From the IMG/VR virus record IMGVR_UViG_3300032116_000004, positions 251,779 through 315,778 of that record: DNA of 64,000 nucleotides; one strand, 5' to 3'. Shown piece after piece: positions 1 to 64,000 of this stretch. Within the stretch, counting starts at the first letter, position 1. The number at the start of each line of letters is the position of its first letter. Below the pieces are notes generated by a model. It saw nothing but the letters and a program-made list of their open reading frames with translations, searched no databases and was not told the DNA's origin. The position numbers and the translations under genes are program-made.

Positions 1-953
1 GTGCGTTGCATCGACTCAACTTCAAACAAACCTGGCAGAGTCAAAGTAAAGTCCAATCGCATCTGTCTGCGATGTCGTGCGATTTCTAGGCCACGTTTAA
101 AGTTTTCTAAAAATACGGGCCAGGCCAAACCGGTTCTGATGTATTCTCCGATGGGTCCTGTTCCATCGATGCTTGCACAGATTTGGAAGTCTCGTATATT
201 TGCCAGCAAATCACGATAAAGACTAATCCCATTATAATCCACGCGGCTAAGGTTGGTATTGTATCTTGCATAAAGTCTTGGGCCATCACCCAGTTCAATG
301 ATTCTTTTCATATAGCGCCAATGCTGTTCATACATCAGCGGCTCTCCGCCCACCCAATAGATTTCTTCTACACGATGTTCTTCTACTGCTTGAGCAAACT
401 CTGCTTCTACCTGTGTGTCCTGGAACTGTATGATTTCACGTTTGACATCAGGCCGCATCCAGTTGTTTTTGGGATTTGACCAGTCTACCATGTCGTGTTT
501 TTTCTCTTCAGTTTCCCAAGAGCTGGAAAGCATGTCTCCGCACATGCGACATTTAAAGTTGCAAAGATTACTAAATCTGTAGTCCCAGCTCACTGGTTTC
601 AGTGTGGTTACACCGTCGGGTGTGGTGGCTGCCATGGCTTCCTCATACTTGTGACCAAACAGTCCCCAAAAGTAACTGCGATAGACATCTGTATTCAATA
701 ACTTCTCATTGCACACCGCACACTCTGGCAAGGTCTCTCCGGCCATCATGCGCCGTCTCACAGATTTCATGTGTTCACTGTTCCAATGTTCATCCAGTGT
801 GATGGGAATATAACGTCCGCTGCCGGCGGCTGTGTCTATATACTGTTCAAAGTTCTGTGCAGGCTCACGACTGGCACAACACATCCTCCTCTCGGTCTGT
901 GGCGAGAGATATGTGTGTGTCCACGGAGCCATGCACAGTGTTTCAGACTTCAT
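1..953 (-). CDS. N-terminal twitch-domain radical SAM protein, truncated at the left window edge (not in the ORF track)
   Basis: Manual translation from ATG at 953: MKSETLCMAPWTH...RRMCCAS...PECAVC...WDYRFSNLCNFKCRMC...IYWVGGEPLM...YNTN...SIDG. The frame stays open to position 1 and the start overlaps the end of the neighbouring rSAM gene. Confidence 0.92.
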   Translation of the reverse strand, partial: MKSETLCMAPWTHTYLSPQTERRMCCASREPAQNFEQYIDTAAGSGRYIPITLDEHWNSEHMKSVRRRMMAGETLPECAVCNEKLLNTDVYRSYFWGLFGHKYEEAMAATTPDGVTTLKPVSWDYRFSNLCNFKCRMCGDMLSSSWETEEKKHDMVDWSNPKNNWMRPDVKREIIQFQDTQVEAEFAQAVEEHRVEEIYWVGGEPLMYEQHWRYMKRIIELGDGPRLYARYNTNLSRVDYNGISLYRDLLANIRDFQICASIDGTGPIGEYIRTGLAWPVFLENFKRGLEIARHRRQMRLDFTLTLPGLFEVESMQR

Positions 954-2154
954 AATCTATCACTCGTGCTAACTCCGGCGCTATCTGTGAAAGGTTCTGA
1001 CGACGCCTTAGATCTAGATCTTTTATCTTTATCTTCAAAAGATTTCCATCAGTGCTGGCACCATTGATCATGAAATCTACCACGCGATCAAACTCAGATC
1101 GGAATGACTCGGGCACCCATTCACTTGACAATCTCTGTCGAACTGCCTGTTTAGCACGTTCGGGCAGGTTAGCAATACTGAAATAATAAGGATCATGCAA
1201 CATGTTCCAGTAGACAAAATCAAACTTTTGACGATCGATCCATTGTGCCACGTCTGACAGATACATCACGTTGAACGCATTGATGGTGCAACACACCTGT
1301 AGAGTGATGTTTGAAATCCTAGATCTCATCTGTCGGAACAGTTCGATATTGTGATTGATTTCCGACCAGCCAGCATTGCTACGTTGATATTCAAATCTCT
1401 CACCTACGTCATCCACAGAAAAAGCGATTTCAACATGCCGGAAATGGCACCAGATGTCTTCGGCTTCTTCGGGATATTGTGTGCCGTTGGTGTTGTAGTG
1501 TATTTCAATTTGATGAGCATATCCACGGTCTACCAGGCGGCGCAGTAGATCAAAATGCTCTCGGATCATGAAAGGTTCGCCACCAGTGAACTCAATGTAT
1601 CGGACTTGGGCCATGGCCGAATCCAGTTCGTGCCAAAACTGCTCGCTGTTGCGCGGCCATGCTCCATCACGTAACATTTGATAATGGAAACTTTTCTTTT
1701 TATCTTCTCTATCAACAATAAAGTTCAACTCTTCTGAAGCAAAAGTCGACGAAGACCATGAACCACAGATGCGGCATTTGAGATTACAGATATTACCTAA
1801 TTTGAGATCCAAAAACATCAAAGGTTTAGCATCTGCTGTCCAATTGTCAGAAATGCCCATATGTTTGAGCCTATCTAGAGTATGCATCCTTTTACTGGTA
1901 CGACCGGCACGTTCTTCTTGCCAACATCTACGACAGGTCTGTGGTTGCTGGCCATCTAAAAACTGCTGACGCAGATTTTTTAGATGTTGGCTGTTCTGTA
2001 TCTGGTCAAAGGTAGAGTTTGTAAGTTGGAATTTTTTCCCTTGATCATCTACTATCTCGTCCATGGCCAAACAGCAAGGTCTCACTGTGCCTATGGGACT
2101 GGTTTCTAAGCTAACCCACGGTAACACACAGAATTTCTCGTGTGGTATTTTCAT
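943..2154 (-). CDS. N-terminal twitch-domain radical SAM protein
   Basis: FCVLPW..RPCC..CRRCW twitch cysteines; CNLKCRIC; FTGGEPF; YNTNG. Confidence 0.93.
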   Translation of the reverse strand: MKIPHEKFCVLPWVSLETSPIGTVRPCCLAMDEIVDDQGKKFQLTNSTFDQIQNSQHLKNLRQQFLDGQQPQTCRRCWQEERAGRTSKRMHTLDRLKHMGISDNWTADAKPLMFLDLKLGNICNLKCRICGSWSSSTFASEELNFIVDREDKKKSFHYQMLRDGAWPRNSEQFWHELDSAMAQVRYIEFTGGEPFMIREHFDLLRRLVDRGYAHQIEIHYNTNGTQYPEEAEDIWCHFRHVEIAFSVDDVGERFEYQRSNAGWSEINHNIELFRQMRSRISNITLQVCCTINAFNVMYLSDVAQWIDRQKFDFVYWNMLHDPYYFSIANLPERAKQAVRQRLSSEWVPESFRSEFDRVVDFMINGASTDGNLLKIKIKDLDLRRRQNLSQIAPELARVIDYEV

Positions 2155-3419
2155 TGCAAGGCCTCCAGTTCGGGTATCACAGACAGCAGATTCTGTCCGC
2201 GGATGGCGTCTAGTTCGTGAGTCTTGCGCCAGAATACCTCCAGTAATTGAGTGTTATCTGACCCCATCATAAAATTGATAGCCGATTCAAAACCCACCGT
2301 GGCACGTTGCAAAGGATCTTGTGTTCTCAACCAATCAAGGTGCTCTTCAAAGCGTATCCTTAGACGTTGTTTGTATTTCATAGGTGCTATGTCTATTCTA
2401 TAGTGTGCTGGATCTTGCAAGATATTGACATTGAGATCCTGCGCACGTATCAGTCCTTGCTCTACCCAAGATTTATGAAAATCAGGTAGATGCCATGCGT
2501 TCATGATACTCAGCGTAGGAGAAATATAGAAATCTACGTTGGGGCAGATATCTATCATCCTACGACGATTATCTTCTACTGTGTTCCAATTGGTACCATT
2601 GCGTATGTATTCAGCACGCAAGTCCATGGCATCCAGGCTGGCTCCTACTGCTACACTCTTAAACTTTTTCCAATAGTCAAACACATATCGATCTTTGAGT
2701 TTGACTTGCGTGAAGTTTGTATTGTAGATCAGGCGCACATCAAATCGTTCTCTGCGTTCTAATTCTTCCAGGATGCGATAGTGCTCATCCATCATCAGAG
2801 GCTCGCCACCTGCAAAATATATCTGCTCTACATAATCAATATGCGGTAACAATTGGTTCCACATATCTTCGGGATCGCGACCTGCAATGTTCAAAGGTCT
2901 ATTGTGTTTGGCCCATTCAGGACCGGCTAACTTGATCTGATCTTGATACCATGAACTGGAAAAGATATGCCCACAACTGCGACAACTGAGATTGCAAAGA
3001 TTACTGAAACGTATATCCCAATAAGTCATCTCAAACGGATTGCTTTCTAATTTCTTGATGTGATGACCGTGATGTTTGTTGGCTGATCTCCGACCTGAAA
3101 AAAATCCCGATTCCTCTTGTTCATAGCATCGACCACAGGCCGGGTTGGGCCGTTCGGCTAACATGTCTTCTCGCAACTGTGTCATGGACGGACCTTGCCA
3201 AATTTCGGCCAAGGTATTCTTTCTGCAATCGCCCACTGGGTATCGCATCTCTGCATGACAGCAAGGATAGGCTTCACCTGTGGGATAAGCATGCAGGTGT
3301 ATCCAAGGATAGATACAGAATGTTTTGCTGTCTTTCAGCAGAAATTGTTCGCGATCGTTGAGATCCGTTGGTCGGACTAAATCTGCGGAATTATATTGAT
3401 ATTGTGTCATACCACTCAC
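2151..3419 (-). CDS. N-terminal twitch-domain radical SAM protein
   Basis: FCIYPW..YPCC..CGRCY; CNLSCRSC; FAGGEPL; SLDA. Confidence 0.93.
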   Translation of the reverse strand: MSGMTQYQYNSADLVRPTDLNDREQFLLKDSKTFCIYPWIHLHAYPTGEAYPCCHAEMRYPVGDCRKNTLAEIWQGPSMTQLREDMLAERPNPACGRCYEQEESGFFSGRRSANKHHGHHIKKLESNPFEMTYWDIRFSNLCNLSCRSCGHIFSSSWYQDQIKLAGPEWAKHNRPLNIAGRDPEDMWNQLLPHIDYVEQIYFAGGEPLMMDEHYRILEELERRERFDVRLIYNTNFTQVKLKDRYVFDYWKKFKSVAVGASLDAMDLRAEYIRNGTNWNTVEDNRRRMIDICPNVDFYISPTLSIMNAWHLPDFHKSWVEQGLIRAQDLNVNILQDPAHYRIDIAPMKYKQRLRIRFEEHLDWLRTQDPLQRATVGFESAINFMMGSDNTQLLEVFWRKTHELDAIRGQNLLSVIPELEALQ

Positions 3420-4749
3420 TCAATGCAGGAAAAGTCCTGCGGAAATTTTTGCCACGGCGCCGATCATATTGCTCGTAAAATTGTTTAAAATCGTTGTGCA
3501 ATCGCGGCATATCAAATGCATCTGAATGCGGAGTCTTGACCACGTCAAGATAATCTATCAATCGTTGCATGTGATTGCGTTCGTGTTCATGCATCATGAC
3601 ATTGTCAGTCCAGCGATCTAACCAGGCCTGCAATCGATCTCTATGACGCATACGGATGTGATCAGGCAAAACCAGTGGTGATTGGAAACTGGGAAATCTC
3701 AGGATGTTCAGCGTGAAGTTAGGAAAGTCCGAACCATGGTCCTGTTTCCATAACATGAGATAGGTCAGGAACTCTGGCAGGCTTTCCAGGCACAAGGCAT
3801 TAATGGTACACATCACATGCAAGCCTCGCAGTTTTTTACTCTGCATGATGCGTTCCATGTTGTCGGTCCACTGTCCATAGTTCAAACCATCGCGGATATA
3901 TTCAGCATGAGGACCGATGCTCTCATTGGAAGTATACAGATCCAGTTCTACATCTTCGCAGGCATTGATAGCACGTTCTATCACATCATATTCCATGCCA
4001 AGATTTGAGTTGATGGCCAGGCGTGTTTGCGAACGTCCGCGATTTTGTTGGAACCAATCCAACAACTTCCAGGTATATCCGCTCATCAGTGGTTCACCAC
4101 CGGTGATGCGCAGTTCTTTCAGTGTTCTATGTAGGTCTGATTCCCACCACTGGAAAAATGCGTCCACATAAGGATTCCGATCATTGAATGTATACAACTG
4201 ACTGCTGTCATGAGCGTGAGTGAAATGATTACGACCATCTGATACCAGGCCGGTGTAAGCACCGTGTTGTTTAATATCCCGAACCCATGTAGAACTAAAA
4301 GCAGGATTGCAATAAGAACAAGCGAACTGGCAAGTCCTATCAAAGGCGATTTCCAAGGTTTGTAAATCCACGTCTTGGTCCGCTGGAGTATGGTATGCAT
4401 CATCAAGGTCCTCGTCTGAATATATCACTGTCTTATACACACGGTCGCTGACGTTGTCTCGACCTATGTCTTCAATCTTCCAGCAGTATTCGCACCCTTG
4501 TGGGCGCTCGCCGCGTTGCATCATGCCTCGTTCGGATTTTTTTTTGGCAGTATTGTGCAAGGCTTTGGGATTGGCTTCTGCATCTTCTACGCTGACTTTG
4601 TGAGGCAGCGGGTGATGGCAACTGGTAGTCATGCCGGAGCCTAGCCAAATAGTAGCGTTATACCATTTGGCTCCACAAAAACTATCGGATTTGATATCGA
4701 TCACCCGACGTTTGTATTCAATATCTGTTTCGTTGTCTTTACGTGGCAT
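3391..4749 (-). CDS. radical SAM protein, N-twitch variant (C..W..SCHHP)
   Basis: FCGAKW..TSCHHP..CEYCW; CQFACSYC; ITGGEPL. Confidence 0.92.
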   Translation of the reverse strand: MPRKDNETDIEYKRRVIDIKSDSFCGAKWYNATIWLGSGMTTSCHHPLPHKVSVEDAEANPKALHNTAKKKSERGMMQRGERPQGCEYCWKIEDIGRDNVSDRVYKTVIYSDEDLDDAYHTPADQDVDLQTLEIAFDRTCQFACSYCNPAFSSTWVRDIKQHGAYTGLVSDGRNHFTHAHDSSQLYTFNDRNPYVDAFFQWWESDLHRTLKELRITGGEPLMSGYTWKLLDWFQQNRGRSQTRLAINSNLGMEYDVIERAINACEDVELDLYTSNESIGPHAEYIRDGLNYGQWTDNMERIMQSKKLRGLHVMCTINALCLESLPEFLTYLMLWKQDHGSDFPNFTLNILRFPSFQSPLVLPDHIRMRHRDRLQAWLDRWTDNVMMHEHERNHMQRLIDYLDVVKTPHSDAFDMPRLHNDFKQFYEQYDRRRGKNFRRTFPALSEWYDTISI

Positions 4750-5758
4750 GCATGAACTTTTGGAATTTTACAGTAAATGTTTTCTGTTGGTTAGTATGTA
4801 GTTCTTGGGCGTGCTGTTGGTTATATAAACAGATGTCTCGTGTTTCGATCCAAAATTGGTCTAGATCTTGATCGCATAACCACTGGACTTCTTGTATCAA
4901 TCTGTCCAGTCTCCCCTTACCATCTATTATAGTATCAAACGATTCATCGATCAACGATCCGAATGTTCTAAATCCCATGCGATGTAGGTCTCGATAGAAT
5001 CCCATGTTGGCACAAATAACAAAAGGATGTGCCGCTAATATTGGCTTGTAGGTTTTCTCTGTGCGGAAACTGTGCGGATATTCAAACACAGTTTCACTGA
5101 CTACGCTGAAGTAAGTGTCATTGAACTGTGGTGCATAGATCACGCCATCTAACCATGATGGTTCTGGTTGAATTTCATACCGTGATGGCAAAGATTTTTC
5201 GGATAAATCCATATGCTCAACATAGACTCTGTTGAAATCTCTATGCCCCCATGTATCATAGTTCTCTAGACAAGACCACAATGCTCGATCCAACAATCCA
5301 AAAAATTTCAATTTGGCGATCAAGTATTTCCTATGCGGACGCAGTTTTCGATTGGTAAAAAGAAATTTATAAGGTCGAGTAACCTGTTGGCTTAATACCA
5401 GGTTGGTTTCTTGGCTGCCGATAGTGGCCCGTAAAAAATGCTCGTTGTTGAGATTTTGTATATCCGGATCAGAATCACCGCCTGTTATCCATCTAAGAGA
5501 TCCTCTTTGGAACCATGTATAGTAGAGATGATGTTTGACTATGTGCCACTGAGTGGCCACTGATTCATCTGTTTTTTCTACAGCGATAGTGCTGCCATTT
5601 TCCAAACTCTTGATCACCAACTCTGGTCGCATAACCAGAGTCTTCAAGGATATAGCATAACACCCTTGTCGATCACTTAGATAGTCAACAACGATGTCAT
5701 CTGCTGTATCGAGATACCCAAGTGGCAGTCCAGGCTCAACAATAATATTACCATTCAT
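4739..5758 (-). CDS. putative glycosyltransferase with GT10 (alpha-1,3-fucosyltransferase)-like C-terminal motif
   Basis: YFSVVSET..FRTEKTYKPI..HPFV resembles the GT10 'ENS..YxTEK..P' motif; paralogous to 6111..7166 and 11545..12495. Confidence 0.55.
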   Translation of the reverse strand: MNGNIIVEPGLPLGYLDTADDIVVDYLSDRQGCYAISLKTLVMRPELVIKSLENGSTIAVEKTDESVATQWHIVKHHLYYTWFQRGSLRWITGGDSDPDIQNLNNEHFLRATIGSQETNLVLSQQVTRPYKFLFTNRKLRPHRKYLIAKLKFFGLLDRALWSCLENYDTWGHRDFNRVYVEHMDLSEKSLPSRYEIQPEPSWLDGVIYAPQFNDTYFSVVSETVFEYPHSFRTEKTYKPILAAHPFVICANMGFYRDLHRMGFRTFGSLIDESFDTIIDGKGRLDRLIQEVQWLCDQDLDQFWIETRDICLYNQQHAQELHTNQQKTFTVKFQKFMHAT

Positions 5759-6114
5759 GCCTGATTATCGCCTGGAACGATTCTATAATTGTCTTCCACA
5801 GAATCTGGTGTGCTGACTTCTATGATTGTTCCTGCTTCAATACAGATCAACTGATGAGGCTGGCAAGGTGGATTGTGCCAAGTTGCCCCTTCATTTAATT
5901 CTTTTTCATGAGATTCAGCGGTATCAGTATCTATCCAACGAATTAGAAATTTGCCATTTTGGACATACCAAGTTTCATCTTTGTCTCGATGGAAATGCAT
6001 ACTGAAGCGGGCACCGGTCTCAAAATTTAAAAACTTTGCACAATATTGGTTATTAGTTGCCCAAATAAATTCAGATCCCCATTTTTTAGGAACCAGTCCT
6101 GTCAATCTGGTCAT
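5755..6114 (-). CDS. cupin-fold sugar isomerase/epimerase (mannose-6-phosphate isomerase type II-like)
   Basis: KKWGSE..SMHFHRDKDETW..PPCQPHQL..IEVST cupin motifs. Confidence 0.75.
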   Translation of the reverse strand: MTRLTGLVPKKWGSEFIWATNNQYCAKFLNFETGARFSMHFHRDKDETWYVQNGKFLIRWIDTDTAESHEKELNEGATWHNPPCQPHQLICIEAGTIIEVSTPDSVEDNYRIVPGDNQA

Positions 6115-7166
6115 GATTCAAATACATGATGCATTTTGTGATATTGTTCACGACTAAACTCAATGAACCTTTCACGGTTATAGCGAAGATCGGGCAACAT
6201 ATCTTGATAGATGTCTTCGATCTCTGACAGAGTCATATCGCATAACCAATGTAATACACTCATCACACTACCATGCTGGTCCTCTGAGGTTTCTATATCA
6301 ACATGTGGCCAATAATGGTTAAATGTTTTAAATCCTCGATTACGCAACCATGGATATATCCTAGTCTGCCCATGTATGACAAAAGGTCTTAATCCAATCA
6401 TTGGTTTCCATGTTTTCTCAGTTACAAACAAGGGATGCCAATTGTTAAACTCTGTTTCGCTGACCACATGTAAAAAATGATTTTTCCACACAGTTAGAGG
6501 ACCTAGTCCAAACAAATCGCAAGGAATTCCACCACAGTCATCCTCTGTAATAAAATCATCTAAGTTCTCACCCAATGTTATGTTAGGGCCCATCATACCA
6601 TCAGCATAGATATCTGCATGTTCTTTTGATCCGCCACCTAAAGTAATGATTCCCCTACGATCAAGACGAGATGCCAATATAAGATTAGTGAGCTCCACAC
6701 GGTGTAGTCTTGGTTTGCGTTGTAGACAAACGAATACGTGTTTAACTGATTGAAGGCTGATTTGATCCAAAGTGGGTATGGTCATTAACTTATAGGCGGC
6801 TGCCGCGTGCCAATTCCATTGATACTTTTGATTTTCCCATGTGCCGATGCGTATTACTTTCTCGCACTTGATTTGATTGATAATACTATCTATTAGATCT
6901 TCGCGCAGATACACAGGATCGATTGTAGATAACAAAAACAAATTGTCAAATTTAGCGCAATCTTTGTAGATCAATTTTTCTAACTTTTGCCATTGTCCGT
7001 TATCAAACTGAGGACCAAACCAAGTCATATTCAATAATAAATTCTTTTCATCTTTGAACTTAGACTCAATTTGTTCTGCAGTCTTTTGCAATACTTCTCG
7101 TTCCAAAGGCCCATAGTGATAAGCAAGTGGGAACGTGGTTCCAATAACAGTTATCATGATAGACAA
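6111..7166 (-). CDS. putative GT10-like glycosyltransferase
   Basis: RKPRLHR..FLHVVSET..FVTEKTWKPMIGLRPFV..GFKTF. Confidence 0.55.
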   Translation of the reverse strand: MSIMITVIGTTFPLAYHYGPLEREVLQKTAEQIESKFKDEKNLLLNMTWFGPQFDNGQWQKLEKLIYKDCAKFDNLFLLSTIDPVYLREDLIDSIINQIKCEKVIRIGTWENQKYQWNWHAAAAYKLMTIPTLDQISLQSVKHVFVCLQRKPRLHRVELTNLILASRLDRRGIITLGGGSKEHADIYADGMMGPNITLGENLDDFITEDDCGGIPCDLFGLGPLTVWKNHFLHVVSETEFNNWHPLFVTEKTWKPMIGLRPFVIHGQTRIYPWLRNRGFKTFNHYWPHVDIETSEDQHGSVMSVLHWLCDMTLSEIEDIYQDMLPDLRYNRERFIEFSREQYHKMHHVFES

Positions 7167-8089
7167 TTTTGTTTATACCATTGGATTGTGATATCTATAC
7201 CCTGTGATAAATTATATTTTGGTTGCCACCCCATGGATTTTATTTTACTGTTGTCTAAAGTTCTAACAATAGTAGCTGTTGGTTTTGTGATATCCCATTG
7301 TATATCCCCTGCAAAACCAGATAAGTGCTTTACTAGATCGGCGGCAGTCTTAAGGTTAACTGGATTACCGGCAGAAAGATTTATTGGCTCACTGGCAGAA
7401 TAATTTTGCATACAAAAAATACAAGCGTCGGCAGCGTCGTCCACAAACATAAAATCTCTTACCTGACTTCCATCTCCCCAAAGAGATACTGCGGCGTCTT
7501 GACGTTTGACAGCATTGACAAATTTGCTTATAAAATCACTCATGACATGAGATTTGACATTATCAAAAGTATCGTTAGGCCCGTAAAGGTTACCGGGCAT
7601 CACTGTGATAAAATCACATCCCCATTGTTTTCTAAAATACTGAGCCATTTTGATCCCAGCAATTTTTGCCACGGCGTAGGCTTCGCTAATTGGTTCTAAA
7701 TATCCAGATAAAAGTTGATCTTCAGTGATAGGTATTTGACAGTCTTTGGGATAGGCAGAACTACTACCAGTAAACAAAAGTTTTTTACACTGATATTTGC
7801 GAGACACATCAAAAACATTGTTTTGTATTTCTAAGTTATACAGCATTGTTTCTCCCCAATCCTGACTCAAAAGTCCTATCAACTTAGCCGCTACTAAAAA
7901 TACATACTCTGGCCTATGCCGATTGAACCAAGCATCGACCTGTGTTTTATTTCTCAGATCTAATTCTTCGGGACTAGGATATAGTATGTTAGTATATCCT
8001 TGTGATCGTAATTGTCTCACTATAGCCGATCCAAGGTGTCCACGAAATCCACCTGCTACAAATATTTTAGACTGTTTTTCCATGTTCAT
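7154..8089 (-). CDS. fcl: GDP-L-fucose synthase (Fcl)-like extended SDR, GDP-4-keto-6-deoxysugar reductase
   Basis: KIFVAG..GSAIVR, ELDLR, VFLVAAK, YAVAK, PGNLYGPNDTF..SHV, WGDGSQVRDF; GSSSAY in place of the canonical GSSCIY. Confidence 0.85.
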   Translation of the reverse strand: MNMEKQSKIFVAGGFRGHLGSAIVRQLRSQGYTNILYPSPEELDLRNKTQVDAWFNRHRPEYVFLVAAKLIGLLSQDWGETMLYNLEIQNNVFDVSRKYQCKKLLFTGSSSAYPKDCQIPITEDQLLSGYLEPISEAYAVAKIAGIKMAQYFRKQWGCDFITVMPGNLYGPNDTFDNVKSHVMSDFISKFVNAVKRQDAAVSLWGDGSQVRDFMFVDDAADACIFCMQNYSASEPINLSAGNPVNLKTAADLVKHLSGFAGDIQWDITKPTATIVRTLDNSKIKSMGWQPKYNLSQGIDITIQWYKQNCLS

Positions 8090-9081
8090 CTGTCCTGATT
8101 GTCGTAATAAATTATCTGACTACCTAGATATTCAAATAAAATTGGCACACTGGTCAATCCTAGTGCCTCTTCAACTTTTTGTTTGGCATCCAGCGGTGTG
8201 ACAAAAAGCATAAATCCACCACCGCCTGCCCCCAACAACTTACCTCCCAGAGCTCCTGCTGTTAGAGCACGATCATATATTTCATCAATTTTCTGATTGG
8301 TCGATTCGGGCTGTATTGCCTTTTTTAGAATCCATTGTTCGTTTAGAGCCTCGGCAAAGTCTGTCAGTCTGTTTTGATTTGCATCAAACAATATACTCTG
8401 CGCTCGATCAGTTAAAGCATTCATATCCTGCAATTTTTTTTCTTGTTGCCCAAGTAAAGCAATAGTTTTTTTCGCTAACTGACCGCTCTCTCTGCAATCT
8501 TGTGTATGAAACATCTGCATTGATGATTCCAATTCTCGGTGTATGCCAGAATCAAGTATCAAGGGATTGACCGTAAAATCTTGATGTCCACCAAAATTGA
8601 TTTTATTGAAACCACCAAATGCGGCGGCCACCTGATCTTGGCTACCCACATCTTGTTTCAAAACTTTCTGCTCGATATACAAGGCATCTAATGCTAACTG
8701 ACGTTTAGTCTTGAGTTGATTAGTCAAGGTATAGAGACCGTGTAGAAGACCTACTGTGAAACTACTGCTAGAACCTATGCCTGTGCGATTAGGCAAATCT
8801 CCGTGATGTGTAATATCGATACCAAAATCAATATTACAAAACTTCAAACATTCTCTGATCACAGGAATAGATATTTCATCTATGGAATTGGTTTCTTGTA
8901 CCTCATAATATCTTATGCGATATTTGTAATCAAACACTTGAGGCAATTTCCTAATAACAATAAAACTATATTTGTTAATAGTGGTGCTGATTACTGATCC
9001 CGGATGATACTCATACCAATCTGGATAGTCGGTCATGCCTCCGAAAAAACTTACTCTATAAGGAGTTCTAACTATGATCAT
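8086..9081 (-). CDS. hddA: GHMP sugar kinase, D-glycero-alpha-D-manno-heptose-7-phosphate kinase-like
   Basis: RTPYRVSFFGGMTD, DLPNRTGIGSSS, GSQDQVAAAFGG, GGKLLGAGGGGF. Confidence 0.85.
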   Translation of the reverse strand: MIIVRTPYRVSFFGGMTDYPDWYEYHPGSVISTTINKYSFIVIRKLPQVFDYKYRIRYYEVQETNSIDEISIPVIRECLKFCNIDFGIDITHHGDLPNRTGIGSSSSFTVGLLHGLYTLTNQLKTKRQLALDALYIEQKVLKQDVGSQDQVAAAFGGFNKINFGGHQDFTVNPLILDSGIHRELESSMQMFHTQDCRESGQLAKKTIALLGQQEKKLQDMNALTDRAQSILFDANQNRLTDFAEALNEQWILKKAIQPESTNQKIDEIYDRALTAGALGGKLLGAGGGGFMLFVTPLDAKQKVEEALGLTSVPILFEYLGSQIIYYDNQDR

Positions 9082-10091
9082 CTTATCAAATAATTTTTAT
9101 TGATCTCGTTAACCTTCTCTCGCCAATGGTCTAGTAGATCTTGCATGGTCCGATCAAAGGTAATTTCCGGTTTCCATCCAGTATGCTTACGAAATTTTTC
9201 TGTGTTTGGTATCTGGAGATCTGCATCTATTGGACGCAATCGGTCAAGGTCGACTTCTACCCGTATGCTGTCCTGACAGGCACTTAATGATATTAACTTA
9301 TCAAGGATATCCTGCACTCGGCATACATGCGTGCCTCCTATGTTGTAATATTCTCCAGGGACAGGATTTACGGTAACAAGCATAAGATAAGCTCGCACAG
9401 CATCTCTGACATCAGCAACAGTCCGTAAACTATCAAGATTGCCCACCTTGACAACAGGTTCTATTTTACCTTTTTCAATCATAGCGATCTGTTTGGCAAA
9501 AGATGATTCAGCAAACACATCTCCGCGACGCGGACCGGTATGTGTGAACATTCTAGTGGTCATGACTTTTAATCCGTATGCTTCGGCATAAAATCTTCCC
9601 AACAAGTCTGTACCAACCTTGCTAATAGCATATGGCGAGGCTGGATGAAAAGTGCAATTTTCATCTATAGGAAGTTTTTCTTTAGGAACTCGACCAAATA
9701 CTTCTGAACTAGCACAAACATGTATTATTGCGTCAGGACAGTGAATTTTACATGCTTCTAACAATCTTGCTGTGCCTTGGATGTTAGTGTTAAGAGTTTC
9801 TACAGGACTATCAAAACTAGTCTTTGGAAAACTTTGTGCCGCAAGGTGGAAAACATAATCGGGCTTTGAATTTTTTATGATTTTTTGCAATGACGGATCA
9901 TCATTTAAATCACCATACTCGAGCATGATGCGTTTTTTTTGATTTATATCGGGGATCAAATGATTGATGTTGTCAAGAGGACTCCGCCATCTTATTACAC
10001 CAACAATATTCCAGTCAGTTTCTTTAAGGATCAGATCGGCTAGATGGCTTCCGACCATGCCTGTGATTCCGGTGATAAGTGCAGTAGTCAT
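9078..10091 (-). CDS. dmhA: GDP-sugar 4,6-dehydratase, GDP-manno-heptose dehydratase (DmhA/WcbK)-like
   Basis: ALITGITGMVGSHL, FHLAAQSFPKTSF, SSEVFG, ASPYAISK, THTGPRRGDVF, RLRPIDAD; as recalled, these match the heptose-type subfamily rather than canonical Gmd. Confidence 0.82.
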   Translation of the reverse strand: MTTALITGITGMVGSHLADLILKETDWNIVGVIRWRSPLDNINHLIPDINQKKRIMLEYGDLNDDPSLQKIIKNSKPDYVFHLAAQSFPKTSFDSPVETLNTNIQGTARLLEACKIHCPDAIIHVCASSEVFGRVPKEKLPIDENCTFHPASPYAISKVGTDLLGRFYAEAYGLKVMTTRMFTHTGPRRGDVFAESSFAKQIAMIEKGKIEPVVKVGNLDSLRTVADVRDAVRAYLMLVTVNPVPGEYYNIGGTHVCRVQDILDKLISLSACQDSIRVEVDLDRLRPIDADLQIPNTEKFRKHTGWKPEITFDRTMQDLLDHWREKVNEINKNYLIR

Positions 10092-10112
10092 TTTGCTTGG
10101 TTAATATATAAT

Positions 10113-11561
10113 TTATTGTTTGATTAATTGCTTGGCTAGATATCCACAATCGGCCCACCATTCGACCATTTCTGGGAATACTTTGAGAAATCTCGTGCCG
10201 CGGCGTCGGTCATGTTCATCGAAAAATCGGAACCAATCCGCACGCTGACGGCGCACATAATCAGGATCTAGTTTCTTTCCTTCTCGCATCCACGCGATGT
10301 CTCTATCCAATCTCTGTAGTTCGTAATCTTTAAAGCCTTTGAATCGTCGTTCTTCGGTTTCGAGATTTTTCATCATGAAAACCCAAACTTCTTCCAGTTT
10401 GTCTGCGTAACTTTCGGGCAAGATCTGCAGGCTCTGCCAGGCTGGATTTCTCAACACAGGAGTATCGAACCAAACACGCTGATAAGTGTTAGAATAGATC
10501 TGTCTTAATCCCAACATCCCTACCATGAGTTCCTGGAAACTAGTCACTGACAAGTTGTTCATGGTTATGATAAATGTGATGGAACTGCGATGTGGTATTT
10601 CAGTGAGGAATTGATTCACACGATCCCATAACAGGGCAAAATCCATACCATGCCGTATATACTCGGCACGGTCCATCCAAGCATCAAGGCTCACATACTG
10701 CATGAAATGCTCCACACGCTCGTTGTCGCAGATCATTTTCACATAACCTTTGTAGCGTTGCCAAAGACGTTCGTCGGCACAGAAGTTTGATGTTACATTA
10801 AGATGCAGTCGCGGATTGTGATGAGCCATCACATAGTCAAACACTTTATAAGTGTTCTTGTCCATCATAGGCTCGCCGCCGGTCATACGGAAATGTTCTA
10901 GTTCCGGATACAGCGCAGGCCACCACTGCCAAAATGCTTCAAGATAGGGATTGTGTTCACGAAAAGGTATGGGTTTGCGATCTCCTTGGAAGTAAGCAGG
11001 ATCGTTATGAGGTGTAGCAGTGGGCCAGGCGCCGTGACGTTCTGCTTCTTCCATCCAGGACGTAGAAAATTGTGGACTGCAATAACTACATTTGAGATTG
11101 CAAACAGAATTGAAATTGACTTCCACATAACTAGGAGTGACATCTTGGTCCCATGGCGCGGTCACTATCTTTTCAAAATCACGAGCCGCCCAGGGTTCTC
11201 CGGATCTGTAATGACGATCCGACATTTCTCCGAGATCTTCCATGTTCCAACAATACTGACATTCGCCCGGGCGTGTGCCTTCTAACATCAATCGGCGTTG
11301 CTGTTTTTTGTGTTCAGTATTGTGGATACCCGATGGACTGCGTTGTATGTCCTCGATGCGTATTTTGTGCAACGGAGGATGATAGCAGGAATTGGTATGG
11401 CCAGTGGTGAGATGTAAACTGACTTGTTTCCACTTGGCCAAACAAAGACTAGAACTTACAGTATCGAGTTTTTGTTTGATTATTTCTGCATCACTTAAGA
11501 ATTTTGACTTGAAGTCTTGTAATACTTCATCGCCTTTGTTTTGTTCAGACAATATTGACAA
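10113..11561 (-). CDS. radical SAM protein, N-twitch variant (C..W..SCYHP)
   Basis: LCLAKW..NSCYHP..CQYCW; CNLKCSYC; MTGGEPM. Confidence 0.92.
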   Translation of the reverse strand: MSILSEQNKGDEVLQDFKSKFLSDAEIIKQKLDTVSSSLCLAKWKQVSLHLTTGHTNSCYHPPLHKIRIEDIQRSPSGIHNTEHKKQQRRLMLEGTRPGECQYCWNMEDLGEMSDRHYRSGEPWAARDFEKIVTAPWDQDVTPSYVEVNFNSVCNLKCSYCSPQFSTSWMEEAERHGAWPTATPHNDPAYFQGDRKPIPFREHNPYLEAFWQWWPALYPELEHFRMTGGEPMMDKNTYKVFDYVMAHHNPRLHLNVTSNFCADERLWQRYKGYVKMICDNERVEHFMQYVSLDAWMDRAEYIRHGMDFALLWDRVNQFLTEIPHRSSITFIITMNNLSVTSFQELMVGMLGLRQIYSNTYQRVWFDTPVLRNPAWQSLQILPESYADKLEEVWVFMMKNLETEERRFKGFKDYELQRLDRDIAWMREGKKLDPDYVRRQRADWFRFFDEHDRRRGTRFLKVFPEMVEWWADCGYLAKQLIKQ

Positions 11562-12495
11562 TCTCCGTTGAATACTTTTGATCTAGCAGAAGATTGTAGT
11601 TATGATCTAGAATAGATTGCATATCCTGATACATGTGATACAATTCTGACTTAGATTTTTTGACCAAGTCATCAATGAGTTTTAGTGTTGATTGCAATCT
11701 ATCTTTGGTATCAAACCCATCATAGTCTTCGTTCCAAAAATTCCAAAATGTCTTAAACCCCATCTGCCGTAGATACTCTAGATAATTCCGGCTGGCAAAA
11801 ACAATAAATGGTTTTTTCATCCACATCGGTCTAAAAGTCTTTTCGGTAGCATAAAAAGTTTCCCCTGACACATGTGATTCAACTACCACATCAACTAGAA
11901 TATTTTTATAGTAATTTGTCAGCGGATCTGAAAAATCATAACCTTCACTGTCAGTGTATCTATCTGGACTAGACAACAACAAAGGAAGATCATCAATCAA
12001 CACACTGGCGTCTTTGACACTTTCAATGCGATAAGATAATAGTTTGTCAAATTCAAAATGCACCAAATCATCCACACCGGTATTAGCCGAGAAATGTATC
12101 AGGCTTTTACGGCCGTGATAGCGTCTTAAATGTCCTGCAATAGCCAGTCGAGCCGCTGTGGGTCTCCCAAACAATGCATAGAAGACATGCGTTTGATCCC
12201 AAGAATGCATGCTGTTATCTATGGATTCAATTTTTTTTGGCCAGTGATTTTCTAAAAATTTTATATGATAATAAGGATGTGATTCCAATGGATTGGCCGT
12301 GATAACAGTAACATTTTTATGTTCCATGGATTCTAATAATCGATAAACTCCCAAAGTTTTCATGCTCACAGCTTCGGGGGCCACAGTAATCTCAATCGGA
12401 AGACCTTGATTAGCAAACAAAAATCTAACAAATTCATCTTTGTTCCAAAACTTATCACTGGTTGCAAGGATCTGGAAAGATACTGTCATTACCAC
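11545..12495 (-). CDS. putative GT10-like glycosyltransferase
   Basis: VDVVVES..YATEKTFRPM..KPFI..GFKTF..EDYD. Confidence 0.55.
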   Translation of the reverse strand: MVMTVSFQILATSDKFWNKDEFVRFLFANQGLPIEITVAPEAVSMKTLGVYRLLESMEHKNVTVITANPLESHPYYHIKFLENHWPKKIESIDNSMHSWDQTHVFYALFGRPTAARLAIAGHLRRYHGRKSLIHFSANTGVDDLVHFEFDKLLSYRIESVKDASVLIDDLPLLLSSPDRYTDSEGYDFSDPLTNYYKNILVDVVVESHVSGETFYATEKTFRPMWMKKPFIVFASRNYLEYLRQMGFKTFWNFWNEDYDGFDTKDRLQSTLKLIDDLVKKSKSELYHMYQDMQSILDHNYNLLLDQKYSTEIVNIV

Positions 12496-13418
12496 CCCTC
12501 TTGTCGTCGGATCACATCAATCTCACGTGTCATTACGCCGAGATTCTGCCAGTTAGATCTGTAATGATCCTTGAAAAATGCGCTCTGGAACGGGGGCATG
12601 AACGCCATGGGTAATCCCAATTGTGTGCTCAATGGATCGGTATAAAAATCAATCACCCCTGCTGGGTCTTGTTCAGCCACTGTGGATTCCCATATCGTTT
12701 TTAGAGTATCAAACCACTGCACTTCTCGATAGTCCCAGTCAGAAAGCATGGTCATGTATGTGCCTTGACGGGCACCGGCTATGGCCCAAAATCCATTTTC
12801 AACATCGCAGCCTATGTTGTGCCATATCGTGAGATGATCGAAATTGCGTTTATGCACACGATCCTTGAATTCACTCACTGTGGGACGGCGCCCACGATCC
12901 AGGCACATCTTGACGCCTTCTCGGAACCCTGCACGCCAGGCATGGAATGGTGATCCATTGGGATAGGTTGTTGAATAGCAATCATGCATGGGCCAATACA
13001 GTGGATCAAAGCAGAATTCTACCACTGTTTCGTCTCGCCCATCTGTGGATTCATGGGTTTTCATGTTGAGAACGAAATCTCGGGTCCACGAACTCAACCC
13101 ACCGTTGCCATACATCAGACCATTGACATGATTGCGAGCACGCCACCGCAACACAGCACGCTCCCATGATTCATCTGGAAATTCCAGTGTGAGATTGAAA
13201 AAGTTTTCTTGGGGAAGATTGTCTCCATCTATCAAGATGAAACGCTCGGTTTCTGATGCGTCGGCTGCGGCCTTGTGTGCGGCATCTGATCCTTTGACGC
13301 TGTCCACACGTTTGGCCCAGGGGACCATGTTGCGTATTTTGACCCAAAATTCTTCTTTGAGAGGCTCGTCATAGGACAGGTAGACGACGTCAAGATCTGC
13401 TATATCAACTTTCTTCAT
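12489..13418 (-). CDS. putative GT-A fold glycosyltransferase
   Basis: DVVYLSYDEP..AAHKAAA..FILIDGDN (DxD)..YGNGG..AWRAGFREGVK; glycosylation-gene context. Confidence 0.55.
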   Translation of the reverse strand: MKKVDIADLDVVYLSYDEPLKEEFWVKIRNMVPWAKRVDSVKGSDAAHKAAADASETERFILIDGDNLPQENFFNLTLEFPDESWERAVLRWRARNHVNGLMYGNGGLSSWTRDFVLNMKTHESTDGRDETVVEFCFDPLYWPMHDCYSTTYPNGSPFHAWRAGFREGVKMCLDRGRRPTVSEFKDRVHKRNFDHLTIWHNIGCDVENGFWAIAGARQGTYMTMLSDWDYREVQWFDTLKTIWESTVAEQDPAGVIDFYTDPLSTQLGLPMAFMPPFQSAFFKDHYRSNWQNLGVMTREIDVIRRQEGW

Positions 13419-13752
13419 TGGTCACGGTTACTTTCCAAAATTTCTTTTGAGTATAGGTGGTTGGCACAACGATACAAACATCGTCGGCATGGCAAGCATA
13501 TTCGCCATGATCTGCTGGTGCCAATCGCCAACTGCTCTGTTGTGTTATTTTAATCAATTTTCCATCGCGCACTTTGAGATCCATGCGCACTTGTTCAAAG
13601 GTATGACGATCCACTACAATGTATGTGCCAGGAAGATCTTCCATGGAATAGCAAGTGATGGTTCCGGAATCGTCATAGTAGATGCGGAATTCGGCTCGAT
13701 TTTCGGGCACGGTCCAATCATGCTGTGTGGCGGCTTGCCAAAAGGCATCCAT
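13405..13752 (-). CDS. hypothetical protein
   Basis: 115-aa ORF overlapping both neighbours in the operon. Confidence 0.75.
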   Translation of the reverse strand: MDAFWQAATQHDWTVPENRAEFRIYYDDSGTITCYSMEDLPGTYIVVDRHTFEQVRMDLKVRDGKLIKITQQSSWRLAPADHGEYACHADDVCIVVPTTYTQKKFWKVTVTNEES

Positions 13753-14557
13753 AATGCTCCTCCAATTCTAGTGCCAGGGGTTTGTGATGATAATGCACAA
13801 CCCCATGCTGTTCTATGGTGTTGATGCGCAGTCTTCCATCTACCAATTCGTAGACAAATTCGTCGGTCCATGGGCGTGCGTCTGTCTTGAGATAGTTGAC
13901 TGCGGGCTTCATGTGTATCATGCTGGGCCATGCGTCGGGCAAAGTCACAAGATCCTCGCCCATATACTTGGCCGCCATGGCATAGATCATATCAGTGTTG
14001 GCAGGAATGCTATCACAATATTTCAATGTTTTACGAGCCTCGGGCCACTTTTCAAACAGCACACGCACCAGTTCAAAAAATTCCGATGCCGTGCGACTCA
14101 ATCTCCAATATGTGATGGCATTGTAGAGATCTGGAAGATCATTGTCGTCCCAGTGTCTACGATAAGCGCGGCAATCACTGACGTTGTTGAGATAGTTACG
14201 CATACCACGACTGACTACGACATCTCGATGTTCGAACCAAGACCACCAATGGTCGATGGATCCGTTGACTATCATATCAGATTCGAGTTTGATCGTTTCG
14301 CGGAATGGAGAAGCATGGAATGCTTGCCAGTCGTTGGCCAACTTCCATGTGTCGTTGGCAGCTTGATCTCCATGAGGGAAAGGTTTGATGATATCAAACA
14401 CCGGATCTGATTCTTCGGCGTCTGTGACCAAACATATCCTACAATCTGGCATCCACCAACGTAGGCTCTTGGCCAGTGCTCGAGCACAGGCTACGTAGTC
14501 ATCGCGACCGTTGTTGCTGGCTATGATTAGATATCCACGTTCAAATAGCACTGGCAC
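13718..14557 (-). CDS. putative GT-A glycosyltransferase
   Basis: RGYLIIA..DYVACA..SPFRETIKLESDM..HMK; paralog of the next gene. Confidence 0.55.
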   Translation of the reverse strand: MPVLFERGYLIIASNNGRDDYVACARALAKSLRWWMPDCRICLVTDAEESDPVFDIIKPFPHGDQAANDTWKLANDWQAFHASPFRETIKLESDMIVNGSIDHWWSWFEHRDVVVSRGMRNYLNNVSDCRAYRRHWDDNDLPDLYNAITYWRLSRTASEFFELVRVLFEKWPEARKTLKYCDSIPANTDMIYAMAAKYMGEDLVTLPDAWPSMIHMKPAVNYLKTDARPWTDEFVYELVDGRLRINTIEQHGVVHYHHKPLALELEEHYGCLLASRHTA

Positions 14558-15362
14558 AGATTTTCCCCAGATCAGGTTTGTTCATGACATGGAGATCACA
14601 ATCCTCCAATAACATGCGTTGGTGACGCTCTTGATTATCAACCATCCTCACATAGTTCAGTTGGAATCTATCGGGCTCCAATTGATTCAAATACACATCA
14701 TAAAAACTGGTAAACAAAGGCCACGGAATGCTGGGTATAGAATCCTCGACGTGCCCATAAACAGTGTTGAGAGCGATGCTGATAGCGTAGTCATTGCGAT
14801 AGAGATCTTGGCTGAATTTATAGATGCGACTGTAATGATACCAGTTATCTTCGATCATGTGCATCATCTCAAACACAGATTGTGCCAACGCACTCTTCCG
14901 GAAATACAGTACCGTGGCCCACCACATGGGCATTTCTACCGATCCAAATCTAGTATCGGCAGCAAAGTTCCTGCGTTCTGTGACATCTAACACATAACGA
15001 TGGCATAAAATATCTTGATCGGTTTCAAACAGGATTTTCAGTCTATCTGAAGCAACGATATAATCTGTATCAAGCACCAAGGTCTGATCATAAGGACTCA
15101 AATCATAGGCCCTGCATCTACCTCGATTGAACCATGTGGCTGATGAATCCGCATTCATATGATCGTATTTGCGTGTGCCTCCACTGCGACTTTCGGCCGT
15201 GATCACTTGATCAAACATCGTGACATCGTTGGGCGCTGAATCAGTGATCAATGTGACTGGTAATCCAAGATGTCTGTTGATCCTGGGTGCGGACCATTGT
15301 GCTTGTTGCACATAATCCACACGATCATTGTTGAACGCGAATAATAGAACGCCTTGAGTCAT
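14541..15362 (-). CDS. putative GT-A glycosyltransferase
   Basis: Start revised to ATG 15362 (ATGA overlap); GVLLFAFNN..SPYDQTLVLDTD (DxD)..RND..HVMNK. Confidence 0.6.
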   Translation of the reverse strand: MTQGVLLFAFNNDRVDYVQQAQWSAPRINRHLGLPVTLITDSAPNDVTMFDQVITAESRSGGTRKYDHMNADSSATWFNRGRCRAYDLSPYDQTLVLDTDYIVASDRLKILFETDQDILCHRYVLDVTERRNFAADTRFGSVEMPMWWATVLYFRKSALAQSVFEMMHMIEDNWYHYSRIYKFSQDLYRNDYAISIALNTVYGHVEDSIPSIPWPLFTSFYDVYLNQLEPDRFQLNYVRMVDNQERHQRMLLEDCDLHVMNKPDLGKICASAI

Positions 15363-15670
15363 CGTTGTTGAGATAATTGTTGATGCTCGATCAACCAAGC
15401 CGTCATCTGCTCCTGCCAACGATCATGCGCCAGGTGCTGTAATTCCAACACATTGATCTGCACAGGAGTGCCATAAAGATCCTCTATGACTGCGTCTTCA
15501 GTGGGACAACTCTGTAACAGGGCCAAGAGTTCAGGACCTGCCCGCCACATACCGCCGGCAAAGGCAAAGGTCATTTTGGAATGGTATTTTTCTTTCAGCA
15601 GGCGTTTCTGCGTGGCATGATCAAAACGGCTACGGATTTGTTTGACTAGTTGTTCTGGATCCAAGTTCAT
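15359..15670 (-). CDS. hypothetical protein, first gene of the glycosylation/rSAM operon
   Basis: 103-aa ORF directly downstream of a TGnTATAAT element. Confidence 0.75.
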   Translation of the reverse strand: MNLDPEQLVKQIRSRFDHATQKRLLKEKYHSKMTFAFAGGMWRAGPELLALLQSCPTEDAVIEDLYGTPVQINVLELQHLAHDRWQEQMTAWLIEHQQLSQQR

Positions 15671-15675
15671 ACTCC

Positions 15676-15684
15676 ATTATAACA
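15676..15684 (-). promoter_or_regulatory. sigma70-type extended -10 promoter
   Basis: Minus strand TGtTATAAT-ggagt-ATG(15670), just downstream of a terminator. Confidence 0.6.
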
Positions 15685-15695
15685 GAGTATGTAGC

Positions 15696-15725
15696 AAAAC
15701 AAAAGGGCCCGGAGGCCCTTTTTTT
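15696..15725 (-). terminator. intrinsic terminator (possibly bidirectional) ending the tail/baseplate operon
   Basis: AAAAGGGCC-loop-GGCCCTTTT; C(UCCG)G loop on the minus strand; T-runs on both sides. Confidence 0.85.
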
Positions 15726-15741
15726 ACCGATTGACGATGTT

Positions 15742-16719
15742 TTATGATCCAGTTTGTGATCCAGCCAGTGTGGGTGTTCCCCAACTGGTCGTGGTAAGAT
15801 ATGTGGTAGCACTGGGGATCAGTGTGAGGGTAGATGTAAGTGTACCATCTACTGTGGTCAAACCGCCGGGTTTGGCGATGGTGGAGGCAATGGTTATTAC
15901 TGAACCAGCATCAGCGTTGGAACCTTGTGTACCGTTGCTCTTGATGTTTACAGTGATTGAGTTACCTTCATAGCCATAGTAAGAACTGGCCGATTGTGTG
16001 AATACCTGCACATTGGCAGTGGTGAGATCGTAGTATCCAGTGTTAGCGGAGATAGTCGGAGATCCAGATCCACCAGTTTTCACAGTTCCGGTATAACTAC
16101 CGCCTGCGATGGTCTGTGTTCCTGTTCCTGCTGTGTAGTTAAGTGTTCCGCATGCAGTGCAAAGGTTGGTGATAGCAGTGTTTTGATCGCTGACTGAACC
16201 GCCGGTGCGGCTCCAGGTCTGGGTGATACGTCCACCGGCGTTAAAGAAATAACGTGCGGCATCTCCAGATGCAAAGGTCACTGTTTGTGTAAATATCACC
16301 GACGAGGTCCAGGAGGTAGCACGACTTACAGCACCACCGGCAGTGATCGATGTGCCCACAGCGGCGCAGTTCAATCTGTTGTTAAAAATCGTGGTGATGT
16401 TGGTCGACAGAGCTGCATAGGCACTGATCGTGTCCCCTGCCACCGGGCTAGAGATCGCAGTGATCGATGATCCTTGTTGGCTGGCTGCACTGGATATACG
16501 TGCCAGCATGGTCGACCATTGCGTAGCTGTCACTGTTTGTCCTGCTGACACTGCGCTCAAAACTGGTAAAGTGGTCTGACCATATCCTTTGTCACCTGTG
16601 CCCACACCCCATACAGTGTTGACGTTTGCGACGTTGTTGTCACCTGTGCCGGCAGCATTACCTGTGGCAAAGATGTTGTAATCGTCGTCTAATATTACTG
16701 ATCCGGTCGAGTAGGCCAT
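15742..16719 (-). CDS. Thr/Ser/Gly-rich virion structural protein (tail/fibre associated)
   Basis: Composition; ARYFFNAGG motif; follows the tail fibre gene. Confidence 0.65.
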   Translation of the reverse strand: MAYSTGSVILDDDYNIFATGNAAGTGDNNVANVNTVWGVGTGDKGYGQTTLPVLSAVSAGQTVTATQWSTMLARISSAASQQGSSITAISSPVAGDTISAYAALSTNITTIFNNRLNCAAVGTSITAGGAVSRATSWTSSVIFTQTVTFASGDAARYFFNAGGRITQTWSRTGGSVSDQNTAITNLCTACGTLNYTAGTGTQTIAGGSYTGTVKTGGSGSPTISANTGYYDLTTANVQVFTQSASSYYGYEGNSITVNIKSNGTQGSNADAGSVITIASTIAKPGGLTTVDGTLTSTLTLIPSATTYLTTTSWGTPTLAGSQTGS

Positions 16720-16730
16720 TCTTGTTATCC

Positions 16731-18158
16731 TTAATTAATCGTGACGATCGCTTCTACTGTGCCTTCGTCTTCGGTCAGTTTATCACGGATCGCGCGACCA
16801 ATAACATTATATGCTGTCCATTCATTACGAGAGGCTGATCTTGCTAGTCCGTTTCCTGCTGAAACCAAGCGATCACCTTTACGCACCTTGCCGATCACAC
16901 GCACAGGCACACGACCTGTCATAGCGATAGGTGGATGTGTGGCGTCGTCACCAGCGGCACCGTTCATGGTGTAGGCCGGACGTGTTGATATCACACCAAA
17001 CACTTCATCGGTGGCATCTTCCATGGCAGCAGTGATTTCTTTGGCACCACCAAGCATGACCACTGTTCCGGGAGGATATGTGGTATCTGCTTCAAATCTT
17101 TCAGCCAAGTCAGCGTATTCAGCCGATGTGGCTTTGGCGAATATTGTGTTGAAATATCCCGAAGATGTTCCAATGTTGCCTATGCCGTTGGCATTGTTGT
17201 TAATGATACTGCCCAAAGACACAGCGGCTGTTCCAAAATTCACTGTTCCGCCTGTTGACGCAATCTGCCCTGTGACCACTAGATTTGTGTTTATATTAAC
17301 GTTAGATGTAGCACCATCGAGCGTCATACAAGTGGTGGTAGAACCTCCATCGTTGACCTGGAATATGATATCGCCATCCAGTGTTTGATTGCGGAGATAT
17401 ACGTCGGTTCCTGAGACAAACAAACGAGCATCTGAGTCACCGCCCACATATAGACCAGTATCATTGAGTATACTCAATGTGCCTGTGGTGGATGTGGCTG
17501 CGTCTGTGCGCATGAAAGAAGTCGAGTTCAGATTATCCAACAGGTCAGCGTTGGTAGCCGTGCCTTTCATTGTAGGGTAGTCTGTGCTCATGTTCAAGCC
17601 AGGCCCAATGGTTGCAAAACCTGTCAGTGCCGCGGCTGGAGTAAATGTTGGGTCTTTGGAGAATATAGCGACGATAGCATTATTGACAAACATTTTGACA
17701 ACAACGTGATCGCTACCCGGTGATGAATCGGTAATGGTGTCGACTATGGCGCCAGAAGTTCCAGTGCCCGATGTAAAGGCCGGACCTACTAAGATGAAAC
17801 TGGATCCATTGTAGACCTTGAGCTGGGCGTTCACTGTGTCAAACCACAGGTCACCTGTGACATTCGATGTCGGAGCAGATGCGCTGGCAGTGGCGCTGGA
17901 AATCACTTTGAAAGTGGTTCCGTTGTAGACTTTCATCACACCATTGGTCTTGTCCCACCAAAGTTGTCCTACCAAAGGGTCCCCTGGGGCAGTGGTATTG
18001 CTACCACTTTCCAACAAGTGGATGAAGTTTTCATCTAGGAATTCGCCATAGCCAGCATAGTTTTTGCCCACTAGGGTCATGCTGGAATCGCTGTTGATGG
18101 TTCCGTCCGCGATTACCGCGAATATGGTGCCATCTGTTAAGTTAATCGTATATGCCAT
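16731..18158 (-). CDS. tail fibre protein with C-terminal intramolecular chaperone/autocleavage (Peptidase G2-like) domain
   Basis: N-terminal LVGKNYAGYGE..GQLWWD/GDLWFD repeats; C-terminal ADLAERFEAD..PGTVV..GVIST.PAY.MN..GRVPVRVIG..KGDRLVS. Confidence 0.8.
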   Translation of the reverse strand: MAYTINLTDGTIFAVIADGTINSDSSMTLVGKNYAGYGEFLDENFIHLLESGSNTTAPGDPLVGQLWWDKTNGVMKVYNGTTFKVISSATASASAPTSNVTGDLWFDTVNAQLKVYNGSSFILVGPAFTSGTGTSGAIVDTITDSSPGSDHVVVKMFVNNAIVAIFSKDPTFTPAAALTGFATIGPGLNMSTDYPTMKGTATNADLLDNLNSTSFMRTDAATSTTGTLSILNDTGLYVGGDSDARLFVSGTDVYLRNQTLDGDIIFQVNDGGSTTTCMTLDGATSNVNINTNLVVTGQIASTGGTVNFGTAAVSLGSIINNNANGIGNIGTSSGYFNTIFAKATSAEYADLAERFEADTTYPPGTVVMLGGAKEITAAMEDATDEVFGVISTRPAYTMNGAAGDDATHPPIAMTGRVPVRVIGKVRKGDRLVSAGNGLARSASRNEWTAYNVIGRAIRDKLTEDEGTVEAIVTIN

Positions 18159-18179
18159 TCTCTTTACTCCGCTTTAGGA

Positions 18180-18210
18180 TATTTACCACGGTTTAATATA
18201 CTCATATTTA
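18180..18210 (-). promoter_or_regulatory. two tandem late promoters (TAAATA) upstream of the tail fibre gene
   Basis: Minus-strand TAAATA at 18205-18210 and 18180-18185. Confidence 0.55.
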
Positions 18211-18810
18211 TGTAGAGCTCAAATTTGTTAAGGTTTGTATCCGCACTGTATAATCTATCTGTATCTGGCGGTTCAAACTCTTTTGCACCGGGTGGAAGAT
18301 CACATGAGTGATCAACCGTAAATCTGTAGGACTACCGTTCCAGGTTTTTAAACCCAGTTCGTCAAACACATATTCACCATTGAAATTGGTTGAATTGTCA
18401 AAGGCTTGTTGGCCAGCGGGTTCACCGTAGTCCAACAAGCAACTTACTAAGATATCAGTGTAAACAGTGCCCGTGGTATGCAGGATAGTCATGTTGTTCC
18501 TGCTGGGATCTGTATTGGCCGCTGAATTGTTATCTACTACCTTGGCATAGGTAGGATTGTAAAGATCAGCATTCTGACCTGTGGTGTTAGGGGGCAAATA
18601 TGTGATCACTCCAGTGGGATCCACGGATGATCCACCGTTGCCAAAAGCCATGAGATATATCTGTCCAACGGTCTTGTTGGCTAGGGTATTGGCCATGCTG
18701 ATAGATATGTTTTCATAGTGGATGGCATTTTTCTTATCCACAAATACTTCTTGAGTGTTGGGATCAAATATCCGGACGAAACCCTCGATTTTTACTGGAA
18801 CTTGCATCAT
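18208..18810 (-). CDS. virion structural protein (baseplate/fibre attachment)
   Basis: MAFGNGG..LDYGEP..FDELGL..LITHVIFHPVQKSLNR; located in the tail module. Confidence 0.65.
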   Translation of the reverse strand: MMQVPVKIEGFVRIFDPNTQEVFVDKKNAIHYENISISMANTLANKTVGQIYLMAFGNGGSSVDPTGVITYLPPNTTGQNADLYNPTYAKVVDNNSAANTDPSRNNMTILHTTGTVYTDILVSCLLDYGEPAGQQAFDNSTNFNGEYVFDELGLKTWNGSPTDLRLITHVIFHPVQKSLNRQIQIDYTVRIQTLTNLSST

Positions 18811-18959
18811 GCTCGGGTCTCCAGGATGGTTTCTTTGGTATTTGGATCGAATATTTTCACGAAACCCGAAACCGCTATACCACCCACTTCATTGGGTTTG
18901 CGACGTGGCTGTGGTTGAGACTGCGGCGGAGTTGGTGTAGACTGTTGTTTATTATCCAT
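18807..18959 (-). CDS. 50-aa protein whose C-terminus duplicates the N-terminus of the downstream gene
   Basis: Start revised to ATG 18959, 5 nt after TAAATA; GFVKIFDPNTKE vs GFVRIFDPNTQE. Confidence 0.7.
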   Translation of the reverse strand: MDNKQQSTPTPPQSQPQPRRKPNEVGGIAVSGFVKIFDPNTKETILETRA

Positions 18960-18964
18960 GGTAG

Positions 18965-18970
18965 TATTTA
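18965..18970 (-). promoter_or_regulatory. late promoter (TAAATA-N5-ATG)
   Basis: ctaaata-ctacc-ATG on the minus strand. Confidence 0.6.
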
Positions 18971-18978
18971 GCATGGCT

Positions 18979-21900
18979 TCAGACCCTTCCTTCAATGAAC
19001 CAAGCAGCTTCGGTATTCTGTTCCTGTAAAGGTATACCGTTGCTGGCTGTGTTTATGCCTTGGGCGTATAACACCTTGGCTTGGACGATGAATATGACCA
19101 CTTCCACACCCGACTGCGGTGCTGTGGCAAATGTTATCGTGATTGGATCCACAGATGATACGCTGTATTCTGAAGCATCAACTATAGTTCCGCCCACGCT
19201 GACCTGTATGGGTCTGGTCACTGATATATCTGTGACAAAAGTGTCTGTGGCCACATCTGCTTGGGTGATAAAGAATGTGTTGCTGTTGAGATCATTGATC
19301 ACTACCACACGCTCGGCTGGAATCACTGTGTCAAATTGCACAGTGATTGGGTTGAGATCAGTGACGTCATAGACCGTTTCTGGCTGTAACACTAAATCAG
19401 TAGCAGAGAAGGCAGCGGCCCAACGGCTGGTTGAGCCTGTGGTGGGCACGGTCAGTGTAGAAACAGGACCAGAAATTGGCGTATATGTCACGCGGAACTG
19501 TAATCCAGCATCAGGAACAAAATTCAGTTGCACAGTTATAGGATTCACACTGATGATAGTGAAATCGTCTTGAGGTATCTCTACCAGGGTGCCAATGGTA
19601 GGTCCAAGGTAGCACTGGATAGATCCACCAAGATACACATCAATTTCGTTGACATAGCCAAATTCTGCGTTGTATGTGGTAGTGCTACCGTCGGCCAAGA
19701 ACGTCTGTTCCAATGTGTTTTGTTGGTAGACATTTGGTAGCAATTCGCCTCGACCGATGCTGAGCACAGGTGCATCTATTGCATGAGAATCTGCACCAGT
19801 TCCTGCTGTGCCGCGTCGCAGTCCGCTGACTGTATTGGCCCAGTCGTCTCGTTCGCGATAGGTAATGCGTTCACCGTTGACAGTAATCTGTCCAAAGATA
19901 TTGTTGGGTAGATTGGGTTCATCGAGATTCTTGGCATCTCTGACATAGATGATGTCGTCTGTGGCCGACAATGCTTGCGTGAGAACAGTAGAAGTGTCAG
20001 GCAATATCCGATAGATCTTCTGTATCCCCAGCATGTCCTGGAAGATACGGAAAGCAATAGCCTCAGGAACCACAGTCTGTGTGAACGAAGTTATAGCGAC
20101 CACATCTCCTGGACCAATGATACTGCCACTGATGGTCACTACACTACCGCTGACCGTGAATCCATTACCGGCCAGCAGTCGCCAACCATTGAGGGTGACC
20201 CAGAGGCGTTCAGTGTCCAAGATTGGACGACCAGTGTCAAAATTGTTGGTTTCAATCACAGCGCCCGCAGAATAATCGTAACTGCCCGGGAGTCCTGTGA
20301 CATCTCCTGCATCAAAATTGGTGCTGTCATAGGGCTCACCAATTGTGGTTCCGGTCTGTGTGGGTCCTACAAATACCTGGGTCAATAATCCTTGTTCTTG
20401 TGTGTCATTCCATGTAGTTATACCAATCACTGCACCAACAGAAGCACCTACTCGCAATATCAATTGATCGTTGTTGACTATGTAATCTGCATCTGTGGTA
20501 AGTGCTATCACTATTGTAGTTCCAGGAGCAGGCGCGGTATTGAACTGCACATAACGATCACTGCTGCCATCCCATGGACTCACAGTGTAATCAACTGCCA
20601 GGAACAATCGTTCTTGATCTACATAGACTTCGACATCGTTGTCGCTGATCAAGCCTTGATTGACTTGTCCACGAGTGGGCAGATAAAATGGTCCTGCGCT
20701 GGATCCATCGCCAAAGTATTCCACGCTCTCTGCGGGACGCAAGCGGTTACCGTCACGTTCTACGATGAGGTTGATATCGTTGGTGCCTTGGAGACTGTTG
20801 TCCAAAATATAGGTATCAGTGCTGCCATCATATATGAAATACTGTGTGAGAGGGAAACTCCATGTTTTCTGAGGAGTGGTGATGCCCATCACAGTGACCA
20901 CTACCCAATCATTGATGCCATAGGTATCAGCAAAGGTAACTGTGGTGGTTTGACCGCCTGAACTAGAAGCGTAATTGTAGTTCGTGATGATCGCACCGTT
21001 GACCACGATATTGAGTTCGTAAATTTCGTTGTAGGCCACGGGCAACAACAAACTGTTGCCCACTAGGTTGCCTGGATAGCTTTCTTTGTAGAGTTGGCTT
21101 CCGCCTCCGATGCCATAGATTTCTATGGATACAATATCTCCGGCAGCGGCGCCTGCCGTCACAGTCACTACCTGGCTGGGCCAATTTACGGTATATTGTT
21201 CTTGGGGTATGAGACTTACTCTATTGGTGATATTGACCACTCTCACTGCCACAGCATGCGCCATGGCATCAGCAAAGCTCACGGATGCGTTGCTGGGTGT
21301 CCATGCGAGATTCACGGTCTTGATATTGAAACCGTGCCCGTCGCCGGTCCAGTCTGAACCAGGGCGTGTATACACACGCATGTCCAAGGTGTCAAACGTG
21401 GCACCGGGAACCAATTCTTCTGGTGCATGGCTGGAATAGGTGTCTATGAAAGCGCCGCCGGCCACGTTTATATCCGTAGTGCGTTCACCGAGATAGGTGT
21501 CAAGGAATGAACTTTCATAGATCGCATCTAGGATCGCTGGATCGTATGTGGGACGGCCTTCCGGACCGTAGTCGATGTTATCAAACGGATTGATGTCAAA
21601 ATTGCCCACATCAAATCCGGTGTTCTGATCAAATCCAGGACCTTTGACTTGCACTCCTGGGTAGTCAATGCCCACGATAACCTGGGCCAATTCTCTGCCG
21701 GGTTCATTGGGGGTAGGTGCATACAGACCTATCACACGATCGGCAGCGGCCAGTGTGGCAGGATCAACCAAAGTATAATCTTCAGGATCAAATATAGAAC
21801 CACTGTCCAGTTCTGAACTGTCATCTACTTCGTTGACACTGTAGACTTGATCTTGGAAACGCACCAACTGACCTTCAGCATACTTGGTATTAGGCTCCCA

Positions 21901-24900
21901 ATCCAAGACTTGGCTGGTATATTCATAGCGGTCAAACTTGATGGTAGTGGTGAAATTACGCACCAATTCATTGCCCATCACGGCCACTACACGGGCACCT
22001 GATCCATTGCCACCCGTTATGGTGATGGCAGGAGTTATGGTATAACCTGTGCCCGGATCTACCACGATCACTTGCACCAATTGTCCACCGGTATTCACCC
22101 GAGCCACAGCCAATCCAGGAGCACCAGACCAAGCCAAAGTCAAAGTGCCATTGGTTTCGGTGCCTTCGGTAAATGTAGGTGCCAAGGTTCCTGATGTGCC
22201 ATCGATCTGCACAGTGTATAAGTTACTGCGATAGAATATCTGTTGGCCTGCTGTGTAAACAGTATTGGTCTGCCATTCAGCACCAATAACTACCTGAGGC
22301 GCGATGGTATAACCTGCTCCGGGTTCTATGACATCTACGGCTTGGAGTTCAAGAGTATAGTGCTGATACCATTGGTTCCAGGGCAGAGTCTGCCAGATTG
22401 GTGCTGTGCTAGGAGTGCTAGAAACAGGATCCAACGGTGGTTCGCCGTCATCCAATATGGGGCTCACAAACTGGTTGTAAGTGGTATCAAAGTAGGCCGG
22501 ACAATCAAAATCCGTGACACTGCCTTGATAGGTATCAATGCCTTCGTATTTGAGATTGAACTCTTTTATCTTGACGTGATACGGTTTGACTTCTTTGATG
22601 TATTCCAACACAAAGTCCTGGTTGTCTTGGCGGAAGATCTGATAGGGCAAAAGGTCACGTATCTTGTGATTGACATCAATCAACGAAGTCTTGAACAGCC
22701 ACTCTGGTGCCACTTGTTCTTGCAAGATAAAGTCAAACATCAGCATCAAGAGATTGTTTCGGAATATCAACAGTTCGCCAGTGAGCAATTCTTCGTTGAT
22801 AGCACGTATGATCTGGCGTGTTTCTGTGCCAGGGAATGTGTCAAAGTATTGGCTGTCAAAGGTTTCGATATCAAAACCAAAGCGTCCCAACGCATAGTCC
22901 CAGATCTCGGCCTTGACTGCGATGGTTCCATCTTCCAGCACCACTCTATTCCATGTGCCATCCAACAATTGGTAGATTTCAAATTTGCCAAAACTGTTAC
23001 GTGTGACTTTCACACTGGAACCTTCGGGCAGGGTCAATCTAGCAAGATCGCTGAAAGTGGCCACTTCGGCGGCAGGTCTCTGTGATGTATTGTAACCAGG
23101 TTTGACCCAATCAATATACTCCCAGAATTTTTTAGTATCATAGTTCTGCACTCGGCTTAGCAACAATTCTTTGGGTGACCCGATCAGAGCAGATCCCAAG
23201 ACCACTGTGTATATGGTCCAAAGACCGTTTTGTGTGGAATCAGATGCCACTAGGTATTTGTATCCTGGTGCGACTTCGTCGAGATTTTGATATGTCAATT
23301 CAGCATAGGTCAATACACGCTTGTTCCATTCACCAGATGCTGATGTAGGCTCGGGCTCTTCGCTGTTCAGTAACGTGAATGGCCGGCTGTCGCTGATAGG
23401 AAACTGCGCCAGTATAGCATTGGCACGTTGGAGATAGTTTTCCAGTGCCAGGAAACGGTCGACAAAGAAACTCTGACGAGGGCGGAATTGCACACCATAC
23501 AATTCTGCAGGACTCAGTGTGGGATCTGGAACCTTGTTTCCTATGGTATCTTCGCCGCAGAACGAATCCAGCAGTTTGCGATACAGTCCACCACTCAAGA
23601 AACTGTTGGGGTTGTCTGTGGCAATGAGATCGTATTCCACGTGGACATTGTCATCATTGGCTATGCGATCAAACTCTACGTGCAATATGGTATCTTGGGC
23701 CGATATGAATGATCTACCATTGTAGATGGCAGTGGTGCTGGGGCTGATAAACGCCACATAAGGTATGCCGGAACTGCGAGGATTTTCGATGTATTGGGCC
23801 ACGGCCTGCACACTCAATGTCTTTTTCACTTGGGTAGCCACTTCGCGTATGCCCTTGACCCAGAAGAAATAACGAGCCGCAAACAATCCATCAGGATTGA
23901 GTTTGCTGGTCACTGTATAGCTGGTAGTGCTGTAAACTTCGCCTGGACCTTGATAGGCAGCCGGTGGTGTAGGACTTTCTATCCACTGATAGACATCCAC
24001 TGTGGATCCCGGGAACAGTTGACTCCAACGGCGCGAACGATATGCTATGGAATCCTGATGATAATCAATGAATCGCACTGTGGATAAGTCCCACCATATC
24101 TCTCCAAGATGGTTGTCAGTCCAGGTATCTCCATAGTTGTTCACTAATCCAGTGTTATAGGCTGCAGGATCCAGTGCGCCAAGATAATCAATATTCTGTC
24201 TAGCGGCACCTAAAATTTTGCCTTGTAGTGGATCAATAAAGTCAAAATACTGTGTGATCTTGCTTTCCAGTCGATCATACATGAACACCGAGTTCATGAG
24301 ATTGACATCTACTATAGGAGTCTGGCGATAGACCACGTTCCAGGCTGGCAATCTATCAATGTTGTTGAGTTGTGCCACACGCCCAAAATCTCCCACGCTG
24401 TCATCCAAATCGTCTTGGGGACTGCCTACCAATAGCACACCACCTTGATAACTAACAGCCGTTCCGAATTCGTCCAAGGATCCAAGATCTTCATCATAGA
24501 TCTGTTGTCCAAACACAAACTTGGAAGGATTGGTTACGCTGCCATTGGCCGCGGATAGCAAATCAAATGTATAGACCACGCCGCTTTCGGGCAATGGATC
24601 AAAGAATTCTGTGGACTTGCTGTCAAAAAATGTAGTGCCTTCATCAAAGGTTGTGGGTTTGGCCGCTGTGCCTTGTGGCGAACCGACGATCAATGTAGTG
24701 GCTTCGTCGGATATATTGAGGCTGGCTCCAAAATGCGCATAAGCGATAGGCAACGGAGCTTCTATGGTCTGGGTATAGACCATGGGCTCTAACCCAAGAT
24801 CATAGTATGCTGTGCCCAGGCCTGGCATGACCAACAGTTGTGTAAACGGAACAGCGGCATCGTGGTTAGCGATGGTTATATTGAGATAGCCGTCAGTGGT

Positions 24901-27900
24901 GAATGCGTTGACGTTGGGTAAATTGGCAGTGACAATATCAGCGGCATACAAAGCGGCCCAATCGCTGGCTTGCCAATATGTGGTGTCCGTCAATGCCGCG
25001 CCCACTGGCACAGTGCGGATGCTACGATAGATATCACTACCTGATATCACGAAAGTATTTGCGGCCCAGCCAATAGCACTGTTCCAACTAGCAGGAGTCG
25101 ATACTGCGACATCAACATTGTTGATCCGTATGGTATCTCCCGGAGTCAATGTGGGATCTTGTGTGATGCCTTGGATGGATCCATAGAGACGATTTTGATT
25201 AACGAATCTTTCCACACTGCCTGCTTCAGGCAACACAGTGGAATCGTTGGGCTGACCAATGTATAAGCTACAATTGGTAGGACACTGATCTACCACTCGA
25301 CCAAATGCGGCGGCAGCCACAGGTGCGTTGCTCTGCACCGCTTGCATGAGTTTGAAAGTGTTGGTAGAAATCTCCACTACATCGCCCACGTTCAAGGGTG
25401 CAGTGATAGTGACTTCGTTGGTCAGATAATCCACAGAGAACTCACCGTTGTTGTTGCCATTGGCATCTGGCACTAGATAGGTAGCATTGACTTTGACAGT
25501 GAACGGTGTATAGGCTCGCACAGTGCCGGTGCCAGATCCTGTTCCAGTGGCACGGAATATTTCGCCCACGGTGTTGGTATCAGCACCAATGGCCACATAG
25601 TTGGTAGTTCCCACAGTGAGTATGCGATATACTTTACCTATTTCGATTGTTGTAGCATTTTGTATCACCGGCCTCAGAGTGGTAAACGTATCCTCACCCG
25701 CTGTGGTAACTGTGAAACTTTCAATGCTACGATCGATCACATAGGTTTTGCCAGCCAGTAATTTAGCATCAGCGGTGTCATCAGGCGCACCTACCACTAC
25801 CTGAGCACCGTCAGTGGTAGTGGTCACACTGTGTCCAAATCTGCCACCCGACAATCCTGGTGTTTCAATGAAATCAATGTATTCCCAATAAGTTCCGCTG
25901 GTGAACAGTATGGTGCCAGTGGGTGGTGTCAACAAGAAAGTTACTACCTTGGTAGATTCGTCAAAACTGTAGTCCATATTAGGACGTTGCAACACATCAT
26001 TGACATACACACTGAAACTGCTGAGATTGCTCACGGTATACAATTCAGAGATATCAAATGTAGCCTGCGGCGAAGTAGTGATAAATGTTTTGCTTTGCAA
26101 TCTTGTGCATCTGACTACGTCACCGTCGTTGGGTGGTGCGTCAAACACAACAGTGCCATTGGAATAGTTGTATTCAACTCCGGCTGTCTTAGGAATATTA
26201 TTGACCACAACACCAATTTGCGTGGCACCAATACCGCCATCGGCAGAGTCATCATCTACCACTATCACATCGCCTACATAAAATTCTGTTGTTGACCCAT
26301 CACCAGTGAATGATTTGGCTTGGAACTGTATGTTTACACGATTGTATGCATACACCCGATCGCCCGATGGAGCACCCACATACATCCAGCGTTCATCAGT
26401 GCTGATGGCCACACTGTATCCATACTCATCAAACAAAAAGATATTGACTGTTTCGCCACCAGCCAGAGGTGTGGTCAGCACCACGTTGGGTGCGCTGTAG
26501 GTCCAGTCAACACCACGGATCAATACAGTGTCATCGACTACCACTCCCACGTCAGCGGGATCAGTTATGGTGATAGAACCCGAAGGATTGAATGTGGTTT
26601 GGCTGGCGCTGGCCGTGGTCTGATACAATCGATATGGAACTTCAGTGATCAGTTGGCTTTGCAAGAAACTGCCTGTGTTTTGATTGCGGGTGATGGCCAC
26701 GCTGTAGCCTTGTTTGGCCCAACTGTCGGGAGCCCCGGCCACTGCCCACTGGAGATTGCCAGTGGCCACGCTGGCACCATAGCCCTGCAGATTGTTAGCG
26801 TTCATGGTCAACTGCTGGGTTTCAACATAGGTCGCGGTAGATGCTTTGCTAAAACCATACAGCGCACCTGCTCCTGAGTTTGCACCTGGGGCACCTACTA
26901 GACAGGCTAGATTGTTGAAACCTTGAGATATGGCTGTGCCAAATCGTCCATTGGTTTCTGGTTCCTGAGGAACTAATTCAGCAGGCGAACCAAAGGGATC
27001 GATCTTTTCTAACACTACCCAGTGTCCTGTGCCATCATCGTCTACCCAGGCTTGATTGCCAGGCAACAAGCGATTGGCATAACTGAGAGCACTGACATCA
27101 GCGGCTTGTCGCACACGCATGCTTTCCAGCACAAAACACACACCATTGCCCGTGATTTGGGTAGCAGGCGCTGGAATAGCCAGGATCACTGTGACTGTGA
27201 ACAAACTAGGTATCGATAACACACGATATGCACCATCAACTACACTACCAAAATATTTGATCACGATCTGTTGGTTGACTTCAAGATCGTGCGGACCGGC
27301 AAATGTTAGGGTGCAAGTTCCGTTGAGATTGTCTCGGACCTGGGTGACAGGATAACTTACCAGATTGCTACGATAGATATTCCAATCATAGGCGTTGTCT
27401 TTGGCTACCCAGAAACTGGTGCCAACCAAGATGTTGTCAATGTCTGCGATGATAGGTGTGAGATCTTCAAAACTAAACACTTTGACATCGGCGTCGTCCC
27501 AGTTCACATAACCAGCATTGGGCAACTGTAGATCCGGTTGATTCAGCGTGATCACGGGCAGTATCTCAGGATCAGTTATCTTGTAACTTTCTTTCCAGAG
27601 TTTGTCGACCTGCACTGTCTGATCTGCATCGCTGAATTGTTGTGGTTCAATGATCTGGATGGTAGAAGGATTACCCAGCAACAATGCCTCGTTGAGGCGC
27701 AGTTCATAGTAACTGCGATTGGCATTAGCACCGTAGATAGAGCGCAGTATGGCCCAGTTTTCAAATATTTCATATTCGGCTACTTCTTTGCCAAGATTGG
27801 CTTTGCCAAAGATATCTGTGGCCTGTGTGGTGCCTTTGGTGCCCAGGAACTGGCTATAGAGATTAACTTGGCTGATATCGTCCAAGTTGAGATTCTGCAT

Positions 27901-30900
27901 GTATCTGCGAGGGCGGAAACCTATCAGGCCAAACGCAAACAGGTCGGCATCACGTTCTAGATTAGCGGAATATTTGTCATAGAAATTGCGGATGTTTTCA
28001 GCCTGGGTGGCAGCATTAGGCAACAGGCCTTTCTGTATCTGATCATAGTCGCTCTTGAGCCACTTAGCAAAGTCAAAAACAGATTCCGGAGGAATGATCT
28101 CTACCGCGGCCCAGTAAGCATCTTTGTATTTGACGATCTGTCCTTTGCTGTAACTGGTGTTGGGAACCCATGGCAAGATGTTGTCTTGATTGAGTATGAA
28201 ACCTTGTGCGTCAAGGCTGCCATCCCAATCGTAGGTGGTGTAGCCCACAAACAACAGGCGACTCTGGCGAGCTCCGGTGGCAGGATCATAGATCAGATCA
28301 GCAAACACAGATTGATTGTCAAGCACGATCATGTGTTCATAGGCACTGAACTTGGCATTGAGGTAACTGAATGTGTTGTTGTTCACTCCACGCAGTGTGA
28401 GATCATTGCCAAAGCGTTCAACCACATAGTCCTGCCCTTGCAGGGCCTGCTTGTTCTGATTGAGCAGGATGTCTTCGGGCGCCGTGACACTGAGTGGTTC
28501 AGCCACTAGATCAGGTTTGAATACATTGAGTTTGTTGGCCACGGGGTTGATATTGATCAACGATCCTGGTGCCCATCCTTGCTGGCTCCAGTAGATGAAC
28601 TCTTGTGCCATCTGTGTCCAATTCAGTATACGGCTGCCGGCTTGATCTTCAAAGGTCATGCCTTGTGCTTCCATGAAACGACCATAACTCAACAAGAAGT
28701 CAACCACAGATGATATACCTGTAAACTCATATCCATAAGGAACTTGCACCACGGTGTTGCTGTAATCCTGTGGTGCGCGAACTACTGTGTCGGCCGCTGT
28801 GATAATACGGAAATTGCCATTGGGGATGGATGCAAATATTTCAAAGTATGGACGTGTGGTCGAATAGCCATACACAGCGTAACCAGTCTGTGTTTTTTGG
28901 ATGATCACAGAACTCCAGGTCAACTGTGCCGATGTAGGATTGCGATACAGCAACAGTTGATAACTTTCATCCGGCAACAAAAGACTGGTATTGAGACTGT
29001 TGGGGCTTGACTTCTCTGTGAATATCTTGATGTATTGTTTGTCACTGAAAGCAGCCATTCTATAACACAATCTCACGTCTAGATTTTCTAGTTTGATTTC
29101 AAGATCTCTAGTAGAATCCAACCCTGTCTGTCGATTGTAGTCAACGATCCAGTTGATGTAACTGTTCTTGATGGTGCCATTGCCGTAGATTTCCAACTGG
29201 CTGGGCTGTATGCGGAATCTATTGTCGTAAAGATACTGTCCAAATTGTTCATTGTAACGATAGAGATCTCTATCGGCAAACAGGGCAAAATATTCTGCCG
29301 GCCTTGTCAACGCCAACAAGCGTTGCACAGCAAAAGGCCATGATGATGACTTGCGCCATGATGCTTCTACCGGTCCATCGTCGCCCACTGTCCAACTCTT
29401 GCGGAAGCTTCCGGTGTCGTATTCGCCAACCATGACATCAAAAGGTGACAGCAACTGACCCTCTGATCCGGCTGGAACCACGCCGGTCAGTCCAGGACGT
29501 TTGTATTTTTCAATCACGTATGGACCCATGGGATCCAGGACTAGACCATTCTCGAGATCTTCCCACAGAACCAAGTTACCAGATGTATATGGTGCAGGAC
29601 CATATTCTAATTCCCACCATGTGGGTTTCTCTGAGAAACCCAACATCTCCCAAGGTCTGGTATTGGGTGCGTCGGTGTCATAGAAATATTCGTAGATACC
29701 GCGCCAATTGCCCAACAGCAATTGACGGTTGAGTTTGTTTTGGCTTGCGCTGTAATTCCAAGTAAATTGGTTGTCAGGAATGTAATCTTGTTCTCTATAG
29801 GCCAACTTATTAGCACCCACCCAGGCCAAAAAGCTCACACCCAGGATCTGATTGACCTCAGCGAGACTGTAATCTGTAGTGCGGAACTGTCCTGGAACCA
29901 CATCCGTATAGGTCAGTGGTATAGGATTATCATTGGGGCCATGAGTAGGGCATTTGAGATTGTTAAAAATGCGTTTTTCAAATTCTAGCAAAACTTGATC
30001 ACGTATGTCTTCATAGGCCACAGTGATAGATCCATCGTGCCCGCGGATGACCAGTGTGGGTTCTACATAAGCATCATCGAGATAAATTTCAGGCATGAAT
30101 GAAGCATATAATCCCAACTTGGTTGGTGTTGACGGAACAAAATTACCATAAGTGGTAGTGTATTCTCGAATGGTGATGGTATCACCAATGGTCAATGGCA
30201 CCAAGATAGTCACACGAGGACCGTCGACGGCCACAGTGTAGTCAATATCGCCGCCCAACAATAATGTATCATTGAGATATATCAAGATAGCACGATAATT
30301 GGCCGAGTCAAAATCATAACTGTAGAGAGTATCAAAGGTATCGTCAGTGATAGGTGTGACCGTATACACTGTTTGTTCGTAGGTCTCACCTGTGGGCAGA
30401 CTGTCAGTCCAGTAAAACGGTGTGAGTTCATTCTTGCCAAGATTGATCAACTCCACGCATTCGTCCAGTATCTGCGCTGTGGTCATGTTTTGCCAGTCGT
30501 AGCGGACCACAGTATCCATCAAGACATTTTTGAATTTTTCATACTGCTGGGCGCTGAATTCCAATGATTTAAAGAAATCAAATCCGGGATCATTGATAAA
30601 CGTCGAAGCCAGAGTCAGCGGAGAACCTTGTTGCAGTATGATCTGGCCGTAAGGGATAAGATTGCCTAGGTCTCTAGTGTTGTTTGGACCGGCTATGTCT
30701 CCGGTAAAAGGAATGAGATTCTGGCAGATGCTACCATAATGATTGCGCACAGTGCCCAGAGTCACTTGAGGAACATCAGCATTGATCGCATTGTTTTCTA
30801 GGTTTACCGGCACGGTGTAAAAGCCCACAGGACTGGCAACCTGGCTGATCACGCTGACTTCCACGATGTCGCCCATGGCCGGAGGAGTGATGAAAGTGAT

Positions 30901-33486
30901 CACAGTGGAACGGTTGGCCTGCACAGCATAGGTGTAGGCATCAGTATCTACGAAAATAGAATTTGCAAAAACCTTGACCGGAATGGCTTGGCTGGCAGTA
31001 TCTACCGGAACATCTACCACTAGGTCTTCGCCTTGATAGGTAAATCTAAAAGTCTGGCGGCTCACTGTATCTGTATAGGCAGTCTGCCATCCCAGAAGTT
31101 GGCGGAAAGTGTCTCGAGTGATGTATTGTCGCACCACACCGCTGTTGATAGGTGTGGTCACACTCACTGTGTCTTGCACATAAACGAATTCATCCACAGT
31201 GAGATTGTTATCAAACACAATGTCGCCCACGTTGTTGATGGAGAGATACTTGAGTGGTTGACCAATTATGCTGTCTGTGACACCTTCGCCCACGGCATAA
31301 CTAAACAATTTGGAACCCGAAAAGTTAGAACTGGGGTATGCCACTTGGTCTGCGAAACTCACTCCATTTTCGTCGAACACATCAAAGAATGGTGCTTGGT
31401 TCACACCAGTTTTTTGTTGTGCTGGCATCCAGGTGTCGCCGTTGAAATAGAAAGATCGACCTTGCTGGGTGATGCCACTCAGGCACACGGTATTTTGATT
31501 GATCAGTGCATCAGGAGTGTTGAGATCGGCTGGTTGCAGATCGATGATGGGTGTGCCTGTGCCTGTGGGTTGGATCAGTTGCACTGAGTAGATTTTGTTG
31601 CGCACTTCTGGATCACGGTCAGCGGCAAAAATAACTCGAGATCCACTCTGGAATGCGTAGCCATCCACACTGTAGCCCACTGAGCCGTTGATGTTGCTCA
31701 TGGCATCTGTTTCGCGGAAATCTATGATGTTGATAGGATCCACTGCTTGAGTGCCCATTTCAAACAGTTTTATGTCTGCTCGGAATTCAATGATAGGTCG
31801 CTTGGCACGTTGTATGTTGTCGACCACGGCCACTTGATTGTTGTATTCAGCCGTGGCGTTGATGATGTCCACGTGGAACCAACGATTTGAACGGCTCCAT
31901 GCATTGTAATCAAAACTGGCGCGATTGATGGTGATGTAATCTTGATCCACTGGTGCGTTGAGACTCTCATCAAATGGAGTAGAATCGTAGGGCACCGAAT
32001 CATAGGGCACAGTGCTGGATCTGGTATAGGTTTCTGGAGTGACGAATTTTGTTACCGGCAACAGATCGATGGCTGTGCCCACACCTTCAACGTAGTATTC
32101 TTTGCCGGCGTATGAGGCCGGATTAGTGGTCCCTTGGAACTGTATTTTTAATCCGTTAGACAACACCACACCATTGGGACTGGTATAATTTTTCTTGCCA
32201 ATGATGTCAGCGATATCTATGGTCTGATCTCCAGAACTGTCAACCAGTTTGATCACGCCAAACAATTCTGGATTGTCGGCGTCTTGATAGTAGAGGAAAT
32301 CAAGATCCGCAGTGATAAGCGGAATGCGTTCAAATGCAGTGCCTCCAGAGTTTTTATAAAAACTGATGTTGGAATATTCAGCACCATACAATACCAGCAG
32401 TTTACTGAGAGGATTTACCGGCCTATCCACAGTGAGTTTGATATAGGGATTTAGTGCATCATCGTAGATCAAATTGATGCGCCATACGCTGTAACGTTGG
32501 CTGTCTAAACCTATCTCTACTGTTTCATCAAAAGGTGTGGAATCATAGGGTTGACCTGCACTGTCATACAAGCCAGTGAAGAACCATCCACCGTTGGTCA
32601 AGAAAATGATGGTGCGATTGTTGATGTCAGTGATACCATCAATTCCGCCATACTTCTCTACGAATTCGCTGAAGTAGACATTGTTGATGTCGTCAAACTG
32701 TATGGATGTGGCGAAATCTACTGATCCCGCATCGGCCAGTTGATAGTAGAAATTCTGTGCTGATTTGGCAGGCACGTTGAACGTGATAGTTCCATTGTCA
32801 TCACCATTGTTCTCTACTCCCAATACCTCGCGACTGCTTTGGTTGGGAGTCTGTGGCAACACACCCGATGTGCCTGGCACACTCTGTATCCAGAATCGAT
32901 GGCCGGTCTGTTGCACATCGAAGGTATAAGAACCTTGGCGCACCAGAATGATTGTGGGATTCTGTCCTGCTACACCGCTGAAGGTGTAAGCGGATGTGCC
33001 GCGCTTGACCTGGAAGTCGTCGGTGAGTGGTACGGGAGTGGCAAAGATATCAACTGAATCTGGGCCTTCGGGCAGCCAATAATACTGGCTGAAGTTTACA
33101 AATTTGTCAAAGTCTACGAAAGGATCCCAGCTATAGTATTGGCTGGTAAACAGCCGATCCTGGCGTGTGGTGTTGCCACCCTTGACAGCAATAGAATCGA
33201 TCAGTCCTGGGTATGTCAATGCACCGGTAACGGTATTGGTGTTAGGTTCAAGGAACACAGTGCCCGGCTCAAGTTGATAATCTGTTCTAGTGCGAGTAGG
33301 CTCTAACACATAATTGTCTTCAGGATTTACTCCCGGACCAAGACGACGACCAATATAACCCTGGGTGGGCTTGAGTTTGGGATCCTGCACCAATTGATCC
33401 AATGTGGCATGCAAGAACTGCCGATTGGTATTGGTCCTGAATATCTCAGGCAGGAAATCTACTGTGCGTATTCTAGTAGTCGCCAT
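18979..33486 (-). CDS. giant multidomain baseplate/virion protein (4835 aa)
   Basis: Continuous ORF directly after the gp6-like gene; FG-GAP-like repeats, W..N..Y..G carbohydrate-binding-like repeats, (Y/F)DxxxFD repeats, beta-rich GDGST modules. Confidence 0.8.
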   Translation of the reverse strand: MATTRIRTVDFLPEIFRTNTNRQFLHATLDQLVQDPKLKPTQGYIGRRLGPGVNPEDNYVLEPTRTRTDYQLEPGTVFLEPNTNTVTGALTYPGLIDSIAVKGGNTTRQDRLFTSQYYSWDPFVDFDKFVNFSQYYWLPEGPDSVDIFATPVPLTDDFQVKRGTSAYTFSGVAGQNPTIILVRQGSYTFDVQQTGHRFWIQSVPGTSGVLPQTPNQSSREVLGVENNGDDNGTITFNVPAKSAQNFYYQLADAGSVDFATSIQFDDINNVYFSEFVEKYGGIDGITDINNRTIIFLTNGGWFFTGLYDSAGQPYDSTPFDETVEIGLDSQRYSVWRINLIYDDALNPYIKLTVDRPVNPLSKLLVLYGAEYSNISFYKNSGGTAFERIPLITADLDFLYYQDADNPELFGVIKLVDSSGDQTIDIADIIGKKNYTSPNGVVLSNGLKIQFQGTTNPASYAGKEYYVEGVGTAIDLLPVTKFVTPETYTRSSTVPYDSVPYDSTPFDESLNAPVDQDYITINRASFDYNAWSRSNRWFHVDIINATAEYNNQVAVVDNIQRAKRPIIEFRADIKLFEMGTQAVDPINIIDFRETDAMSNINGSVGYSVDGYAFQSGSRVIFAADRDPEVRNKIYSVQLIQPTGTGTPIIDLQPADLNTPDALINQNTVCLSGITQQGRSFYFNGDTWMPAQQKTGVNQAPFFDVFDENGVSFADQVAYPSSNFSGSKLFSYAVGEGVTDSIIGQPLKYLSINNVGDIVFDNNLTVDEFVYVQDTVSVTTPINSGVVRQYITRDTFRQLLGWQTAYTDTVSRQTFRFTYQGEDLVVDVPVDTASQAIPVKVFANSIFVDTDAYTYAVQANRSTVITFITPPAMGDIVEVSVISQVASPVGFYTVPVNLENNAINADVPQVTLGTVRNHYGSICQNLIPFTGDIAGPNNTRDLGNLIPYGQIILQQGSPLTLASTFINDPGFDFFKSLEFSAQQYEKFKNVLMDTVVRYDWQNMTTAQILDECVELINLGKNELTPFYWTDSLPTGETYEQTVYTVTPITDDTFDTLYSYDFDSANYRAILIYLNDTLLLGGDIDYTVAVDGPRVTILVPLTIGDTITIREYTTTYGNFVPSTPTKLGLYASFMPEIYLDDAYVEPTLVIRGHDGSITVAYEDIRDQVLLEFEKRIFNNLKCPTHGPNDNPIPLTYTDVVPGQFRTTDYSLAEVNQILGVSFLAWVGANKLAYREQDYIPDNQFTWNYSASQNKLNRQLLLGNWRGIYEYFYDTDAPNTRPWEMLGFSEKPTWWELEYGPAPYTSGNLVLWEDLENGLVLDPMGPYVIEKYKRPGLTGVVPAGSEGQLLSPFDVMVGEYDTGSFRKSWTVGDDGPVEASWRKSSSWPFAVQRLLALTRPAEYFALFADRDLYRYNEQFGQYLYDNRFRIQPSQLEIYGNGTIKNSYINWIVDYNRQTGLDSTRDLEIKLENLDVRLCYRMAAFSDKQYIKIFTEKSSPNSLNTSLLLPDESYQLLLYRNPTSAQLTWSSVIIQKTQTGYAVYGYSTTRPYFEIFASIPNGNFRIITAADTVVRAPQDYSNTVVQVPYGYEFTGISSVVDFLLSYGRFMEAQGMTFEDQAGSRILNWTQMAQEFIYWSQQGWAPGSLININPVANKLNVFKPDLVAEPLSVTAPEDILLNQNKQALQGQDYVVERFGNDLTLRGVNNNTFSYLNAKFSAYEHMIVLDNQSVFADLIYDPATGARQSRLLFVGYTTYDWDGSLDAQGFILNQDNILPWVPNTSYSKGQIVKYKDAYWAAVEIIPPESVFDFAKWLKSDYDQIQKGLLPNAATQAENIRNFYDKYSANLERDADLFAFGLIGFRPRRYMQNLNLDDISQVNLYSQFLGTKGTTQATDIFGKANLGKEVAEYEIFENWAILRSIYGANANRSYYELRLNEALLLGNPSTIQIIEPQQFSDADQTVQVDKLWKESYKITDPEILPVITLNQPDLQLPNAGYVNWDDADVKVFSFEDLTPIIADIDNILVGTSFWVAKDNAYDWNIYRSNLVSYPVTQVRDNLNGTCTLTFAGPHDLEVNQQIVIKYFGSVVDGAYRVLSIPSLFTVTVILAIPAPATQITGNGVCFVLESMRVRQAADVSALSYANRLLPGNQAWVDDDGTGHWVVLEKIDPFGSPAELVPQEPETNGRFGTAISQGFNNLACLVGAPGANSGAGALYGFSKASTATYVETQQLTMNANNLQGYGASVATGNLQWAVAGAPDSWAKQGYSVAITRNQNTGSFLQSQLITEVPYRLYQTTASASQTTFNPSGSITITDPADVGVVVDDTVLIRGVDWTYSAPNVVLTTPLAGGETVNIFLFDEYGYSVAISTDERWMYVGAPSGDRVYAYNRVNIQFQAKSFTGDGSTTEFYVGDVIVVDDDSADGGIGATQIGVVVNNIPKTAGVEYNYSNGTVVFDAPPNDGDVVRCTRLQSKTFITTSPQATFDISELYTVSNLSSFSVYVNDVLQRPNMDYSFDESTKVVTFLLTPPTGTILFTSGTYWEYIDFIETPGLSGGRFGHSVTTTTDGAQVVVGAPDDTADAKLLAGKTYVIDRSIESFTVTTAGEDTFTTLRPVIQNATTIEIGKVYRILTVGTTNYVAIGADTNTVGEIFRATGTGSGTGTVRAYTPFTVKVNATYLVPDANGNNNGEFSVDYLTNEVTITAPLNVGDVVEISTNTFKLMQAVQSNAPVAAAAFGRVVDQCPTNCSLYIGQPNDSTVLPEAGSVERFVNQNRLYGSIQGITQDPTLTPGDTIRINNVDVAVSTPASWNSAIGWAANTFVISGSDIYRSIRTVPVGAALTDTTYWQASDWAALYAADIVTANLPNVNAFTTDGYLNITIANHDAAVPFTQLLVMPGLGTAYYDLGLEPMVYTQTIEAPLPIAYAHFGASLNISDEATTLIVGSPQGTAAKPTTFDEGTTFFDSKSTEFFDPLPESGVVYTFDLLSAANGSVTNPSKFVFGQQIYDEDLGSLDEFGTAVSYQGGVLLVGSPQDDLDDSVGDFGRVAQLNNIDRLPAWNVVYRQTPIVDVNLMNSVFMYDRLESKITQYFDFIDPLQGKILGAARQNIDYLGALDPAAYNTGLVNNYGDTWTDNHLGEIWWDLSTVRFIDYHQDSIAYRSRRWSQLFPGSTVDVYQWIESPTPPAAYQGPGEVYSTTSYTVTSKLNPDGLFAARYFFWVKGIREVATQVKKTLSVQAVAQYIENPRSSGIPYVAFISPSTTAIYNGRSFISAQDTILHVEFDRIANDDNVHVEYDLIATDNPNSFLSGGLYRKLLDSFCGEDTIGNKVPDPTLSPAELYGVQFRPRQSFFVDRFLALENYLQRANAILAQFPISDSRPFTLLNSEEPEPTSASGEWNKRVLTYAELTYQNLDEVAPGYKYLVASDSTQNGLWTIYTVVLGSALIGSPKELLLSRVQNYDTKKFWEYIDWVKPGYNTSQRPAAEVATFSDLARLTLPEGSSVKVTRNSFGKFEIYQLLDGTWNRVVLEDGTIAVKAEIWDYALGRFGFDIETFDSQYFDTFPGTETRQIIRAINEELLTGELLIFRNNLLMLMFDFILQEQVAPEWLFKTSLIDVNHKIRDLLPYQIFRQDNQDFVLEYIKEVKPYHVKIKEFNLKYEGIDTYQGSVTDFDCPAYFDTTYNQFVSPILDDGEPPLDPVSSTPSTAPIWQTLPWNQWYQHYTLELQAVDVIEPGAGYTIAPQVVIGAEWQTNTVYTAGQQIFYRSNLYTVQIDGTSGTLAPTFTEGTETNGTLTLAWSGAPGLAVARVNTGGQLVQVIVVDPGTGYTITPAITITGGNGSGARVVAVMGNELVRNFTTTIKFDRYEYTSQVLDWEPNTKYAEGQLVRFQDQVYSVNEVDDSSELDSGSIFDPEDYTLVDPATLAAADRVIGLYAPTPNEPGRELAQVIVGIDYPGVQVKGPGFDQNTGFDVGNFDINPFDNIDYGPEGRPTYDPAILDAIYESSFLDTYLGERTTDINVAGGAFIDTYSSHAPEELVPGATFDTLDMRVYTRPGSDWTGDGHGFNIKTVNLAWTPSNASVSFADAMAHAVAVRVVNITNRVSLIPQEQYTVNWPSQVVTVTAGAAAGDIVSIEIYGIGGGSQLYKESYPGNLVGNSLLLPVAYNEIYELNIVVNGAIITNYNYASSSGGQTTTVTFADTYGINDWVVVTVMGITTPQKTWSFPLTQYFIYDGSTDTYILDNSLQGTNDINLIVERDGNRLRPAESVEYFGDGSSAGPFYLPTRGQVNQGLISDNDVEVYVDQERLFLAVDYTVSPWDGSSDRYVQFNTAPAPGTTIVIALTTDADYIVNNDQLILRVGASVGAVIGITTWNDTQEQGLLTQVFVGPTQTGTTIGEPYDSTNFDAGDVTGLPGSYDYSAGAVIETNNFDTGRPILDTERLWVTLNGWRLLAGNGFTVSGSVVTISGSIIGPGDVVAITSFTQTVVPEAIAFRIFQDMLGIQKIYRILPDTSTVLTQALSATDDIIYVRDAKNLDEPNLPNNIFGQITVNGERITYRERDDWANTVSGLRRGTAGTGADSHAIDAPVLSIGRGELLPNVYQQNTLEQTFLADGSTTTYNAEFGYVNEIDVYLGGSIQCYLGPTIGTLVEIPQDDFTIISVNPITVQLNFVPDAGLQFRVTYTPISGPVSTLTVPTTGSTSRWAAAFSATDLVLQPETVYDVTDLNPITVQFDTVIPAERVVVINDLNSNTFFITQADVATDTFVTDISVTRPIQVSVGGTIVDASEYSVSSVDPITITFATAPQSGVEVVIFIVQAKVLYAQGINTASNGIPLQEQNTEAAWFIEGRV

Positions 33487-33488
33487 GT

Positions 33489-36400
33489 TTATACCACGCC
33501 ACTGTTAGGAGCAGTTCTCAATTCGCTGGATGTCAACGCATCAATGACCTCAATGTCATTGACCGTGGCAGCATTCACAAATATCTCATTGGCTGCACAG
33601 CGTATTTCAAATAGATCGCCAAAACTCTTGAGAGGATCTTGTGGCACCAACACCACGGTAGAAATGATATCTCCTAGTTCTTTGTGTAGATAGGCTGCCA
33701 ACTCTGAGAAGAAAAAGGTCAAGCCAAAATCCCATTTGTCTATGGTAAAGTATTCATTGAGAGCGGCCACCACACGACTCTTTATCTCACTCACCGACAC
33801 CACTGAGTTGTTGGCGCGGATCACTTTCAGCGTGGCTCGCAGTTCAGGGTCACTCTTTAGACCAAACAAAGGTTTGAATACCACAGAGTTAAGGATCACG
33901 TTGTCAGAAATCATTTTGTATCTTTGCAAACTGTTGTATGCTGTGGACAGTTCGTCGATGGTAGGAGGGCTGGGCTCGGGTATAGTTCCAGTGGAGTCTT
34001 TGATATAATTTTGATAGGCATTGTAGTAGGCCGTGGTTACCACATAGATGTCGATGATGTTGCTTGATCCAGGGTCGATGCGACGGCTCAATGGTGCATT
34101 GTGTCTGTATTGGAAATACAACCCCTGGCGGCCGACCCTGGCTATCAATGAATCAATTTGGGTCAGAGTGCGCACGCCGTTGAAGGCCACGTTTAATTCG
34201 TAGAACAAGCCCGCAGTGTAAGCGTAGAAGAATTGTCCGTCACCATATTCGGCTTTGGCCAACTCAATCTGATCCAAGGTGCCATACTCGCTGACCACTG
34301 CTCCAGCTGCCAACGGTAAAAATCTCTCAAGATTGTCAAAGTCCACAGTGCGCTGGAAGAACACATATTTCTGTGTGGGGTTCACATCTGGTGCGACCAG
34401 TGTCTGGAAGTAGTCAGGATCGTCGGCCACGCCGTCGTTGTCGCTGTCTCGGAAACTGATGCGCACTTCAAAATCGTTGACAAAACCATCGGCCTGCACG
34501 GGCTGTCCAATGATGTCCATGACAATGTCAGAATTCTGCGGCAGACTCACGTCTGGCAAGTTATTGGTCTTGAGAGAATTGATGAAGTCATTGATCACTG
34601 TGCCAGTGCGTGGATCATATACTTGCTGTGTGCCGTCGTAGAAGAATCGTGTCTGAAGGATACTGCCCCAGAATCGTTGCAGGCTGCGGCTGGTCACTGT
34701 GTATGTGACGCCGTCGGTTTCAAATGCTACCAACCAAGAATTATCAAGATTCTGACCGCTCTGATCTTGTGCATAGGTCAGGCTGAAAGTGGTTGCAGGG
34801 TTGAGGTTGTTGGCAGTGATTACATACCATTCTTGGGTGAGATTATCAAATCCTAGACCAAAGTTGCGATACAATTCTATCTGCTCAGTCATAGACTGCT
34901 CTATGCTGGTAGGCAAGTCTGTGATAAACGTGGCGATGACCTGCGTAGCAATAGCACCTGTGGGTATAAAATCGTTCAGCACCACCGGTCCTTCACCGGA
35001 TGGCAAATTGCCTGTGCCAAAGTTTGTGCCGTCCAACAATACTGCACTCACGGTGGCCCAAAGAACCACCTTGTCATTGGGTTGAGATGGCAGTCCTAAT
35101 TTGAGTCGATTGTTAGGATCAAAATAGTATCCCGCTGGTGGCACGAATTTGACCAGTGCACCGCGATCGATGTATTTCTTATTGTCGCTGGTGTTTGAAC
35201 CAATGGGTGCAGGTGCACCGCTGCCGATGAATTCGAAATAACCTGTTGTTTCGTTGGCCTGGGTGGTGCTTTGTTGCCACTTAAGACCAATAGGAATGAG
35301 ACTGGGGCGAGGGAAATAATTGTAATAAAATTCCAGCATGCCTCGGCTGGCCAGCACAGGTTCTACTTCGTTGATTATAACATTGGCAATGTCGTTTTTG
35401 TCAATGAATGTAAAAGTGAAACTGGGGCTGGCAGAATTTTCATAGATCAGACCGTCGCTGCCAAACACATTGGTCGAAGAGTATTTGCCGGTGATGTCCG
35501 TGAGATCCAAATATCTGCTGGTACCAATGGAACTGCGATTCACTGCCTTAGATTTGATGATGGTTCCAAACAGCGTGAACGGTAAGTTACTGTAGTCTTC
35601 GCCGTTGACCATCCTGTTCTGTGTGTAGTAACGTGCTGGTGCACGTTCTTTGATAGCGCCAATGGGTTCGCGTGTGGCAGCGTTGCTGACTGGTTGGCTG
35701 AGTCCGCAAGTGAACGTGATAGTTTCCAATCTACCACTGCGGCTGGTGTAGCCGATGGAGATCTGCACAGCCTGCATTTCTTCAGGGTTGATGATGTATT
35801 GCAGACCATTGGAAGCACGAACATATGAGCGGAAGGTGCCCACTGGAATCTCAGAAAATACTCCGTCGCCAAAGTTTAGATCGATCTGATCGTTGGTGCG
35901 GCTTGACACTGAGAAAAACTTGCGCACATTTGGTCCCAGTTGTTCCACAGCGGCTGCATAGATACTTTCTACTTTGGTCCATTCCTGTGAGATCTGTCCC
36001 ACGTCATCCAGTTGATAGAGCCACACATCTTCGTTGTTGATACCTTCGATGTTGACACTGACCACACGATTGGAAATACGTTCGCCAAGATTGAAGTCTT
36101 GATTCTGCAAACTGCCTTGTTTGAAATAAAAGAAAAATCCTGTGTTAGGGCTGGCAAAGCCCAAGCGATCGTTGCGGAACAGCACGTTGAATATGCCCGA
36201 CGGTCTCGGTGCGGGTTCATACACATAGTCTCGGTCCTGGAAGGTAGAACTCACTGCTTCAAATGTCATTGATGTGCCGTCTACTGTGGAAGTGAAAGGG
36301 ACCACGGGCAAATAGCCGGGCACAAGATTGAGACTGTATTCCGATGTTTCCACGCCCAAGATGTTTTTGGTAGCCCCAGGTTTGCCGAAACGCTGGCTGT

Positions 36401-36896
36401 CAACCAAGGCCGCATTGACGATGACTGTGAACTGTTCCTGCCAAGACACGTTGGTAGGATCGTTCCAGTTGACAGTGACCCCAGACAGATTCACACCATT
36501 GTAATCTATGACATTCTCTGTGGTTGATACGTTGAACACTTTGAGATAGCCTTGCGCTTCTTCATTGCGCTTGGGTGTGTAACTGACCAACTCGGCCAAC
36601 TTCACCACTGAATCTCTGCGCTCTGCTGTGTCTATGAAGTTTTCACGGATGTTTAAATCATTACGGAAAGCCAGAGCCTGACCCATGAAAGCCATGACAT
36701 CCAAGAGAGCCACGAATTCCGAACTTTCAATATAGTCGTTGAAATTTTCCGGGTAATAGATACGGATGTAGTCTATGAAACTCTTGCGCAGGGTCTCAAA
36801 ATCGTAACTTTGGAAATCAGCTTCACGATAGGTTGTGTAGATGCGTTTCCAATCTTCTACACCAAATATCGCTGTTTGTCTAGTGGTCTTGGCCAT
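33489..36896 (-). CDS. baseplate wedge subunit, T4 gp6-like
   Basis: DFQSYDFETLR..FNDYIESSE..LLD..ENFIDTAERRDSVVKLA..YTPKR; FGDG; QNRMVNGEDY. Confidence 0.88.
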   Translation of the reverse strand: MAKTTRQTAIFGVEDWKRIYTTYREADFQSYDFETLRKSFIDYIRIYYPENFNDYIESSEFVALLDVMAFMGQALAFRNDLNIRENFIDTAERRDSVVKLAELVSYTPKRNEEAQGYLKVFNVSTTENVIDYNGVNLSGVTVNWNDPTNVSWQEQFTVIVNAALVDSQRFGKPGATKNILGVETSEYSLNLVPGYLPVVPFTSTVDGTSMTFEAVSSTFQDRDYVYEPAPRPSGIFNVLFRNDRLGFASPNTGFFFYFKQGSLQNQDFNLGERISNRVVSVNIEGINNEDVWLYQLDDVGQISQEWTKVESIYAAAVEQLGPNVRKFFSVSSRTNDQIDLNFGDGVFSEIPVGTFRSYVRASNGLQYIINPEEMQAVQISIGYTSRSGRLETITFTCGLSQPVSNAATREPIGAIKERAPARYYTQNRMVNGEDYSNLPFTLFGTIIKSKAVNRSSIGTSRYLDLTDITGKYSSTNVFGSDGLIYENSASPSFTFTFIDKNDIANVIINEVEPVLASRGMLEFYYNYFPRPSLIPIGLKWQQSTTQANETTGYFEFIGSGAPAPIGSNTSDNKKYIDRGALVKFVPPAGYYFDPNNRLKLGLPSQPNDKVVLWATVSAVLLDGTNFGTGNLPSGEGPVVLNDFIPTGAIATQVIATFITDLPTSIEQSMTEQIELYRNFGLGFDNLTQEWYVITANNLNPATTFSLTYAQDQSGQNLDNSWLVAFETDGVTYTVTSRSLQRFWGSILQTRFFYDGTQQVYDPRTGTVINDFINSLKTNNLPDVSLPQNSDIVMDIIGQPVQADGFVNDFEVRISFRDSDNDGVADDPDYFQTLVAPDVNPTQKYVFFQRTVDFDNLERFLPLAAGAVVSEYGTLDQIELAKAEYGDGQFFYAYTAGLFYELNVAFNGVRTLTQIDSLIARVGRQGLYFQYRHNAPLSRRIDPGSSNIIDIYVVTTAYYNAYQNYIKDSTGTIPEPSPPTIDELSTAYNSLQRYKMISDNVILNSVVFKPLFGLKSDPELRATLKVIRANNSVVSVSEIKSRVVAALNEYFTIDKWDFGLTFFFSELAAYLHKELGDIISTVVLVPQDPLKSFGDLFEIRCAANEIFVNAATVNDIEVIDALTSSELRTAPNSGVV

Positions 36897-36913
36897 AATA
36901 CCTTCCGTTTGAG

Positions 36914-36920
36914 TATTTAT
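36914..36920 (-). promoter_or_regulatory. late promoter upstream of the gp6-like gene
   Basis: ATAAATA followed by a GGAAGG SD-like sequence and ATG. Confidence 0.6.
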
Positions 36921-36942
36921 GGTTTAGAAAAACTGGGTAGTT

Positions 36943-37317
36943 TTAGACGTAGGAGGCAGTGCGTGTTTGCTGGTCAAAAAACACAGCTAATCGCTGGGCG
37001 TTTTGCCCTTGCACAGTCTGGATTTCCAGTTCGACCAAGATACCATTGACCTGTGGATAGGCATCGGCTGTGGTGAGATAGATGCGAGGATCTTGTCCCA
37101 CAATCCTTTGCAGTTCTTGGAGCACTAACTCTGCGGTAGATTCAGTCTGGGGCTCAAATACCAAGTTCCACATAGTGGTTCCTACGTCAGGACGCCCCAC
37201 TTTTTCACCCTGACGTATGTTAAGGTAGTTTAAAAGATCGCGCTTGATCAGTTCAAAGTCGACCAAGGTGAACTTTTTGTATTGATTGATGGTGTTGAAT
37301 CCGATGAATGTAGGCAT
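36943..37317 (-). CDS. baseplate wedge subunit, gp25/GPW-like
   Basis: LIKRDLLN..GEKVGRPDVGT..LVFEP..DPRI. Confidence 0.88.
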   Translation of the reverse strand: MPTFIGFNTINQYKKFTLVDFELIKRDLLNYLNIRQGEKVGRPDVGTTMWNLVFEPQTESTAELVLQELQRIVGQDPRIYLTTADAYPQVNGILVELEIQTVQGQNAQRLAVFFDQQTRTASYV

Positions 37318-37322
37318 GACAG

Positions 37323-37328
37323 TATTTA
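37323..37328 (-). promoter_or_regulatory. late promoter (TAAATA-N5-ATG), overlapping the upstream stop codon
   Basis: ttaaata-ctgtc-ATG. Confidence 0.6.
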
Positions 37329-39668
37329 AGCCGTGTTAATGGGTGGCAATCCACGACGAGCACGTTCTTCGTTGATGCGGGCTCGCACTATCTCATCATC
37401 ACCCGAATAGGTGAGATCTGAATCAGACACATTGGAATATAGATTAAACGTGCTAGTGAAAACAGGTATGGGCACTTTGGGATTTCCTATCACTTGTCCC
37501 ACGGCTTGATCAACTGCTGAGCGAATAGTAGTGCCAGTGGCCGACGGGGAAGTTGTGGAAAATCCCTGCACTGCCAGGCTGATCTTTTGGTTCACCAAGT
37601 CCACAGCATATTGCCCGCCGCGCACCAGTTTGTTGACGTTATCCAACAATGTGGCGTCGCCCACAGTGCCGTTGATCCAACTTTTCACTGTATCAGCACC
37701 ATATTTGGCGCCGGCATTCACCAATCCTGCTAGTTTGCTGGGATTTTCTGTGCCCGTAACAACACCTTGACCTCTGAGATCCACCAGCGATTTCTGTAGC
37801 AAATCGGCCTGTATGTCATCTTGCAGTTTGGGATCGTTCAAGAGATCGGCTGCATTGTTGACGCCGGCATATCCAGTCCATACCGTGGGATTGTTCAGGA
37901 TATCAGTGACATCGGTTTCACTGTCGGCCAGATAAAATTCATAGGTTCCGGGCTTGAGATATCCAGCAGCCTCCAACTGTTGAGGACTGAGTCCATACTT
38001 GCCCACACCATACTCGTTGCTGATTTCTATGGCGTCTTGAGGCACATCTTTGCTGGCCTGTGCCAGCATGCCTGTCACTTGCTCGGGTTCTATGGATCCC
38101 ACGCTCACAGTGGCCGGAGTTTGTTCTTCATAATCAGTTTCATTGATGGCGTCAAATTCAGTGTTTTGTATTTCTACATAGCGAGTTTCAATTTCAGTGG
38201 GCAACAATGATTCTGCATCAGCGAAGGTATCAATACTGGTCTGGGCCTGGATACCACGATTGGCAAAAGGATAAGGCATGTGCGTGGGCGCACGAGTCAC
38301 TGCTGTCTTGATCGCACCACCTTCTACTATCCATCCTTGGTTCTGTTCAAACTTCACGTCAGGAAGATTCTGTATGGAAAGGTTATTGGGTTTGGGCACA
38401 TCAGGAGCAGAGCCGCCATTGAGGCTGATACAACCTGCGGACAGCACCATGTTTGATCCTGCGTCCCAGGTTCCGGCTTTTGTTGATTTCATGCTCAAGG
38501 TTCCATCGCTCTTGATACCAATGAAACTGTCTGCGTATTGCAACATGGCTTTTTTGCTGTTGAGCTGGATGAGATTTTCACTTTCTGCTGTGACTGATCG
38601 TTCGCCGCGGATGTTGATGGAGTTCCGGGCATTCATGTTGATGTTGCGATCAGCGTGCAAGTTGATGTCACCTTGGCTGCGCAAGTTGATACTGTTGGTA
38701 GAATAGATGTCCACTGTGCCCTGGCTGCCAAACTCCAACCATGACTGACCATTGGCATGGGTGATAAAGAAACAATCGCCGGTGTCTGACATGGTTATCT
38801 GATGACCTTTGGCAGTGCGTATGCGCACTAGGGCATCCTGTCCAGTGAGATCGCCGTCGTCCATCACGAGGCTATGGCCACCACGTCGGCCAATCACTTG
38901 CACATCTTGCGGTAACAATAGACCTTGCTCCAACTGTTGGCGTATGTTTTGTTCGCTCAGTCCACCAGCATAGATCGGTCTTCCTGGTGTGGATATGCCG
39001 TAAACCGAACTGGGACTCTCTCGTTGGGCATTGGATCCAATGGGACCGCGCAAGGGATCATTGATCAAGCCCTGCTGTAACAGCGTGGCAGCGACCACGC
39101 CGTGTACCGGTTTGGTCTGATCAAAGAATCTGGGATTTTCGCTCAGTGTTTGATTGTCGTCATTGAATTCTACCACTGGCAGTTGAGGACTGTTTTGGAA
39201 ATAAGAACTTTGATTGTTGTTGTCTAGTTTGAATTTCCTACTGGCACCGATAGCCGGCAACATGTGATTGAGTCCGGGTTGCACGATGCAACCGAGATAA
39301 TAGCCGCTGTTGGCATCCCCCGAAGCAAACACGCAAACTACTTGTGTGCCGATATCCGGCGGAGTGAACCACATGCCGTAACTTTGGCGGTTACCTATGT
39401 AGCTGCCTTCACCAGTGTCTTGTTCGGTGGTAGGATTTGTGGTTCCATAAAAAGGACTCACAGGGCTCACTGTGCGCCAAAGGTCGGGATTGTTTTTGTC
39501 TGGGCCGGCAAAGTCTTCAATCCAGACCTGCACTCGACCGCCACGAACCTGAGAATCTACCACGGATCTCACTTCGCCTATGTAGATGCCCACCTGAGTG
39601 GGAGCGTTGCCTCTGTCTAGTTTGTAGGCACCGGGTATGCCCGAGGTGCGTTGGACGTTTTCTGCCAT
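37326..39668 (-). CDS. baseplate hub/central spike protein, gp5/VgrG-like
   Basis: OB-fold GRVQVWI..YGMWFTPPDIGTQV; RIRTAKGHQITMSD; beta-helix-like repeats; RAPTHMPY; extra C-terminal domain. Confidence 0.8.
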   Translation of the reverse strand: MAENVQRTSGIPGAYKLDRGNAPTQVGIYIGEVRSVVDSQVRGGRVQVWIEDFAGPDKNNPDLWRTVSPVSPFYGTTNPTTEQDTGEGSYIGNRQSYGMWFTPPDIGTQVVCVFASGDANSGYYLGCIVQPGLNHMLPAIGASRKFKLDNNNQSSYFQNSPQLPVVEFNDDNQTLSENPRFFDQTKPVHGVVAATLLQQGLINDPLRGPIGSNAQRESPSSVYGISTPGRPIYAGGLSEQNIRQQLEQGLLLPQDVQVIGRRGGHSLVMDDGDLTGQDALVRIRTAKGHQITMSDTGDCFFITHANGQSWLEFGSQGTVDIYSTNSINLRSQGDINLHADRNINMNARNSINIRGERSVTAESENLIQLNSKKAMLQYADSFIGIKSDGTLSMKSTKAGTWDAGSNMVLSAGCISLNGGSAPDVPKPNNLSIQNLPDVKFEQNQGWIVEGGAIKTAVTRAPTHMPYPFANRGIQAQTSIDTFADAESLLPTEIETRYVEIQNTEFDAINETDYEEQTPATVSVGSIEPEQVTGMLAQASKDVPQDAIEISNEYGVGKYGLSPQQLEAAGYLKPGTYEFYLADSETDVTDILNNPTVWTGYAGVNNAADLLNDPKLQDDIQADLLQKSLVDLRGQGVVTGTENPSKLAGLVNAGAKYGADTVKSWINGTVGDATLLDNVNKLVRGGQYAVDLVNQKISLAVQGFSTTSPSATGTTIRSAVDQAVGQVIGNPKVPIPVFTSTFNLYSNVSDSDLTYSGDDEIVRARINEERARRGLPPINTA

Positions 39669-39677
39669 TGTTTTCCT

Positions 39678-42641
39678 TTATGGTGCTATGATATCTGATA
39701 TCTGCGGGGCATCATCGCTGACCACTCTGGACCCTGGTTTGGGTGGTACTTCGCTGACTCGACTGCCCGTCGCATTACTTACTGCATCAGGATCACTGGA
39801 TGCACCAAACTCTAACTCCAACAAACTGGGTGCAGGCACAGTGTTGGTAGACTGGCTGGCATCTCGAGCGGCAATCTCGTTGTCCACGCGACGCACATCA
39901 GCCTGGCTGAATCGGCTGCCTTGGGTGGGCTGTGCCTGTCCCAGCAGAGGTTTAACACCCTTGCTGAGATCAAAGTTCTTGATATTTCCTGCCAATCGCT
40001 GTGTGAATTTACCACCTTTGAACATGCTCCAGATAGTGTGTGCAGAGAACACAGAACTTTCACTGGGCAAGTTGCGCTCTCCGGTGCTCTGGCTATAGGC
40101 AGTGTTGTTGGCATTGACCTGGGCCAAGCCTGTTGAGATATTGTAGTCTGCCACAGGATTGAATCGCAGTTCATACAGGATTTCTGATGCATCGGCGTTG
40201 ACACTGCCGTCGGGCATGCTTTGGGCTAGACTAAATGATCCCGTGTAAAACACATCGCTCTGCACCAACCAATCTGGATCTCCAATGATCACCACTTGAG
40301 AATTGGCAATGTCCGTATCTTGATACAGTCGATCGGCCAGATTGGCCGCGATTGAATTGGTATCGCCGGGGCCGCCAGTGCCTTCCATGTTGGGCTTGTT
40401 CTGATACACCACTTTTTCGTAGAGCCTACCGCTGCCACCCACCAAGGGTTGTGCCACTCTGTTCTGGTTGTTGCCAAATATGGTCACATAGTTGGCATTG
40501 ACATTGATTTCAAAATCCATCACTTCGCTGTTGAGTCCCGTGAACCAATAGTTGTAGATCTTGTGTGCGCCGCGATAGCCTGCTGTGGGGAACTCAGCGA
40601 TGCGAGGATCGTTGATCTGATATCGGCTGATGAGATATATGATCTTGTTGGCATACTGCCGGCGTTTTTTGTCATACTGATCTTGAGGTTCTATGCGGCA
40701 ACGGATCTTATACCACTGCACTGTTTTCACAGGAGTCTGCACTTTCCATTGCCGTGTTTTTTCGTCCTGGATGAGATTCTGTTGGCTGACGATGTAACTG
40801 CTGTTGCGCATGATCAGATCGATCAACTGCACGATCTGCGTTCCTCGGGTGACAGAAAAATTCTTGTTGTCTTTGTTATAGCTGCTGGTCCGCATCAAAA
40901 GGTCATCTCGGGCGTTCTGTCCAGGCACAAACGCTGTGCGGCTCTTGTCTTGTTTGGCCGGGCGTGCTATTTTTGCATCGGCCAGGCCAGCCACATTTTC
41001 AATCCTGATCTCATAGATGTCCGCAGTTTCTTGTGCGCCAGATTTTTGTAATTCCAGTTGGTGCTGATTCAGCGCCTCACAAAGACCCTGTGTGTAAGTC
41101 TTGCGGGCAGAAAGTTCACTGGCCTTGGCTGGTGCTTGGCTGGATGATTCAAGATCTCTAATCTCATCTTGATTCAATTGCCGCTGTGTGGCAGTGACCG
41201 GTGCCAGCAGAGGTCTGCCATTGAGCAAGGTTGCTATGTCTGGAGCCTTGAGTTCAAAGTCAAAGGGTATGGTTCCATAGGACTGGCTGAATCCCACTGT
41301 GGTCTGAGGTATAGAAGCCTTCACGAGATATTCCACGTTGCGACTGGCTATCTTGTAAGTGAGTTCAGATATGGTGAAAGGTATCCATTTTTCCACGATG
41401 CTGTCTCGATCGCTGCCAATTTCGGTCTGTCCTAATTGGCTGCCGTTGATCAGCTGTCCGTTGGCGTCATAGCCATAGAATCTAATGACCATGAGGTAGT
41501 TGCACGTAGTGTAACTCACTGTGGGATCACTGTTCTTGAGATGTGCTCTCACGGCATCCCTCAGCGTGGGCAGGAAGGTGATACCATTGGGTTCAATGAT
41601 CTTGAACTCCATCTCTACTGCGTTGTGTGCCCTGGCGCCGCTCTGCGTGCCGATCTGGCTCATTATAGTGAGATCATCAAAATAGTAATCATATTTGAAA
41701 AAAGGATTACGACGTCCTACTCCCTGGATGGGAGTTCCGTCAATGCCACCGCTCTGCACGATCAGAGATTCTGTGGTTATGGACTTGCGTTGGCTGTTCA
41801 GCATGTTCACATACTCACGAGGTGTCATTATATACCAGCTCACTGTATAAGTCATGGATGCCAGCTTGGCCAGTGGATTGGGGCGTGCGTCAATGGGCGA
41901 CAGGAATTCCGGCGCGATAGCGGGCCTTCCGTCGGTAGATGCCGTGCCGCCCACATTGACCGTGGTAGTGTCGCGTTGATCGTCACCTCCATCGGCAGGA
42001 CCAGATTGAGTTTGATTCACAGTGACCACTGGTCTAGCACCGCCTACCGTGGTAGAACCTTGGTCTAGCCCAAGATCCGCATTGTTCAGCAGTTGCGGTT
42101 GGTCGGCATTGGATTCCCGACTGTAGCCAGGATTGGCATCTACTAGATTGCCGTCATCGTCAAAGGTTTGGAGCGGCAGTGGCGGGGACGATACGTTGGC
42201 ATCTTCTTGATTGCCTCGCTGTGCGTTGACCACTTCGTCGCCGGCGCTGTCAGCTGATGCCTGTGGACGATTGTTGGCTTCATCGTAGCGCACTGTATTG
42301 AGACGATTGATCAATGCACTGGCTTCTCTACGGGTTCCGTCAATGCCGGCCTGAACAGCGTCATAACGGGCACTGAGGCTCCGGGTATTTTGACGCTCTA
42401 GTTCATTGGTGCTCTGGCGGCCCATGTCTTGTATTTGGGCGAATGCTCGACTGTTGCTGGATTCGGCCAGCCCCAGATAGGTATTGACCTGCCCAAACAG
42501 ATTCTCTGCACGGGTGACGGATCGCGTGGCCACAGCAGCTCCAAGATCGCCAGTGAGCCTCACTGCTGTGCCCAATTGCCGATCGGCTTGATCTAGATCG
42601 ACAATGGCCGCGGACTGGCTCAGGATAAAAGTGGCTGCCAT
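39678..42641 (-). CDS. baseplate hub/tail protein (gp27-like, tentative)
   Basis: RPNPL..YT..; FKIIEPNG; KIYNYWFTGLN; IIGDPDWL; FKGGKFTQRL; lies between the gp53-like and gp5-like genes. Confidence 0.55.
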   Translation of the reverse strand: MAATFILSQSAAIVDLDQADRQLGTAVRLTGDLGAAVATRSVTRAENLFGQVNTYLGLAESSNSRAFAQIQDMGRQSTNELERQNTRSLSARYDAVQAGIDGTRREASALINRLNTVRYDEANNRPQASADSAGDEVVNAQRGNQEDANVSSPPLPLQTFDDDGNLVDANPGYSRESNADQPQLLNNADLGLDQGSTTVGGARPVVTVNQTQSGPADGGDDQRDTTTVNVGGTASTDGRPAIAPEFLSPIDARPNPLAKLASMTYTVSWYIMTPREYVNMLNSQRKSITTESLIVQSGGIDGTPIQGVGRRNPFFKYDYYFDDLTIMSQIGTQSGARAHNAVEMEFKIIEPNGITFLPTLRDAVRAHLKNSDPTVSYTTCNYLMVIRFYGYDANGQLINGSQLGQTEIGSDRDSIVEKWIPFTISELTYKIASRNVEYLVKASIPQTTVGFSQSYGTIPFDFELKAPDIATLLNGRPLLAPVTATQRQLNQDEIRDLESSSQAPAKASELSARKTYTQGLCEALNQHQLELQKSGAQETADIYEIRIENVAGLADAKIARPAKQDKSRTAFVPGQNARDDLLMRTSSYNKDNKNFSVTRGTQIVQLIDLIMRNSSYIVSQQNLIQDEKTRQWKVQTPVKTVQWYKIRCRIEPQDQYDKKRRQYANKIIYLISRYQINDPRIAEFPTAGYRGAHKIYNYWFTGLNSEVMDFEINVNANYVTIFGNNQNRVAQPLVGGSGRLYEKVVYQNKPNMEGTGGPGDTNSIAANLADRLYQDTDIANSQVVIIGDPDWLVQSDVFYTGSFSLAQSMPDGSVNADASEILYELRFNPVADYNISTGLAQVNANNTAYSQSTGERNLPSESSVFSAHTIWSMFKGGKFTQRLAGNIKNFDLSKGVKPLLGQAQPTQGSRFSQADVRRVDNEIAARDASQSTNTVPAPSLLELEFGASSDPDAVSNATGSRVSEVPPKPGSRVVSDDAPQISDIIAP

Positions 42642-42644
42642 CGA

Positions 42645-42944
42645 TTAGAATCCCAGGGCGGCTTTGAGGGTGGTTATCTTGGGCAAGTAGATCTGCACAC
42701 CATCACGGAAATCATACAGCGGATCAGGCAGAGTGTTGGGATTGCGCTGGGCAAACACCCACCACAGACCAGCATCTTGATAAAGGTCATAGGCCAAGAG
42801 ATCCGGGCGCAGATTGTAAGTGGCATTGATGCGGAACAGGATGTCGTCGGCCTGTTTGGGGATGGGCCGATTGGTCATGAAGTCAAGATACACACCATTT
42901 TTGGGCGTGGTAAAATAAGCACTAGTGCTTGCATATATGGCCAT
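42645..42944 (-). CDS. baseplate wedge protein, gp53/LysM-like
   Basis: RPDLLAYDLY..LWWVFAQRN..DP..G..IYLP. Confidence 0.8.
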   Translation of the reverse strand: MAIYASTSAYFTTPKNGVYLDFMTNRPIPKQADDILFRINATYNLRPDLLAYDLYQDAGLWWVFAQRNPNTLPDPLYDFRDGVQIYLPKITTLKAALGF

Positions 42945-44650
42945 TACCAGAATCCTCCTTTGAGCAAGTTACCATTGGCATAACGATCAAGGCTGAACTG
43001 TTGCGTGACTTGACTGCGTGTGGGCATGGGCAACAGTGTCAGTATGGCCTGCATCTTGGTGGGCACATAGGTGGGAGAATTCAATCCAAGATTGGGCGGC
43101 GCCGGGGGATAATTTATAGCTCCCTTGGGCAAGTTGGCTCCAGTCAATCTGGACCAGATGTTTGATAGGCTGTAACTGTTGGTTGGTCCGCCAGTCTGTT
43201 GTCTGCGCCACAGCAGACCATTGCCGCCTTGTGTGACACCGGCCGATGTTGACTGGCGTCCTCGAGACCGGATGTAGTCCACATCATTGGGCAAGTTGTA
43301 GTTGAACTGGCTGATCACGCAGGGATGTTCATTGAATTGGAATTCGCCCAACCCTGTGAGGAATACCAAGGGCGGTGGGGCTCCGCGATCGTCGTCTTGA
43401 CCGTAGAACATCTTGGTGCATGATCTGAAAAAGTGTATGGTGGCCAATAGGTAATCGGCCTCGGCCGAATCCTGTGCTGTGAAATCTGCCGTGATCGTCA
43501 CTTCGCCTACCCGGCTGCCTTTGTAGAAATAGCCACGATAGTTGGAATGCACCAAATCTGTGGGATTGTAATCTGCGTTATAACTCATGTCGATGCGCGG
43601 TGTATAAGGAAATACCACGCCATCGGTGTTGCGCAGGGGTTCCATGATACCTGCGCCTTCGGGATTCTTGTAGAGATAGGTAGCGTAAGGTGCCAGGCGC
43701 AAGCGCACACGCCAGTCGCCATCGCCCACTGCTTTGCCATTGGCCTTGCGTATTTCCGACACTTCGGCTTGCTGGCGGGCCTGTGACAACAGTGCTTGCG
43801 CTTGCGAGGCCAGGGCCACATCATCATCGGTAGCTACTCGAACAAGATCGCTATCGTTTGGATCATCTTCATCTCGCTGGGAAAAATATGCAGGATCGCC
43901 TTCGGACAATTCGCCGGCCAATCTAGTGGCTTGGGCGTCAGTGAGTCCTGATTGCACTGTTTCACCAGTGTCAAGATTTTCTACGTTGAACTTGCCAGTT
44001 TCGGGATCATATACCGCGGTAAATCTGCCGCCCAACGGACCTGGCTGGACATTGATCACTCTGTTGAATTCCGCATCGGCTTCGCGTCGTTCAAACTCGA
44101 TCTGTTGTGCTACCACGCTGTCGGCTGGTAACAGTTCGCCATTGGCATCAAAAACAAATTGTCCAGGTCTGGAGATTGTGGCCAATGGCTCAGCGTTGGG
44201 ATCTCTCTGCGGACCTTGATCCACGGGCAGAGGAGAAGCAGTGATGTTGGATATTGTCACTGGACTGGTAACTGCTGGTTCAACGGTGGGATCGGGGGGA
44301 TTGCCTTGTGGTGGTGCCGCGGAGGTCAGCGGCGGAGGTGGTGGTAGCGCAGGTGGGTTGTTGTTGACCTGTGGGTTCTGTGCGGCATCGGTGTCGGGCT
44401 GGTTGAACACCGTGGTATAGTTCTGTAGGGCCGCTTGCGAGGCATTGACGGCCTGTTCCAGTCGCGCCGCGGCCTGGGTGACTCCGTCTTGTGCTTGTGC
44501 CAGCAGACCGGGATCAACGTCTGATCCTGCTTCTTGTGCTCGTGCCAGGATACGCTGTGCTCGATTCAGCGCACCTAGCGCATCTAGCCTTTCTTGGTTT
44601 GCTCGCTGTAGTGCGAGATCCGCTTGATTTGTTTGGGCCTGTGTAGACAT
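42944..44650 (-). CDS. tail tube initiator/baseplate protein (gp48/gp54-like) with long low-complexity N-terminus
   Basis: Start revised to ATG 44650 (SD AAGGA); GVVFPYTP..HSNY..FTAQ..HFFRSCTKMFYG..GAPPP..P(C)VI..F.YNLP.DVDY. Confidence 0.65.
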   Translation of the reverse strand: MSTQAQTNQADLALQRANQERLDALGALNRAQRILARAQEAGSDVDPGLLAQAQDGVTQAAARLEQAVNASQAALQNYTTVFNQPDTDAAQNPQVNNNPPALPPPPPLTSAAPPQGNPPDPTVEPAVTSPVTISNITASPLPVDQGPQRDPNAEPLATISRPGQFVFDANGELLPADSVVAQQIEFERREADAEFNRVINVQPGPLGGRFTAVYDPETGKFNVENLDTGETVQSGLTDAQATRLAGELSEGDPAYFSQRDEDDPNDSDLVRVATDDDVALASQAQALLSQARQQAEVSEIRKANGKAVGDGDWRVRLRLAPYATYLYKNPEGAGIMEPLRNTDGVVFPYTPRIDMSYNADYNPTDLVHSNYRGYFYKGSRVGEVTITADFTAQDSAEADYLLATIHFFRSCTKMFYGQDDDRGAPPPLVFLTGLGEFQFNEHPCVISQFNYNLPNDVDYIRSRGRQSTSAGVTQGGNGLLWRRQQTGGPTNSYSLSNIWSRLTGANLPKGAINYPPAPPNLGLNSPTYVPTKMQAILTLLPMPTRSQVTQQFSLDRYANGNLLKGGFW

Positions 44651-44666
44651 CGTGGATTCCTTGATG

Positions 44667-44672
44667 TATTTA
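44667..44672 (-). promoter_or_regulatory. late promoter heading the baseplate operon
   Basis: gtaaata on the minus strand, upstream of the SD and ATG 44650. Confidence 0.6.
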
Positions 44673-44710
44673 CCGGATGTCAAAACGGCTAACATAATGA
44701 TTGAAATGAT

Positions 44711-44738
44711 TTGACAAAGATGCCAAATGTTGTATAAT
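44711..44738 (+). promoter_or_regulatory. consensus sigma70 promoter for the gp55 operon
   Basis: TTGACA-16 nt-TATAAT, then GGAGA SD and ATG 44766. Confidence 0.85.
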
Positions 44739-44765
44739 AACTACAATATAGGAGAATCATCAACG

Positions 44766-45653
44766 ATGTCTATCAAGACTCCAGCCAAGACCAATTATCT
44801 CAACAACAAAGATATATTGAAAGAAATACACCACAGCAAGAATTCATACTGCACCTATGTGAACCCACAAATGGATCATCAGTATGACATCATCTTGCCT
44901 TCGCTGTCCAAGATCAATCAGCGAACCATAGCCGAAGCCCGGCGCAACAGGGCTGATAGGATCAAAAAAGAAACCGGCGAAGCAGTCAACGAAAAGAAGA
45001 TTCCGCACACCGATCTTGTGTTCCGTATCACTACCTGGGAACACATACCCATGGCACCCAAAAAGCAAACCAAAGCCCAGGCCAAAAAAGCCAAGATGGA
45101 GGAACTGCTGGAACTGGATGACACCCAGGAAAGCGACGGGCTCGAGGACATCGTAGATGTGCCTGTGCTGGATACTGCACATGTCAGATTGAATTTTCCG
45201 CCGTTTTGGCACTATCGTTTGGACGAAGAAAAACAGCCGTTTGTGGTGGGTAAATCACACTGGCGGGGTAGTCTAGACGGGGGCGAGTTCTGCAGGGAAC
45301 ATGGCAAAATGACCCCAAAATTGGCGCACATGTTTATCAAACTGTGCGAAAGATACGCTACAAGGAGCAATTGGCGTGGATACACCTACAACGAAGAAAT
45401 GCGGGGTCAGGCCCTGCTACAGCTCAGCCAGATCGGATTGCAGTTCGATGAATCAAAATCGCAGAACCCTTTTGCGTATTATACTGCCGCTATCACTAAT
45501 AGCTTCACTCGTGTGTTGAACATAGAAAAGAAGATGCAGAACATACGCGATGATATCTTGGAAATGAACGGACTCAATCCTTCGTGGACTAGACAGTATT
45601 CGGAAAGCCATAACAAAGCAGCCGAAGCGGTCGCATCTCCTTCAGAAGAATAG
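44766..45653 (+). CDS. gp55: late-transcription sigma factor, T4 gp55-like
   Basis: NYLNNKD..NWRGYTYNEEM..FDESKSQNPFAYYT..NSFTRVLNIEKK; start revised to follow the SD. Confidence 0.88.
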   Translation: MSIKTPAKTNYLNNKDILKEIHHSKNSYCTYVNPQMDHQYDIILPSLSKINQRTIAEARRNRADRIKKETGEAVNEKKIPHTDLVFRITTWEHIPMAPKKQTKAQAKKAKMEELLELDDTQESDGLEDIVDVPVLDTAHVRLNFPPFWHYRLDEEKQPFVVGKSHWRGSLDGGEFCREHGKMTPKLAHMFIKLCERYATRSNWRGYTYNEEMRGQALLQLSQIGLQFDESKSQNPFAYYTAAITNSFTRVLNIEKKMQNIRDDILEMNGLNPSWTRQYSESHNKAAEAVASPSEE

Positions 45654-45667
45654 TATACTGCTACTCT

Positions 45668-46816
45668 ATGGATAGTGGAATTTATTGTTCGGCTCCCTGG
45701 AGAGGAGTGACCGTGAGAGAAAATGGAGACGTCAAAACCTGTTGTTCAGGCAAAACATCTCTGGGCAATCTCAATTCCAAATCTATTAGAGAGATATTGC
45801 ACCACTCTGACGCTTTGGAAGAAATAAAATCCTATCTGTTGGACGGTCGTGAGCATAGCAACTGTGCCGAATGCATCATGCACGACAAACAACACAACAC
45901 GGCTTCATTGCGACAGCATTACCAAACTCACTATCCGTTGGATGATTTTACCCACAAACTGAGATTCGTTGATGTGAGATGGAACAACAAATGTAACCTT
46001 GCGTGTCAGTATTGTTCGCCTACATTCAGCAGTGTTTGGGAAGATCGAATGGGAGTATCCACAACCTCTCCTCGTAAAAGCTATCAGGATGATTTGTTAC
46101 AATGGGTGCTTGAAAAATCACACGAACTCAAGGAATTAATGTTAGTGGGCGGTGAGCCCATGTTGATGAAACAAAATTATGAGTTGCTAAAACAATTACC
46201 ACAAGATTGTAGGATCAGCATCATAACCAATTTTGCCTACGACCTAGCCACGCTGCCATGTTTTGAAGATCTGCTACGGCGACCTCGAAACAATGTCATA
46301 TGGAACATCAGCATCGAGAATATTGGACAGCAATTGGAGTATGTGCGCAACGGCATACAATGGGATAGATTTCTTGCCAACTTAAAGTTGGTGTTACAGT
46401 ATTGGCCCGACAGCGTGAGTTTCAACATGGTTTACAGCATGTTCAATGCGTTGGATCTTTACGATATCGTGCGATACTATCATGAACACGGTGTGAAAAA
46501 AATAACGTTGATGCCGATCGCCGGACATCCTGAAATCAGTGCGTTCAACATGCCAACTCCTATCAAACAACAACTGGTGAACGTTCTGGATCGCATATCA
46601 ACCTGGCACGCACAGACCCATGGCATAGATGCTGATCTATATCCTATCTCTGGGTTACAGTCGATTCGCCAAGGGCTGATCGAATCTCACAGCAAAAACA
46701 CTGTCAACAAAAAGAATTTCTATGAAAAAGTTCAGTGGTATGACTCCTGGTCAGATCTAAAGTTCAACGTTTTATGGCCGGATACCATTGATATGATCGA
46801 AAGATATCTACAATAA
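45668..46816 (+). CDS. N-terminal twitch-domain radical SAM protein
   Basis: YCSAPW..KTCC..CAEC; CNLACQYC; VGGEPM. Confidence 0.92.
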   Translation: MDSGIYCSAPWRGVTVRENGDVKTCCSGKTSLGNLNSKSIREILHHSDALEEIKSYLLDGREHSNCAECIMHDKQHNTASLRQHYQTHYPLDDFTHKLRFVDVRWNNKCNLACQYCSPTFSSVWEDRMGVSTTSPRKSYQDDLLQWVLEKSHELKELMLVGGEPMLMKQNYELLKQLPQDCRISIITNFAYDLATLPCFEDLLRRPRNNVIWNISIENIGQQLEYVRNGIQWDRFLANLKLVLQYWPDSVSFNMVYSMFNALDLYDIVRYYHEHGVKKITLMPIAGHPEISAFNMPTPIKQQLVNVLDRISTWHAQTHGIDADLYPISGLQSIRQGLIESHSKNTVNKKNFYEKVQWYDSWSDLKFNVLWPDTIDMIERYLQ

Positions 46817-46817
46817 C

Positions 46818-47834
46818 ATGACCAATCTATTTAAAAAAGCCATAGTCTTCACTGACATCCATTTTGGACTGAAATCGAATAGCCTGTTGCACAATCAAGA
46901 TTGCGAGCAGTTTGTAGATTGGATCATCGCCCAGGGCAAGGAACACGGTTGCGAAACCGGCATGTTCTTGGGTGACTGGCATCACCATCGTGCGGCTATC
47001 AACTTACAAACACTGAACTTCAGTCTACAAGCATTGGAAAAACTAAGCAAAGCATTCTCTCAGTTCTTTTTTATTCCGGGCAATCACGATCTGTATTATC
47101 GCGACAAACGGGATATCCACGGTGCGGCCTGGGCCCGGCACTTGCCCAACATACATATCTGCAACGATTGGTTCCAAGAAGGTGATGTTGTCATTGCTCC
47201 TTGGTTGGTCGGAGACGAACACCGACGCATCGAAAAATTGAATGCCAAATACATGTTTGGTCATTTTGAACTGCCACACTTCAAAATGAATGCCATGGTA
47301 GAAATGCCCGATCATGGAACCATACAGGTAGATCATTTTGGACATATCGATCAAGTGTTTTCTGGTCACTTTCATCTTCGACAACACAAAAACAACATCA
47401 ACTACATTGGCAATGCGTTTCCGCACAACTTTGCCGATGCTGGTGATGCCAATCGTGGCTGCATGATATTGGAGTGGGGCAAGCAACCCGAATATCATGC
47501 ATGGCCCGAACAGCCCTTATACAATGTCTGGGATCTCAGCCATGTCATTGACAACGCTGAACAAATCTTGAAGCCCAACATGCATGTGCGTGTGCAACTA
47601 GACATCGAAATATCCTATGAAGAAGCCACTTTCATCAAAGACACATTTATCGTCAAGCATGGCCTGCGAGAAATGGCCCTGATACCCAACAAGCGATCTG
47701 CCTTGGAAGAAGACATGGCTCCCGGAGATGTGAAATTTGAATCAGTGGATCAGATCGTCACAGATCAGATCACCAAGATAGAATCAGAGTTCTACGATCC
47801 TAAACTATTACTCCAAATATATCAGGCGCTATGA
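46818..47834 (+). CDS. gp47: recombination endonuclease subunit, gp47/Mre11/SbcD-like
   Basis: DIHFG, GDWHH, GNHD, GHFE, SGHFH metallophosphoesterase motifs. Confidence 0.93.
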   Translation: MTNLFKKAIVFTDIHFGLKSNSLLHNQDCEQFVDWIIAQGKEHGCETGMFLGDWHHHRAAINLQTLNFSLQALEKLSKAFSQFFFIPGNHDLYYRDKRDIHGAAWARHLPNIHICNDWFQEGDVVIAPWLVGDEHRRIEKLNAKYMFGHFELPHFKMNAMVEMPDHGTIQVDHFGHIDQVFSGHFHLRQHKNNINYIGNAFPHNFADAGDANRGCMILEWGKQPEYHAWPEQPLYNVWDLSHVIDNAEQILKPNMHVRVQLDIEISYEEATFIKDTFIVKHGLREMALIPNKRSALEEDMAPGDVKFESVDQIVTDQITKIESEFYDPKLLLQIYQAL

Positions 47835-49321
47835 TTATTTCCACCCTAGAGTTAGAACACCAACTAAAGTCAACCCACAACGTCAAAGTAATTCACGATC
47901 TTGGCAAGCTGTCAACCGGCCCCACGGAGTTGTTTAAGCTACTAGACAGTGTTTACCAAACTAGTTACGAGACAAACGATCGGTTGGTTTTTTACACTTC
48001 ACATTTTATTCCTGAGAGTTTTCTACAGTTCTTTTACGAAACTATCAATTTTATAGATATCAGCAACTGGTTCATAATGATATGTGGGCCAAAAGAAATT
48101 GAGCACGACGTGTTGTCGTGTTGTAAAAAGTTTTCACTTGACTCTGTTCCAATTTGGTTCCACCCAGTTGAGTTAGACAAACAAACACACAAGATTGAAA
48201 ACAACTTTAATTTACCCGATACTATTTGTTCTATACCCTGGCACAACTTACAGATAACACAAAACGGAACTATTACTCCTTGTTGCATGAACAATCTTGA
48301 TCTTGGTAACGTCAACCGTATCAAACTAGATCAAGCGTTCCATGACGAAAAACTACAAAAGTTAAGGGCTAGTTTATTGGCTGGAGAAAAACCAAAAGAG
48401 TGCGACAACTGCTGGAAAGTGGAAGAAAAAAATCTAACTTCTATTAGACTGCACAATGTCAAGCATTTAAAGAGAGAATTTTTAACCAAATATCTTGATC
48501 AACCAAGAGTAGCTACATTAGATTTGAAGTTTAATAACACCTGTAATTTCAAATGCAGGATATGTAACGGTGGAAACAGCTCGTTGTTTGCCCTTGAAGA
48601 TCAAAAGTTCCGCGGATCTAAGTTAGTTGTACAAGATGCTTGGGGGGAGAGTCAAGATTTTATTGATCAAGTTCTAACGTACTTGCCTGACATAAAAAAT
48701 ATTGACATGTTTGGCGGCGAGCCGTTTTTGATTAAACGTTTTAAATCGGTGTTGGAGATGGCAGTTGAAAAAGACTACGCCAAGGACATTAGATTACACT
48801 ACAACAGCAACGGATCCATTTGGCCCAATCATTTGCTACCTGTTTGGCCTAGTTTTAAACTGGTAGACATACATTTTAGTATTGATGCTGTTGGTTCACA
48901 TTTTGAACTACAAAGAGGCGGTCAGTGGTCTGAAGTTGAGGACAACATACTAAGGCTCAAAGATTTACAGTTACCCAACCTGTCTATTAGTATCATGCCC
49001 ACTATCAGTGTCATGAGCGTTTACTACATAGACCAAGTCTACGACTGGGCTTGCAAACATGGTTTTCCTATATTTGTTAACCATGTGCAAGGTGAAGGAA
49101 TGGAGCTACAGGATCTTACAAAAGAAGCCAAAAAAATTATTATTGACAAGTTTCAAGATCACCCCTGGAATGAAATCCAAAATGTTATTAAGATAATACA
49201 AAATTTGCCTGACAGTGATGGCAAGAAGTTTCAATCTAAAATGCAATATTTTGATCAGGTTCGAAGTGAAAGTTTTTCAGCAAGTCACTCTGAGATTGCA
49301 AAAGCCATGAGATATATGTAA
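47831..49321 (+). CDS. twitch-domain radical SAM protein with an extra ~125-aa N-terminal domain
   Basis: ICSIPW..TPCC..CDNCW; CNFKCRIC; FGGEPF; SIDA. Confidence 0.9.
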   Translation: MIISTLELEHQLKSTHNVKVIHDLGKLSTGPTELFKLLDSVYQTSYETNDRLVFYTSHFIPESFLQFFYETINFIDISNWFIMICGPKEIEHDVLSCCKKFSLDSVPIWFHPVELDKQTHKIENNFNLPDTICSIPWHNLQITQNGTITPCCMNNLDLGNVNRIKLDQAFHDEKLQKLRASLLAGEKPKECDNCWKVEEKNLTSIRLHNVKHLKREFLTKYLDQPRVATLDLKFNNTCNFKCRICNGGNSSLFALEDQKFRGSKLVVQDAWGESQDFIDQVLTYLPDIKNIDMFGGEPFLIKRFKSVLEMAVEKDYAKDIRLHYNSNGSIWPNHLLPVWPSFKLVDIHFSIDAVGSHFELQRGGQWSEVEDNILRLKDLQLPNLSISIMPTISVMSVYYIDQVYDWACKHGFPIFVNHVQGEGMELQDLTKEAKKIIIDKFQDHPWNEIQNVIKIIQNLPDSDGKKFQSKMQYFDQVRSESFSASHSEIAKAMRYM

Positions 49322-49330
49322 AATATAAAA

Positions 49331-51094
49331 ATGATACAAATCAAAGACCTAACCGTTAAAAACTTTATGAGTGTGGGCAATGCCACACAAGCCATCAACT
49401 TTGATCGTCAAGACCTTACATTAGTTCTAGGTGAAAACTTAGATTTAGGCGGCGATGGCAGCCGTAACGGCACAGGTAAGACCACTATAATCAATGCACT
49501 GAGTTATGCGCTGTATGGTCAAGCTCTCACCAATATCCGACGCGACAATCTCATCAACAAAGCCAACAGCAAGAACATGTTGGTCAGTTTAGATTTCAAC
49601 ATCAATGGCCGCGACTACCGCATCGAGCGTGGTCGCAAACCCAACATACTGAAATTCTACGTCAACAACGAAGAACAGGCAGCAGATGACAACTCGCAAG
49701 GCGACAGTCGAGAAACACAAGATGCCATAGAGTCTGCCCTGGGCATGACTCACGACATGTTCCGACATGTGCTGGCGCTGAACACATACACAGAACCGTT
49801 TTTGAGCTTGAAGGCCAATGATCAACGTGTGATCATAGAACAACTGTTGGGTATCACCCTTTTGAGTGAGCGTGCTGAGCGCATCAAAGAACTCAATAGA
49901 GAAACCAAAGATGCCATTGCTCAGGAAGAAATGCGTATCCGAGCTGTGCAAGAAGCCAACAAGCGTATAGAAGAACAGATCGAAAATCTGCGGCGTAGGC
50001 AAACAATGTGGAAGACCAAACATGAGGAAGAGACAGATAAAATCCAAAAGGCCTTGGAAGAACTGCGAAAGATCGACATTGACGCAGAGATCCAAGCGCA
50101 CAAGGACTACAAAATTTGGGATCAGAAGCGCAAAGACATCAACGATCTTGCTGGACAAATATCCCGCACGAAACTTGATGTTGATCGCGAGACGAAAAAC
50201 ATTGGCAAACTTAGCAAAGAGATTGCGACTCTTGAACAGCATACCTGTCATACATGCGGTCAAGCCTTCCACGACTCAAAGCACCAACAGGTACTGGCAA
50301 GCAAGCAGGAGGATTTGGCAACAGCAAGAACGTCTTGCCAGGAGCATACACAAACGCTATCAGAAATGGAGGCTGCCCACACCTCCTTGGGCCAGTTAGG
50401 AAAACCTCCCAAGATGTTCTATGATGCGGAAGAAGATGCCATACAACATCGTGCCAACGTAGACAACCTACAACAACAACTGGACATCAAGGCACAAGAA
50501 ACAGATCCCTACGGTGAACAGATCGAAGAGATGACAGGACAGGCCCTGCAAACAGTGACCTATGACACTCTCAACGAACTCACCCGCTTGCAAGAGCATC
50601 AAGACTTCCTGTTAAAACTCTTGACCAACAAAGACTCATTCATCCGCAAAAAGATTATTGAGCAGAATTTGAGTTATTTGAATGCTCGGTTGACATACTA
50701 TCTTGATCGCATCGGCTTGCCACATTCGGTAATATTCCAAAACGATCTCACTGTGGAAATACAAGAATTGGGACGAGATCTAGACTTTGACAATTTAAGT
50801 CGCGGAGAGCGCAATAGACTGATCTTGTCAATGTCATGGGCCTTCCGTGATGTATGGGAATCATTGTATCATCCCATCAACGTGCTGTTCATCGACGAAC
50901 TGGTAGATTCAGGCATGGACACACAGGGTGTGGAAAATTCGTTGGCCTTGCTGAAGAAGATGAGTCGTGAACGGCACAAGTCAATATGGTTAGTATCGCA
51001 CAGAGACGAACTGGCTGGACGTGTTGAAAACATCCTGCGTGTGGTCAAAGAAAACGGCTTTACGTCATACAACACCGACATTGACATAGCATGA
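49331..51094 (+). CDS. gp46: recombination ATPase subunit, gp46/Rad50/SbcC-like
   Basis: KNFMSVGN, NGTGKTT Walker A, CHTCGQ zinc hook, LSRGE signature, FIDE Walker B, VSH. Confidence 0.95.
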   Translation: MIQIKDLTVKNFMSVGNATQAINFDRQDLTLVLGENLDLGGDGSRNGTGKTTIINALSYALYGQALTNIRRDNLINKANSKNMLVSLDFNINGRDYRIERGRKPNILKFYVNNEEQAADDNSQGDSRETQDAIESALGMTHDMFRHVLALNTYTEPFLSLKANDQRVIIEQLLGITLLSERAERIKELNRETKDAIAQEEMRIRAVQEANKRIEEQIENLRRRQTMWKTKHEEETDKIQKALEELRKIDIDAEIQAHKDYKIWDQKRKDINDLAGQISRTKLDVDRETKNIGKLSKEIATLEQHTCHTCGQAFHDSKHQQVLASKQEDLATARTSCQEHTQTLSEMEAAHTSLGQLGKPPKMFYDAEEDAIQHRANVDNLQQQLDIKAQETDPYGEQIEEMTGQALQTVTYDTLNELTRLQEHQDFLLKLLTNKDSFIRKKIIEQNLSYLNARLTYYLDRIGLPHSVIFQNDLTVEIQELGRDLDFDNLSRGERNRLILSMSWAFRDVWESLYHPINVLFIDELVDSGMDTQGVENSLALLKKMSRERHKSIWLVSHRDELAGRVENILRVVKENGFTSYNTDIDIA

Positions 51095-51714
51095 CATCCC
51101 GGATCATACGAGTCACACCTACCGAACAATACTTCAGCATCAATTGGCAATTGGCTGTGCGTTGCAACTATGATTGCATGTATTGTTCTCCCATGTGGCA
51201 TGATGATCATAGCCAGCATCATGATCTTGACACTATGAAACAGGCTTGGTTAAACATATTTGAAAAGACCAGCAAACAAAATCTACCCTATAAGATCGCA
51301 TTTACCGGTGGAGAACTCACTTCAAACAAACACTTTCTACCGTTTGTCACTTGGTTGCGGAAGGAATATGATCAGCACATATTCAAATTGCTGGCTACCA
51401 CCAATGGCAGCGCCAATCTCAAGTATTATCAGAAAATGTTCCAAGCGTTAGACAACATCGCATTCAGTGTGCATTCGGAACACATCAATGAAGAGAAATT
51501 TTTTGACATGATCATACAACTTAAGAAAAGTATCTCACCTGATAAATTCTTGCAGGTCGCTATCATGGATGAATACTGGAATCAAGATCGTATTCCGTTG
51601 TATATCAATCTGCTAGAACATCACGACATCAGCTACACTGTGAACAAGATAGATTATTCCTATCAGACTCGCACCGTGCCCATATTCAAAGGAAAATTGA
51701 ATCTTGGAATTTGA
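51091..51714 (+). CDS. radical SAM protein, core domain only
   Basis: WQLAVRCNYDCMYC; FTGGE; TTNG; SVHSE. Confidence 0.88.
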   Translation: MTSRIIRVTPTEQYFSINWQLAVRCNYDCMYCSPMWHDDHSQHHDLDTMKQAWLNIFEKTSKQNLPYKIAFTGGELTSNKHFLPFVTWLRKEYDQHIFKLLATTNGSANLKYYQKMFQALDNIAFSVHSEHINEEKFFDMIIQLKKSISPDKFLQVAIMDEYWNQDRIPLYINLLEHHDISYTVNKIDYSYQTRTVPIFKGKLNLGI

Positions 51715-52024
51715 AAATCATCAATACTATAACTGTGAAATAGAACTGTCAGATGGGAGATCGTTCAAGGTCAGTGCCAACTGGATGCACAATAACGATT
51801 TAGATCATTGGTCAGGATGGAGTTGCGATGCAGGTTATCGTCGATTGGATATAGACAAGGATTTCAACGTCTACAGCGCAGTTTGTCAAAACGATCGCTT
51901 GGGCAATCTTTTCAAAGAATGGAGCCCGTTTGATGCTCCCGGAATCTGTCGACGGAATCGATGCACAGGTTGTACCGACGATCTTTTGATTGGAAAACGT
52001 GATATTTCTATATCTGAGAAATAA
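51704..52024 (+). CDS. stand-alone SPASM/twitch-like Cys-rich domain
   Basis: GWSCDAG..VC..LGN..ICRRNRCTGCTDD; TTG start. Confidence 0.7.
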   Translation: MEFENHQYYNCEIELSDGRSFKVSANWMHNNDLDHWSGWSCDAGYRRLDIDKDFNVYSAVCQNDRLGNLFKEWSPFDAPGICRRNRCTGCTDDLLIGKRDISISEK

Positions 52025-52041
52025 TTGATAATTATGTGCTC

Positions 52042-52482
52042 ATGTCATGGCTTTTCGAATCCCGAGAAATCACAGAGTTACCCGAAACGTGTGTCGGGTT
52101 TGTTTATTTGATCACCAATAAACTTACCGGCCGGCAGTATATTGGCAAAAAATTAGCAAAGTTCAAGAAAACAACATATCGAGTAGTCAAACTCAAAAAT
52201 GGCAAAAAGAAACGCAAAAAAATCAGAGGCGCGATAGATTCAGATTGGCAGACATATTATGGCAGTTCTCCGGAGTTATCTCGAGATGTTGAACTGCTAG
52301 GCACCGAAAACTTCTCACGTGAAATACTGTATTACTGCCAATCCAAATCGGAATGCAGTTACATAGAGGCTCGCGAACAATTCTCCCGACGTGTATTAGA
52401 AAGTGATGACTATTACAACGGACACATACAGGTCCGTGTGCATGGCAGTCACATCAAAGGCAAACTAAGCAGTCAAGGCTAG
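52042..52482 (+). CDS. minimal GIY-YIG nuclease (Seg-like catalytic domain) with a basic insert
   Basis: GFVYLITN..QYIGKK..YYGSS..FSREIL..E..YYN; ATG 52042 follows TAATTA-N7. Confidence 0.85.
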   Translation: MSWLFESREITELPETCVGFVYLITNKLTGRQYIGKKLAKFKKTTYRVVKLKNGKKKRKKIRGAIDSDWQTYYGSSPELSRDVELLGTENFSREILYYCQSKSECSYIEAREQFSRRVLESDDYYNGHIQVRVHGSHIKGKLSSQG

Positions 52483-52910
52483 CACAGGCCAATGTCGTGT
52501 GCCCTAGACCTGGATCCAGGATCACAGGGATGGAAGACTCACCGCGCTAGTGAGCACTCAATCAGTATCCTTGACAGGACCACGATCGCAAACACCTGCG
52601 GTTTGATTGTTTGAATAGAATATAAAGGGAAAAAGACGTGCTAGTGATAGCACACGTCAGCATGATATGATAGCGTATGTCGTGTTGGCCGCCGTTGTAA
52701 TAAAGACGGAGCTCGAGGTATCGGACAACCGCCTCTGTAATGCTCTAACGCTGTGTGACTGAGTCGACTCGGATGATGACACCTCTTTGCCCTGGGCGGG
52801 CAAAGTGTGACCAAACAATCTGGATGATAACTGTTATCTCGCTTCGCTCGATTATGTAATCAATTCATGAGCGACAGCGAATGAATAGACTTGCGTAGCA
52901 AGTCTCAATT
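52482..52910 (+). ncRNA. putative large structured non-coding RNA or origin element, family unknown
   Basis: No ORF of 60 aa or more; more than 10 hairpins, a G-U-rich 14-bp stem, a GUGA tetraloop and a 9-bp long-range helix (52605-52613 with 52812-52820). Confidence 0.6.
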
Positions 52911-52915
52911 GGATG

Positions 52916-53251
52916 TTAGAACTGATCAGGCCAATCACGGAACAGTGCGTGCTGGATGTTGCCCGAAACAAACTGATTGAAACTTTTGTGTTTTTCTTCG
53001 AGTTCGCCTTCCAATGGCGCCACACGACGAAATGCTGAGTCCATCTGTGCCATGTCTTTAAACTCCATGATGATCATCCATTCGGGCATGTCTGCGATTG
53101 AACGGAATCCCATCTTGCAACGGGTTATCCTATAACTCATCATCTTGCCCTCAGACATCAGGTGCTCAAAAAAACTTCGCATTCCTGTGACCCAATCAAG
53201 GTCTGAGATATCACCTTCTTTGTCTGCCCATATCGTGTATAAGTCGCTCAT
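52916..53251 (-). CDS. DUF6614-like small alpha/beta protein
   Basis: Recalled pattern Y.IW..HL..G....RITR.KMGF..EW.I.MEF..MAQMD.AF..ALFRDWPD. Confidence 0.5.
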   Translation of the reverse strand: MSDLYTIWADKEGDISDLDWVTGMRSFFEHLMSEGKMMSYRITRCKMGFRSIADMPEWMIIMEFKDMAQMDSAFRRVAPLEGELEEKHKSFNQFVSGNIQHALFRDWPDQF

Positions 53252-53688
53252 GTCATTGGTCCTAGTATTTCAAATCCTTCTATCTCTTTTTTGTAAAGAT
53301 GTGCCTGCTCGAGATAGAGATAATCAAAGCCCCTTGCTTTGTATATGGCACATTCTGTTTTCATGGTTTCAATGCCCAATCTTGATTGCGGATCATGATA
53401 TGTCCATGCAAATTGATCACAGAGAGCATTTTTGTCGTCATACCTTCGTATGAGACTGAATGCTACCATGCGTTCTTGATCAAAATATCCAATGACGTCA
53501 GTCATTGGATCGGTATATCGGCTTCGAAACATGGGTATCACACTACTGAAATGCTTATAGATACAGTAAGTTCTATAGATATTGTCAAGTTCCACCATTT
53601 GCTGTTCGGTAGGTATGAGATATCCCCACTGGGCTGATGCTTGATAATTGGTTTTTGCTAGATTGATACGGGCAAATTGATAGGTCAT
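53248..53688 (-). CDS. GNAT-fold protein resembling the C-terminal domain of aminoacyl-tRNA--protein transferases (ATE1/Bpt)
   Basis: Y..ERMVAFS..YHDPQSRLG..E....KARGFDYLYL..YKKEIEGFEIL. Confidence 0.6.
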   Translation of the reverse strand: MTYQFARINLAKTNYQASAQWGYLIPTEQQMVELDNIYRTYCIYKHFSSVIPMFRSRYTDPMTDVIGYFDQERMVAFSLIRRYDDKNALCDQFAWTYHDPQSRLGIETMKTECAIYKARGFDYLYLEQAHLYKKEIEGFEILGPMT

Positions 53689-54188
53689 TGTCTTGGGTCC
53701 TTTCTATGTTGGAACAGATCTTTTAGGTATTCTTCTGGCCAAGTGTGGTAGAAGCCTTTCGTGGCCATGGACCGGGCCTTGCTGTCAAGATCACTCACAC
53801 TCTGGCACAGTGCCAGGGCATAGGTTCCTTGGTTCATGCACACACCATTTACCCATTCAAGATCTGCAGGATGATCTTCTAGCGCAATGATATCTTGAGG
53901 CAAGAGAAATCCAACATTCACAGAATGAAGATCGCGGGCAAATTGTTCTCTGGGCCATTGCGCGGGATCATATGCATAGATGATGACTTCTTTGTTGCCC
54001 AATCCTGTGGTTGCTAGATCCATGAGATCGGTGTAAACATCAACACCTATGCGTATTTCGTAACTGCGATCCAAGCGTGCTCGGCGTGCATAAGGGCAAG
54101 GTGGCCATCCGCCCAGCGCAGGATTAGGGACTTCAACAAAGGTTTCTATCCATCGTTCGATATCTTGTTTTACTTGCTCTAGTTGCAT
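53685..54188 (-). CDS. DUF1415-like protein
   Basis: WIETFVE..PCPYAR..DHP..Q..L. Confidence 0.45.
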   Translation of the reverse strand: MQLEQVKQDIERWIETFVEVPNPALGGWPPCPYARRARLDRSYEIRIGVDVYTDLMDLATTGLGNKEVIIYAYDPAQWPREQFARDLHSVNVGFLLPQDIIALEDHPADLEWVNGVCMNQGTYALALCQSVSDLDSKARSMATKGFYHTWPEEYLKDLFQHRKDPRQ

Positions 54189-54421
54189 TAGAAGAATGCC
54201 ATTCCGGTTTTTTTAGTGGTCTCGAGATTTTCTTTGATCAATGCACCCACAGATTCTCGCTCACCAAAACTGAGATTGAGTGCTTCTTCATAGGTCAGGC
54301 CTCCTCGCATATACCAACACATCTTGAATATGTCGTCTTTGATTGCTTTGACTTCACGATCATATCCTTCTACTATTTTGGTGATGCGCTCAGGACTCGA
54401 GGTCAGGAGGCGGATACGAAA
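54188..54421 (-). CDS. gp51-like tail/hub assembly chaperone segment, probably expressed by -1 frameshift from the gp26-like gene
   Basis: WYMRGGLTYEEALNLSFGER..IKEN; no convincing start of its own; slippery AAATTTTTTC at the overlap. Confidence 0.7.
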   Translation of the reverse strand, partial: FRIRLLTSSPERITKIVEGYDREVKAIKDDIFKMCWYMRGGLTYEEALNLSFGERESVGALIKENLETTKKTGMAFF

Positions 54422-55251
54422 AAATTTGAGACATCCAGGGTGAATGGTGTTTCGTATTCTTTCTGGCATTCTGGCCCGTTGCATTTGAGTCTCAAGGGTT
54501 TGAGTTCGCTGTGCTCACGCAGTTGTGTGGCATGATCACGTATGGAGTTGAAGATCTCTCTGTCGCAGTTTTGAACAAACTCTTCTATGTGTTCGGGTTC
54601 CACCACTATTTCACCATCGGCACGGATCATGGAGATCACACCGCTCAGGGCAGACATAGTCATGACCGTGAGTTTCTGGAAGGCCTGTGTGAGCAAGCGT
54701 ATCTTTTCTTCTTCGGGCAGATCGGAATTTGGTAGGCTGTCCAGGATTTTCTGATCCTGGAACTGCTTCATGGAATTGGCGTTGGCCTGTTCATAACTCA
54801 GCGGCCGGAAAAATATCTCTACGTCGCCGTGTTTGATAGATTCGCTGTAGTCACCGGCTTTGATGTTGTCCAAGACTTGTCGGAGATCTAGGCCAAATGA
54901 GTTCTCGTTGTTGCAGTGCGGGCAGTTGCTTTCAAAATCCATTTCGTGTCCATAACTGGCGATACGGATAGCGATCAACAGTGTGTCAAGATCCATCTGC
55001 GGAACATGCCATGCGTTCTTGATGGCAGGAATGCAACTCTGGATCACATTGACCAATGCTGATCCATTGAACAATGCATCTGCTGTGCGATAAGTTATTT
55101 CATCGATGGCAGTCATGGGATACACTGGCAGCTCTCGATTTGGGGGCAGTTCGAGCGAACCTTGAGGGTAGTAGTTTCCATCCGACGGCAGGCGGATGTA
55201 AATGGCCGGCTGACGGAAAAATTTGCGTAACGGATTAGAGGTTTCTGGCAT
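54403..55251 (-). CDS. baseplate hub assembly protein, T4 gp26-like
   Basis: Start revised to ATG 55251; NPLRKFFRQP..LPSDG..PMTAIDE..D.LLIAIRIASYG..CPHC..C..C..F..D.SNFF. Confidence 0.85.
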   Translation of the reverse strand: MPETSNPLRKFFRQPAIYIRLPSDGNYYPQGSLELPPNRELPVYPMTAIDEITYRTADALFNGSALVNVIQSCIPAIKNAWHVPQMDLDTLLIAIRIASYGHEMDFESNCPHCNNENSFGLDLRQVLDNIKAGDYSESIKHGDVEIFFRPLSYEQANANSMKQFQDQKILDSLPNSDLPEEEKIRLLTQAFQKLTVMTMSALSGVISMIRADGEIVVEPEHIEEFVQNCDREIFNSIRDHATQLREHSELKPLRLKCNGPECQKEYETPFTLDVSNFFVSAS

Positions 55252-55262
55252 ATTTGGGCACC

Positions 55263-55286
55263 ATAAATAATTGATACAATACTTAT
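55263..55286. promoter_or_regulatory. overlapping bidirectional late promoter pair
   Basis: TAAATA (+, 55264-55269) and TAAGTA (-, 55285-55280), 10 nt apart, between divergent genes. Confidence 0.6.
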
Positions 55287-55297
55287 CGGCGTAGATA

Positions 55298-57676
55298 ATG
55301 GACGAATCAGAAAAACTAATCAAGATGATGCAAGAGGCCATGGCGGAATTCCGCAAAAGCGGCAGCAACAGCGCCGAAACCATGGCCAAACTCAACAAGG
55401 CCATCAATACCAATACCAAAGCACAAGACGAGAATACCAAAGCACAAGACGAGCATACCCAGCAGACCATGAAAGCTGCCGAGGCCATGGAAAAGTTCAA
55501 AGACACCACTCGAGCAGTGTTGTCTGGGTTGGGATCAGCTGCGCAAGGTGCTAGAGACAATCGCGAAGATTTCCGTTCATTAAAACCAGCAGTGGGTGCC
55601 GCAGGCACTGCGCTCAAAAACATGACCGGTGGACTGGGCACTGCCATAGATGCCCTGGGCCAGGCCGTTTCGGGCATATCGTCATTTGGAATAATGCTGG
55701 GTCCCAAGGGTGCGATTGCCAGCATGATAGGCATGGGCCTTGGTTCAGTGACGTCAGTGATTGGCAAGGCTATCAAGGCACACGGTAAAGATGTAGTAGA
55801 CGCAGGCACTGCTTTCATGAACTTCTCGTTGGACGAAACCCAACGTGTGGTCGGAGCCTTCCAAGAACTCAGCAAGATTGGTGGTGTCACTGGCAACAGT
55901 TTCCAAGGACTGCAACAGGCTGCTCTGGAAACTGGGCTCAGCATGGATTCCTTTGCCCGCGTCATTGCCAAGAACAGCCGAGGTCTGGCCCTTGCAGGTG
56001 GATCGGTCACACAGGGCATGCGAGCAGTGGTGGACATCACCAAGGCCAGCAAAGGATTTGAAGACCAGTTTCTTAAGTTGGGAATTGGCTTTGAAGAACA
56101 GCGAGATCTCACAGCACAGTTCCTGAGTTATCAGCGCACCCAGACAGGAGTCAATCTCCGCGACACTCGCTCACTGGCTGATGCGTCTAAAGAATACATC
56201 TTGCAATTGGATCAACTGGCCAGACTCACAGGCATGAGCCGACAAGAAGTTGCGTCTCGGTTGGAACAACAAAATCGAGAGTTGAAATTTGGCGCTGTGT
56301 TGGCTGATGCTGGTAAACGTGGTAAATCATTTGCAGATGCGATCAGTGGTGCCGCAACAATGTTGGAAGCTAAAGGGTTGAAAACTATGGCCCAAGGTTT
56401 CAAAGACAGCTTTGACAATCTAGGCACTAAAGAAGCACAGTTGTTCTTCCAGGCCACTGGTGGTGCTGGACCAGAACTGGTCAATTTCTTGGAACGCACC
56501 GGCGATCTAGCCACGTTCATGGAACGACTAGGGCAAGCCACAGCCGCAACGTATGAAACCATGGGCGGTACCAAGCAGGAACGCATGGTGGGAGGCCTGG
56601 GCACATACTTTGATCCTGTATACGCCGAAATGCGCCTTGTGACCAATGGCATCCTTGGAACGGCAGAAGCTATAAATGCCGTGGGTAAAGAGCAAAAAGA
56701 TGCCAAGAACAATCAAAGTGACCTCACAAACACAGTGGTTGGCGCACAAAAATCGCTGAGAAATTTTGCAGTGGGCATAGACAGCGTGGTAGTGCAACAG
56801 TTTCCCAAGATGGCAGGTGCTGTGGGAATGTTTACCGATTCACTGGCCTCTGGTGCCAGCGCACTGGACAAAATATTAGGCACAGGTATCACCAGAGGTG
56901 CACCTCCCGGCTCCTACAGTCGCACCCAGGGAGCGGGGCCGCCTGGAACAGCAGGTGGTCCTCCTGGTAAACCACCCATGACAGGATCAGCTGGACTCAT
57001 GGGTGCTGCCGCAAAGAATCTCAATCCTGGCAATCTACGTTTTGCAGGCCAGGACAAAGCCACAGTGGGCACCGGCGGATTTGCCAAATTTGAAACTGTG
57101 GACGATGGTCTGGTAGCATTGGCCCGTCAGTTAGATCTTTACCTGACAGGTAAAAGCCGTAGTGGCAAAAGAGATACCATCTCCAGCATCATTTCGGCTT
57201 ACGCACCGCCCAATGAAAACGACACCAGATTGTATATCGAGCAAATGGCCCGCTTCATGGGCAAAGGTGCTGATGAAGTCCTGCCCAGAGATCCAGCCAC
57301 CATGGCCAAACTCATGGTAGGTATCATTGGCAAGGAAAGCATGGGCGGTCTGGAAAAAGGTTACAACATGCGCGGGGGCATACAGTTTGCTGTGGCCCAG
57401 GCGCTGGGCATAGAACCCAGCAAGGTAGGGAATTTCCAATATGGTGGCATAGCATCTGGTCCAAAGTCGGGATATGCGGCCATGCTACACGGCACAGAAG
57501 CAGTGGTTCCCCTGGCTGGCGGCAGATCCATACCGGTAGAGATGACTGGCATGACTGACACCATGGGCCAACAAGTGACCATGATGGGCGAGCAGTTGAG
57601 CCGATTTGATACCATGATTGGTCTGCTACAGAACAACGTGGACATATCTCGCAAGTTACTGTCAGCAACCCGCTGA
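55298..57676 (+). CDS. tape measure-like protein with a C-terminal lysozyme-like domain
   Basis: Ala/Gly-rich helical body; LARLTGMSR; NLNPGNLRF..GFAKFET..G..AL..YAPPNENDT; C-terminal GGIASGP.SGY.A.LHGTEAVVPL. Confidence 0.75.
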   Translation: MDESEKLIKMMQEAMAEFRKSGSNSAETMAKLNKAINTNTKAQDENTKAQDEHTQQTMKAAEAMEKFKDTTRAVLSGLGSAAQGARDNREDFRSLKPAVGAAGTALKNMTGGLGTAIDALGQAVSGISSFGIMLGPKGAIASMIGMGLGSVTSVIGKAIKAHGKDVVDAGTAFMNFSLDETQRVVGAFQELSKIGGVTGNSFQGLQQAALETGLSMDSFARVIAKNSRGLALAGGSVTQGMRAVVDITKASKGFEDQFLKLGIGFEEQRDLTAQFLSYQRTQTGVNLRDTRSLADASKEYILQLDQLARLTGMSRQEVASRLEQQNRELKFGAVLADAGKRGKSFADAISGAATMLEAKGLKTMAQGFKDSFDNLGTKEAQLFFQATGGAGPELVNFLERTGDLATFMERLGQATAATYETMGGTKQERMVGGLGTYFDPVYAEMRLVTNGILGTAEAINAVGKEQKDAKNNQSDLTNTVVGAQKSLRNFAVGIDSVVVQQFPKMAGAVGMFTDSLASGASALDKILGTGITRGAPPGSYSRTQGAGPPGTAGGPPGKPPMTGSAGLMGAAAKNLNPGNLRFAGQDKATVGTGGFAKFETVDDGLVALARQLDLYLTGKSRSGKRDTISSIISAYAPPNENDTRLYIEQMARFMGKGADEVLPRDPATMAKLMVGIIGKESMGGLEKGYNMRGGIQFAVAQALGIEPSKVGNFQYGGIASGPKSGYAAMLHGTEAVVPLAGGRSIPVEMTGMTDTMGQQVTMMGEQLSRFDTMIGLLQNNVDISRKLLSATR

Positions 57677-57682
57677 TAGCGG

Positions 57683-57688
57683 TAAATA
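57683..57688 (+). promoter_or_regulatory. late promoter (TAAATA-N7-ATG) for portal
   Basis: gtaaata-taacact-ATG. Confidence 0.6.
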
Positions 57689-57695
57689 TAACACT

Positions 57696-59477
57696 ATGTC
57701 ATGGAAAAAATATTTTAAAGTCGCTGATGTTTCAGGACAGTTCAGCCCAATTTCGGGGCAGGTTCCACGCGGTCCCAGTTATGGCACAGGCTACGGTGTA
57801 GACGACAAAGCCCATGCGGAATTTGCCTTCCGCAACTATGCCAGCAGACTGCCAGAGGTCTACACTGGCCATCCCAACAGGATGGAACGCTACAATCAAT
57901 ACGAGAACATGGATGGCGATTCGGAAATCAATGCCTGCCTTGACATCCTAGCCGAATTTTCCACACAGACCTGTGAGGCCAACGACACACCTTTTGAAAT
58001 AGGTTTCACAGAAACACCCACTGAGCACGAAGTAGACATCATCAAGAAACAGCTCCAGCAATGGACCAAACTCAACAAGTTTGACAATCGCATGTTCAAG
58101 ATGTTCCGCAATACTCTGAAGTATGGCGATCAAGTGTTTGTGCGTGATCCTGAAACCTTTGAACTCTACTGGGTGGATATGACCAAAGTGGCCCGTGTGA
58201 TCGTGAACGAAAGCGAAGGCAAGCGTCCTGAACAGTATGTGATCCGAGACATCAATCCCAATTTCCAATCCATGTCAGTGGCGGCCAAGACCACCAATGA
58301 CTACAACACACAGCCACCATCGGGTGGGTATTCAGCACCCTACAACTACACAGCACCCAATGCTCCTAACTCGTCAGGACAGAGTCGATTCCAGCGTTCT
58401 GTGAACGAAACCTGCATCGATGCCAAGCACGTGGTGCATCTCAGCCTGAGCGAAGGTTTGGACTACTATTGGCCATTTGGACAGTCAGTGCTGGAGATGA
58501 TATTCAAGGTATTCAAGCAAAAAGAATTGCTGGAAGATGCTATCCTGATCTATCGCATATCTCGTGCGCCAGAACGCAGGATATTCAAAATTGATGTGGG
58601 CAACATGCCCAGCCATTTGGCCATGCAGTTCGTGGAACGTGTGAAAAATGAAATCCATCAGCGACGTATTCCGTCTAATACAGGTGGTCGTGAAAATATC
58701 ATGGATACCACATACAATCCGCTGTCAATCAACGAAGACTACTTCTTTCCGGTCACAGCCGAAGGTCGTGGCTCGGATGTTACTACCCTGCAAGGCGGAC
58801 AGAATCTAGGCGAGATCGACGACTTAAAATATTTCAACAACAAGATGTGCCGCGGTCTGCGTGTGCCGTCATCATATCTACCCACTGGGCCAGATGATTC
58901 TGATCGCCCTATGAATGACGGGCGTGTGGGCACTGCGCTGATACAGGAATATCGTTTCAATCAATACTGCGAGCGTATGCAACGTCAGATCGTGCAGAAA
59001 CTGGATGACGAGTTCAAGATGTTCCTGCGCTGGAGAGGTTTCAACATTGACTCTGGCCTGTTCAATATCAAGTTTGCACCGCCACAGAATTTTGCCAGTT
59101 ATCGCCAGGCTGAACTGGACACCACACGGATGACAGCGTTCAGCGGGCTAGAACAGTTGCCCTATTTGAGCAAGAGATTCCTGATGAAACGCTATCTTGG
59201 ACTGTCTGAAGAAGAGATTGCAGACAACGAAAAACTATGGAAAGAAGAGCGAGATCAACCCGAACTGAGCACGCAAGGTGGTCAAGATCTGCGTTCAGTA
59301 GGCATCAGCCCTGCTGATATCGAAGCAGACATCACAGCTGGTGAAGAGATCGCAGGTGCCGCAGGTGCACCCGAAGGTGCTGTGGCACCCATGGCTCCAG
59401 GCATGGCCGGTGCTCCTGGCGCTGCCGCAGCTGGCGCAGGACCTGCCGGTGGTGCCGCTCCTGTGCCCACTATCTAA
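57696..59477 (+). CDS. gp20: portal vertex protein, T4 gp20-like
   Basis: LEDAILIYRISRAPERRIFKIDVGNMP; EDYFFP; LGEIDDLKYF..GLRVPSS; start revised to MSWKKYF. Confidence 0.95.
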   Translation: MSWKKYFKVADVSGQFSPISGQVPRGPSYGTGYGVDDKAHAEFAFRNYASRLPEVYTGHPNRMERYNQYENMDGDSEINACLDILAEFSTQTCEANDTPFEIGFTETPTEHEVDIIKKQLQQWTKLNKFDNRMFKMFRNTLKYGDQVFVRDPETFELYWVDMTKVARVIVNESEGKRPEQYVIRDINPNFQSMSVAAKTTNDYNTQPPSGGYSAPYNYTAPNAPNSSGQSRFQRSVNETCIDAKHVVHLSLSEGLDYYWPFGQSVLEMIFKVFKQKELLEDAILIYRISRAPERRIFKIDVGNMPSHLAMQFVERVKNEIHQRRIPSNTGGRENIMDTTYNPLSINEDYFFPVTAEGRGSDVTTLQGGQNLGEIDDLKYFNNKMCRGLRVPSSYLPTGPDDSDRPMNDGRVGTALIQEYRFNQYCERMQRQIVQKLDDEFKMFLRWRGFNIDSGLFNIKFAPPQNFASYRQAELDTTRMTAFSGLEQLPYLSKRFLMKRYLGLSEEEIADNEKLWKEERDQPELSTQGGQDLRSVGISPADIEADITAGEEIAGAAGAPEGAVAPMAPGMAGAPGAAAAGAGPAGGAAPVPTI

Positions 59478-59483
59478 TAAATA
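59478..59483 (+). promoter_or_regulatory. late promoter (TAAATA-N5-ATG)
   Basis: ataaata-ctgcc-ATG. Confidence 0.6.
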
Positions 59484-59488
59484 CTGCC

Positions 59489-59707
59489 ATGAACCTCTTT
59501 GAATTTTTCCACAAAGATCCTGCTGGTTACCAAGATCTTGCTGATGACAACAGCCAACCTCAGTTGGGCAAACTGCGCAAGACCAAACTCACGCTCAAGC
59601 AGATCAACAAACTGCGTCGCATGAACGATGTGCGGTCATACGAATACAAAGAAAAACTCCGAGATATCCGCAAGCAATATCAGCCTCCGGCCGCTCCGGC
59701 CCTGTAG
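59489..59707 (+). CDS. small basic head-module protein
   Basis: 72 aa between portal and core genes; RKTKLTLKQINKLRRM. Confidence 0.75.
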   Translation: MNLFEFFHKDPAGYQDLADDNSQPQLGKLRKTKLTLKQINKLRRMNDVRSYEYKEKLRDIRKQYQPPAAPAL

Positions 59708-59784
59708 AACCGGTCTTATCTCGGTTTCACAGTCATTTTCTACCACTTTTACCCCATAAACCGCATAGATTTAGGTGTGTGTCG

Positions 59785-59790
59785 TAAATA
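59785..59790 (+). promoter_or_regulatory. late promoter for the core/protease/scaffold/capsid genes
   Basis: gtaaata, followed by a GGAGG SD before ATG 59822. Confidence 0.65.
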
Positions 59791-59821
59791 TCACACAGAG
59801 CCATAACATTGGAGGAACCTC

Positions 59822-60685
59822 ATGAACAAATTTGAACAGCTCATTGAATTCGTTATCAATGACGAAGAGCAGAAAGCCCGCGATCTTTTCCATGAGATCG
59901 TAGTAGAAAAAAGCCGTGCCATCTATGAAGACTTGATGGCCGAAGAAGAAATTGAAGAAGCCAAAGACGAAGAAGAACTCGACGAAGCCAAGGACAAAGA
60001 CGAAGAAGAACTCGACGAAGCCAAGGACGAAATGGAAGAGTCTGATTCTTTGGAAGAAGACAGCGATGACGCCATGGGCCGTATGGATCAATACGATGAA
60101 ACCATGGGCGGTGATCAAGCAGATCAACTGATCGACGAAATCGAAGTGGAAGAAGAAGGTCTTTCCATGGAAGGTGAAGGCGAAGAAGAGGCTGCTGATG
60201 ATCTAGAAGATCGCGTTGTAGATCTCGAAGACAAACTAGATGAACTCATGGCCGAATTTGAAGCCCTCATGGGCGACGAAGGTGCCAACGGCGACATGGA
60301 AGTTGACATGGATGCAGAAGTTGGCGGCGGTGATGAGATTGAAATGGACAGCGAAGCAGAAGCTGACATGGACGTAGAAGATGAGACCATGGAAGGTCTT
60401 GAAGAAGCCATCAACTTGAAGGCTGCTCCTGCTCCTGTGAAATCAGAAGATGCTGGTATCAACAAAAAATCCACTGTTGCAGCTAACAGCGGAGCCAAAG
60501 GTATGGATGGTAAGCCTGTGATGAGCACTGGTGCAGACGAAAAAGGTCGCCCAGCACCCACAGCCAAGGACATCATGAGTGGCGAAGTGCAAAACGCACC
60601 TGCGAAGAGCACAGTCAAACAAAGTCCTGCTACCAAGCCACATCTAGCACAGGCCACTGGTGTAAACACCAAGAGCCCTTACTAA
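59822..60685 (+). CDS. highly acidic prohead core protein (gp67/gp68-like position)
   Basis: Extreme D/E content; lies between portal and protease. Confidence 0.7.
   Translation: MNKFEQLIEFVINDEEQKARDLFHEIVVEKSRAIYEDLMAEEEIEEAKDEEELDEAKDKDEEELDEAKDEMEESDSLEEDSDDAMGRMDQYDETMGGDQADQLIDEIEVEEEGLSMEGEGEEEAADDLEDRVVDLEDKLDELMAEFEALMGDEGANGDMEVDMDAEVGGGDEIEMDSEAEADMDVEDETMEGLEEAINLKAAPAPVKSEDAGINKKSTVAANSGAKGMDGKPVMSTGADEKGRPAPTAKDIMSGEVQNAPAKSTVKQSPATKPHLAQATGVNTKSPY
59942..60030 (+). repeat. short coding tandem repeat (EEE[IL][ED]EAKD x3)
   Basis: gacgaagaagaactcgacgaagccaaggac twice, plus a degenerate first copy. Confidence 0.8.
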
Positions 60686-60703
60686 TAGGTTAAGTTCAGA
60701 GTT

Positions 60704-61327
60704 ATGGCTCGATACCTCAGAGAACACCTTACTTTTGATGCCGCACGCATAGTGCTTGAAGGCGTCGAAGGTAAGGACCTTTACATGAAAGGTATCTGCA
60801 TCCAGGGTGGTGTGAAAAATGCCAACGAGCGTGTGTATCCTGTAAACGAAATTGAAAAAGCAGTAAAGCAAATCAATGAGCAAATACAGGGTGGATATTC
60901 TGTGTTGGGCGAAGTTGATCACCCCGATGACCTTAAAATTAACCTAGATCGTTGCAGTCATATCATGACAGAAATGTGGATGGATGGCCCCAACGGATTT
61001 GGTAAGTTAAAAATTCTCCCAACGCCAATGGGCAATTTGGTGCGCACCATGCTTGAGTCAGGTGTGAAATTAGGAGTTTCAAGCCGCGGTAGCGGAAACG
61101 TTAACGAGGCCAATGGACATGTCAGTGATTTTGAAATTGTCACTGTCGATGTTGTCGCCCAACCCAGTGCGCCCAACGCATATCCCACAGCTGTCTACGA
61201 AGGACTCATGAACATGAAATATGGTCATCGAGTGCTAGAGATGGCCAAAGATGCTGGCGGAGACGACAAGGTACAGAGATACTTGAAGAGCGAGATTTCT
61301 CGTTTGATCAAAGATCTCAAGATTTAG
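60704..61327 (+). CDS. gp21: prohead protease, T4 gp21-like
   Basis: KNANERVYP, LGEVDHP, PTPMG, GVSSRGSG, DVVAQPSAPNAYP. Confidence 0.95.
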   Translation: MARYLREHLTFDAARIVLEGVEGKDLYMKGICIQGGVKNANERVYPVNEIEKAVKQINEQIQGGYSVLGEVDHPDDLKINLDRCSHIMTEMWMDGPNGFGKLKILPTPMGNLVRTMLESGVKLGVSSRGSGNVNEANGHVSDFEIVTVDVVAQPSAPNAYPTAVYEGLMNMKYGHRVLEMAKDAGGDDKVQRYLKSEISRLIKDLKI

Positions 61328-61336
61328 GAGAAACGC

Positions 61337-62437
61337 ATGCTAGATGCCATCAAACCGTTACTAGATAGCGACCTAATCAACGAGGAAACTCGCACAGCAA
61401 TCTCGGAACAATGGGAATCAAAGCTGAGCGAGGCTCGTGAAGAGGTGCGTGCAGAACTCAGAGAAGAGTTTGCACAACGCTATGAGCATGACAAACAAGT
61501 GATGGTGGAAGCCCTAGATCGCATGGTAACAGATGGTCTTGCCGCAGAGATCCAAGCAGTGGCAGCTGAAAAGCAGTCATTGGCCGAAGATCGTGTCAAG
61601 TTCCAAGTCAAGATGAAGGAATCAGCAACGAAGTTTAACGACTTCATGGTTTCTAAACTTGCCGAAGAAATTGGCGAACTGCGCAAAGATCGCAAAACAC
61701 ACAATGAATCAATCCAGAAATTGGAAAGTTTTGTTGTGAAAGCTCTTGCCCAAGAGATTACAGAATTCGCACAAGACAAGAAGGACGCGGTGGAAACCAA
61801 AGTTCGTCTAGTCCGCGAAGCACGTAAGCAATTGGAAGCATTGAAATCACGTTTCGTGAAAGAAAGTGCTACCAAGATGAGCCAGAGTGTTGCCAAGCAT
61901 TTGAAGGCTGAACTTAGCCAGTTACATGAAGACATCAAAGTTGCTCGCGAGAACAATTTTGGTCGTCGTATTTTTGAAGCATACGCCGCAGAATTTGGTG
62001 CCACTCATCTCAATGAGAACGCTGAAATCCGCAAACTGCGTGATACAATCGCTTCAAAAGATCAGAAATTGGCCGAAGCCATCCAACTCACCGAGAAAGC
62101 AAAAGTTCTCGTTGAAAACAAGGAACGCGAGATTCGCGTGATCAAGGAATCCAATGAACGTGCAAACGCCATGGAAGAATTGCTTGCTCCTCTCAATGAA
62201 GAGAAGCGAGAAGTCATGAAGAATCTGCTCGAAAACGTCCAAACGACCCGTCTCAAGGGCGCTTTCGAAAAATATCTACCAGCTGTGTTAGCTGACAATC
62301 GTCCTGCGAAAGCCCGTAAAGTGATCGCAGAGAGTGTTAGTGAAGTAACTGGTGATAAATCTGCAAAGGTTGTAGCGGAAGAAGACACTGCTTCTAAGAG
62401 CAATGTGATCGACCTCAAACGCCTAGCAGGGCTTTAA
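61337..62437 (+). CDS. gp22: prohead scaffold protein, T4 gp22-like
   Basis: Coiled-coil E/K-rich protein between protease and capsid genes; FGRRIFEAY. Confidence 0.85.
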   Translation: MLDAIKPLLDSDLINEETRTAISEQWESKLSEAREEVRAELREEFAQRYEHDKQVMVEALDRMVTDGLAAEIQAVAAEKQSLAEDRVKFQVKMKESATKFNDFMVSKLAEEIGELRKDRKTHNESIQKLESFVVKALAQEITEFAQDKKDAVETKVRLVREARKQLEALKSRFVKESATKMSQSVAKHLKAELSQLHEDIKVARENNFGRRIFEAYAAEFGATHLNENAEIRKLRDTIASKDQKLAEAIQLTEKAKVLVENKEREIRVIKESNERANAMEELLAPLNEEKREVMKNLLENVQTTRLKGAFEKYLPAVLADNRPAKARKVIAESVSEVTGDKSAKVVAEEDTASKSNVIDLKRLAGL

Positions 62438-62463
62438 TTCTTAGGAAGGAAGAAGGAGACATT

Positions 62464-63660
62464 ATGTCACAAGAACTATTAGAAAGCCGTTGGGACGAGA
62501 CCAAAGAAGCCCTCATGGAAGGTTTGAATGGTGCTCGCCGCAACACAATGGGTGTGATCCTCGAAAACACCCGCAAGTATTTGAAAGAGAACGCAAGTGC
62601 TGGTTCCACAGTATCTGGTAACATCGCTACATTAAACCGTGTGATTCTGCCAGTTATCCGACGTGTCATGCCAACTGTTATCGCTAACGAGTTGGTTGGT
62701 GTTCAGCCAATGACAGGTCCTGTAGGCCAGATCCACACTCTGCGTGTGCGTTATGCTCAGTCATTGACTGACAATTCAGCTGCTCAGACATCCGTCACAG
62801 CAGGTGAAGAAGCACTCAGCCCATTCAAGATCGCTCAGGCTTACTCCACAGTGCCACAAAACGAAGGTACAGCCACCACTTATACTGGTGCCGCTACTGC
62901 TACCCTCGAAGGCAACGGTGGTAAGCAAATTTCTGTGCAAATCCTGAAGCAGGCTGTTGAAGCTAAAACACGCAAATTGCAAGCACGTTGGACATTTGAA
63001 GCTGCACAAGATGCACAAGCCATGCATGGCATTGACATCGAAGCAGAAATCATGGCAGCTCTAGCGCAAGAAATTACCGCTGAAATTGATCAGGAGATCC
63101 TCCTGTCACTCCGCACTCTTGCATCAACAGAGTTTACATACAACCAGGCTACTGTATCAGGCACAGCCACATTCGTTGGTGACGAACATGCCGCATTGGC
63201 AGTTTTGATCAACCGTGTTGCTAACTTGATCGCTCAGCGCACACGCCGTGGCGCTGGTAACTGGGCTGTTGTATCGCCTGCTTCATTGACTGTTCTTCAG
63301 TCTGCAACAACATCAGCTTTTGCCCGCACCACAGAAGGCACATTCGAAGCACCCACAAACACCAAGTTTGTTGGTACATTGAACGGCGCTATGCGTGTGT
63401 TCTGCGACTCTTATGCCGCAGATACAACACCTGTGTTGGTTGGTTACAAAGGCGCAAGCGAAACAGATGCAGCCGCGTTCTACTGCCCATACATCCCATT
63501 GATGTCAAGCGGTGTCGTGCTGGATCCAAGCACATTCGAACCAGTCGTATCATTCATGACACGTTACGGCTATATCGAACTCACAAACACAGCATCTTCG
63601 TTCGGTAACGCCGGCGACTATGTTGGTGAGATTGCTGTTTCCAACTTGTCATTCTCCTAA
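62464..63660 (+). CDS. gp23: major capsid protein, T4 gp23-like
   Basis: RRVMPTVIANELVGVQPMTGPVGQI; AKTRKLQARWTFE.AQD; TRRGAGN; FYCPYIPL; TRYG. Confidence 0.97.
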   Translation: MSQELLESRWDETKEALMEGLNGARRNTMGVILENTRKYLKENASAGSTVSGNIATLNRVILPVIRRVMPTVIANELVGVQPMTGPVGQIHTLRVRYAQSLTDNSAAQTSVTAGEEALSPFKIAQAYSTVPQNEGTATTYTGAATATLEGNGGKQISVQILKQAVEAKTRKLQARWTFEAAQDAQAMHGIDIEAEIMAALAQEITAEIDQEILLSLRTLASTEFTYNQATVSGTATFVGDEHAALAVLINRVANLIAQRTRRGAGNWAVVSPASLTVLQSATTSAFARTTEGTFEAPTNTKFVGTLNGAMRVFCDSYAADTTPVLVGYKGASETDAAAFYCPYIPLMSSGVVLDPSTFEPVVSFMTRYGYIELTNTASSFGNAGDYVGEIAVSNLSFS

Positions 63661-63683
63661 TCCGTTACGGAAAAGGAAAAAAC

Positions 63684-63708
63684 AAAAACCCGCTTCGGCG
63701 GGTTTTTT
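63684..63708 (+). terminator. intrinsic terminator after the capsid gene
   Basis: AAAAACCCGC-TTCG-GCGGGTTTTTT. Confidence 0.92.
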
Positions 63709-63714
63709 GTTGGC

Positions 63715-63722
63715 TATAAATA
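63715..63722 (+). promoter_or_regulatory. T4-consensus late promoter
   Basis: TATAAATA-ttgtc-ATG. Confidence 0.7.
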
Positions 63723-63727
63723 TTGTC

Positions 63728-63865
63728 ATGATTGGCAAAGTAAACATTGGGTTGGGCACACCGGCCATCCGACCACAAGCACCCATAGGTGTTGCTATTG
63801 GTTATGTTGTGATCAAACCTTTGCCCCCACCAGCCAATCATAGTCTGATAGTAAAAACACCATAA
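63728..63865 (+). CDS. 45-aa Pro-rich hypothetical peptide
   Basis: ATG 5 nt after TATAAATA; MIGKVNIGLGTPAIRPQAP...KTP. Confidence 0.5.
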   Translation: MIGKVNIGLGTPAIRPQAPIGVAIGYVVIKPLPPPANHSLIVKTP

Positions 63866-63873
63866 GTATTGCG

Positions 63874-64000
63874 ATGCAAGATCTGCATTGGCGCTACAAC
63901 TTCAACACTGATCAGTTTGATTTTGTTGAAAACAATCCTCACCAGCACTATGAACCGTTGTTGAAACAGGTCCATCGTCCAACCCTGGTCATTGACTGCA
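63874..64000 (+). CDS. hypothetical protein, truncated at the right edge
   Basis: TAAGTA-N5-ATG; MQDLHWRYNFNTDQFDF... open to the window end. Confidence 0.55.
   Translation, partial: MQDLHWRYNFNTDQFDFVENNPHQHYEPLLKQVHRPTLVIDC

What the first reader, a model, noticed from the sequence alone, without database searches (positions are those of the whole stretch)
5755..10091. Phage-encoded GDP-6-deoxyheptose pathway rather than GDP-fucose
Seen: adjacent DmhA-like dehydratase (AAQSFPKTSF, THTGPRRGDVF, RLRPIDAD), HddA-like kinase, Fcl-like reductase, a GT10-like gene and a cupin. Known: HddA plus DmhA/WcbK plus a reductase (with or without a cupin epimerase) makes GDP-6-deoxyheptoses for Campylobacter and Burkholderia capsules and Yersinia pseudotuberculosis O-antigen. 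GmhA, GmhB and HddC are absent from this window. Inference: the phage diverts host heptose-7-phosphate into a rare sugar for its own transferases. Automated annotation would probably call these genes gmd/fcl.
Basis: partly seen in the sequence, partly recalled or inferred. Interest (0 to 1): 0.7.

Follow-up and report, generated by a model that had tools for sequence, protein, structure and literature searches.

The report
Phage 6-deoxyheptose sugar gene cluster
An uncultivated 316-kb T4-like jumbo phage carries an operon that most likely makes a rare GDP-activated 6-deoxy-heptose, not GDP-fucose, and transfers it with its own glycosyltransferases; the pathway is incomplete by the bacterial rule book, and a small mannose-phosphate-isomerase-like cupin may replace the usual first enzyme.

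Summary
All five genes and all three quoted motifs lie at 5755-10091 on the minus strand.

- **Dehydratase:** it is DmhA-type, not Gmd. It scores 359 bits against the C. jejuni GDP-heptose 4,6-dehydratase 7US5 and at most 141 bits against Gmd. In a tree it falls in a 98/97-supported clade apart from Gmd. Of 79 bacterial loci with 66-74 % identical homologues, most also carry hddA, hddC/gmhB and gmhA.
- **Kinase:** it is HddA-like.
- **Reductase:** it is Fcl-like, but the epimerisation cysteine (GFS Cys109) is Ser111 here. The sister phage has Cys.
- **"GT10-like" gene:** it has a confident GT-B fold and belongs to a virus-only family with at least 10 paralogues in this genome. GT10 membership is not shown.
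- **Cupin:** it is not an RmlC-type epimerase. It resembles the isomerase domain of type II PMI/GMP enzymes.
- **Cupin context:** in 80 phage loci it sits with heptose kinase, nucleotidyltransferase and HldD-like SDR genes, never with GmhA. I infer that it is the sedoheptulose-7-phosphate isomerase.
- **Missing steps:** the whole genome lacks GmhA, GmhB and HddC homologues. It does hold two HldC-like nucleotidyltransferases, one of them fused to a PMI cupin.

No biochemistry exists. The sugar size (C7 or C6), its stereochemistry and the acceptor are inferred.

The parts
9078..10091 (-). [quoted passage not shown]
   Evidence: PDB phmmer gives 7US5 at 358.8 bits and E 2.5e-106 (about 58 % identity over 326 aa), against Rmd 2PK3 at 193 bits and Gmd at 141 bits or less. 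GxxGxxG, SSE and YxxxK are present. In the ML tree it lies in a 98/97 clade with heptose-context bacterial and cyanophage enzymes, apart from the Gmd clade.
8086..9081 (-). [quoted passage not shown]
   Evidence: Pfam GHMP_kinases_N and _C. The best NCBIfam model is HddA at 126 bits, below its equivalog cut-off of 600. The four best PDB matches are heptose kinases 3K85, 4USK/4USM (WcbL) and 4N3O at 107-111 bits, against fucokinase at 34-38 bits. A kinase next to a 73 % identical bacterial dehydratase scores 281 bits against it.
7154..8089 (-). Fcl/GFS-like GDP-4-keto-6-deoxy-sugar 4-reductase, 311 aa; the epimerisation Cys is replaced by Ser111 (codon TCT at 7757-7759)
   Evidence: NCBIfam Fcl scores 315 bits against a cut-off of 500. 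PDB matches are GDP-fucose synthases at 197-236 bits and C. jejuni heptose reductases 7ANH at 211 and 7M13 at 185 bits. Aligned to E. coli Fcl, S107, Y136, K140 and H179 are kept and C109 becomes S. The sister phage has TGC (Cys), and three further contigs of this phage have TCT.
6111..7166 (-).
   Evidence: No Pfam hit even at E 10. The AF2 model has pLDDT 93.4 and pTM 0.92. Foldseek and VIA-align find GT-B enzymes at Z about 10: T4 BGT, phage HY126 GT, GtfC and the GT10 FucTs 2NZX, FUT9 and 7YRO. The nearly invariant E250-K251 lies in a ...SET...(T/S)EK... motif. In the Atlas the family is Uroviricota-only, and the nearest Pfam-named clusters are PF00852 at a score of only 0.80.
5755..6114 (-). 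Small metal-type cupin, type II PMI-like, 119 aa; proposed sedoheptulose-7-P isomerase (GmhA analogue)
   Evidence: Cupin_2 only; there is no RmlC (PF00908) or FdtA hit. It matches phrog_7851. The AF2 model has pLDDT 90.6. The top 17 AFDB-SwissProt matches are the C-terminal PMI cupins of AlgA, XanB and ManC, with TM 0.80 and rmsd 1.4-1.5 A for the closest. hhalign against E. coli CpsB residues 364-466 gives probability 95.4 %.
4739..5758 (-). Paralogue of the GT-B glycosyltransferase, 339 aa
   Evidence: It aligns in A1 and shares the C-terminal motif. It matches the same phage GT-like family as L029_356.
11545..12495 (-). Second paralogue of the GT-B glycosyltransferase, 316 aa
   Evidence: It aligns in A1 and matches L029_356.
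12489..13418 (-). Virus-only protein that the Atlas names 'Glycosyltransferase 2-like' (probable GT-A), 309 aa; 94 % identical in the sister phage
   Evidence: No Pfam hit. Atlas feature hits score 0.99 to Uroviricota clusters named GT2-like.
10113..11561 (-). N-terminal-twitch radical SAM protein, first gene of the sugar block; role unknown
   Evidence: NCBIfam NF033640 at 305.7 bits against a cut-off of 170.
943..4749 (-). Three tandem N-terminal-twitch radical SAM paralogues (3391-4749, 2151-3419, 943-2154) that end the operon; role unknown
   Evidence: NF033640 at 297, 391 and 343 bits. The same order is kept in the sister phage.

Best explanation
The block 943-13418 on the minus strand is a phage glycan-synthesis operon whose sugar-nucleotide core most likely makes a GDP-activated 6-deoxy-heptose.

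Proposed route:
1. Sedoheptulose-7-P is isomerised to D-glycero-D-manno-heptose-7-P. I infer this is done by the PMI-like cupin (5755-6114); otherwise host GmhA does it.
2. The HddA-like GHMP kinase (8086-9081) phosphorylates C1. This rests on homology.
3. The 7-phosphate is removed by an enzyme with no candidate in the phage, presumably host GmhB or another phosphatase.
4. A nucleotidyltransferase activates the sugar. It is either a host HddC/ManC-type enzyme or one of the two phage HldC-like enzymes encoded outside the window. This step is open.
5. The DmhA-type dehydratase (9078-10091) makes the GDP-4-keto-6-deoxy-heptose. This is the best-supported step.
6. The Fcl-like enzyme (7154-8089) reduces C4. 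With Cys109 replaced by Ser it may do little or no 3,5-epimerisation, so the product could be a D-manno/D-talo or partly epimerised 6-deoxy-heptose rather than the L-galacto form.
7. The three GT-B paralogues and a GT-A-like protein transfer the sugar to an unknown acceptor.

The operon runs in the same direction as the baseplate, giant-protein and tailspike-like genes without a break. A virion or host-surface glycan is therefore the likeliest target, but this is inference.
For: Dehydratase:
- It scores 359 bits against 7US5, 193 against Rmd and at most 141 against Gmd.
- The ML tree puts it in a 98/97 clade apart from the 100/100 Gmd clade of E. coli, P-SSM2 and S-SKS1.
- 79 bacterial loci hold 66-74 % identical homologues. 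Within 8 kb of them, HddC/GmhB occurs in 55, HddA-like kinase in 52, SIS GmhA in 34 and an Fcl-like SDR in 33. In about 23 loci the kinase directly follows the dehydratase, as in the phage.

Kinase:
- The best NCBIfam and PDB matches are heptose kinases.

Precedents:
- Cultured cyanophages Bellamy and SynMITS9220M01 carry the order kinase-cupin-HddC-like NT-SDR-dehydratase, with a 53-54 % identical dehydratase.

Cupin:
- Its structure and profile match type II PMI cupin domains.
- Of 80 viral loci with its closest homologues, a PfkB heptose-type kinase is present in 54, an HldC-like NT in 53, an HldD-like SDR in 55, a HAD in 25 and SIS GmhA in 0.
- The 79 bacterial loci show the reverse pattern, with SIS in 34 and the cupin in 0.
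- Bellamy, a 100 %-complete viral genome (G002) and this phage have no GmhA.
- This phage also fuses an HldC-like NT to a PF01050 PMI cupin.

Conservation:
- The operon is conserved in a sister phage at 56-94 % protein identity.
Against: - No enzyme here has been assayed.
- No GmhB-like phosphatase and no NTP_transferase-family guanylyltransferase could be found in the 316-kb record. The record is only 91 % complete, so the pathway as written needs host or unrecognised enzymes.
- The only phage nucleotidyltransferases are HldC-like. In bacteria these use ATP and the beta-anomer, whereas HddA makes the alpha-anomer.
- The kinase and the reductase both score below the NCBIfam equivalog cut-offs (126 against 600; 315 against 500).
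- A PMI-like isomerase, an Fcl-like reductase and fucosyltransferase-like GTs would also fit a hexose (mannose/fucose) route.
- The C. jejuni heptose epimerases and reductases accept GDP-mannose-derived substrates in vitro (PMC7949155).
- The cupin also resembles the CapF/WbuC sugar-nucleotide epimerase cupins, though less well.
Confidence: 0.72

Rival explanations
1. Hexose route. The cupin is a plain mannose-6-P isomerase. The kinase and a phosphatase bypass phosphomannomutase. The dehydratase acts on GDP-mannose and the Fcl-like enzyme makes GDP-L-fucose or another GDP-6-deoxy-hexose, which fucosyltransferase-like GTs transfer. This is the default automated reading (gmd/fcl).
For: The cupin's best structural and profile matches are PMI domains. 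The reductase's best PDB matches are named GDP-fucose synthases. GT10 fucosyltransferases are among the best fold matches. C. jejuni heptose-pathway enzymes accept GDP-mannose-derived substrates in vitro (PMC7949155). JGI names close homologues GDPmannose 4,6-dehydratase.
Against: The dehydratase is 58 % identical to the characterised heptose enzyme and about 30 % to Gmd, and it lies outside the Gmd clade. Its close bacterial homologues are linked to gmhA, hddA and hddC, not to manB or manC. The kinase matches heptose kinases three times better than fucokinase. Phages that do make GDP-fucose (P-SSM2, S-SKS1, S-SCSM1) carry true Gmd-clade genes. The cupin's catalytic Gln of the PMI motif is His.
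Confidence: 0.12
2. The main pathway is as proposed, but the cupin is a metal-dependent C3 (or C3/C5) epimerase acting on the GDP-4-keto-6-deoxy-heptose, like the CapF C-terminal or WbuC cupins. It would make up for the reductase's lost epimerisation Cys. Heptose-7-P would then come from host GmhA.
For: There is a weak WbuC-family HMM hit (TIGR04366, E 2e-4). CapF cupin domains are among the PDB fold matches, with TM 0.77. The reductase has Ser at the Cys109 position. The cupin lies in the same operon as the dehydratase and reductase.
Against: PMI cupins fit clearly better (TM 0.80 and rmsd 1.4-1.5 A, against rmsd 2.7-2.9 A for CapF). In 80 viral loci the cupin travels with the kinase, NT and HldD-like SDR. 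A DmhA-type dehydratase was found in only 2 and another dehydratase-family SDR in 3, so in most loci no 4-keto substrate would exist. The sister phage keeps Cys in the reductase yet also keeps the cupin. The NT-PMI cupin fusion in the same genome points to an early-pathway role.
Confidence: 0.2
3. Hybrid nucleotide route. The phage's own HldC-like nucleotidyltransferases (G000:C1:28635-29402 and 201224-201742) activate the heptose-1-P made by the GHMP kinase. The pathway would then need only a phosphatase from the host, and the activated sugar may not be the canonical GDP-alpha form.
For: The genome has exactly one heptose-type kinase (GHMP), no PfkB kinase and no NTP_transferase-family enzyme, but two HldC-like NTs, one fused to a PMI cupin. 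The 172-aa NT is related to the NTs of the phage kinase-cupin-NT modules.
Against: The NT genes lie 60-230 kb from the operon. Bacterial HldC enzymes use the beta-1-phosphate and ATP, and HddA makes the alpha-anomer. The dehydratase is closely similar to a GDP-specific enzyme. The related cyanophage modules pair this dehydratase with an HddC-like NT.
Confidence: 0.15

Closest known systems
GDP-6-deoxy-heptose pathways of Campylobacter jejuni capsules (GmhA, HddA, GmhB, HddC, 4,6-dehydratase, epimerases, C4-reductases), Yersinia pseudotuberculosis DmhA/DmhB and Burkholderia WcbK/WcbL
   Same: The dehydratase lineage is the same (about 58 % identity to 7US5). The GHMP heptose kinase is of the same kind (WcbL and HddA are the best structures). 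The Fcl-like C4-reductase is of the same kind, with a precedent for a bifunctional epimerase/reductase that gives 6-deoxy-L-galacto-heptose.
   Different: The carrier is a phage. It has no SIS GmhA, HAD GmhB or HddC anywhere in the record. It has no RmlC-like epimerase and carries a PMI-like cupin instead. The reductase has a Ser/His dyad in place of Cys/His. The transferases are virus-only GT-B proteins. Four twitch radical SAM genes flank the block.
Heptose modules of T4-like cyanophages (Synechococcus phages Bellamy gp215-219 and SynMITS9220M01 gp196-200)
   Same: They share a GHMP kinase, the same small cupin family (phrog_7851), an SDR reductase and a DmhA-type dehydratase (53-54 % identity) inside a glycan island of a T4-like phage.
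   Different: The cyanophages also encode an HddC-like nucleotidyltransferase and a short HAD protein. Their reductase is a short RmlD-like SDR, not Fcl-like. The gene order differs. Their dehydratases are annotated only as 'NAD-dependent epimerase/dehydratase'.
GDP-L-fucose pathway Gmd + Fcl (E. coli colanic acid; cyanophages P-SSM2, S-SKS1, S-SCSM1)
   Same: The two-step chemistry is the same (4,6-dehydration, then reduction at C4), both enzymes are SDRs, and the reductase is 36-40 % Fcl-like.
   Different: The dehydratase lies outside the Gmd clade. A heptose kinase is present. The Fcl epimerisation Cys is missing.
Type II phosphomannose isomerase domain of AlgA/XanB/ManC, and monofunctional 'viral MPI' genes (PMC9602691)
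   Same: The cupin has the same fold. The S-x-(Q/H)-x-H...E...H metal and substrate motif is aligned at hhalign probability 95 %.
   Different: The cupin is 119 aa and stands alone. The motif Gln is His. It lies inside heptose kinase/nucleotidyltransferase modules that lack GmhA, which suggests a C7 rather than a C6 ketose-phosphate substrate.

Membership tests
[quoted passage not shown] | Extended SDR with GxxGxxG, a catalytic S/T-x-E and YxxxK | tested here: met
   GITGMVGS, SSE and YAISK are in the translation and align with 7US5.
[quoted passage not shown] | Closer to a characterised heptose dehydratase than to Gmd or Rmd; separate clade from Gmd | tested here: met
   359 bits against 193 and at most 141. 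The tree shows a 98/97 clade, and the Gmd clade is 100/100 elsewhere. The tree holds no C. jejuni, Yersinia or Burkholderia sequence because none could be fetched by reference.
[quoted passage not shown] | Genomic linkage with gmhA, hddA, gmhB and hddC | tested here: met
   For bacterial homologues the counts are 55, 52 and 34 of 79 loci. In the phage only the kinase is linked.
[quoted passage not shown] | Kinetic preference for GDP-heptose over GDP-mannose | not testable with these tools
   This needs an enzyme assay.
HddA (D-glycero-D-manno-heptose-7-P 1-kinase, GHMP) | GHMP N and C domains; the best relatives are heptose kinases | tested here: met
   Pfam. PDB 3K85, 4USK and 4N3O score 107-111 bits, with the next hit at 41.
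HddA (D-glycero-D-manno-heptose-7-P 1-kinase, GHMP) | NCBIfam equivalog cut-off (NF049969, 600 bits) | tested here: not met
   126 bits. Cyanophage Bellamy's kinase also falls short at 279 bits. It works like HddA, but strict equivalog membership is not shown.
GDP-L-fucose synthase (Fcl/GFS) | S107-Y136-K140 reduction triad | tested here: met
   Aligned with E. coli Fcl.
GDP-L-fucose synthase (Fcl/GFS) | Cys109/His179 epimerisation dyad (PMC7949155) | tested here: not met
   The phage has Ser111 and His (codon TCT at 7757-7759). The sister phage has Cys.
GDP-L-fucose synthase (Fcl/GFS) | NCBIfam equivalog cut-off (NF047922, 500 bits) | tested here: not met
   315 bits.
Glycosyltransferase family 10 (alpha-1,3/4-fucosyltransferases) | Match to PF00852 or PF17039 | tested here: not met
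   No Pfam family at E up to 10 for any of the three paralogues. A family profile finds no PDB sequence.
Glycosyltransferase family 10 (alpha-1,3/4-fucosyltransferases) | GT-B fold with GT10 as the clearly best structural relative | tested here: inconclusive
   The GT-B fold is certain (pLDDT 93). GT10 structures score Z 9.4-9.8, no better than T4 BGT, HY126 GT or GtfC at Z 9.8-10.0. The Atlas PF00852 leads score only 0.80.
RmlC-like C3/C5 epimerase (C. jejuni heptose epimerases) | dTDP_sugar_isom (PF00908) cupin of about 180 aa without a metal site | tested here: not met
   Only Cupin_2 and Cupin_1 hits; 119 aa; an HxH...E...H metal motif. True RmlC-like genes occur in 9 of the bacterial loci and are not related to it.
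Type II phosphomannose isomerase cupin domain | Fold and profile similarity to the C-terminal domain of ManC, AlgA and XanB | tested here: met
   The top 17 AFDB-SwissProt matches have TM of about 0.8. hhalign gives 95.4 % to CpsB 364-466.
Type II phosphomannose isomerase cupin domain | S-x-Q-x-H...R motif residues (PMC9602691) | tested here: inconclusive
   Ser, His and Glu are kept, the Gln is His, and the Arg is displaced (SMHFHRDKDETW against SVQMHHHRAEHW). PF01050 is not reported for this protein.
GmhA (sedoheptulose-7-P isomerase) | SIS fold | tested here: not met
   The protein is a cupin, so the proposal is functional analogy only. No SIS protein is found in the genome.

The most novel reading that the evidence does not exclude
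The 119-aa PMI-like cupin is a non-orthologous sedoheptulose-7-phosphate isomerase that replaces GmhA in phage heptose-nucleotide modules. It occurs both in ADP-heptose-like modules (PfkB kinase, HldC-like NT, HldD-like SDR) and in GDP-6-deoxy-heptose-like modules (GHMP kinase, DmhA). If so, much of the abundant 'viral mannose-6-phosphate isomerase' signal in aquatic viromes would report phage heptose glycan synthesis, not rewiring of central carbon metabolism. This jumbo phage would also run a hybrid pathway that joins a GHMP kinase with HldC-like nucleotidyltransferases.
Probability: 0.45. Interest if true: 0.75.

Novelty: new variant of a known kind. Interest (0 to 1): 0.56.

Why it matters
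6-Deoxy-heptoses are rare sugars, known so far from a few bacterial capsules and O-antigens. If a jumbo phage makes one and transfers it with a private, expanded family of glycosyltransferases, phages can build their own unusual glycans, probably on virions or on the infected cell surface. That bears on host recognition, superinfection exclusion and immune recognition.

There is a practical point too. Thousands of metagenomic genes now labelled 'GDP-mannose 4,6-dehydratase' and 'mannose-6-phosphate isomerase' may be mislabelled.

The cupin observation gives a directly testable candidate for a new, analogous first enzyme of heptose biosynthesis.

Tried and rejected
- **DNA search:** a DNA-level search of the cluster against GenBank phages found nothing.
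- **Reference sequences for the tree:** C. jejuni, Yersinia and Burkholderia reference sequences could not be brought in by reference. The PDB scores stand in for them.
- **Papers not held:** the 7US5 structure paper and the bifunctional epimerase/reductase paper are not in the library, so residues that contact C7 could not be checked. The dehydratase review does not mention heptose enzymes.
- **Missing pathway genes:** GmhA, GmhB and HddC were sought in the whole genome with Pfam and NCBIfam families and with my own HMMs built from the bacterial neighbourhoods. All searches were negative.
- **GT10 by sequence:** a family profile of the GT against PDB sequences gave nothing, and a lenient Pfam search also gave nothing.
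- **Late promoter:** the T4 late-promoter motif TATAAATA is not enriched, with 1 hit against 1.2 expected, so timing of expression could not be inferred.
- the first cupin alignment held a row from an annotated GenBank locus that the structure tool does not accept. I rebuilt the alignment without that row.
- **RmlC/FdtA reading rejected:** there is no family hit for the cupin, and it has a metal motif.
- **Fucokinase reading rejected:** the kinase scores 34-38 bits against fucokinase and 107-111 bits against heptose kinases.

Full report
**Setting**

The window is the last 64 kb of a 315,778-bp IMG/VR virus record that CheckV rates 91 % complete. It is a T4-like jumbo phage. It has a gp55-like late sigma factor (44727-45653), gp47/gp46 homologues, a baseplate wedge protein and a gp23-like capsid protein. 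The capsid protein is 63-67 % identical to those of PA5oct-like Pseudomonas phages, Sinorhizobium phage Phosso, and Vibrio and Yersinia jumbo phages. No tRNA gene lies in the window.

From about 44695 down to 943, nearly all genes are on the minus strand with abutting or overlapping ends. In order they are:
- the baseplate genes;
- a 4,835-aa ORF;
- a Peptidase_G2 tailspike-like protein;
- several unknown ORFs;
- the sugar block.

**The observation**

- Pfam and NCBIfam give GDP_Man_Dehyd/Epimerase for 9078-10091, GHMP kinase for 8086-9081, Epimerase (Fcl-like) for 7154-8089 and Cupin_2 for 5755-6114.
- They give nothing for 6111-7166.

The same gene order is kept in a sister phage on contigs of 90 and 244 kb, with protein identities of 56-94 %. 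Three further IMG/VR contigs carry a dehydratase identical to this phage's and near-identical versions of the neighbouring genes.

**Dehydratase**

| PDB match | Bits |
|---|---|
| 7US5 (C. jejuni heptose dehydratase) | 358.8 |
| 2PK3 (reductase Rmd) | 193 |
| Every true Gmd | 141 or less |

The printed alignment shows about 58 % identity to 7US5.

A maximum-likelihood tree of 45 sequences places the phage enzyme in a clade of 28 with 98/97 support. That clade also holds cyanophage enzymes and bacterial enzymes whose neighbours are heptose genes. E. coli Gmd and the Gmd genes of cyanophages P-SSM2 and S-SKS1 form a separate 100/100 clade across long branches. No characterised C. jejuni, Yersinia or Burkholderia sequence could be put in the tree, so the PDB scores carry that link.

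The family is strikingly conserved. Eighty species genomes from many phyla hold homologues 66-74 % identical to the phage protein. ORFs were recovered for 79 of these loci. Within 8 kb of the homologue I found:

| Neighbour | Loci (of 79) |
|---|---|
| HddC and/or GmhB homologue (often fused) | 55 |
| HddA-like GHMP kinase | 52 |
| SIS-type GmhA | 34 |
| Fcl-like SDR | 33 |
| RmlC-like epimerase | 9 |

In about 23 loci the kinase gene directly follows the dehydratase gene, as in the phage. One example is a Proteobacteria MAG with dehydratase, kinase, an RmlC-like gene and a nearby HddC-HAD fusion.

**Kinase**

- The best NCBIfam model is HddA, at 126 bits. This is far below the equivalog cut-off of 600, and the next model is fucokinase at 61 bits.
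- The four best solved structures are all heptose kinases: 3K85, WcbL (4USK/4USM) and 4N3O at 107-111 bits. Fucokinase scores 34-38 bits.
- The kinase beside the bacterial dehydratase in the MAG scores 281 bits against it, and other bacterial cluster kinases score up to 398 bits.

It works like HddA, but strict equivalog membership is not shown.

**Reductase**

The protein is Fcl-like. NCBIfam gives 315 bits against a cut-off of 500. PDB GDP-fucose synthases score 197-236 bits, and the C. jejuni heptose reductases 7ANH and 7M13 score 211 and 185 bits.

Aligned to E. coli Fcl fetched from K-12, it keeps Ser107, Tyr136, Lys140 and His179. It has Ser at the position of Cys109 (GSSSAYP against GSSCIYP).
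- In GFS, Cys109 and His179 are the base and acid for both epimerisations.
- DdahC (Thr/His) and MlghC (Tyr/Arg) are reductases without epimerase activity (PMC7949155).
- The codon is TCT at 7757-7759 in this phage and in three other assemblies of it. The sister phage has TGC.
- Most Fcl-like genes in the bacterial heptose loci keep Cys and His.

My reading is that the lineage's ancestral product is probably the fucose-like 6-deoxy-L-galacto-heptose. In this phage the stereochemistry is uncertain. From memory, not checked here, the C109S mutant of E. coli GFS was reported to release a C3-epimerised, prematurely reduced product.

**The 'GT10-like' gene**

The 351-aa protein has no Pfam match even at E 10, and a family profile finds no PDB sequence. 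An exhaustive HMMER search found 2,858 representative relatives.

An AlphaFold model built from 68 of them is confident, with pLDDT 93.4 and pTM 0.92. It has a GT-B fold.
- Foldseek's significant matches mix GT4-type enzymes with the GT10 fucosyltransferases of H. pylori and mango.
- VIA-align gives Z of about 10 for T4 beta-glucosyltransferase, phage HY126 GT, GtfC, H. pylori FucT, human FUT9 and mango FUT13 alike.

The nearly invariant Glu250-Lys251, inside a ...SET...(T/S)EK... stretch, recalls the GT10 donor-binding motif. That is a resemblance, not a test.

The family is virus-only in the ESM Atlas, and some members are fused to a GDP_Man_Dehyd-type SDR. Two paralogues lie in the operon (4739-5758 and 11545-12495). 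At least seven more ORFs elsewhere in the genome match the same family. The neighbouring 309-aa ORF is named GT2-like in the Atlas.

**The cupin**

It is not RmlC-like. It is 119 aa, gives Cupin_2 hits only, and has an HxH...E...H metal motif. It belongs to phrog_7851, which is annotated 'cysteine dioxygenase'. Its relatives are 70-80 % identical across thousands of metagenomic proteins that JGI calls 'mannose-6-phosphate isomerase-like'.

Structure and profile:
- The AlphaFold model has pLDDT 90.6.
- Its 17 best Swiss-Prot matches are all the C-terminal isomerase cupin of type II PMI/GMP enzymes (AlgA, XanB, ManC), with TM 0.78-0.82 and rmsd 1.4-2.5 A.
- In the PDB, which has no such domain, the matches are oxalate decarboxylase, KdgF, lyxose isomerase and the CapF cupin.
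- hhalign of the family profile against E. coli CpsB gives probability 95.4 % over residues 364-466. The PMI motif is aligned, but its Gln is His.

Context is the telling part:
- In cyanophage Bellamy the order is GHMP kinase (HddA model, 279 bits), cupin, HddC-like nucleotidyltransferase, SDR, DmhA-type dehydratase.
- Bellamy's gene annotated 'phosphoheptose isomerase' is in fact a short HAD_PNKP-like protein.
- In other phage contigs the cupin sits between a PfkB kinase and an HldC-like nucleotidyltransferase, followed by an HldD-like SDR and near a GT9 heptosyltransferase.

| Gene found | 80 viral loci with the closest cupin homologues | 79 bacterial dehydratase loci |
|---|---|---|
| PfkB kinase | 54 | not sought |
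| HldC-like NT | 53 | not sought |
| HldD-like SDR | 55 | not sought |
| HAD | 25 | not counted separately |
| SIS GmhA | 0 | 34 |
| Small cupin | 79 | 0 |

The viral counts are, and the bacterial counts.

Bellamy, a 100 %-complete 186-kb viral genome (G002) and this phage have no GmhA at all. SynMITS9220M01 has one, but in a second, separate heptose module.

This complementary pattern, together with the PMI-like fold, leads me to infer that the cupin is the aldose-ketose isomerase of phage heptose modules. It would act on sedoheptulose-7-P, a reaction chemically parallel to fructose-6-P to mannose-6-P.

The literature reads monofunctional viral 'MPI' genes as central-carbon auxiliary genes (PMC9602691). 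I could not tell how far that set overlaps this family.

The rival reading, a CapF/WbuC-like epimerase of the 4-keto sugar, fits less well. Most cupin-bearing loci have no 4,6-dehydratase.

**Missing steps**

The whole record has no match to any of the following:
- NTP_transferase, NTP_transf_3, SIS_2 or gmhA;
- Histidinol-ppas, HAD_PNKP, HAD_2, Hydrolase_like or PfkB;
- HMMs that I built from the bacterial GmhA, HddC and GmhB neighbours;
- the cyanophage or MAG proteins, by phmmer.

It does have two HldC-like (cytidylyltransferase-fold) proteins.
- One is 172 aa, at G000:C1:201224-201742.
- The other is 255 aa, at 28635-29402. Its C-terminal half is a bona fide PF01050 PMI cupin at 79 bits.

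The phage therefore has one heptose-type kinase (GHMP), two PMI-like cupins and two HldC-like nucleotidyltransferases, but no recognisable 7-phosphatase. Whether the HldC-like enzymes feed this pathway or the host supplies HddC/ManC and GmhB cannot be decided here.

**Acceptor and wider context**

The genome holds further sugar loci:
- SDRs, DegT aminotransferases, methyltransferases and a GT1-like gene at 182-196 kb;
- an SDR, a DegT gene and a carbamoyltransferase just upstream of the window.

The heptose block is co-directional and continuous with the baseplate, giant-protein and tailspike-like genes. This resembles the glycosyltransferase-rich host-recognition regions described in pelagimyophages (PMC7029224). 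A virion or host-surface glycan is the likeliest target. DNA glycosylation with heptose is known for other phages and is not excluded.

The four N-terminal-twitch radical SAM genes in the operon have no assigned role.

**Novelty**

- Heptose genes have been listed in a cyanophage genome note (PMC7378029), and rfaE-like genes have been reported in pelagimyophages.
- I found no paper that assigns a DmhA-type GDP-6-deoxy-heptose branch to a phage.
- The homologous cyanophage genes are annotated only as epimerase/dehydratase.

I rate this a new variant of a known kind.

**Verdict**

The core of the finding is right and well supported by homology, phylogeny and context. The sugar's exact identity, the source of two pathway steps and the acceptor remain open.

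Noticed in passing
G000:C1:28635-29402 (outside the window; locus L113:1483-2250): A 255-aa fusion of an HldC-like cytidylyltransferase-fold domain (PF01467; TIGR02199 at 1e-19) with a canonical type II PMI cupin (PF01050, 79 bits). It is flanked by a methyltransferase and a 2OG-Fe(II) oxygenase-like ORF. A second, 172-aa HldC-like gene lies at 201224-201742.
   Followed up: partly
window 943-4749 and 10113-11561 (minus strand): Four paralogous N-terminal-twitch radical SAM genes (NF033640, 297-391 bits) bracket the sugar genes, and the sister phage keeps them. Their substrate is unknown; it could be a sugar, a glycan or a protein.
   Followed up: no
window 45668-46816 and 47831-49321 (plus strand): Two more radical SAM-like genes (phrog_14086). 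One is inserted between the gp47-like (46818-47834) and gp46-like (49331-51094) recombination nuclease genes, which are normally adjacent.
   Followed up: no
window 18979-33486 (minus strand): A single 4,835-aa ORF lies between the baseplate genes and the glycan block. The sister phage has a 4,844-aa version with faint CBM_5_12 and FG-GAP hits. It may be a fibre or an acceptor of glycosylation.
   Followed up: no
whole genome, e.g. G000:C1:23281-24366, 82177-83475, 205498-206523, 222469-223776, 240675-241862, 245510-247761: At least seven further ORFs match the same virus-only GT-B family as 6111-7166. This is an unusually large paralogue expansion for a phage.
   Followed up: partly
L001:4680-4988 (Synechococcus phage Bellamy gp212): The gene annotated 'phosphoheptose isomerase' matches HAD_PNKP/PNK3P phosphatase models and not SIS, so it is probably the GmhB-like step. 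Bellamy has no SIS GmhA anywhere in its genome.
   Followed up: yes
L007 (G000:C1:178000-197999) and L008 (232000-251999): Additional nucleotide-sugar loci are present: three more SDR dehydratase/epimerase genes, two or three DegT aminotransferases (one apparently split at L007:7388-7987), several methyltransferases, GTP cyclohydrolase I and a carbamoyltransferase.
   Followed up: partly
window 54403-56112 (minus) and 55298-57676 (plus): Two long ORFs on opposite strands overlap by about 800 bp, so at most one is likely to be a real gene.
   Followed up: no
tree; locus L111: The nearest bacterial dehydratase to the phage pair is from a Pelagibacteraceae single-cell genome (support 94/95). This is a weak hint about the donor or host lineage only.
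   Followed up: no

Follow-up and report, generated by a model that had tools for sequence, protein, structure and literature searches.

Why would a bacteriophage carry, in one tightly packed set, a miniature relative of the arginyl-tRNA transferase ATE1, a putative heme-oxygenase relative and a small protein of the DUF6614 family? This question is raised by a locus in a 316-kb uncultured T4-like freshwater phage, of which a window of 64,000 nucleotides was analysed (IMG/VR record IMGVR_UViG_3300032116_000004, positions 251,779 to 315,778). According to the original prediction, the three genes form a phage module for tRNA-dependent tagging, perhaps a split enzyme, that acts on host proteins, on new N-termini produced by the prohead protease, or on glycans. 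Nothing like this gene set has been studied in a virus. We first asked whether the genes are real and then what each of them may do.

The predicted gene set was confirmed. Three minus-strand ORFs are located at 53685–54188 (167 aa, further referred to as g167), 53248–53688 (146 aa, g146) and 52916–53251 (111 aa, g111), and both junctions are 4-bp ATGA overlaps. No alternative genetic code was used. All three genes have thousands of homologues and conserved synteny, and hence are not chance ORFs. The first gene shares one base (54188) with an upstream minus-strand ORF of 98 aa (54188–54484), which in turn overlaps by 82 bp the minus-strand gene at 54403–55251. The 98-aa ORF is conserved at 37–100% identity in related loci and belongs to no Pfam, PHROG or NCBIfam family. 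The gene at 54403–55251, which starts at 55251 and heads the same-strand gene string, had been called a tail chaperone gene. It encodes a T4 gp26-type baseplate hub protein (Pfam T4_baseplate, E 5.2e-15; phrog_150 "baseplate hub", E 3e-17) and is not a demonstrated tail chaperone. The structured element on which the cassette was said to end head-on is the Rfam Polynucleobacter-1 RNA motif (RF01718) at 52477–52612 on the plus strand, found at full length with 113.1 bits (gathering score 37, E 1.2e-25) and convergent with the 3'-end of the cassette. Late expression, which had also been suggested, is inferred from position only. The T4 late-promoter motif TATAAATA occurs once in the window, far from the cassette and at chance level, and scans for sigma-70 promoters and terminators were at background.

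The family assignments made in the original prediction hold up, although with different directness. The assignment of g111 to DUF6614 (PF20319) is direct and covers the full length (E 1.3e-21, 77.2 bits against a cut-off of 25). The closest bacterial DUF6614 proteins are 38–42% identical to g111. The sequence of this protein is unusually conserved: it is 77–100% identical across a phage clade (84–94% in most loci) in which g146 is about 70%, g167 45–68%, the baseplate hub about 50% and the tape-measure-like gene about 27% identical. Hits to g111 that appeared bacterial turned out to be phage contigs binned into MAGs. Bacterial DUF6614 genes, found in 7 of 401 Pseudomonadota genomes, are surrounded by gyrA, an M32 carboxypeptidase or a GT2 glycosyltransferase, and no g146- or g167-like genes were observed in these neighbourhoods, so that they give no functional lead. 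The one paper mentioning DUF6614 describes the anti-Druantia protein Druad1. Given that Druad1 is 44 aa long and the resemblance is only predicted, we do not treat it as a relative.

The protein g146 itself had no Pfam hit at E≤1, and PHROGs and NCBIfam scans gave nothing. Its assignment to the ATE_C type (PF04377) therefore rests on profile and fold evidence. A profile of short phage members alone has ATE1 as its top five PDB hits (E 0.01–0.03), and addition of long relatives gives E 3.6e-6; ATE1 is the only family with solved structures reached by sequence. Relatives of 225–268 aa pass the ATE_C gathering score (25.5–33.8 bits against a cut-off of 25). The AlphaFold2 model (pLDDT 95) comprises one complete GNAT domain, and g146 begins at its first strand. 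The core carries the ATE_C signature, namely the QFAW-Y-P-LG block and the YLG...YK...F-E block. The residues W95, E112, Y132 and K133 align with Trp260, Glu277, Tyr303 and Lys304 of klAte1 (PMC9351520), which hold the tRNA 3'-end and the arginyl moiety, and are conserved in 23, 20, 23 and 21 of 23 family sequences, respectively. In contrast, the ATE_N domain is entirely absent: no ATE_N hit was found, there is no Zn/Fe-S Cys cluster, and there is no counterpart of the acceptor pocket (Arg80, Tyr25, Tyr87 and the Zn finger) by which ATE1 recognises acidic protein N-termini (PMC9351520). Even the long relatives carry an N-terminal extension without the Cys motif. With 146 aa, the protein is shorter than Bpt (about 240 aa) and ATE1 (about 500 aa).

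Could g146 be an ordinary acyl-CoA-dependent acetyltransferase, the ATE-like residues reflecting fold conservation only and the neighbours being unrelated small genes packed together? The fold search cannot separate aminoacyl-tRNA-dependent from acyl-CoA-dependent tandem GNATs. The best Foldseek E-values (2.6e-6 to 3e-5) belong to the aminoacyl-phosphatidylglycerol synthases (MprF, L-PGS) and to the aminoacyl-tRNA-dependent peptide synthases FemX and Sbb17/Sba18, with ATE1 at E 7e-5. The former enzymes match the whole g146 model with VIA Z-scores of 13–15 and use aminoacyl-tRNA donors, but they are tandem-GNAT enzymes of which g146 matches only the C-terminal GNAT, at 6–16% sequence identity. 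At the same time, the top VIA hit is VipF with acetyl-CoA (Z 15.0 against 14.8 for MprF), and N-myristoyltransferases score Z 13–14. Moreover, phage genomes are compact and overlapping starts are common, and g146-like and g167-like genes each occur alone in some phages. On the other hand, the sequence profile leads only to ATE1, the ATE1 W/E/YK positions are 87–100% conserved, and the pyrophosphate-binding motif Q/R-x-x-G-x-G/A is absent from the β4–α3 loop, which reads H-D-P-Q-S-R-L-G-I-E (residues 98–107) and fits the motif in no register; the family consensus here is P-x-L-R-L-G-I. The g167–g146 pair is also kept with overlapping genes across lineages where g146 identity falls to about 35% and the flanking genes differ. 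We consider the acetyltransferase reading very unlikely, and the use of aminoacyl-tRNA, inferred from sequence, the most economical reading of the conserved residues.

The protein g167 is a remote relative of the DUF1415 / DUF6875 group, a placement for which the support is indirect. DUF6875 was recently shown to be cytochrome P422, a thiolate-heme oxygenase with a catalytic Cys in the motif RxGxVCP. The match of g167 to DUF6875 (PF21780) is below the gathering score (13.6 bits against 24.5) and covers residues 8–46 only. However, profile–profile comparison with bacterial DUF6875 gives a probability of 88.9% and E 2.4e-6 over 103 columns, with Cys31–Pro32 of g167 placed on the Cys–Pro of the P422 motif, so that Cys31 aligns with the heme-ligating Cys. 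Cys31 lies in GGWPPCPYA and is invariant in 34 sequences; D105, H106 and P107 are invariant as well, in agreement with the PPCPYA and DHP motifs of the original prediction. The two proteins are of the same size (about 170–180 aa) and share the layout of four strands plus helices, the AlphaFold2 model of g167 (pLDDT 95) having four strands and six helices. This model matches an ESM Atlas cluster that mixes DUF1415 and DUF6875 with TM 0.82/0.74 over 162 aa. Still, heme binding is not assured: the propionate-binding Arg of RxGxVCP is replaced by Gly with a one-residue shift, and the Trp-binding motifs of P422 (SBR1–3), including MxGxF and Dx2(Q/H)x3K, are not conserved, MxGxF being aligned to A-L-E-D-H.

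In motif spacing (G-x3-C-P; HP motif) g167 is closer to DUF1415 (PF07209), a family with no known function. The protein misses the Pfam threshold of this family as well, a search of the phage genome with the DUF1415 HMM gave no hit, and direct profile–profile comparison yielded only a weak match (probability 24%, E 8e-4). Homologues of g167 in phages HMO-2011 (gp66) and CRP-345 (gp78), with probability 99% to g167, reach DUF1415 with probabilities of 87–95%, and CRP-345 gp78 scores 20.1 bits against the cut-off of 26. Foldseek of g167 against the PDB returned no hit at E≤0.001. An exhaustive VIA search of the PDB gave a single fold match, AglA (Z 7.4, rmsd 3.8 Å over 148 of 167 residues; the next hit has Z 4.3), without any Pfam hit to the corresponding sequence family YqcI/YcgG (PF08892), which includes the heme N-hydroxylases AglA, DcsA and GntA. 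AglA is a thiolate-heme arginine N-hydroxylase with a four-strand sandwich fold.

We then considered how stably the genes stay together. The trio is conserved in about 80 related phage loci. Among 107 locus records carrying a g146-like gene (a few are duplicates of one contig), 64 have the heme-like gene, the transferase and DUF6614 in that order, five have the heme-like gene and the transferase alone, and 16 also carry a gene of the amidinotransferase family in or beside the cassette, at four different positions. In those of the five loci whose flanks were examined, the pair lies beside the family-B DNA polymerase gene, whereas a distant pair flanked by RNR and MazG is among the amidinotransferase loci. 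In addition, 15 loci have the g146-like gene alone, and HMO-2011 and CRP-345 have the g167-like gene alone. Genes upstream of the long ATE_C forms and of HMO-2011 gp66 and CRP-345 gp78 show no relation to g167, g146 or g111. In two loci (L135 and L136) the pair lies next to phrog_3704, labelled "ferredoxin"; given the absence of an Fe-S Cys pattern and of a Pfam hit, this label was rejected. In blastn and tblastn searches of cultured phages no homologue of g146 or g111 was found, and for g167 only those in HMO-2011, CRP-345 and CRP-810.

The additional gene is AGAT-like (E 1e-18 to L-arginine:glycine amidinotransferase; HsvA, SxtG and StrB1 are also matched), has the catalytic His/Asp of this family and the C-terminal GG-H-C motif, and all its copies belong to one family. 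It is not part of the cassette in this window. Its three to four paralogues are scattered in the genome, one of them with Ser in place of the motif His, and thus its recurrent adjacency in relatives might reflect a mobile, expanding gene family.

The interpretation given in the original prediction is therefore only partly supported. A single-domain ATE/Bpt-type GNAT and the co-occurrence of the genes elsewhere, which had been named beforehand as a test, are supported. N-degron tagging of proteins, in which the added amino acid would create or mask N-degrons, is not supported, though not excluded. In its favor, ATE1 is the only solved family reached by sequence, the donor-site residues are conserved, the genes of this phage follow a baseplate hub gene and lie near the portal gene, a plausibly late position, and in the eukaryotic Cys/Arg N-degron branch oxidation precedes arginylation, so that the pairing of an oxygenase with an ATE has a conceptual parallel. 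Against it, ATE_N is missing, and g167 is not related to ATE_N but apparently to a heme-oxygenase superfamily that acts on free amino acids and guanidines. Further, in other phages the pair lies among replication and nucleotide-metabolism genes rather than structural genes, and the association with an amidinotransferase is hard to explain by N-degron tagging. As for a split enzyme with g167 and g111 as subunits for acceptor recognition, a complex prediction for g167 and g146 scored 0.01 and 0.08 against a mark of 0.32, which is evidence neither for nor against binding. We regard the tagging reading as unlikely.

The location of the pair near replication genes in distant phages suggests another possibility, modification of nucleic acids. 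Phage Mu Mom is a GNAT proposed or shown to transfer glycine from Gly-tRNA to adenine in DNA, and it is made late (PMC13219725). T4-like phages commonly hypermodify DNA. By analogy, g146 would aminoacylate a base in phage DNA or RNA, and g167 and the amidinotransferase would tailor the adduct, protecting the genome from host nucleases. However, Mom has 231 aa with an essential HTH-like insertion and a basic DNA cleft, whereas g146 has neither, nor any extra DNA-binding element in its 146 residues. Its net charge is about −2 (pI 5.9), no Mom or DNA-modification family was hit in Pfam, PHROGs or NCBIfam, and its sequence affinity is to ATE1, no relationship to Mom being detected. This reading is likewise improbable.

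The explanation we favor, with about even confidence, is that the cassette is a compact, translationally coupled enzyme module of a T4-like jumbo phage that probably builds or tailors an arginine- or guanidine-containing product, with charged tRNA as the activated amino-acid donor. The analysis itself establishes the homology, the predicted folds, the conserved residues of g146 and the invariant Cys of g167 at the heme-ligand position; the transferase activity, tRNA use, heme binding, oxygenase activity and the nature of the acceptor are inferred, and no biochemical data exist for any of the three families in phages. In this view, g146 would transfer an aminoacyl group, most likely arginyl, to an amine acceptor, which, ATE_N being missing, is not an acidic protein N-terminus recognised in the ATE1 manner. 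The putative thiolate-heme oxygenase g167 would oxidise or N-hydroxylate the substrate or product with electrons from host redox partners, and g111 would be an accessory protein under very strong constraint. In relatives, the amidinotransferase homologue would be a fourth member. The slightly acidic character of g146 counts against this view, as do the occurrence of the g146-like or the g167-like gene alone in some phages and the absence of such neighbours from bacterial DUF6614 genes. In its favor, the phage encodes 26 tRNAs, including two tRNA-Arg, and a tmRNA.

The closest working model, by analogy, is argolaphos biosynthesis. There AglC, an Arg-tRNA-dependent ligase, joins Arg to an amine, and AglA then N-hydroxylates the guanidine; AMPn-Arg is made enzymatically with ArgRS, tRNA and AglC and hydroxylated by AglA, and the aminoacyl-tRNA ligases of the cluster are GNATs. 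That pathway belongs to a Streptomyces gene cluster making a phosphonopeptide; no phosphonate genes are present here, and g167 is about 75 aa shorter than AglA. The product in the phage might serve as an antimetabolite, in host manipulation or as a modification of a macromolecule.

Aminoacyl-tRNA-dependent transferases outside translation are few: ATE1/Bpt/Aat, Fem, MprF, some natural-product ligases and, since 2026, phage Mu Mom. The non-canonical thiolate-heme oxygenases (P422, YqcI/YcgG) were structurally defined only in 2025. Here putative members of both types sit side by side, with overlapping genes, in a phage lineage abundant in lakes. About 2,400 protein clusters at 90% identity exist for each gene, and no cultured representative is in INPHARED. 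A bolder possibility, which we consider doubtful although the data do not rule it out, is that a large group of uncultured aquatic T4-like and jumbo phages encodes its own arginyl-tRNA-dependent pathway, in which the stripped-down transferase, a P450-like thiolate-heme enzyme of the P422/YqcI fold, an amidinotransferase and DUF6614 together make an N-oxygenated arginine/guanidine compound, or install such a group on a macromolecule, during infection. This would be the first virus-encoded ATE-family enzyme, the first viral member of the non-canonical thiolate-heme oxygenases, and a phage-borne natural-product-like pathway drawing on the translation machinery. If the favored model holds, the cassette would give the smallest known ATE-type catalytic unit, useful for dissecting donor against acceptor recognition, and a first functional handle on DUF1415 and DUF6614, and it would show that phages divert charged tRNA into guanidine/arginine chemistry, with consequences for host takeover, chemical warfare or genome protection.

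The window corresponds to bases 251779–315778 of the 315,778-bp IMG/VR virus record, which is 91% complete according to CheckV. The record is a T4-like jumbo phage, as the T4 portal gene gp20 is located at 57618–59477 and a T4 gp26-type baseplate hub gene at 54403–55251. The genome (contig G000:C1 in our numbering) encodes 26 tRNAs, with the bank of tRNA genes at 213596–230485, outside the window, covering nearly all amino acids (two tRNA-Arg and three tRNA-Met/Ile-CAU), and a tmRNA with the tag ANDELYALAA. Related contigs come from lake and other aquatic metagenomes.

Three minus-strand ORFs, g167 (53685–54188), g146 (53248–53688) and g111 (52916–53251), occupy exactly the positions assigned to the cassette in the original prediction, and that observation is confirmed. 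Both junctions are ATGA overlaps. The g167 ORF shares one base with an upstream 98-aa ORF, which in turn overlaps the baseplate hub gene by 82 bp, and hence five genes form one tight same-strand string. Each of g146 and g167 has about 2,300–2,400 homologous protein clusters in metagenomes, and these are real genes. Only 46 bp (55251–55298) separate the divergent start codons of the gp26-like gene on the minus strand and of a 792-aa tape-measure-like ORF on the plus strand, so that the promoters for both must overlap coding sequence or each other.

At its other end the string is convergent with a full-length Polynucleobacter-1 RNA motif (Rfam RF01718, 113 bits, E = 1e-25) located at 52477–52612 on the plus strand and followed by about 300 nt of further non-coding sequence (52613–52915). 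This orphan sRNA motif, here in a jumbo phage, may be phage-borne. It lies directly after a gene for a SegE-type GIY-YIG homing endonuclease (52036–52482, plus strand; Pfam E = 1e-32), a family labeled ‘NAD synthetase’ by the best PHROG match (phrog_447), which is probably a mislabel. Two radical-SAM genes, at 47831–49321 and 51091–52024 on the plus strand, encode a 496-aa protein with a SPASM domain and a 207-aa protein, respectively, the second being followed by a 106-aa Cys-rich ORF. They flank a 587-aa gene just upstream of the segE-like gene and may form a separate peptide- or cofactor-maturation module. Elsewhere in the window, a single 4,835-aa ORF at 18979–33486 on the minus strand is followed by ORFs of 1,135, 780 and 987 aa on the same strand, and this looks like a giant virion or fibre-type protein region.

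Direct family scans of g146 against Pfam, PHROGs and NCBIfam yielded no matches. An exhaustive phmmer search of 1.8 billion representative sequences identified 107 relatives, including proteins of 225–268 aa in which the matching region is a C-terminal domain that passes the Pfam ATE_C gathering score. These long viral relatives (proteins P0318–P0345; loci L083–L085) carry an N-terminal extension resembling ATE_N but lacking its cysteines and look like intermediates between Bpt and the 146-aa form; one of them lies near a 2OG-Fe(II) oxygenase gene. A profile built only from the short (about 145 aa) phage proteins has ATE1 as its top five PDB hits with E = 0.01–0.03, and addition of the long relatives improves this to E = 3.6e-6. 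The ESM Atlas neighbors of g146 are viral clusters in which 10–21% of members carry ATE_C.

The AlphaFold model of g146 (pLDDT 95) is one complete GNAT domain. Foldseek ranks MprF aminoacyl-PG synthase domains, the aminoacyl-tRNA-dependent peptide synthases Sbb17/Sba18, VipF and ATE1 highest. In the VIA re-alignment, aminoacyl-tRNA-dependent enzymes (MprF, Z = 14.8; L-PGS, 14.7; FemX, 14.3) tie with acyl-CoA-dependent ones (VipF, 15.0; NMT, 14.4), always on the C-terminal GNAT domain of a tandem pair. Hence, the fold alone does not decide the donor, and an ordinary acyl-CoA-dependent GNAT among unrelated neighbors remains possible, although we consider it unlikely. The sequence does lean one way. 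The HMM alignment to Kluyveromyces lactis Ate1 places W95, E112, Y132 and K133 of g146 on Trp260, Glu277, Tyr303 and Lys304, residues assigned by mutagenesis to binding of the tRNA 3’-end, recognition of the arginyl moiety and catalysis (PMC9351520). These positions are 87–100% conserved in the phage family, whereas the CoA pyrophosphate motif is absent.

The whole ATE_N domain is missing from g146, including the Zn finger, Arg80, Tyr25 and Tyr87, which together recognize acidic N-termini. We infer from the sequence that g146 works like the donor half of an ATE-type transferase, with an as yet unidentified acceptor, but is not a canonical family member. The conserved Glu, which according to PMC9351520 is lacking in the leucyl transferase Bpt, hints at a basic aminoacyl group such as Arg, although this is an inference. 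The interpretation given in the original prediction, a tRNA-dependent tagging module acting on host proteins, on neo-N-termini or on glycans, is only partly supported: the ATE-type donor site is retained, but N-terminal tagging of proteins seems to us unlikely.

For g167, the original assignment to a DUF1415-like family has no direct HMM support, but the indirect support is consistent. A weak DUF6875 hit covers residues 8–46. Distant homologs in phages HMO-2011 and CRP-345 (hhalign probability 99%) reach DUF1415 with probabilities of 87–95%. Bona fide bacterial DUF1415 genes cross-hit the DUF6875 model, and the two families align with a probability of 91.6%. The g167 family profile aligns to bacterial DUF6875 with a probability of 88.9% and E = 2.4e-6. 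Finally, the predicted structure (pLDDT 95; four strands and six helices) superposes on an ESM Atlas cluster annotated as DUF1415/DUF6875 with TM = 0.82 over 162 residues.

In December 2025 DUF6875 was shown to be ‘cytochrome P422’, that is, thiolate-ligated b-heme enzymes with a four-strand sandwich fold and an essential Cys in the RxGxVCP motif, which hydroxylate tryptophan. The invariant Cys31-Pro32 of g167 aligns with that Cys-Pro, whereas the Arg of the motif and the Trp-binding motifs are not retained. A Foldseek search of the PDB with the g167 model returned no hits at E ≤ 0.001. The exhaustive VIA search found a single outlier, AglA, with Z = 7.4 over 148 of 167 residues, the next hit having Z = 4.3. 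AglA is the prototype YqcI/YcgG enzyme; it has a thiolate heme (Cys44) on a four-strand sandwich and N-hydroxylates the guanidine of an arginine conjugate. Thus g167 is best described as a remote member of an emerging superfamily of non-canonical thiolate-heme oxygenases, with heme binding itself being inferred.

The g111 protein is a clear DUF6614 member (E = 1.3e-21), 38–42% identical to the closest bacterial members, and no solved relative of it was found. It is under exceptional constraint and far more conserved than any neighboring gene, including the structural genes: across the phage clade (loci L002–L081) the identity of g111 is 77–100% (84–94% in most loci), compared to about 70% for g146, 45–68% for g167, about 50% for the baseplate hub and about 27% for the tape-measure-like gene. 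Bacterial DUF6614 genes are solitary and located among housekeeping genes. Contigs carrying g111 at 71–94% identity were also found in bacterial MAGs from lakes (L088, L089 (Haliscomenobacter MAG), L090 (Legionella MAG) and L091 (Bacteroidales MAG)), but these are most likely phage contigs mis-binned into the MAGs and hence not reliable host evidence.

We tallied 107 locus records carrying a g146-like gene, a few of them being duplicates of one contig. Of these, 64 show the order g167-like, g146-like, g111-like. In five, the g167–g146 pair occurs alone, and in those with examined flanks the neighbors include a family-B DNA polymerase. The most distant pair, with g146 identity of about 35%, is located between RNR and MazG genes and carries an amidinotransferase gene (see below) just downstream of g146. 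In 20 records g146 occurs alone; 15 of these represent one lineage in which it lies next to a phrog_3577 protein and DNA polymerase, and the rest are mostly truncated contigs. The phrog_3577 protein is encoded next to g146-like genes in two phage lineages other than the one studied here (L123, 4322–5011; L136, 6032–6712) and once in the genome studied here, far from the cassette (G000:C1, 92717–93280), and may be a further module member. Genes similar to g167 also occur alone. The pair is therefore a recurrent but not obligate module, and its late-gene position in this phage, inferred from gene order, is not a family trait.

An unexpected fourth member is seen in 16 loci, where a gene encoding 284–410 aa lies on the same strand in or next to the cassette. 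It occupies four different positions: between g167 and g146, between g146 and g111, after g111, or after g146. All copies but one, a 284-aa insert in locus L064 unrelated to the others, belong to one family (loci L015, L021, L025, L028, L035, L036, L038, L046, L053, L061, L068, L070, L080, L082 and L131). The family profile hits L-arginine:glycine amidinotransferase with E = 1e-18, as well as HsvA, SxtG and StrB1, and the catalytic His/Asp and the GG-H-C motif are invariant. The genome studied here retains three to four paralogs outside the cassette (among them G000:C1, 247746–248801, 49507–50583 and 85198–86148), one of which has Ser in place of the motif His. Repeated juxtaposition in different orders argues for functional linkage to arginine/guanidine chemistry, the alternative being a mobile, expanding gene family.

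The module thus combines a putative Arg-type aminoacyl-tRNA transferase core, a putative thiolate-heme oxygenase whose nearest solved relative hydroxylates arginine guanidines and, in relatives, an arginine amidinotransferase homolog. All functional statements, including aminoacyl transfer from tRNA, heme binding and oxygenation, are inferred from homology, conserved residues and gene neighborhood. Mom-like modification of nucleic acids is another possibility, which we consider as doubtful as protein tagging. The closest known logic is that of argolaphos biosynthesis, where AglC uses Arg-tRNA to make AMPn-Arg (the substrate was prepared with ArgRS, tRNA and AglC), which is then N-hydroxylated by AglA; the aminoacyl-tRNA ligases of that cluster are GNATs.

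The component superfamilies are known, but we found no paper describing this combination, and no member occurs among 50,697 deposited phage genomes. What is new is a virus-encoded, single-domain putative ATE-type transferase coupled to a P422/YqcI-like heme protein (heme binding being inferred) and DUF6614, and its wide distribution in uncultured phages. By analogy with argolaphos biosynthesis we favor, with moderate confidence, a small tailoring pathway for an arginine/guanidine-containing product.

Follow-up and report, generated by a model that had tools for sequence, protein, structure and literature searches.

Gene organization around the probable frameshift site

The analysed window is a 64,000-nucleotide stretch of the IMG/VR virus record IMGVR_UViG_3300032116_000004 (positions 251,779 to 315,778), which comes from a 316-kb phage related to T4. 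On its minus strand it carries a gp26-like gene with a putative slippery site close to the 3' end, beside a divergent gene for a probable tape measure protein and the gene for a T4-type portal protein. The features are as follows.

54403..55251, minus strand: frame-0 ORF of the gp26-like hub assembly protein (short form, 282 aa), with the stop TGA at 54405-54403
54418..54424, minus strand: slippery heptamer T TTT TTC (X XXY YYZ), encoding Phe277-Phe278 in frame 0
54421..54427, minus strand: overlapping heptamer A AAT TTT, not conserved in relatives and probably not the functional site
54191..54418, minus strand: the -1 frame extension of 76 codons (RIRLLTSSPERI...WYMRGG...ETTKKTGMAFF), joined to residue 278 in the predicted long form of 354 aa
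54188..54190, minus strand: TAA stop of the -1 frame, overlapping the ATG of the next gene (TAATG)
55298..57676, plus strand: divergent 792-aa neighbour, a probable tape measure protein with an SLT/lysozyme-like domain (residues about 571-682)
57693..59477, plus strand: T4-type portal protein (gp20; Pfam Portal_T4, E 4e-104), used as the synteny anchor

The frame-0 gene ends with GTC TCA AAT TTT TTC GTA TCC GCC TCC TGA, and both heptamers are in the X XXY YYZ phase of this ORF. The -1 frame reads FFRIRLLTSSPERITKIVEGYDREVK... and stays open to the TAA at 54190-54188, which gives predicted products of 282 aa and 278+76 = 354 aa, and the predicted junction peptide of the long form is EYETPFTLDVSNFFR. 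The first ATG after the shift site lies in FKMCWYM. Thus the original prediction, which described the two overlapping heptamers, the open -1 frame without an ATG up to the conserved core and the sizes of the two products, was correct in what it observed. It did not mention an upstream ATG in the -1 frame at 54484, which opens a 98-aa ORF, arises from a conserved Cys codon of frame 0 and is not conserved as a start. The run of six T is not an assembly error, since six independent IMG/VR contigs carry it (five at 100% and one at 98% identity), as do many Logan assemblies.

The 282-aa protein matches Pfam PF12322 (T4_baseplate) with E 5e-15 and 56.2 bits against a cut-off of 24.5, and phrog_150 'baseplate hub', while no family of tail assembly chaperones (TAC) was hit in Pfam. 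Moreover, it shares four invariant Cys and an invariant FF with T4 gp26, and fold hits in BFVD are to baseplate hub (assembly) proteins with E down to 5e-16. The 792-aa neighbour has hits to phrog_873 and phrog_7182, PDB hits to an endolysin and a 'Gp29' chain over residues 572-681, ESM Atlas features nearest to tape measure clusters (0.90-0.91) and a glycine-rich hydrophobic stretch seen by eye in its translation. A gene occupies the same position in Phosso, BF, PA5oct (flagged ESI-MS/MS in its record), 121Q and L111 (an uncultured jumbo-phage locus, see below). However, the neighbour matches no T4 gp29 family, and neither the gp29 nor the gp28 family of T4 was found in the genome, so its identification as a tape measure protein, as originally predicted, is plausible but not shown.

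Conservation of the heptamer and of the -1 frame

The conservation of the slippery site among homologs, which had been proposed beforehand as a test, was analysed in 89 related loci, from six isolate genera of cultured jumbo phages (Phosso, Atu_ph07, Xoo-sp13, BF, PA5oct and 121Q) and 80 IMG/VR contigs of 50–67% identity. A heptamer is in phase in 89 of 89 loci at the same invariant Phe-Phe, with T TTT TTC in 88 and T TTT TTT in one. With the next G it forms the octamer TTTTTTCG, which is invariant in 69 unique relatives. TTT and TTC are fixed in 69 of 69 unique sequences, while other conserved Phe columns vary (48/21, 12/55, 25/44), and among 71 conserved degenerate codon columns these two are the only ones with zero third-position entropy. 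In contrast, the codon before TTT is AAT, AGT, CAT, CGT or ACT in relatives, so only the second of the two originally described heptamers is conserved.

Furthermore, the variability of the third codon position switches from frame 0 to frame -1 exactly at the heptamer. The mean third-position entropy is highest in frame 0 upstream (1.39 against 0.96 and 0.49) and in frame -1 downstream (1.48 against 0.90 and 0.64), and the Arg codon directly after the heptamer varies only at its -1-frame third base, which is non-synonymous in frame 0. The extension is always about 78 codons and aligns without gaps over 78 columns, in which F1, F2, R3, L6, L7, W37, R40, G41, G42, E68 and T69 are invariant. No start codon is conserved: in 45 of 75 unique -1 ORFs the first ATG, GTG or TTG lies at least 8 codons inside the conserved extension or is absent, and the extension of PA5oct has none at all.

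A stimulatory element, which is common but not obligatory at such sites, was not found. RNAalifold over several windows gave no consensus structure, the MFE z-scores from shuffling were no different from those of control regions, a candidate long-range GCCUCC/GGAGGC pairing did not covary, and no pseudoknot, hairpin or upstream Shine-Dalgarno-like stimulator was detected. The efficiency of the putative shift may therefore be low, although lambda G/GT also works without such an element.

One putatively recoded gene or two genes

Searches of Pfam and PHROG with the extension alone gave nothing usable, and a word-indexed search for in-frame fusions found none. An exhaustive HMM search with the extension profile, however, gave 453 hits at E<=1e-3 in 1.84 billion representatives, and at least 20 cluster representatives of 319–351 aa carry the extension in frame after a gp26-like domain. 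All 7 such loci with enough contig have a second, short PF12322 gene just upstream, and an eighth, cut contig holds its C-terminal fragment. In these tandem short and long paralogs of uncultured jumbo phages (loci L107-L111, L114 and L115) the long form ends in the same extension domain (E down to 1e-23), the junction is SFRNKIL with a single F, a separate short gene supplies the short form, and the heptamer is relaxed or only a relic in the short copy. The synteny in L111 is the same, with the portal gene, a 783-aa neighbour and then the chaperone genes. On the other hand, all 10 genomes with the heptamer have exactly one PF12322 gene, and all ten single-copy genomes checked have the slip site. 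T4-likes have two genes, and their gp26 FF codons are not slippery (TTC TTT, TTC TTC). tblastn of cyanophages and other isolates with a natural long-form extension reached only Atu_ph07 and Phosso.

An AF2 model of a natural long form is confident (pLDDT 90.6, pTM 0.85), and the extension forms four helices in it. Searches of this model against the PDB gave no meaningful match (Foldseek E > 0.06 and TM < 0.2; VIA-align only generic helical hairpins, Z <= 8.2), and there was no PDB sequence hit. A complex prediction of the extension with the tail tube protein scored 0.00, which is not evidence either way.

Relationship to T4 gp26 and gp51 and to lambda G/GT

T4 gp26 and gp51, the hub assembly chaperones (Leiman et al. 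2010, PMC3004832), match the same Pfam profile, with the four conserved Cys and the F-F/L motif at the domain end. gp26 is the domain alone, whereas gp51 is the domain (residues 1-201) plus a 48-aa C-terminal tail, so calling the upstream part gp26-like is correct and calling the downstream part gp51-like is right in architecture. The sequence link between the extension and the tail of gp51 is only moderate. hhalign of the extension against gp51 residues 220-253 gave P 9e-5 and a probability of 59%, with a collinear alignment (FFRxRLLxxxPExI against vFKLLxNPDEiF; S..ER..i..lI against P.ER.IaLsLvEK), and the full conceptual product aligned end to end with gp51 at P 1.3e-3. A family HMM searched against the T4 proteins gave only weak gp51 signals, an approximate fused product lacking one Phe extended the phrog_150 match only from profile position 234 to 242, and BLASTP of this product against T4 gp51 gave a spurious off-register hit. 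In T4 the tail is about 25 residues shorter and lacks WYMRGG, and gene 51 is not downstream of gene 26 but divergent from it, with gene 25 following gene 26. Gene 26 of T4 also has an annotated internal-start product, 26'. In a quick tree the T4 pair groups as one clade, which suggests a separate duplication.

The original prediction also held that the gene follows the logic of lambda G/GT, in which a conserved -1 frameshift gives the tail assembly chaperones of long-tailed phages (Levin, Hendrix & Casjens 1993; Xu, Hendrix & Duda 2004, as cited in PMC5009743). This holds as an analogy only and not as homology. In both, a -1 slip on a heptamer near the 3' end of a tail-assembly gene would yield a short and a C-terminally extended protein with a common N-terminal domain, no strong stimulatory structure is evident, the gene lies beside a tape-measure-like gene, and two genes are the alternative solution. 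However, the family and fold differ, the heptamer is U UUU UUC rather than the G GGA AAG of lambda, and the gene is divergent from the tape-measure-like gene instead of lying between the tube and tape measure genes on the same strand. The tube gene lies about 250 kb away in the record, with the sheath and tube genes at about 3.4-5.1 kb in the coordinates of G000 (the genome that carries this gene), against 306 kb for this gene. Simultaneous slippage on an X XXY YYZ motif is also the mechanism at IS-element and dnaX-type bacterial sites. H_HH.U_UU.Y heptamers are among the most efficient in E. coli, and U_UU.U_UU.C is one of the motifs used by IS elements (PMC4066793).

Interpretation

Taken as a whole, the original interpretation is partly supported: comparative evidence strongly supports the programmed -1 shift, while the gp51 link, the lambda comparison and the tape measure assignment hold only to the extent given above. 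We consider it likely, with fairly high confidence, that the single T4_baseplate-family gene of this phage is decoded in two ways. In this view, most ribosomes would read frame 0 and stop at the TGA, giving a 282-aa gp26-type protein, while a fraction would slip back one base on U UUU UUC, with both Phe-tRNAs re-pairing on UUU, and continue for 76 codons to give a 354-aa protein with a four-helix C-terminal domain, which is the architecture of T4 gp51. The two forms would act together, in a ratio set by the slip frequency, as non-virion chaperones of hub and tape-measure assembly. The anatomy of the sequence, its conservation, the selection on the -1 frame from the heptamer onward and the either/or pattern of one recoded gene versus two genes are established by the analysis, whereas the production of the long protein by a slip of the ribosome, its frequency and the chaperone role, including absence from virions, are inferred, the last of these from T4 genetics (PMC3004832).

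Other explanations are unlikely. The downstream ORF might be a separate small gene of about 76-98 aa, started independently or by termination-reinitiation coupled to gp26, with the T-run merely encoding the conserved Phe-Phe. This is favoured by the ATG at 54484, by the annotation of small separate ORFs in databases and GenBank, and by the ATG at extension codon 4 or 5 in Phosso, Atu_ph07 and 121Q, which overlaps the frame-0 stop (ATGA or TAATG) and from which a free extension peptide could also be made. But the absence of a conserved start, the ragged N-termini given by gene callers, the invariant R3, L6 and L7 upstream of the frame-0 stop and, in most loci, of any start, the existence of in-frame fusions in nature and the freezing of the FF codons at synonymous sites only in single-gene lineages speak against it. 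Transcriptional slippage, in which RNA polymerase would add one U in the U6 run, would give an identical product and remains a minor alternative, as a homopolymer of six T (seven in Xoo-sp13) could slip. However, the run is always in the X XXY YYZ phase, and its last base is held at C in 88 of 89 loci although TTT would lengthen the run and favour polymerase slippage. Six bases is short for efficient polymerase slippage, and U UUU UUC is a proven ribosomal shift motif (PMC4066793). A chance overlap, a decaying gene or a sequencing error, although homopolymers are error-prone on some platforms, is contradicted by the identical sequence in independent assemblies and samples, the conservation over six cultured genera and the purifying selection in frame -1.

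Frameshifted tail chaperones are regarded as near-universal in long-tailed phages, with T4-type phages as the apparent exception, and our literature searches found no paper linking gp26/gp51 or 'baseplate hub' genes to a frameshift. The present finding places a conserved putative -1 shift in the T4_baseplate family of a very large environmental and cultured group of jumbo phages; IMG/VR holds more than 590 relatives of the gp26-like gene. A further possibility, which we regard as about as likely as not, is that the long-puzzling pair gp26 and gp51 of T4 is the two-gene version of a single recoded gene, and that across T4-related myoviruses the same need for a short and a long form of one hub/tape-measure chaperone has been met repeatedly either by a -1 frameshift or by gene duplication, with a fold unrelated to lambda G/GT. 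If so, the frameshift logic of tail assembly chaperones evolved convergently and T4 is no longer the exception to it. The presence of one recoded gene in some lineages and two genes in others is a natural experiment that allows a test of why a fixed ratio of short to long chaperone is needed. In addition, the finding corrects the annotation of many genomes, since the extension is unannotated in PA5oct, truncated in Atu_ph07 and called a separate hypothetical protein elsewhere.

Genetic organization of the locus

The sequence features described by the original prediction were confirmed: the gp26-like ORF on the minus strand ends with GTC TCA AAT TTT TTC GTA TCC GCC TCC TGA, and both A AAT TTT and T TTT TTC in this stretch are in the X XXY YYZ phase. 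Its interpretation, in which this gene and its -1 extension are the equivalents of lambda G/GT and the divergent neighbour is the tape measure gene, was partly supported, as discussed below. The features concerned are as follows.

55251-54403, minus strand: frame-0 ORF from ATG 55251 to TGA 54405-54403, encoding 282 aa
54427-54421, minus strand: A AAT TTT
54424-54418, minus strand: T TTT TTC
54190-54188, minus strand: TAA stop of the -1 frame, which is open from the heptamers to this point
53685-54190, minus strand: next gene, encoding 167 aa (phrog_28122, unknown function)
55298-57676, plus strand: divergent gene encoding 792 aa
49331-51094: ORF of 587 aa on the far side

The 282-aa protein matches Pfam PF12322 (T4_baseplate) at 56 bits against a cut-off of 24.5, and also phrog_150 'baseplate hub'. 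A slip on T TTT TTC would give residues 1-278 plus 76 more, 354 aa in all, with the junction ...LDVSNFF/RIRLL.... The window is the last 64 kb of a 315,778-bp IMG/VR virus record estimated to be 91% complete, and a gene for a T4-type portal is also found nearby, while the 587-aa ORF is taken to be gp46-like by position and synteny with relatives only. The ATG of the 167-aa gene overlaps the TAA of the -1 extension (TAATG), and it is therefore stop-start coupled to the minority frame, not to the frame-0 stop about 215 nt upstream. The nearest cultured relatives are jumbo myoviruses, namely Sinorhizobium phage Phosso, Agrobacterium phage Atu_ph07, the Rak2/121Q group, Serratia BF, PA5oct and Xanthomonas phages.

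Conservation of the heptamer and the coding frame behind it

To examine whether the arrangement is more than chance, we collected 89 loci, comprising the window, six isolate genera and IMG/VR contigs of 50-67% identity, from a family with more than 590 members in IMG/VR. In 88 of them the invariant Phe-Phe at the end of the domain is written T TTT TTC in phase, and in Xoo-sp13 it is T TTT TTT. In every locus that is not cut off by the contig end, the -1 frame continues for 73-81 codons, and for exactly 78 in the window's own clade. Among 69 unique sequences the octamer TTTTTTCG never varies. Moreover, of 71 alignment columns whose amino acid is at least 95% conserved and degenerate, only two have no synonymous variation, and these are the TTT and the TTC of the heptamer, while three other conserved Phe columns split 48/21, 12/55 and 25/44. 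The base before the run is always T although the codon varies (AAT, AGT, CAT, CGT, ACT), and thus the A AAT TTT pointed out in the original prediction is incidental.

The mean per-position entropy upstream follows frame 0, with 0.96, 0.49 and 1.39 for codon positions 1, 2 and 3, whereas downstream it follows frame -1, with 0.90, 0.64 and 1.48, and the change falls at the heptamer. The very next codon is Arg in frame -1 in all of these 69 sequences (CGN), and it varies freely at its third base, which is the second base of the frame-0 codon, where it gives E, A, V or G. The extension aligns without a gap over 78 columns, in which F1, F2, R3, L6, L7, W37, R40, G41, G42, E68 and T69 are invariant. 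Since R3, L6 and L7 lie upstream of the frame-0 stop, termination-reinitiation cannot explain them. In addition, the Leu codon at extension codon 6 (window 54407-54409, minus strand) is CTC in 68 of 69 unique sequences, even where frame 0 has already ended, which is a constraint at the nucleotide level with no structure found to explain it.

An independent start of the extension was also considered. The residue after FFR is I, S, T, G, A, L, Q, N, V or R, and only rarely M. In 45 of 75 unique -1 ORFs the first ATG, GTG or TTG lies at least 8 codons inside the conserved extension or is missing, while 26 have an upstream start, mostly the by-product of a conserved frame-0 Cys codon preceded by A. 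The extension ORF of PA5oct (locus L014, 3334-3558) has no ATG, GTG or TTG at all. Nothing is called there or in PAC2 (L118), where a small ORF on the opposite strand is annotated instead, and in Atu_ph07 RefSeq calls only the last 40 codons of the extension (gp687, L002:4109-4231). Gene callers in the large protein library give this ORF ragged N-termini, starting at profile positions 1, 5, 7, 10, 17, 21, 35 and 39. On the other hand, Phosso (L001:3995-4007), Atu_ph07 (L002:3995-4007) and 121Q (L015 near 3310-3330) keep the heptamer but also have an ATG at extension codon 4 or 5 that overlaps the frame-0 stop (ATGA or TAATG), and they may make the extension both fused and free.

Single-gene and two-gene lineages

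An exhaustive profile search with the extension found 453 proteins at E<=1e-3. Besides the small ORFs, at least 20 cluster representatives are 319-351 aa and carry the extension in frame behind a gp26-like domain, with the junction ..LDxSxxFRxK(I/L)(L/I)... Eight of them were looked up in their contigs. All seven with enough contig have a second, shorter PF12322 gene immediately upstream, the pairs being 294+346, 276+334, 294+351, 312+319, 281+335, 319+320 and 297+342 aa, and the eighth contig is cut but begins with the C-terminal end of such a gene. One of these loci, L111, comes from a 327-kb contig with the synteny of the window, that is, portal, a 783-aa gene, then the short and long genes, with the recombination nuclease genes downstream. 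Conversely, all ten heptamer-bearing genomes that could be searched whole have exactly one PF12322 gene; these are the window's genome, Phosso, Atu_ph07, BF, PA5oct, 121Q, Xoo-sp13 and three IMG/VR genomes, two of which have terminal repeats. In the short copies of the two-gene lineages the Phe-Phe codons are free, and TTC ATT, TTT ATC, TTC TTT and TTT TTA occur. However, some short paralogs still carry T TTT TTC or T TTT TTT at the Phe-Phe (two-gene loci L107:1680-1704, L109 near 1260-1295 and L114 near 4905-4939), which is possibly a relic of a recoded ancestor. Where a T-run survives, the -1 frame closes after one to three codons in L107, L108 and L109 but stays open for at least 13 codons in L114. 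This either/or pattern is the strongest argument that both a short and a long protein are needed, and that the slip supplies the long one.

Relationship to T4 gp26 and gp51

T4 gp26 (208 aa) and gp51 (249 aa) both match PF12322 over the whole profile, and gp51 has 48 further residues. phrog_150 covers gp51 to position 280 of 282, but covers gp26 and the short form of the window only to about 235. In T4, gene 51 is divergent from gene 26, and gene 25 follows gene 26, which corrects the gene order implied in the original prediction. T4-type gp26 genes end F-[FLMV]-x-x-[LV]-stop with non-slippery codons. T4 gene 26 has an annotated internal-start product, 26' (the C-terminal 95 aa; T4 locus L016, 3803-4090), so that T4 also makes more than one protein from this gene, by a different route. 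Profile-profile alignment showed that the conceptual frameshift products align with a gp51 alignment from end to end (16-345 against 5-253, P 1.3e-3), while the extension alone hits gp51 residues 220-253 (P 9e-5, probability 59%). The motifs are collinear, with FFRxRLLxxxPExI against vFKLLxNPDEiF, and S..ER..i..lIkenle against P.ER.IaLsLvEKD. It is probable, though not proven, that the long form is the equivalent of gp51. A quick maximum-likelihood tree, which has long branches and no root and from which the order of events cannot be read, puts the T4-type gp26 and gp51 together (100*), apart from the jumbo-phage clade that holds both the recoded and the tandem genes. This suggests separate duplications.

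Putative mechanism and function

U UUU UUC allows both Phe-tRNAs to re-pair perfectly in the -1 frame. In E. coli, H_HH.U_UU.Y heptamers are among the most efficient, and U_UU.U_UU.C is used by IS elements (PMC4066793). No conserved stimulatory hairpin, pseudoknot or Shine-Dalgarno-like element was found at the site, and therefore we expect a low, lambda-like efficiency, although this is only inferred. Transcriptional slippage would give the same protein and cannot be excluded in the absence of RNA reads, but the fixed phase and the fixed C at the end of the run argue for the ribosome. The support for the frameshift is strong, but it comes from sequence comparison and not from experiment. The paralogy of gp26 and gp51 is already known, since they share one Pfam family, and so are frameshifted tail chaperones. 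No paper or annotation describing a frameshift in this family was found, although an earlier description cannot be excluded as most subscription journals lay outside the literature searched; what appears to be new is the frameshift in the family of gp26 and gp51.

For function, the T4 literature lists gp26 and gp51 as hub assembly chaperones, and describes gp51 as essential, absent from the particle and of unknown function (PMC3004832). One GenBank record already calls a gp51 homolog a 'tape measure protein assembly chaperone'. An AF2 model of a natural long form is confident (pLDDT 90.6, pTM 0.85) and shows the extension as four helices, and its predicted fold matches only other phage 'baseplate hub (assembly)' predictions and nothing in the PDB. 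The system therefore works like lambda G/GT in its coding logic, as inferred from sequence, but is not a member of that family. The 792-aa neighbour, proposed originally as the tape measure protein, has several tape-measure-like traits, including a glycine-rich hydrophobic segment seen by eye in its translation, an SLT/lysozyme-like domain at residues about 571-682, language-model neighbours that are mostly tape measure proteins, and a PA5oct counterpart flagged ESI-MS/MS in its GenBank record. However, it matches no T4 gp29 profile. Its only PDB hits are an endolysin (7q47) and the N-terminus of a 1295-aa 'Gp29' chain (9vvp_L). Furthermore, two ORFs on the plus strand (window 51091-51714 and 52036-52482) lie between the gp46-like gene and the chaperone gene, and, by eye only, one has a CxxxCxxC motif (CNYDCMYC) typical of radical SAM enzymes and another has a GIY-YIG-like N-terminus.
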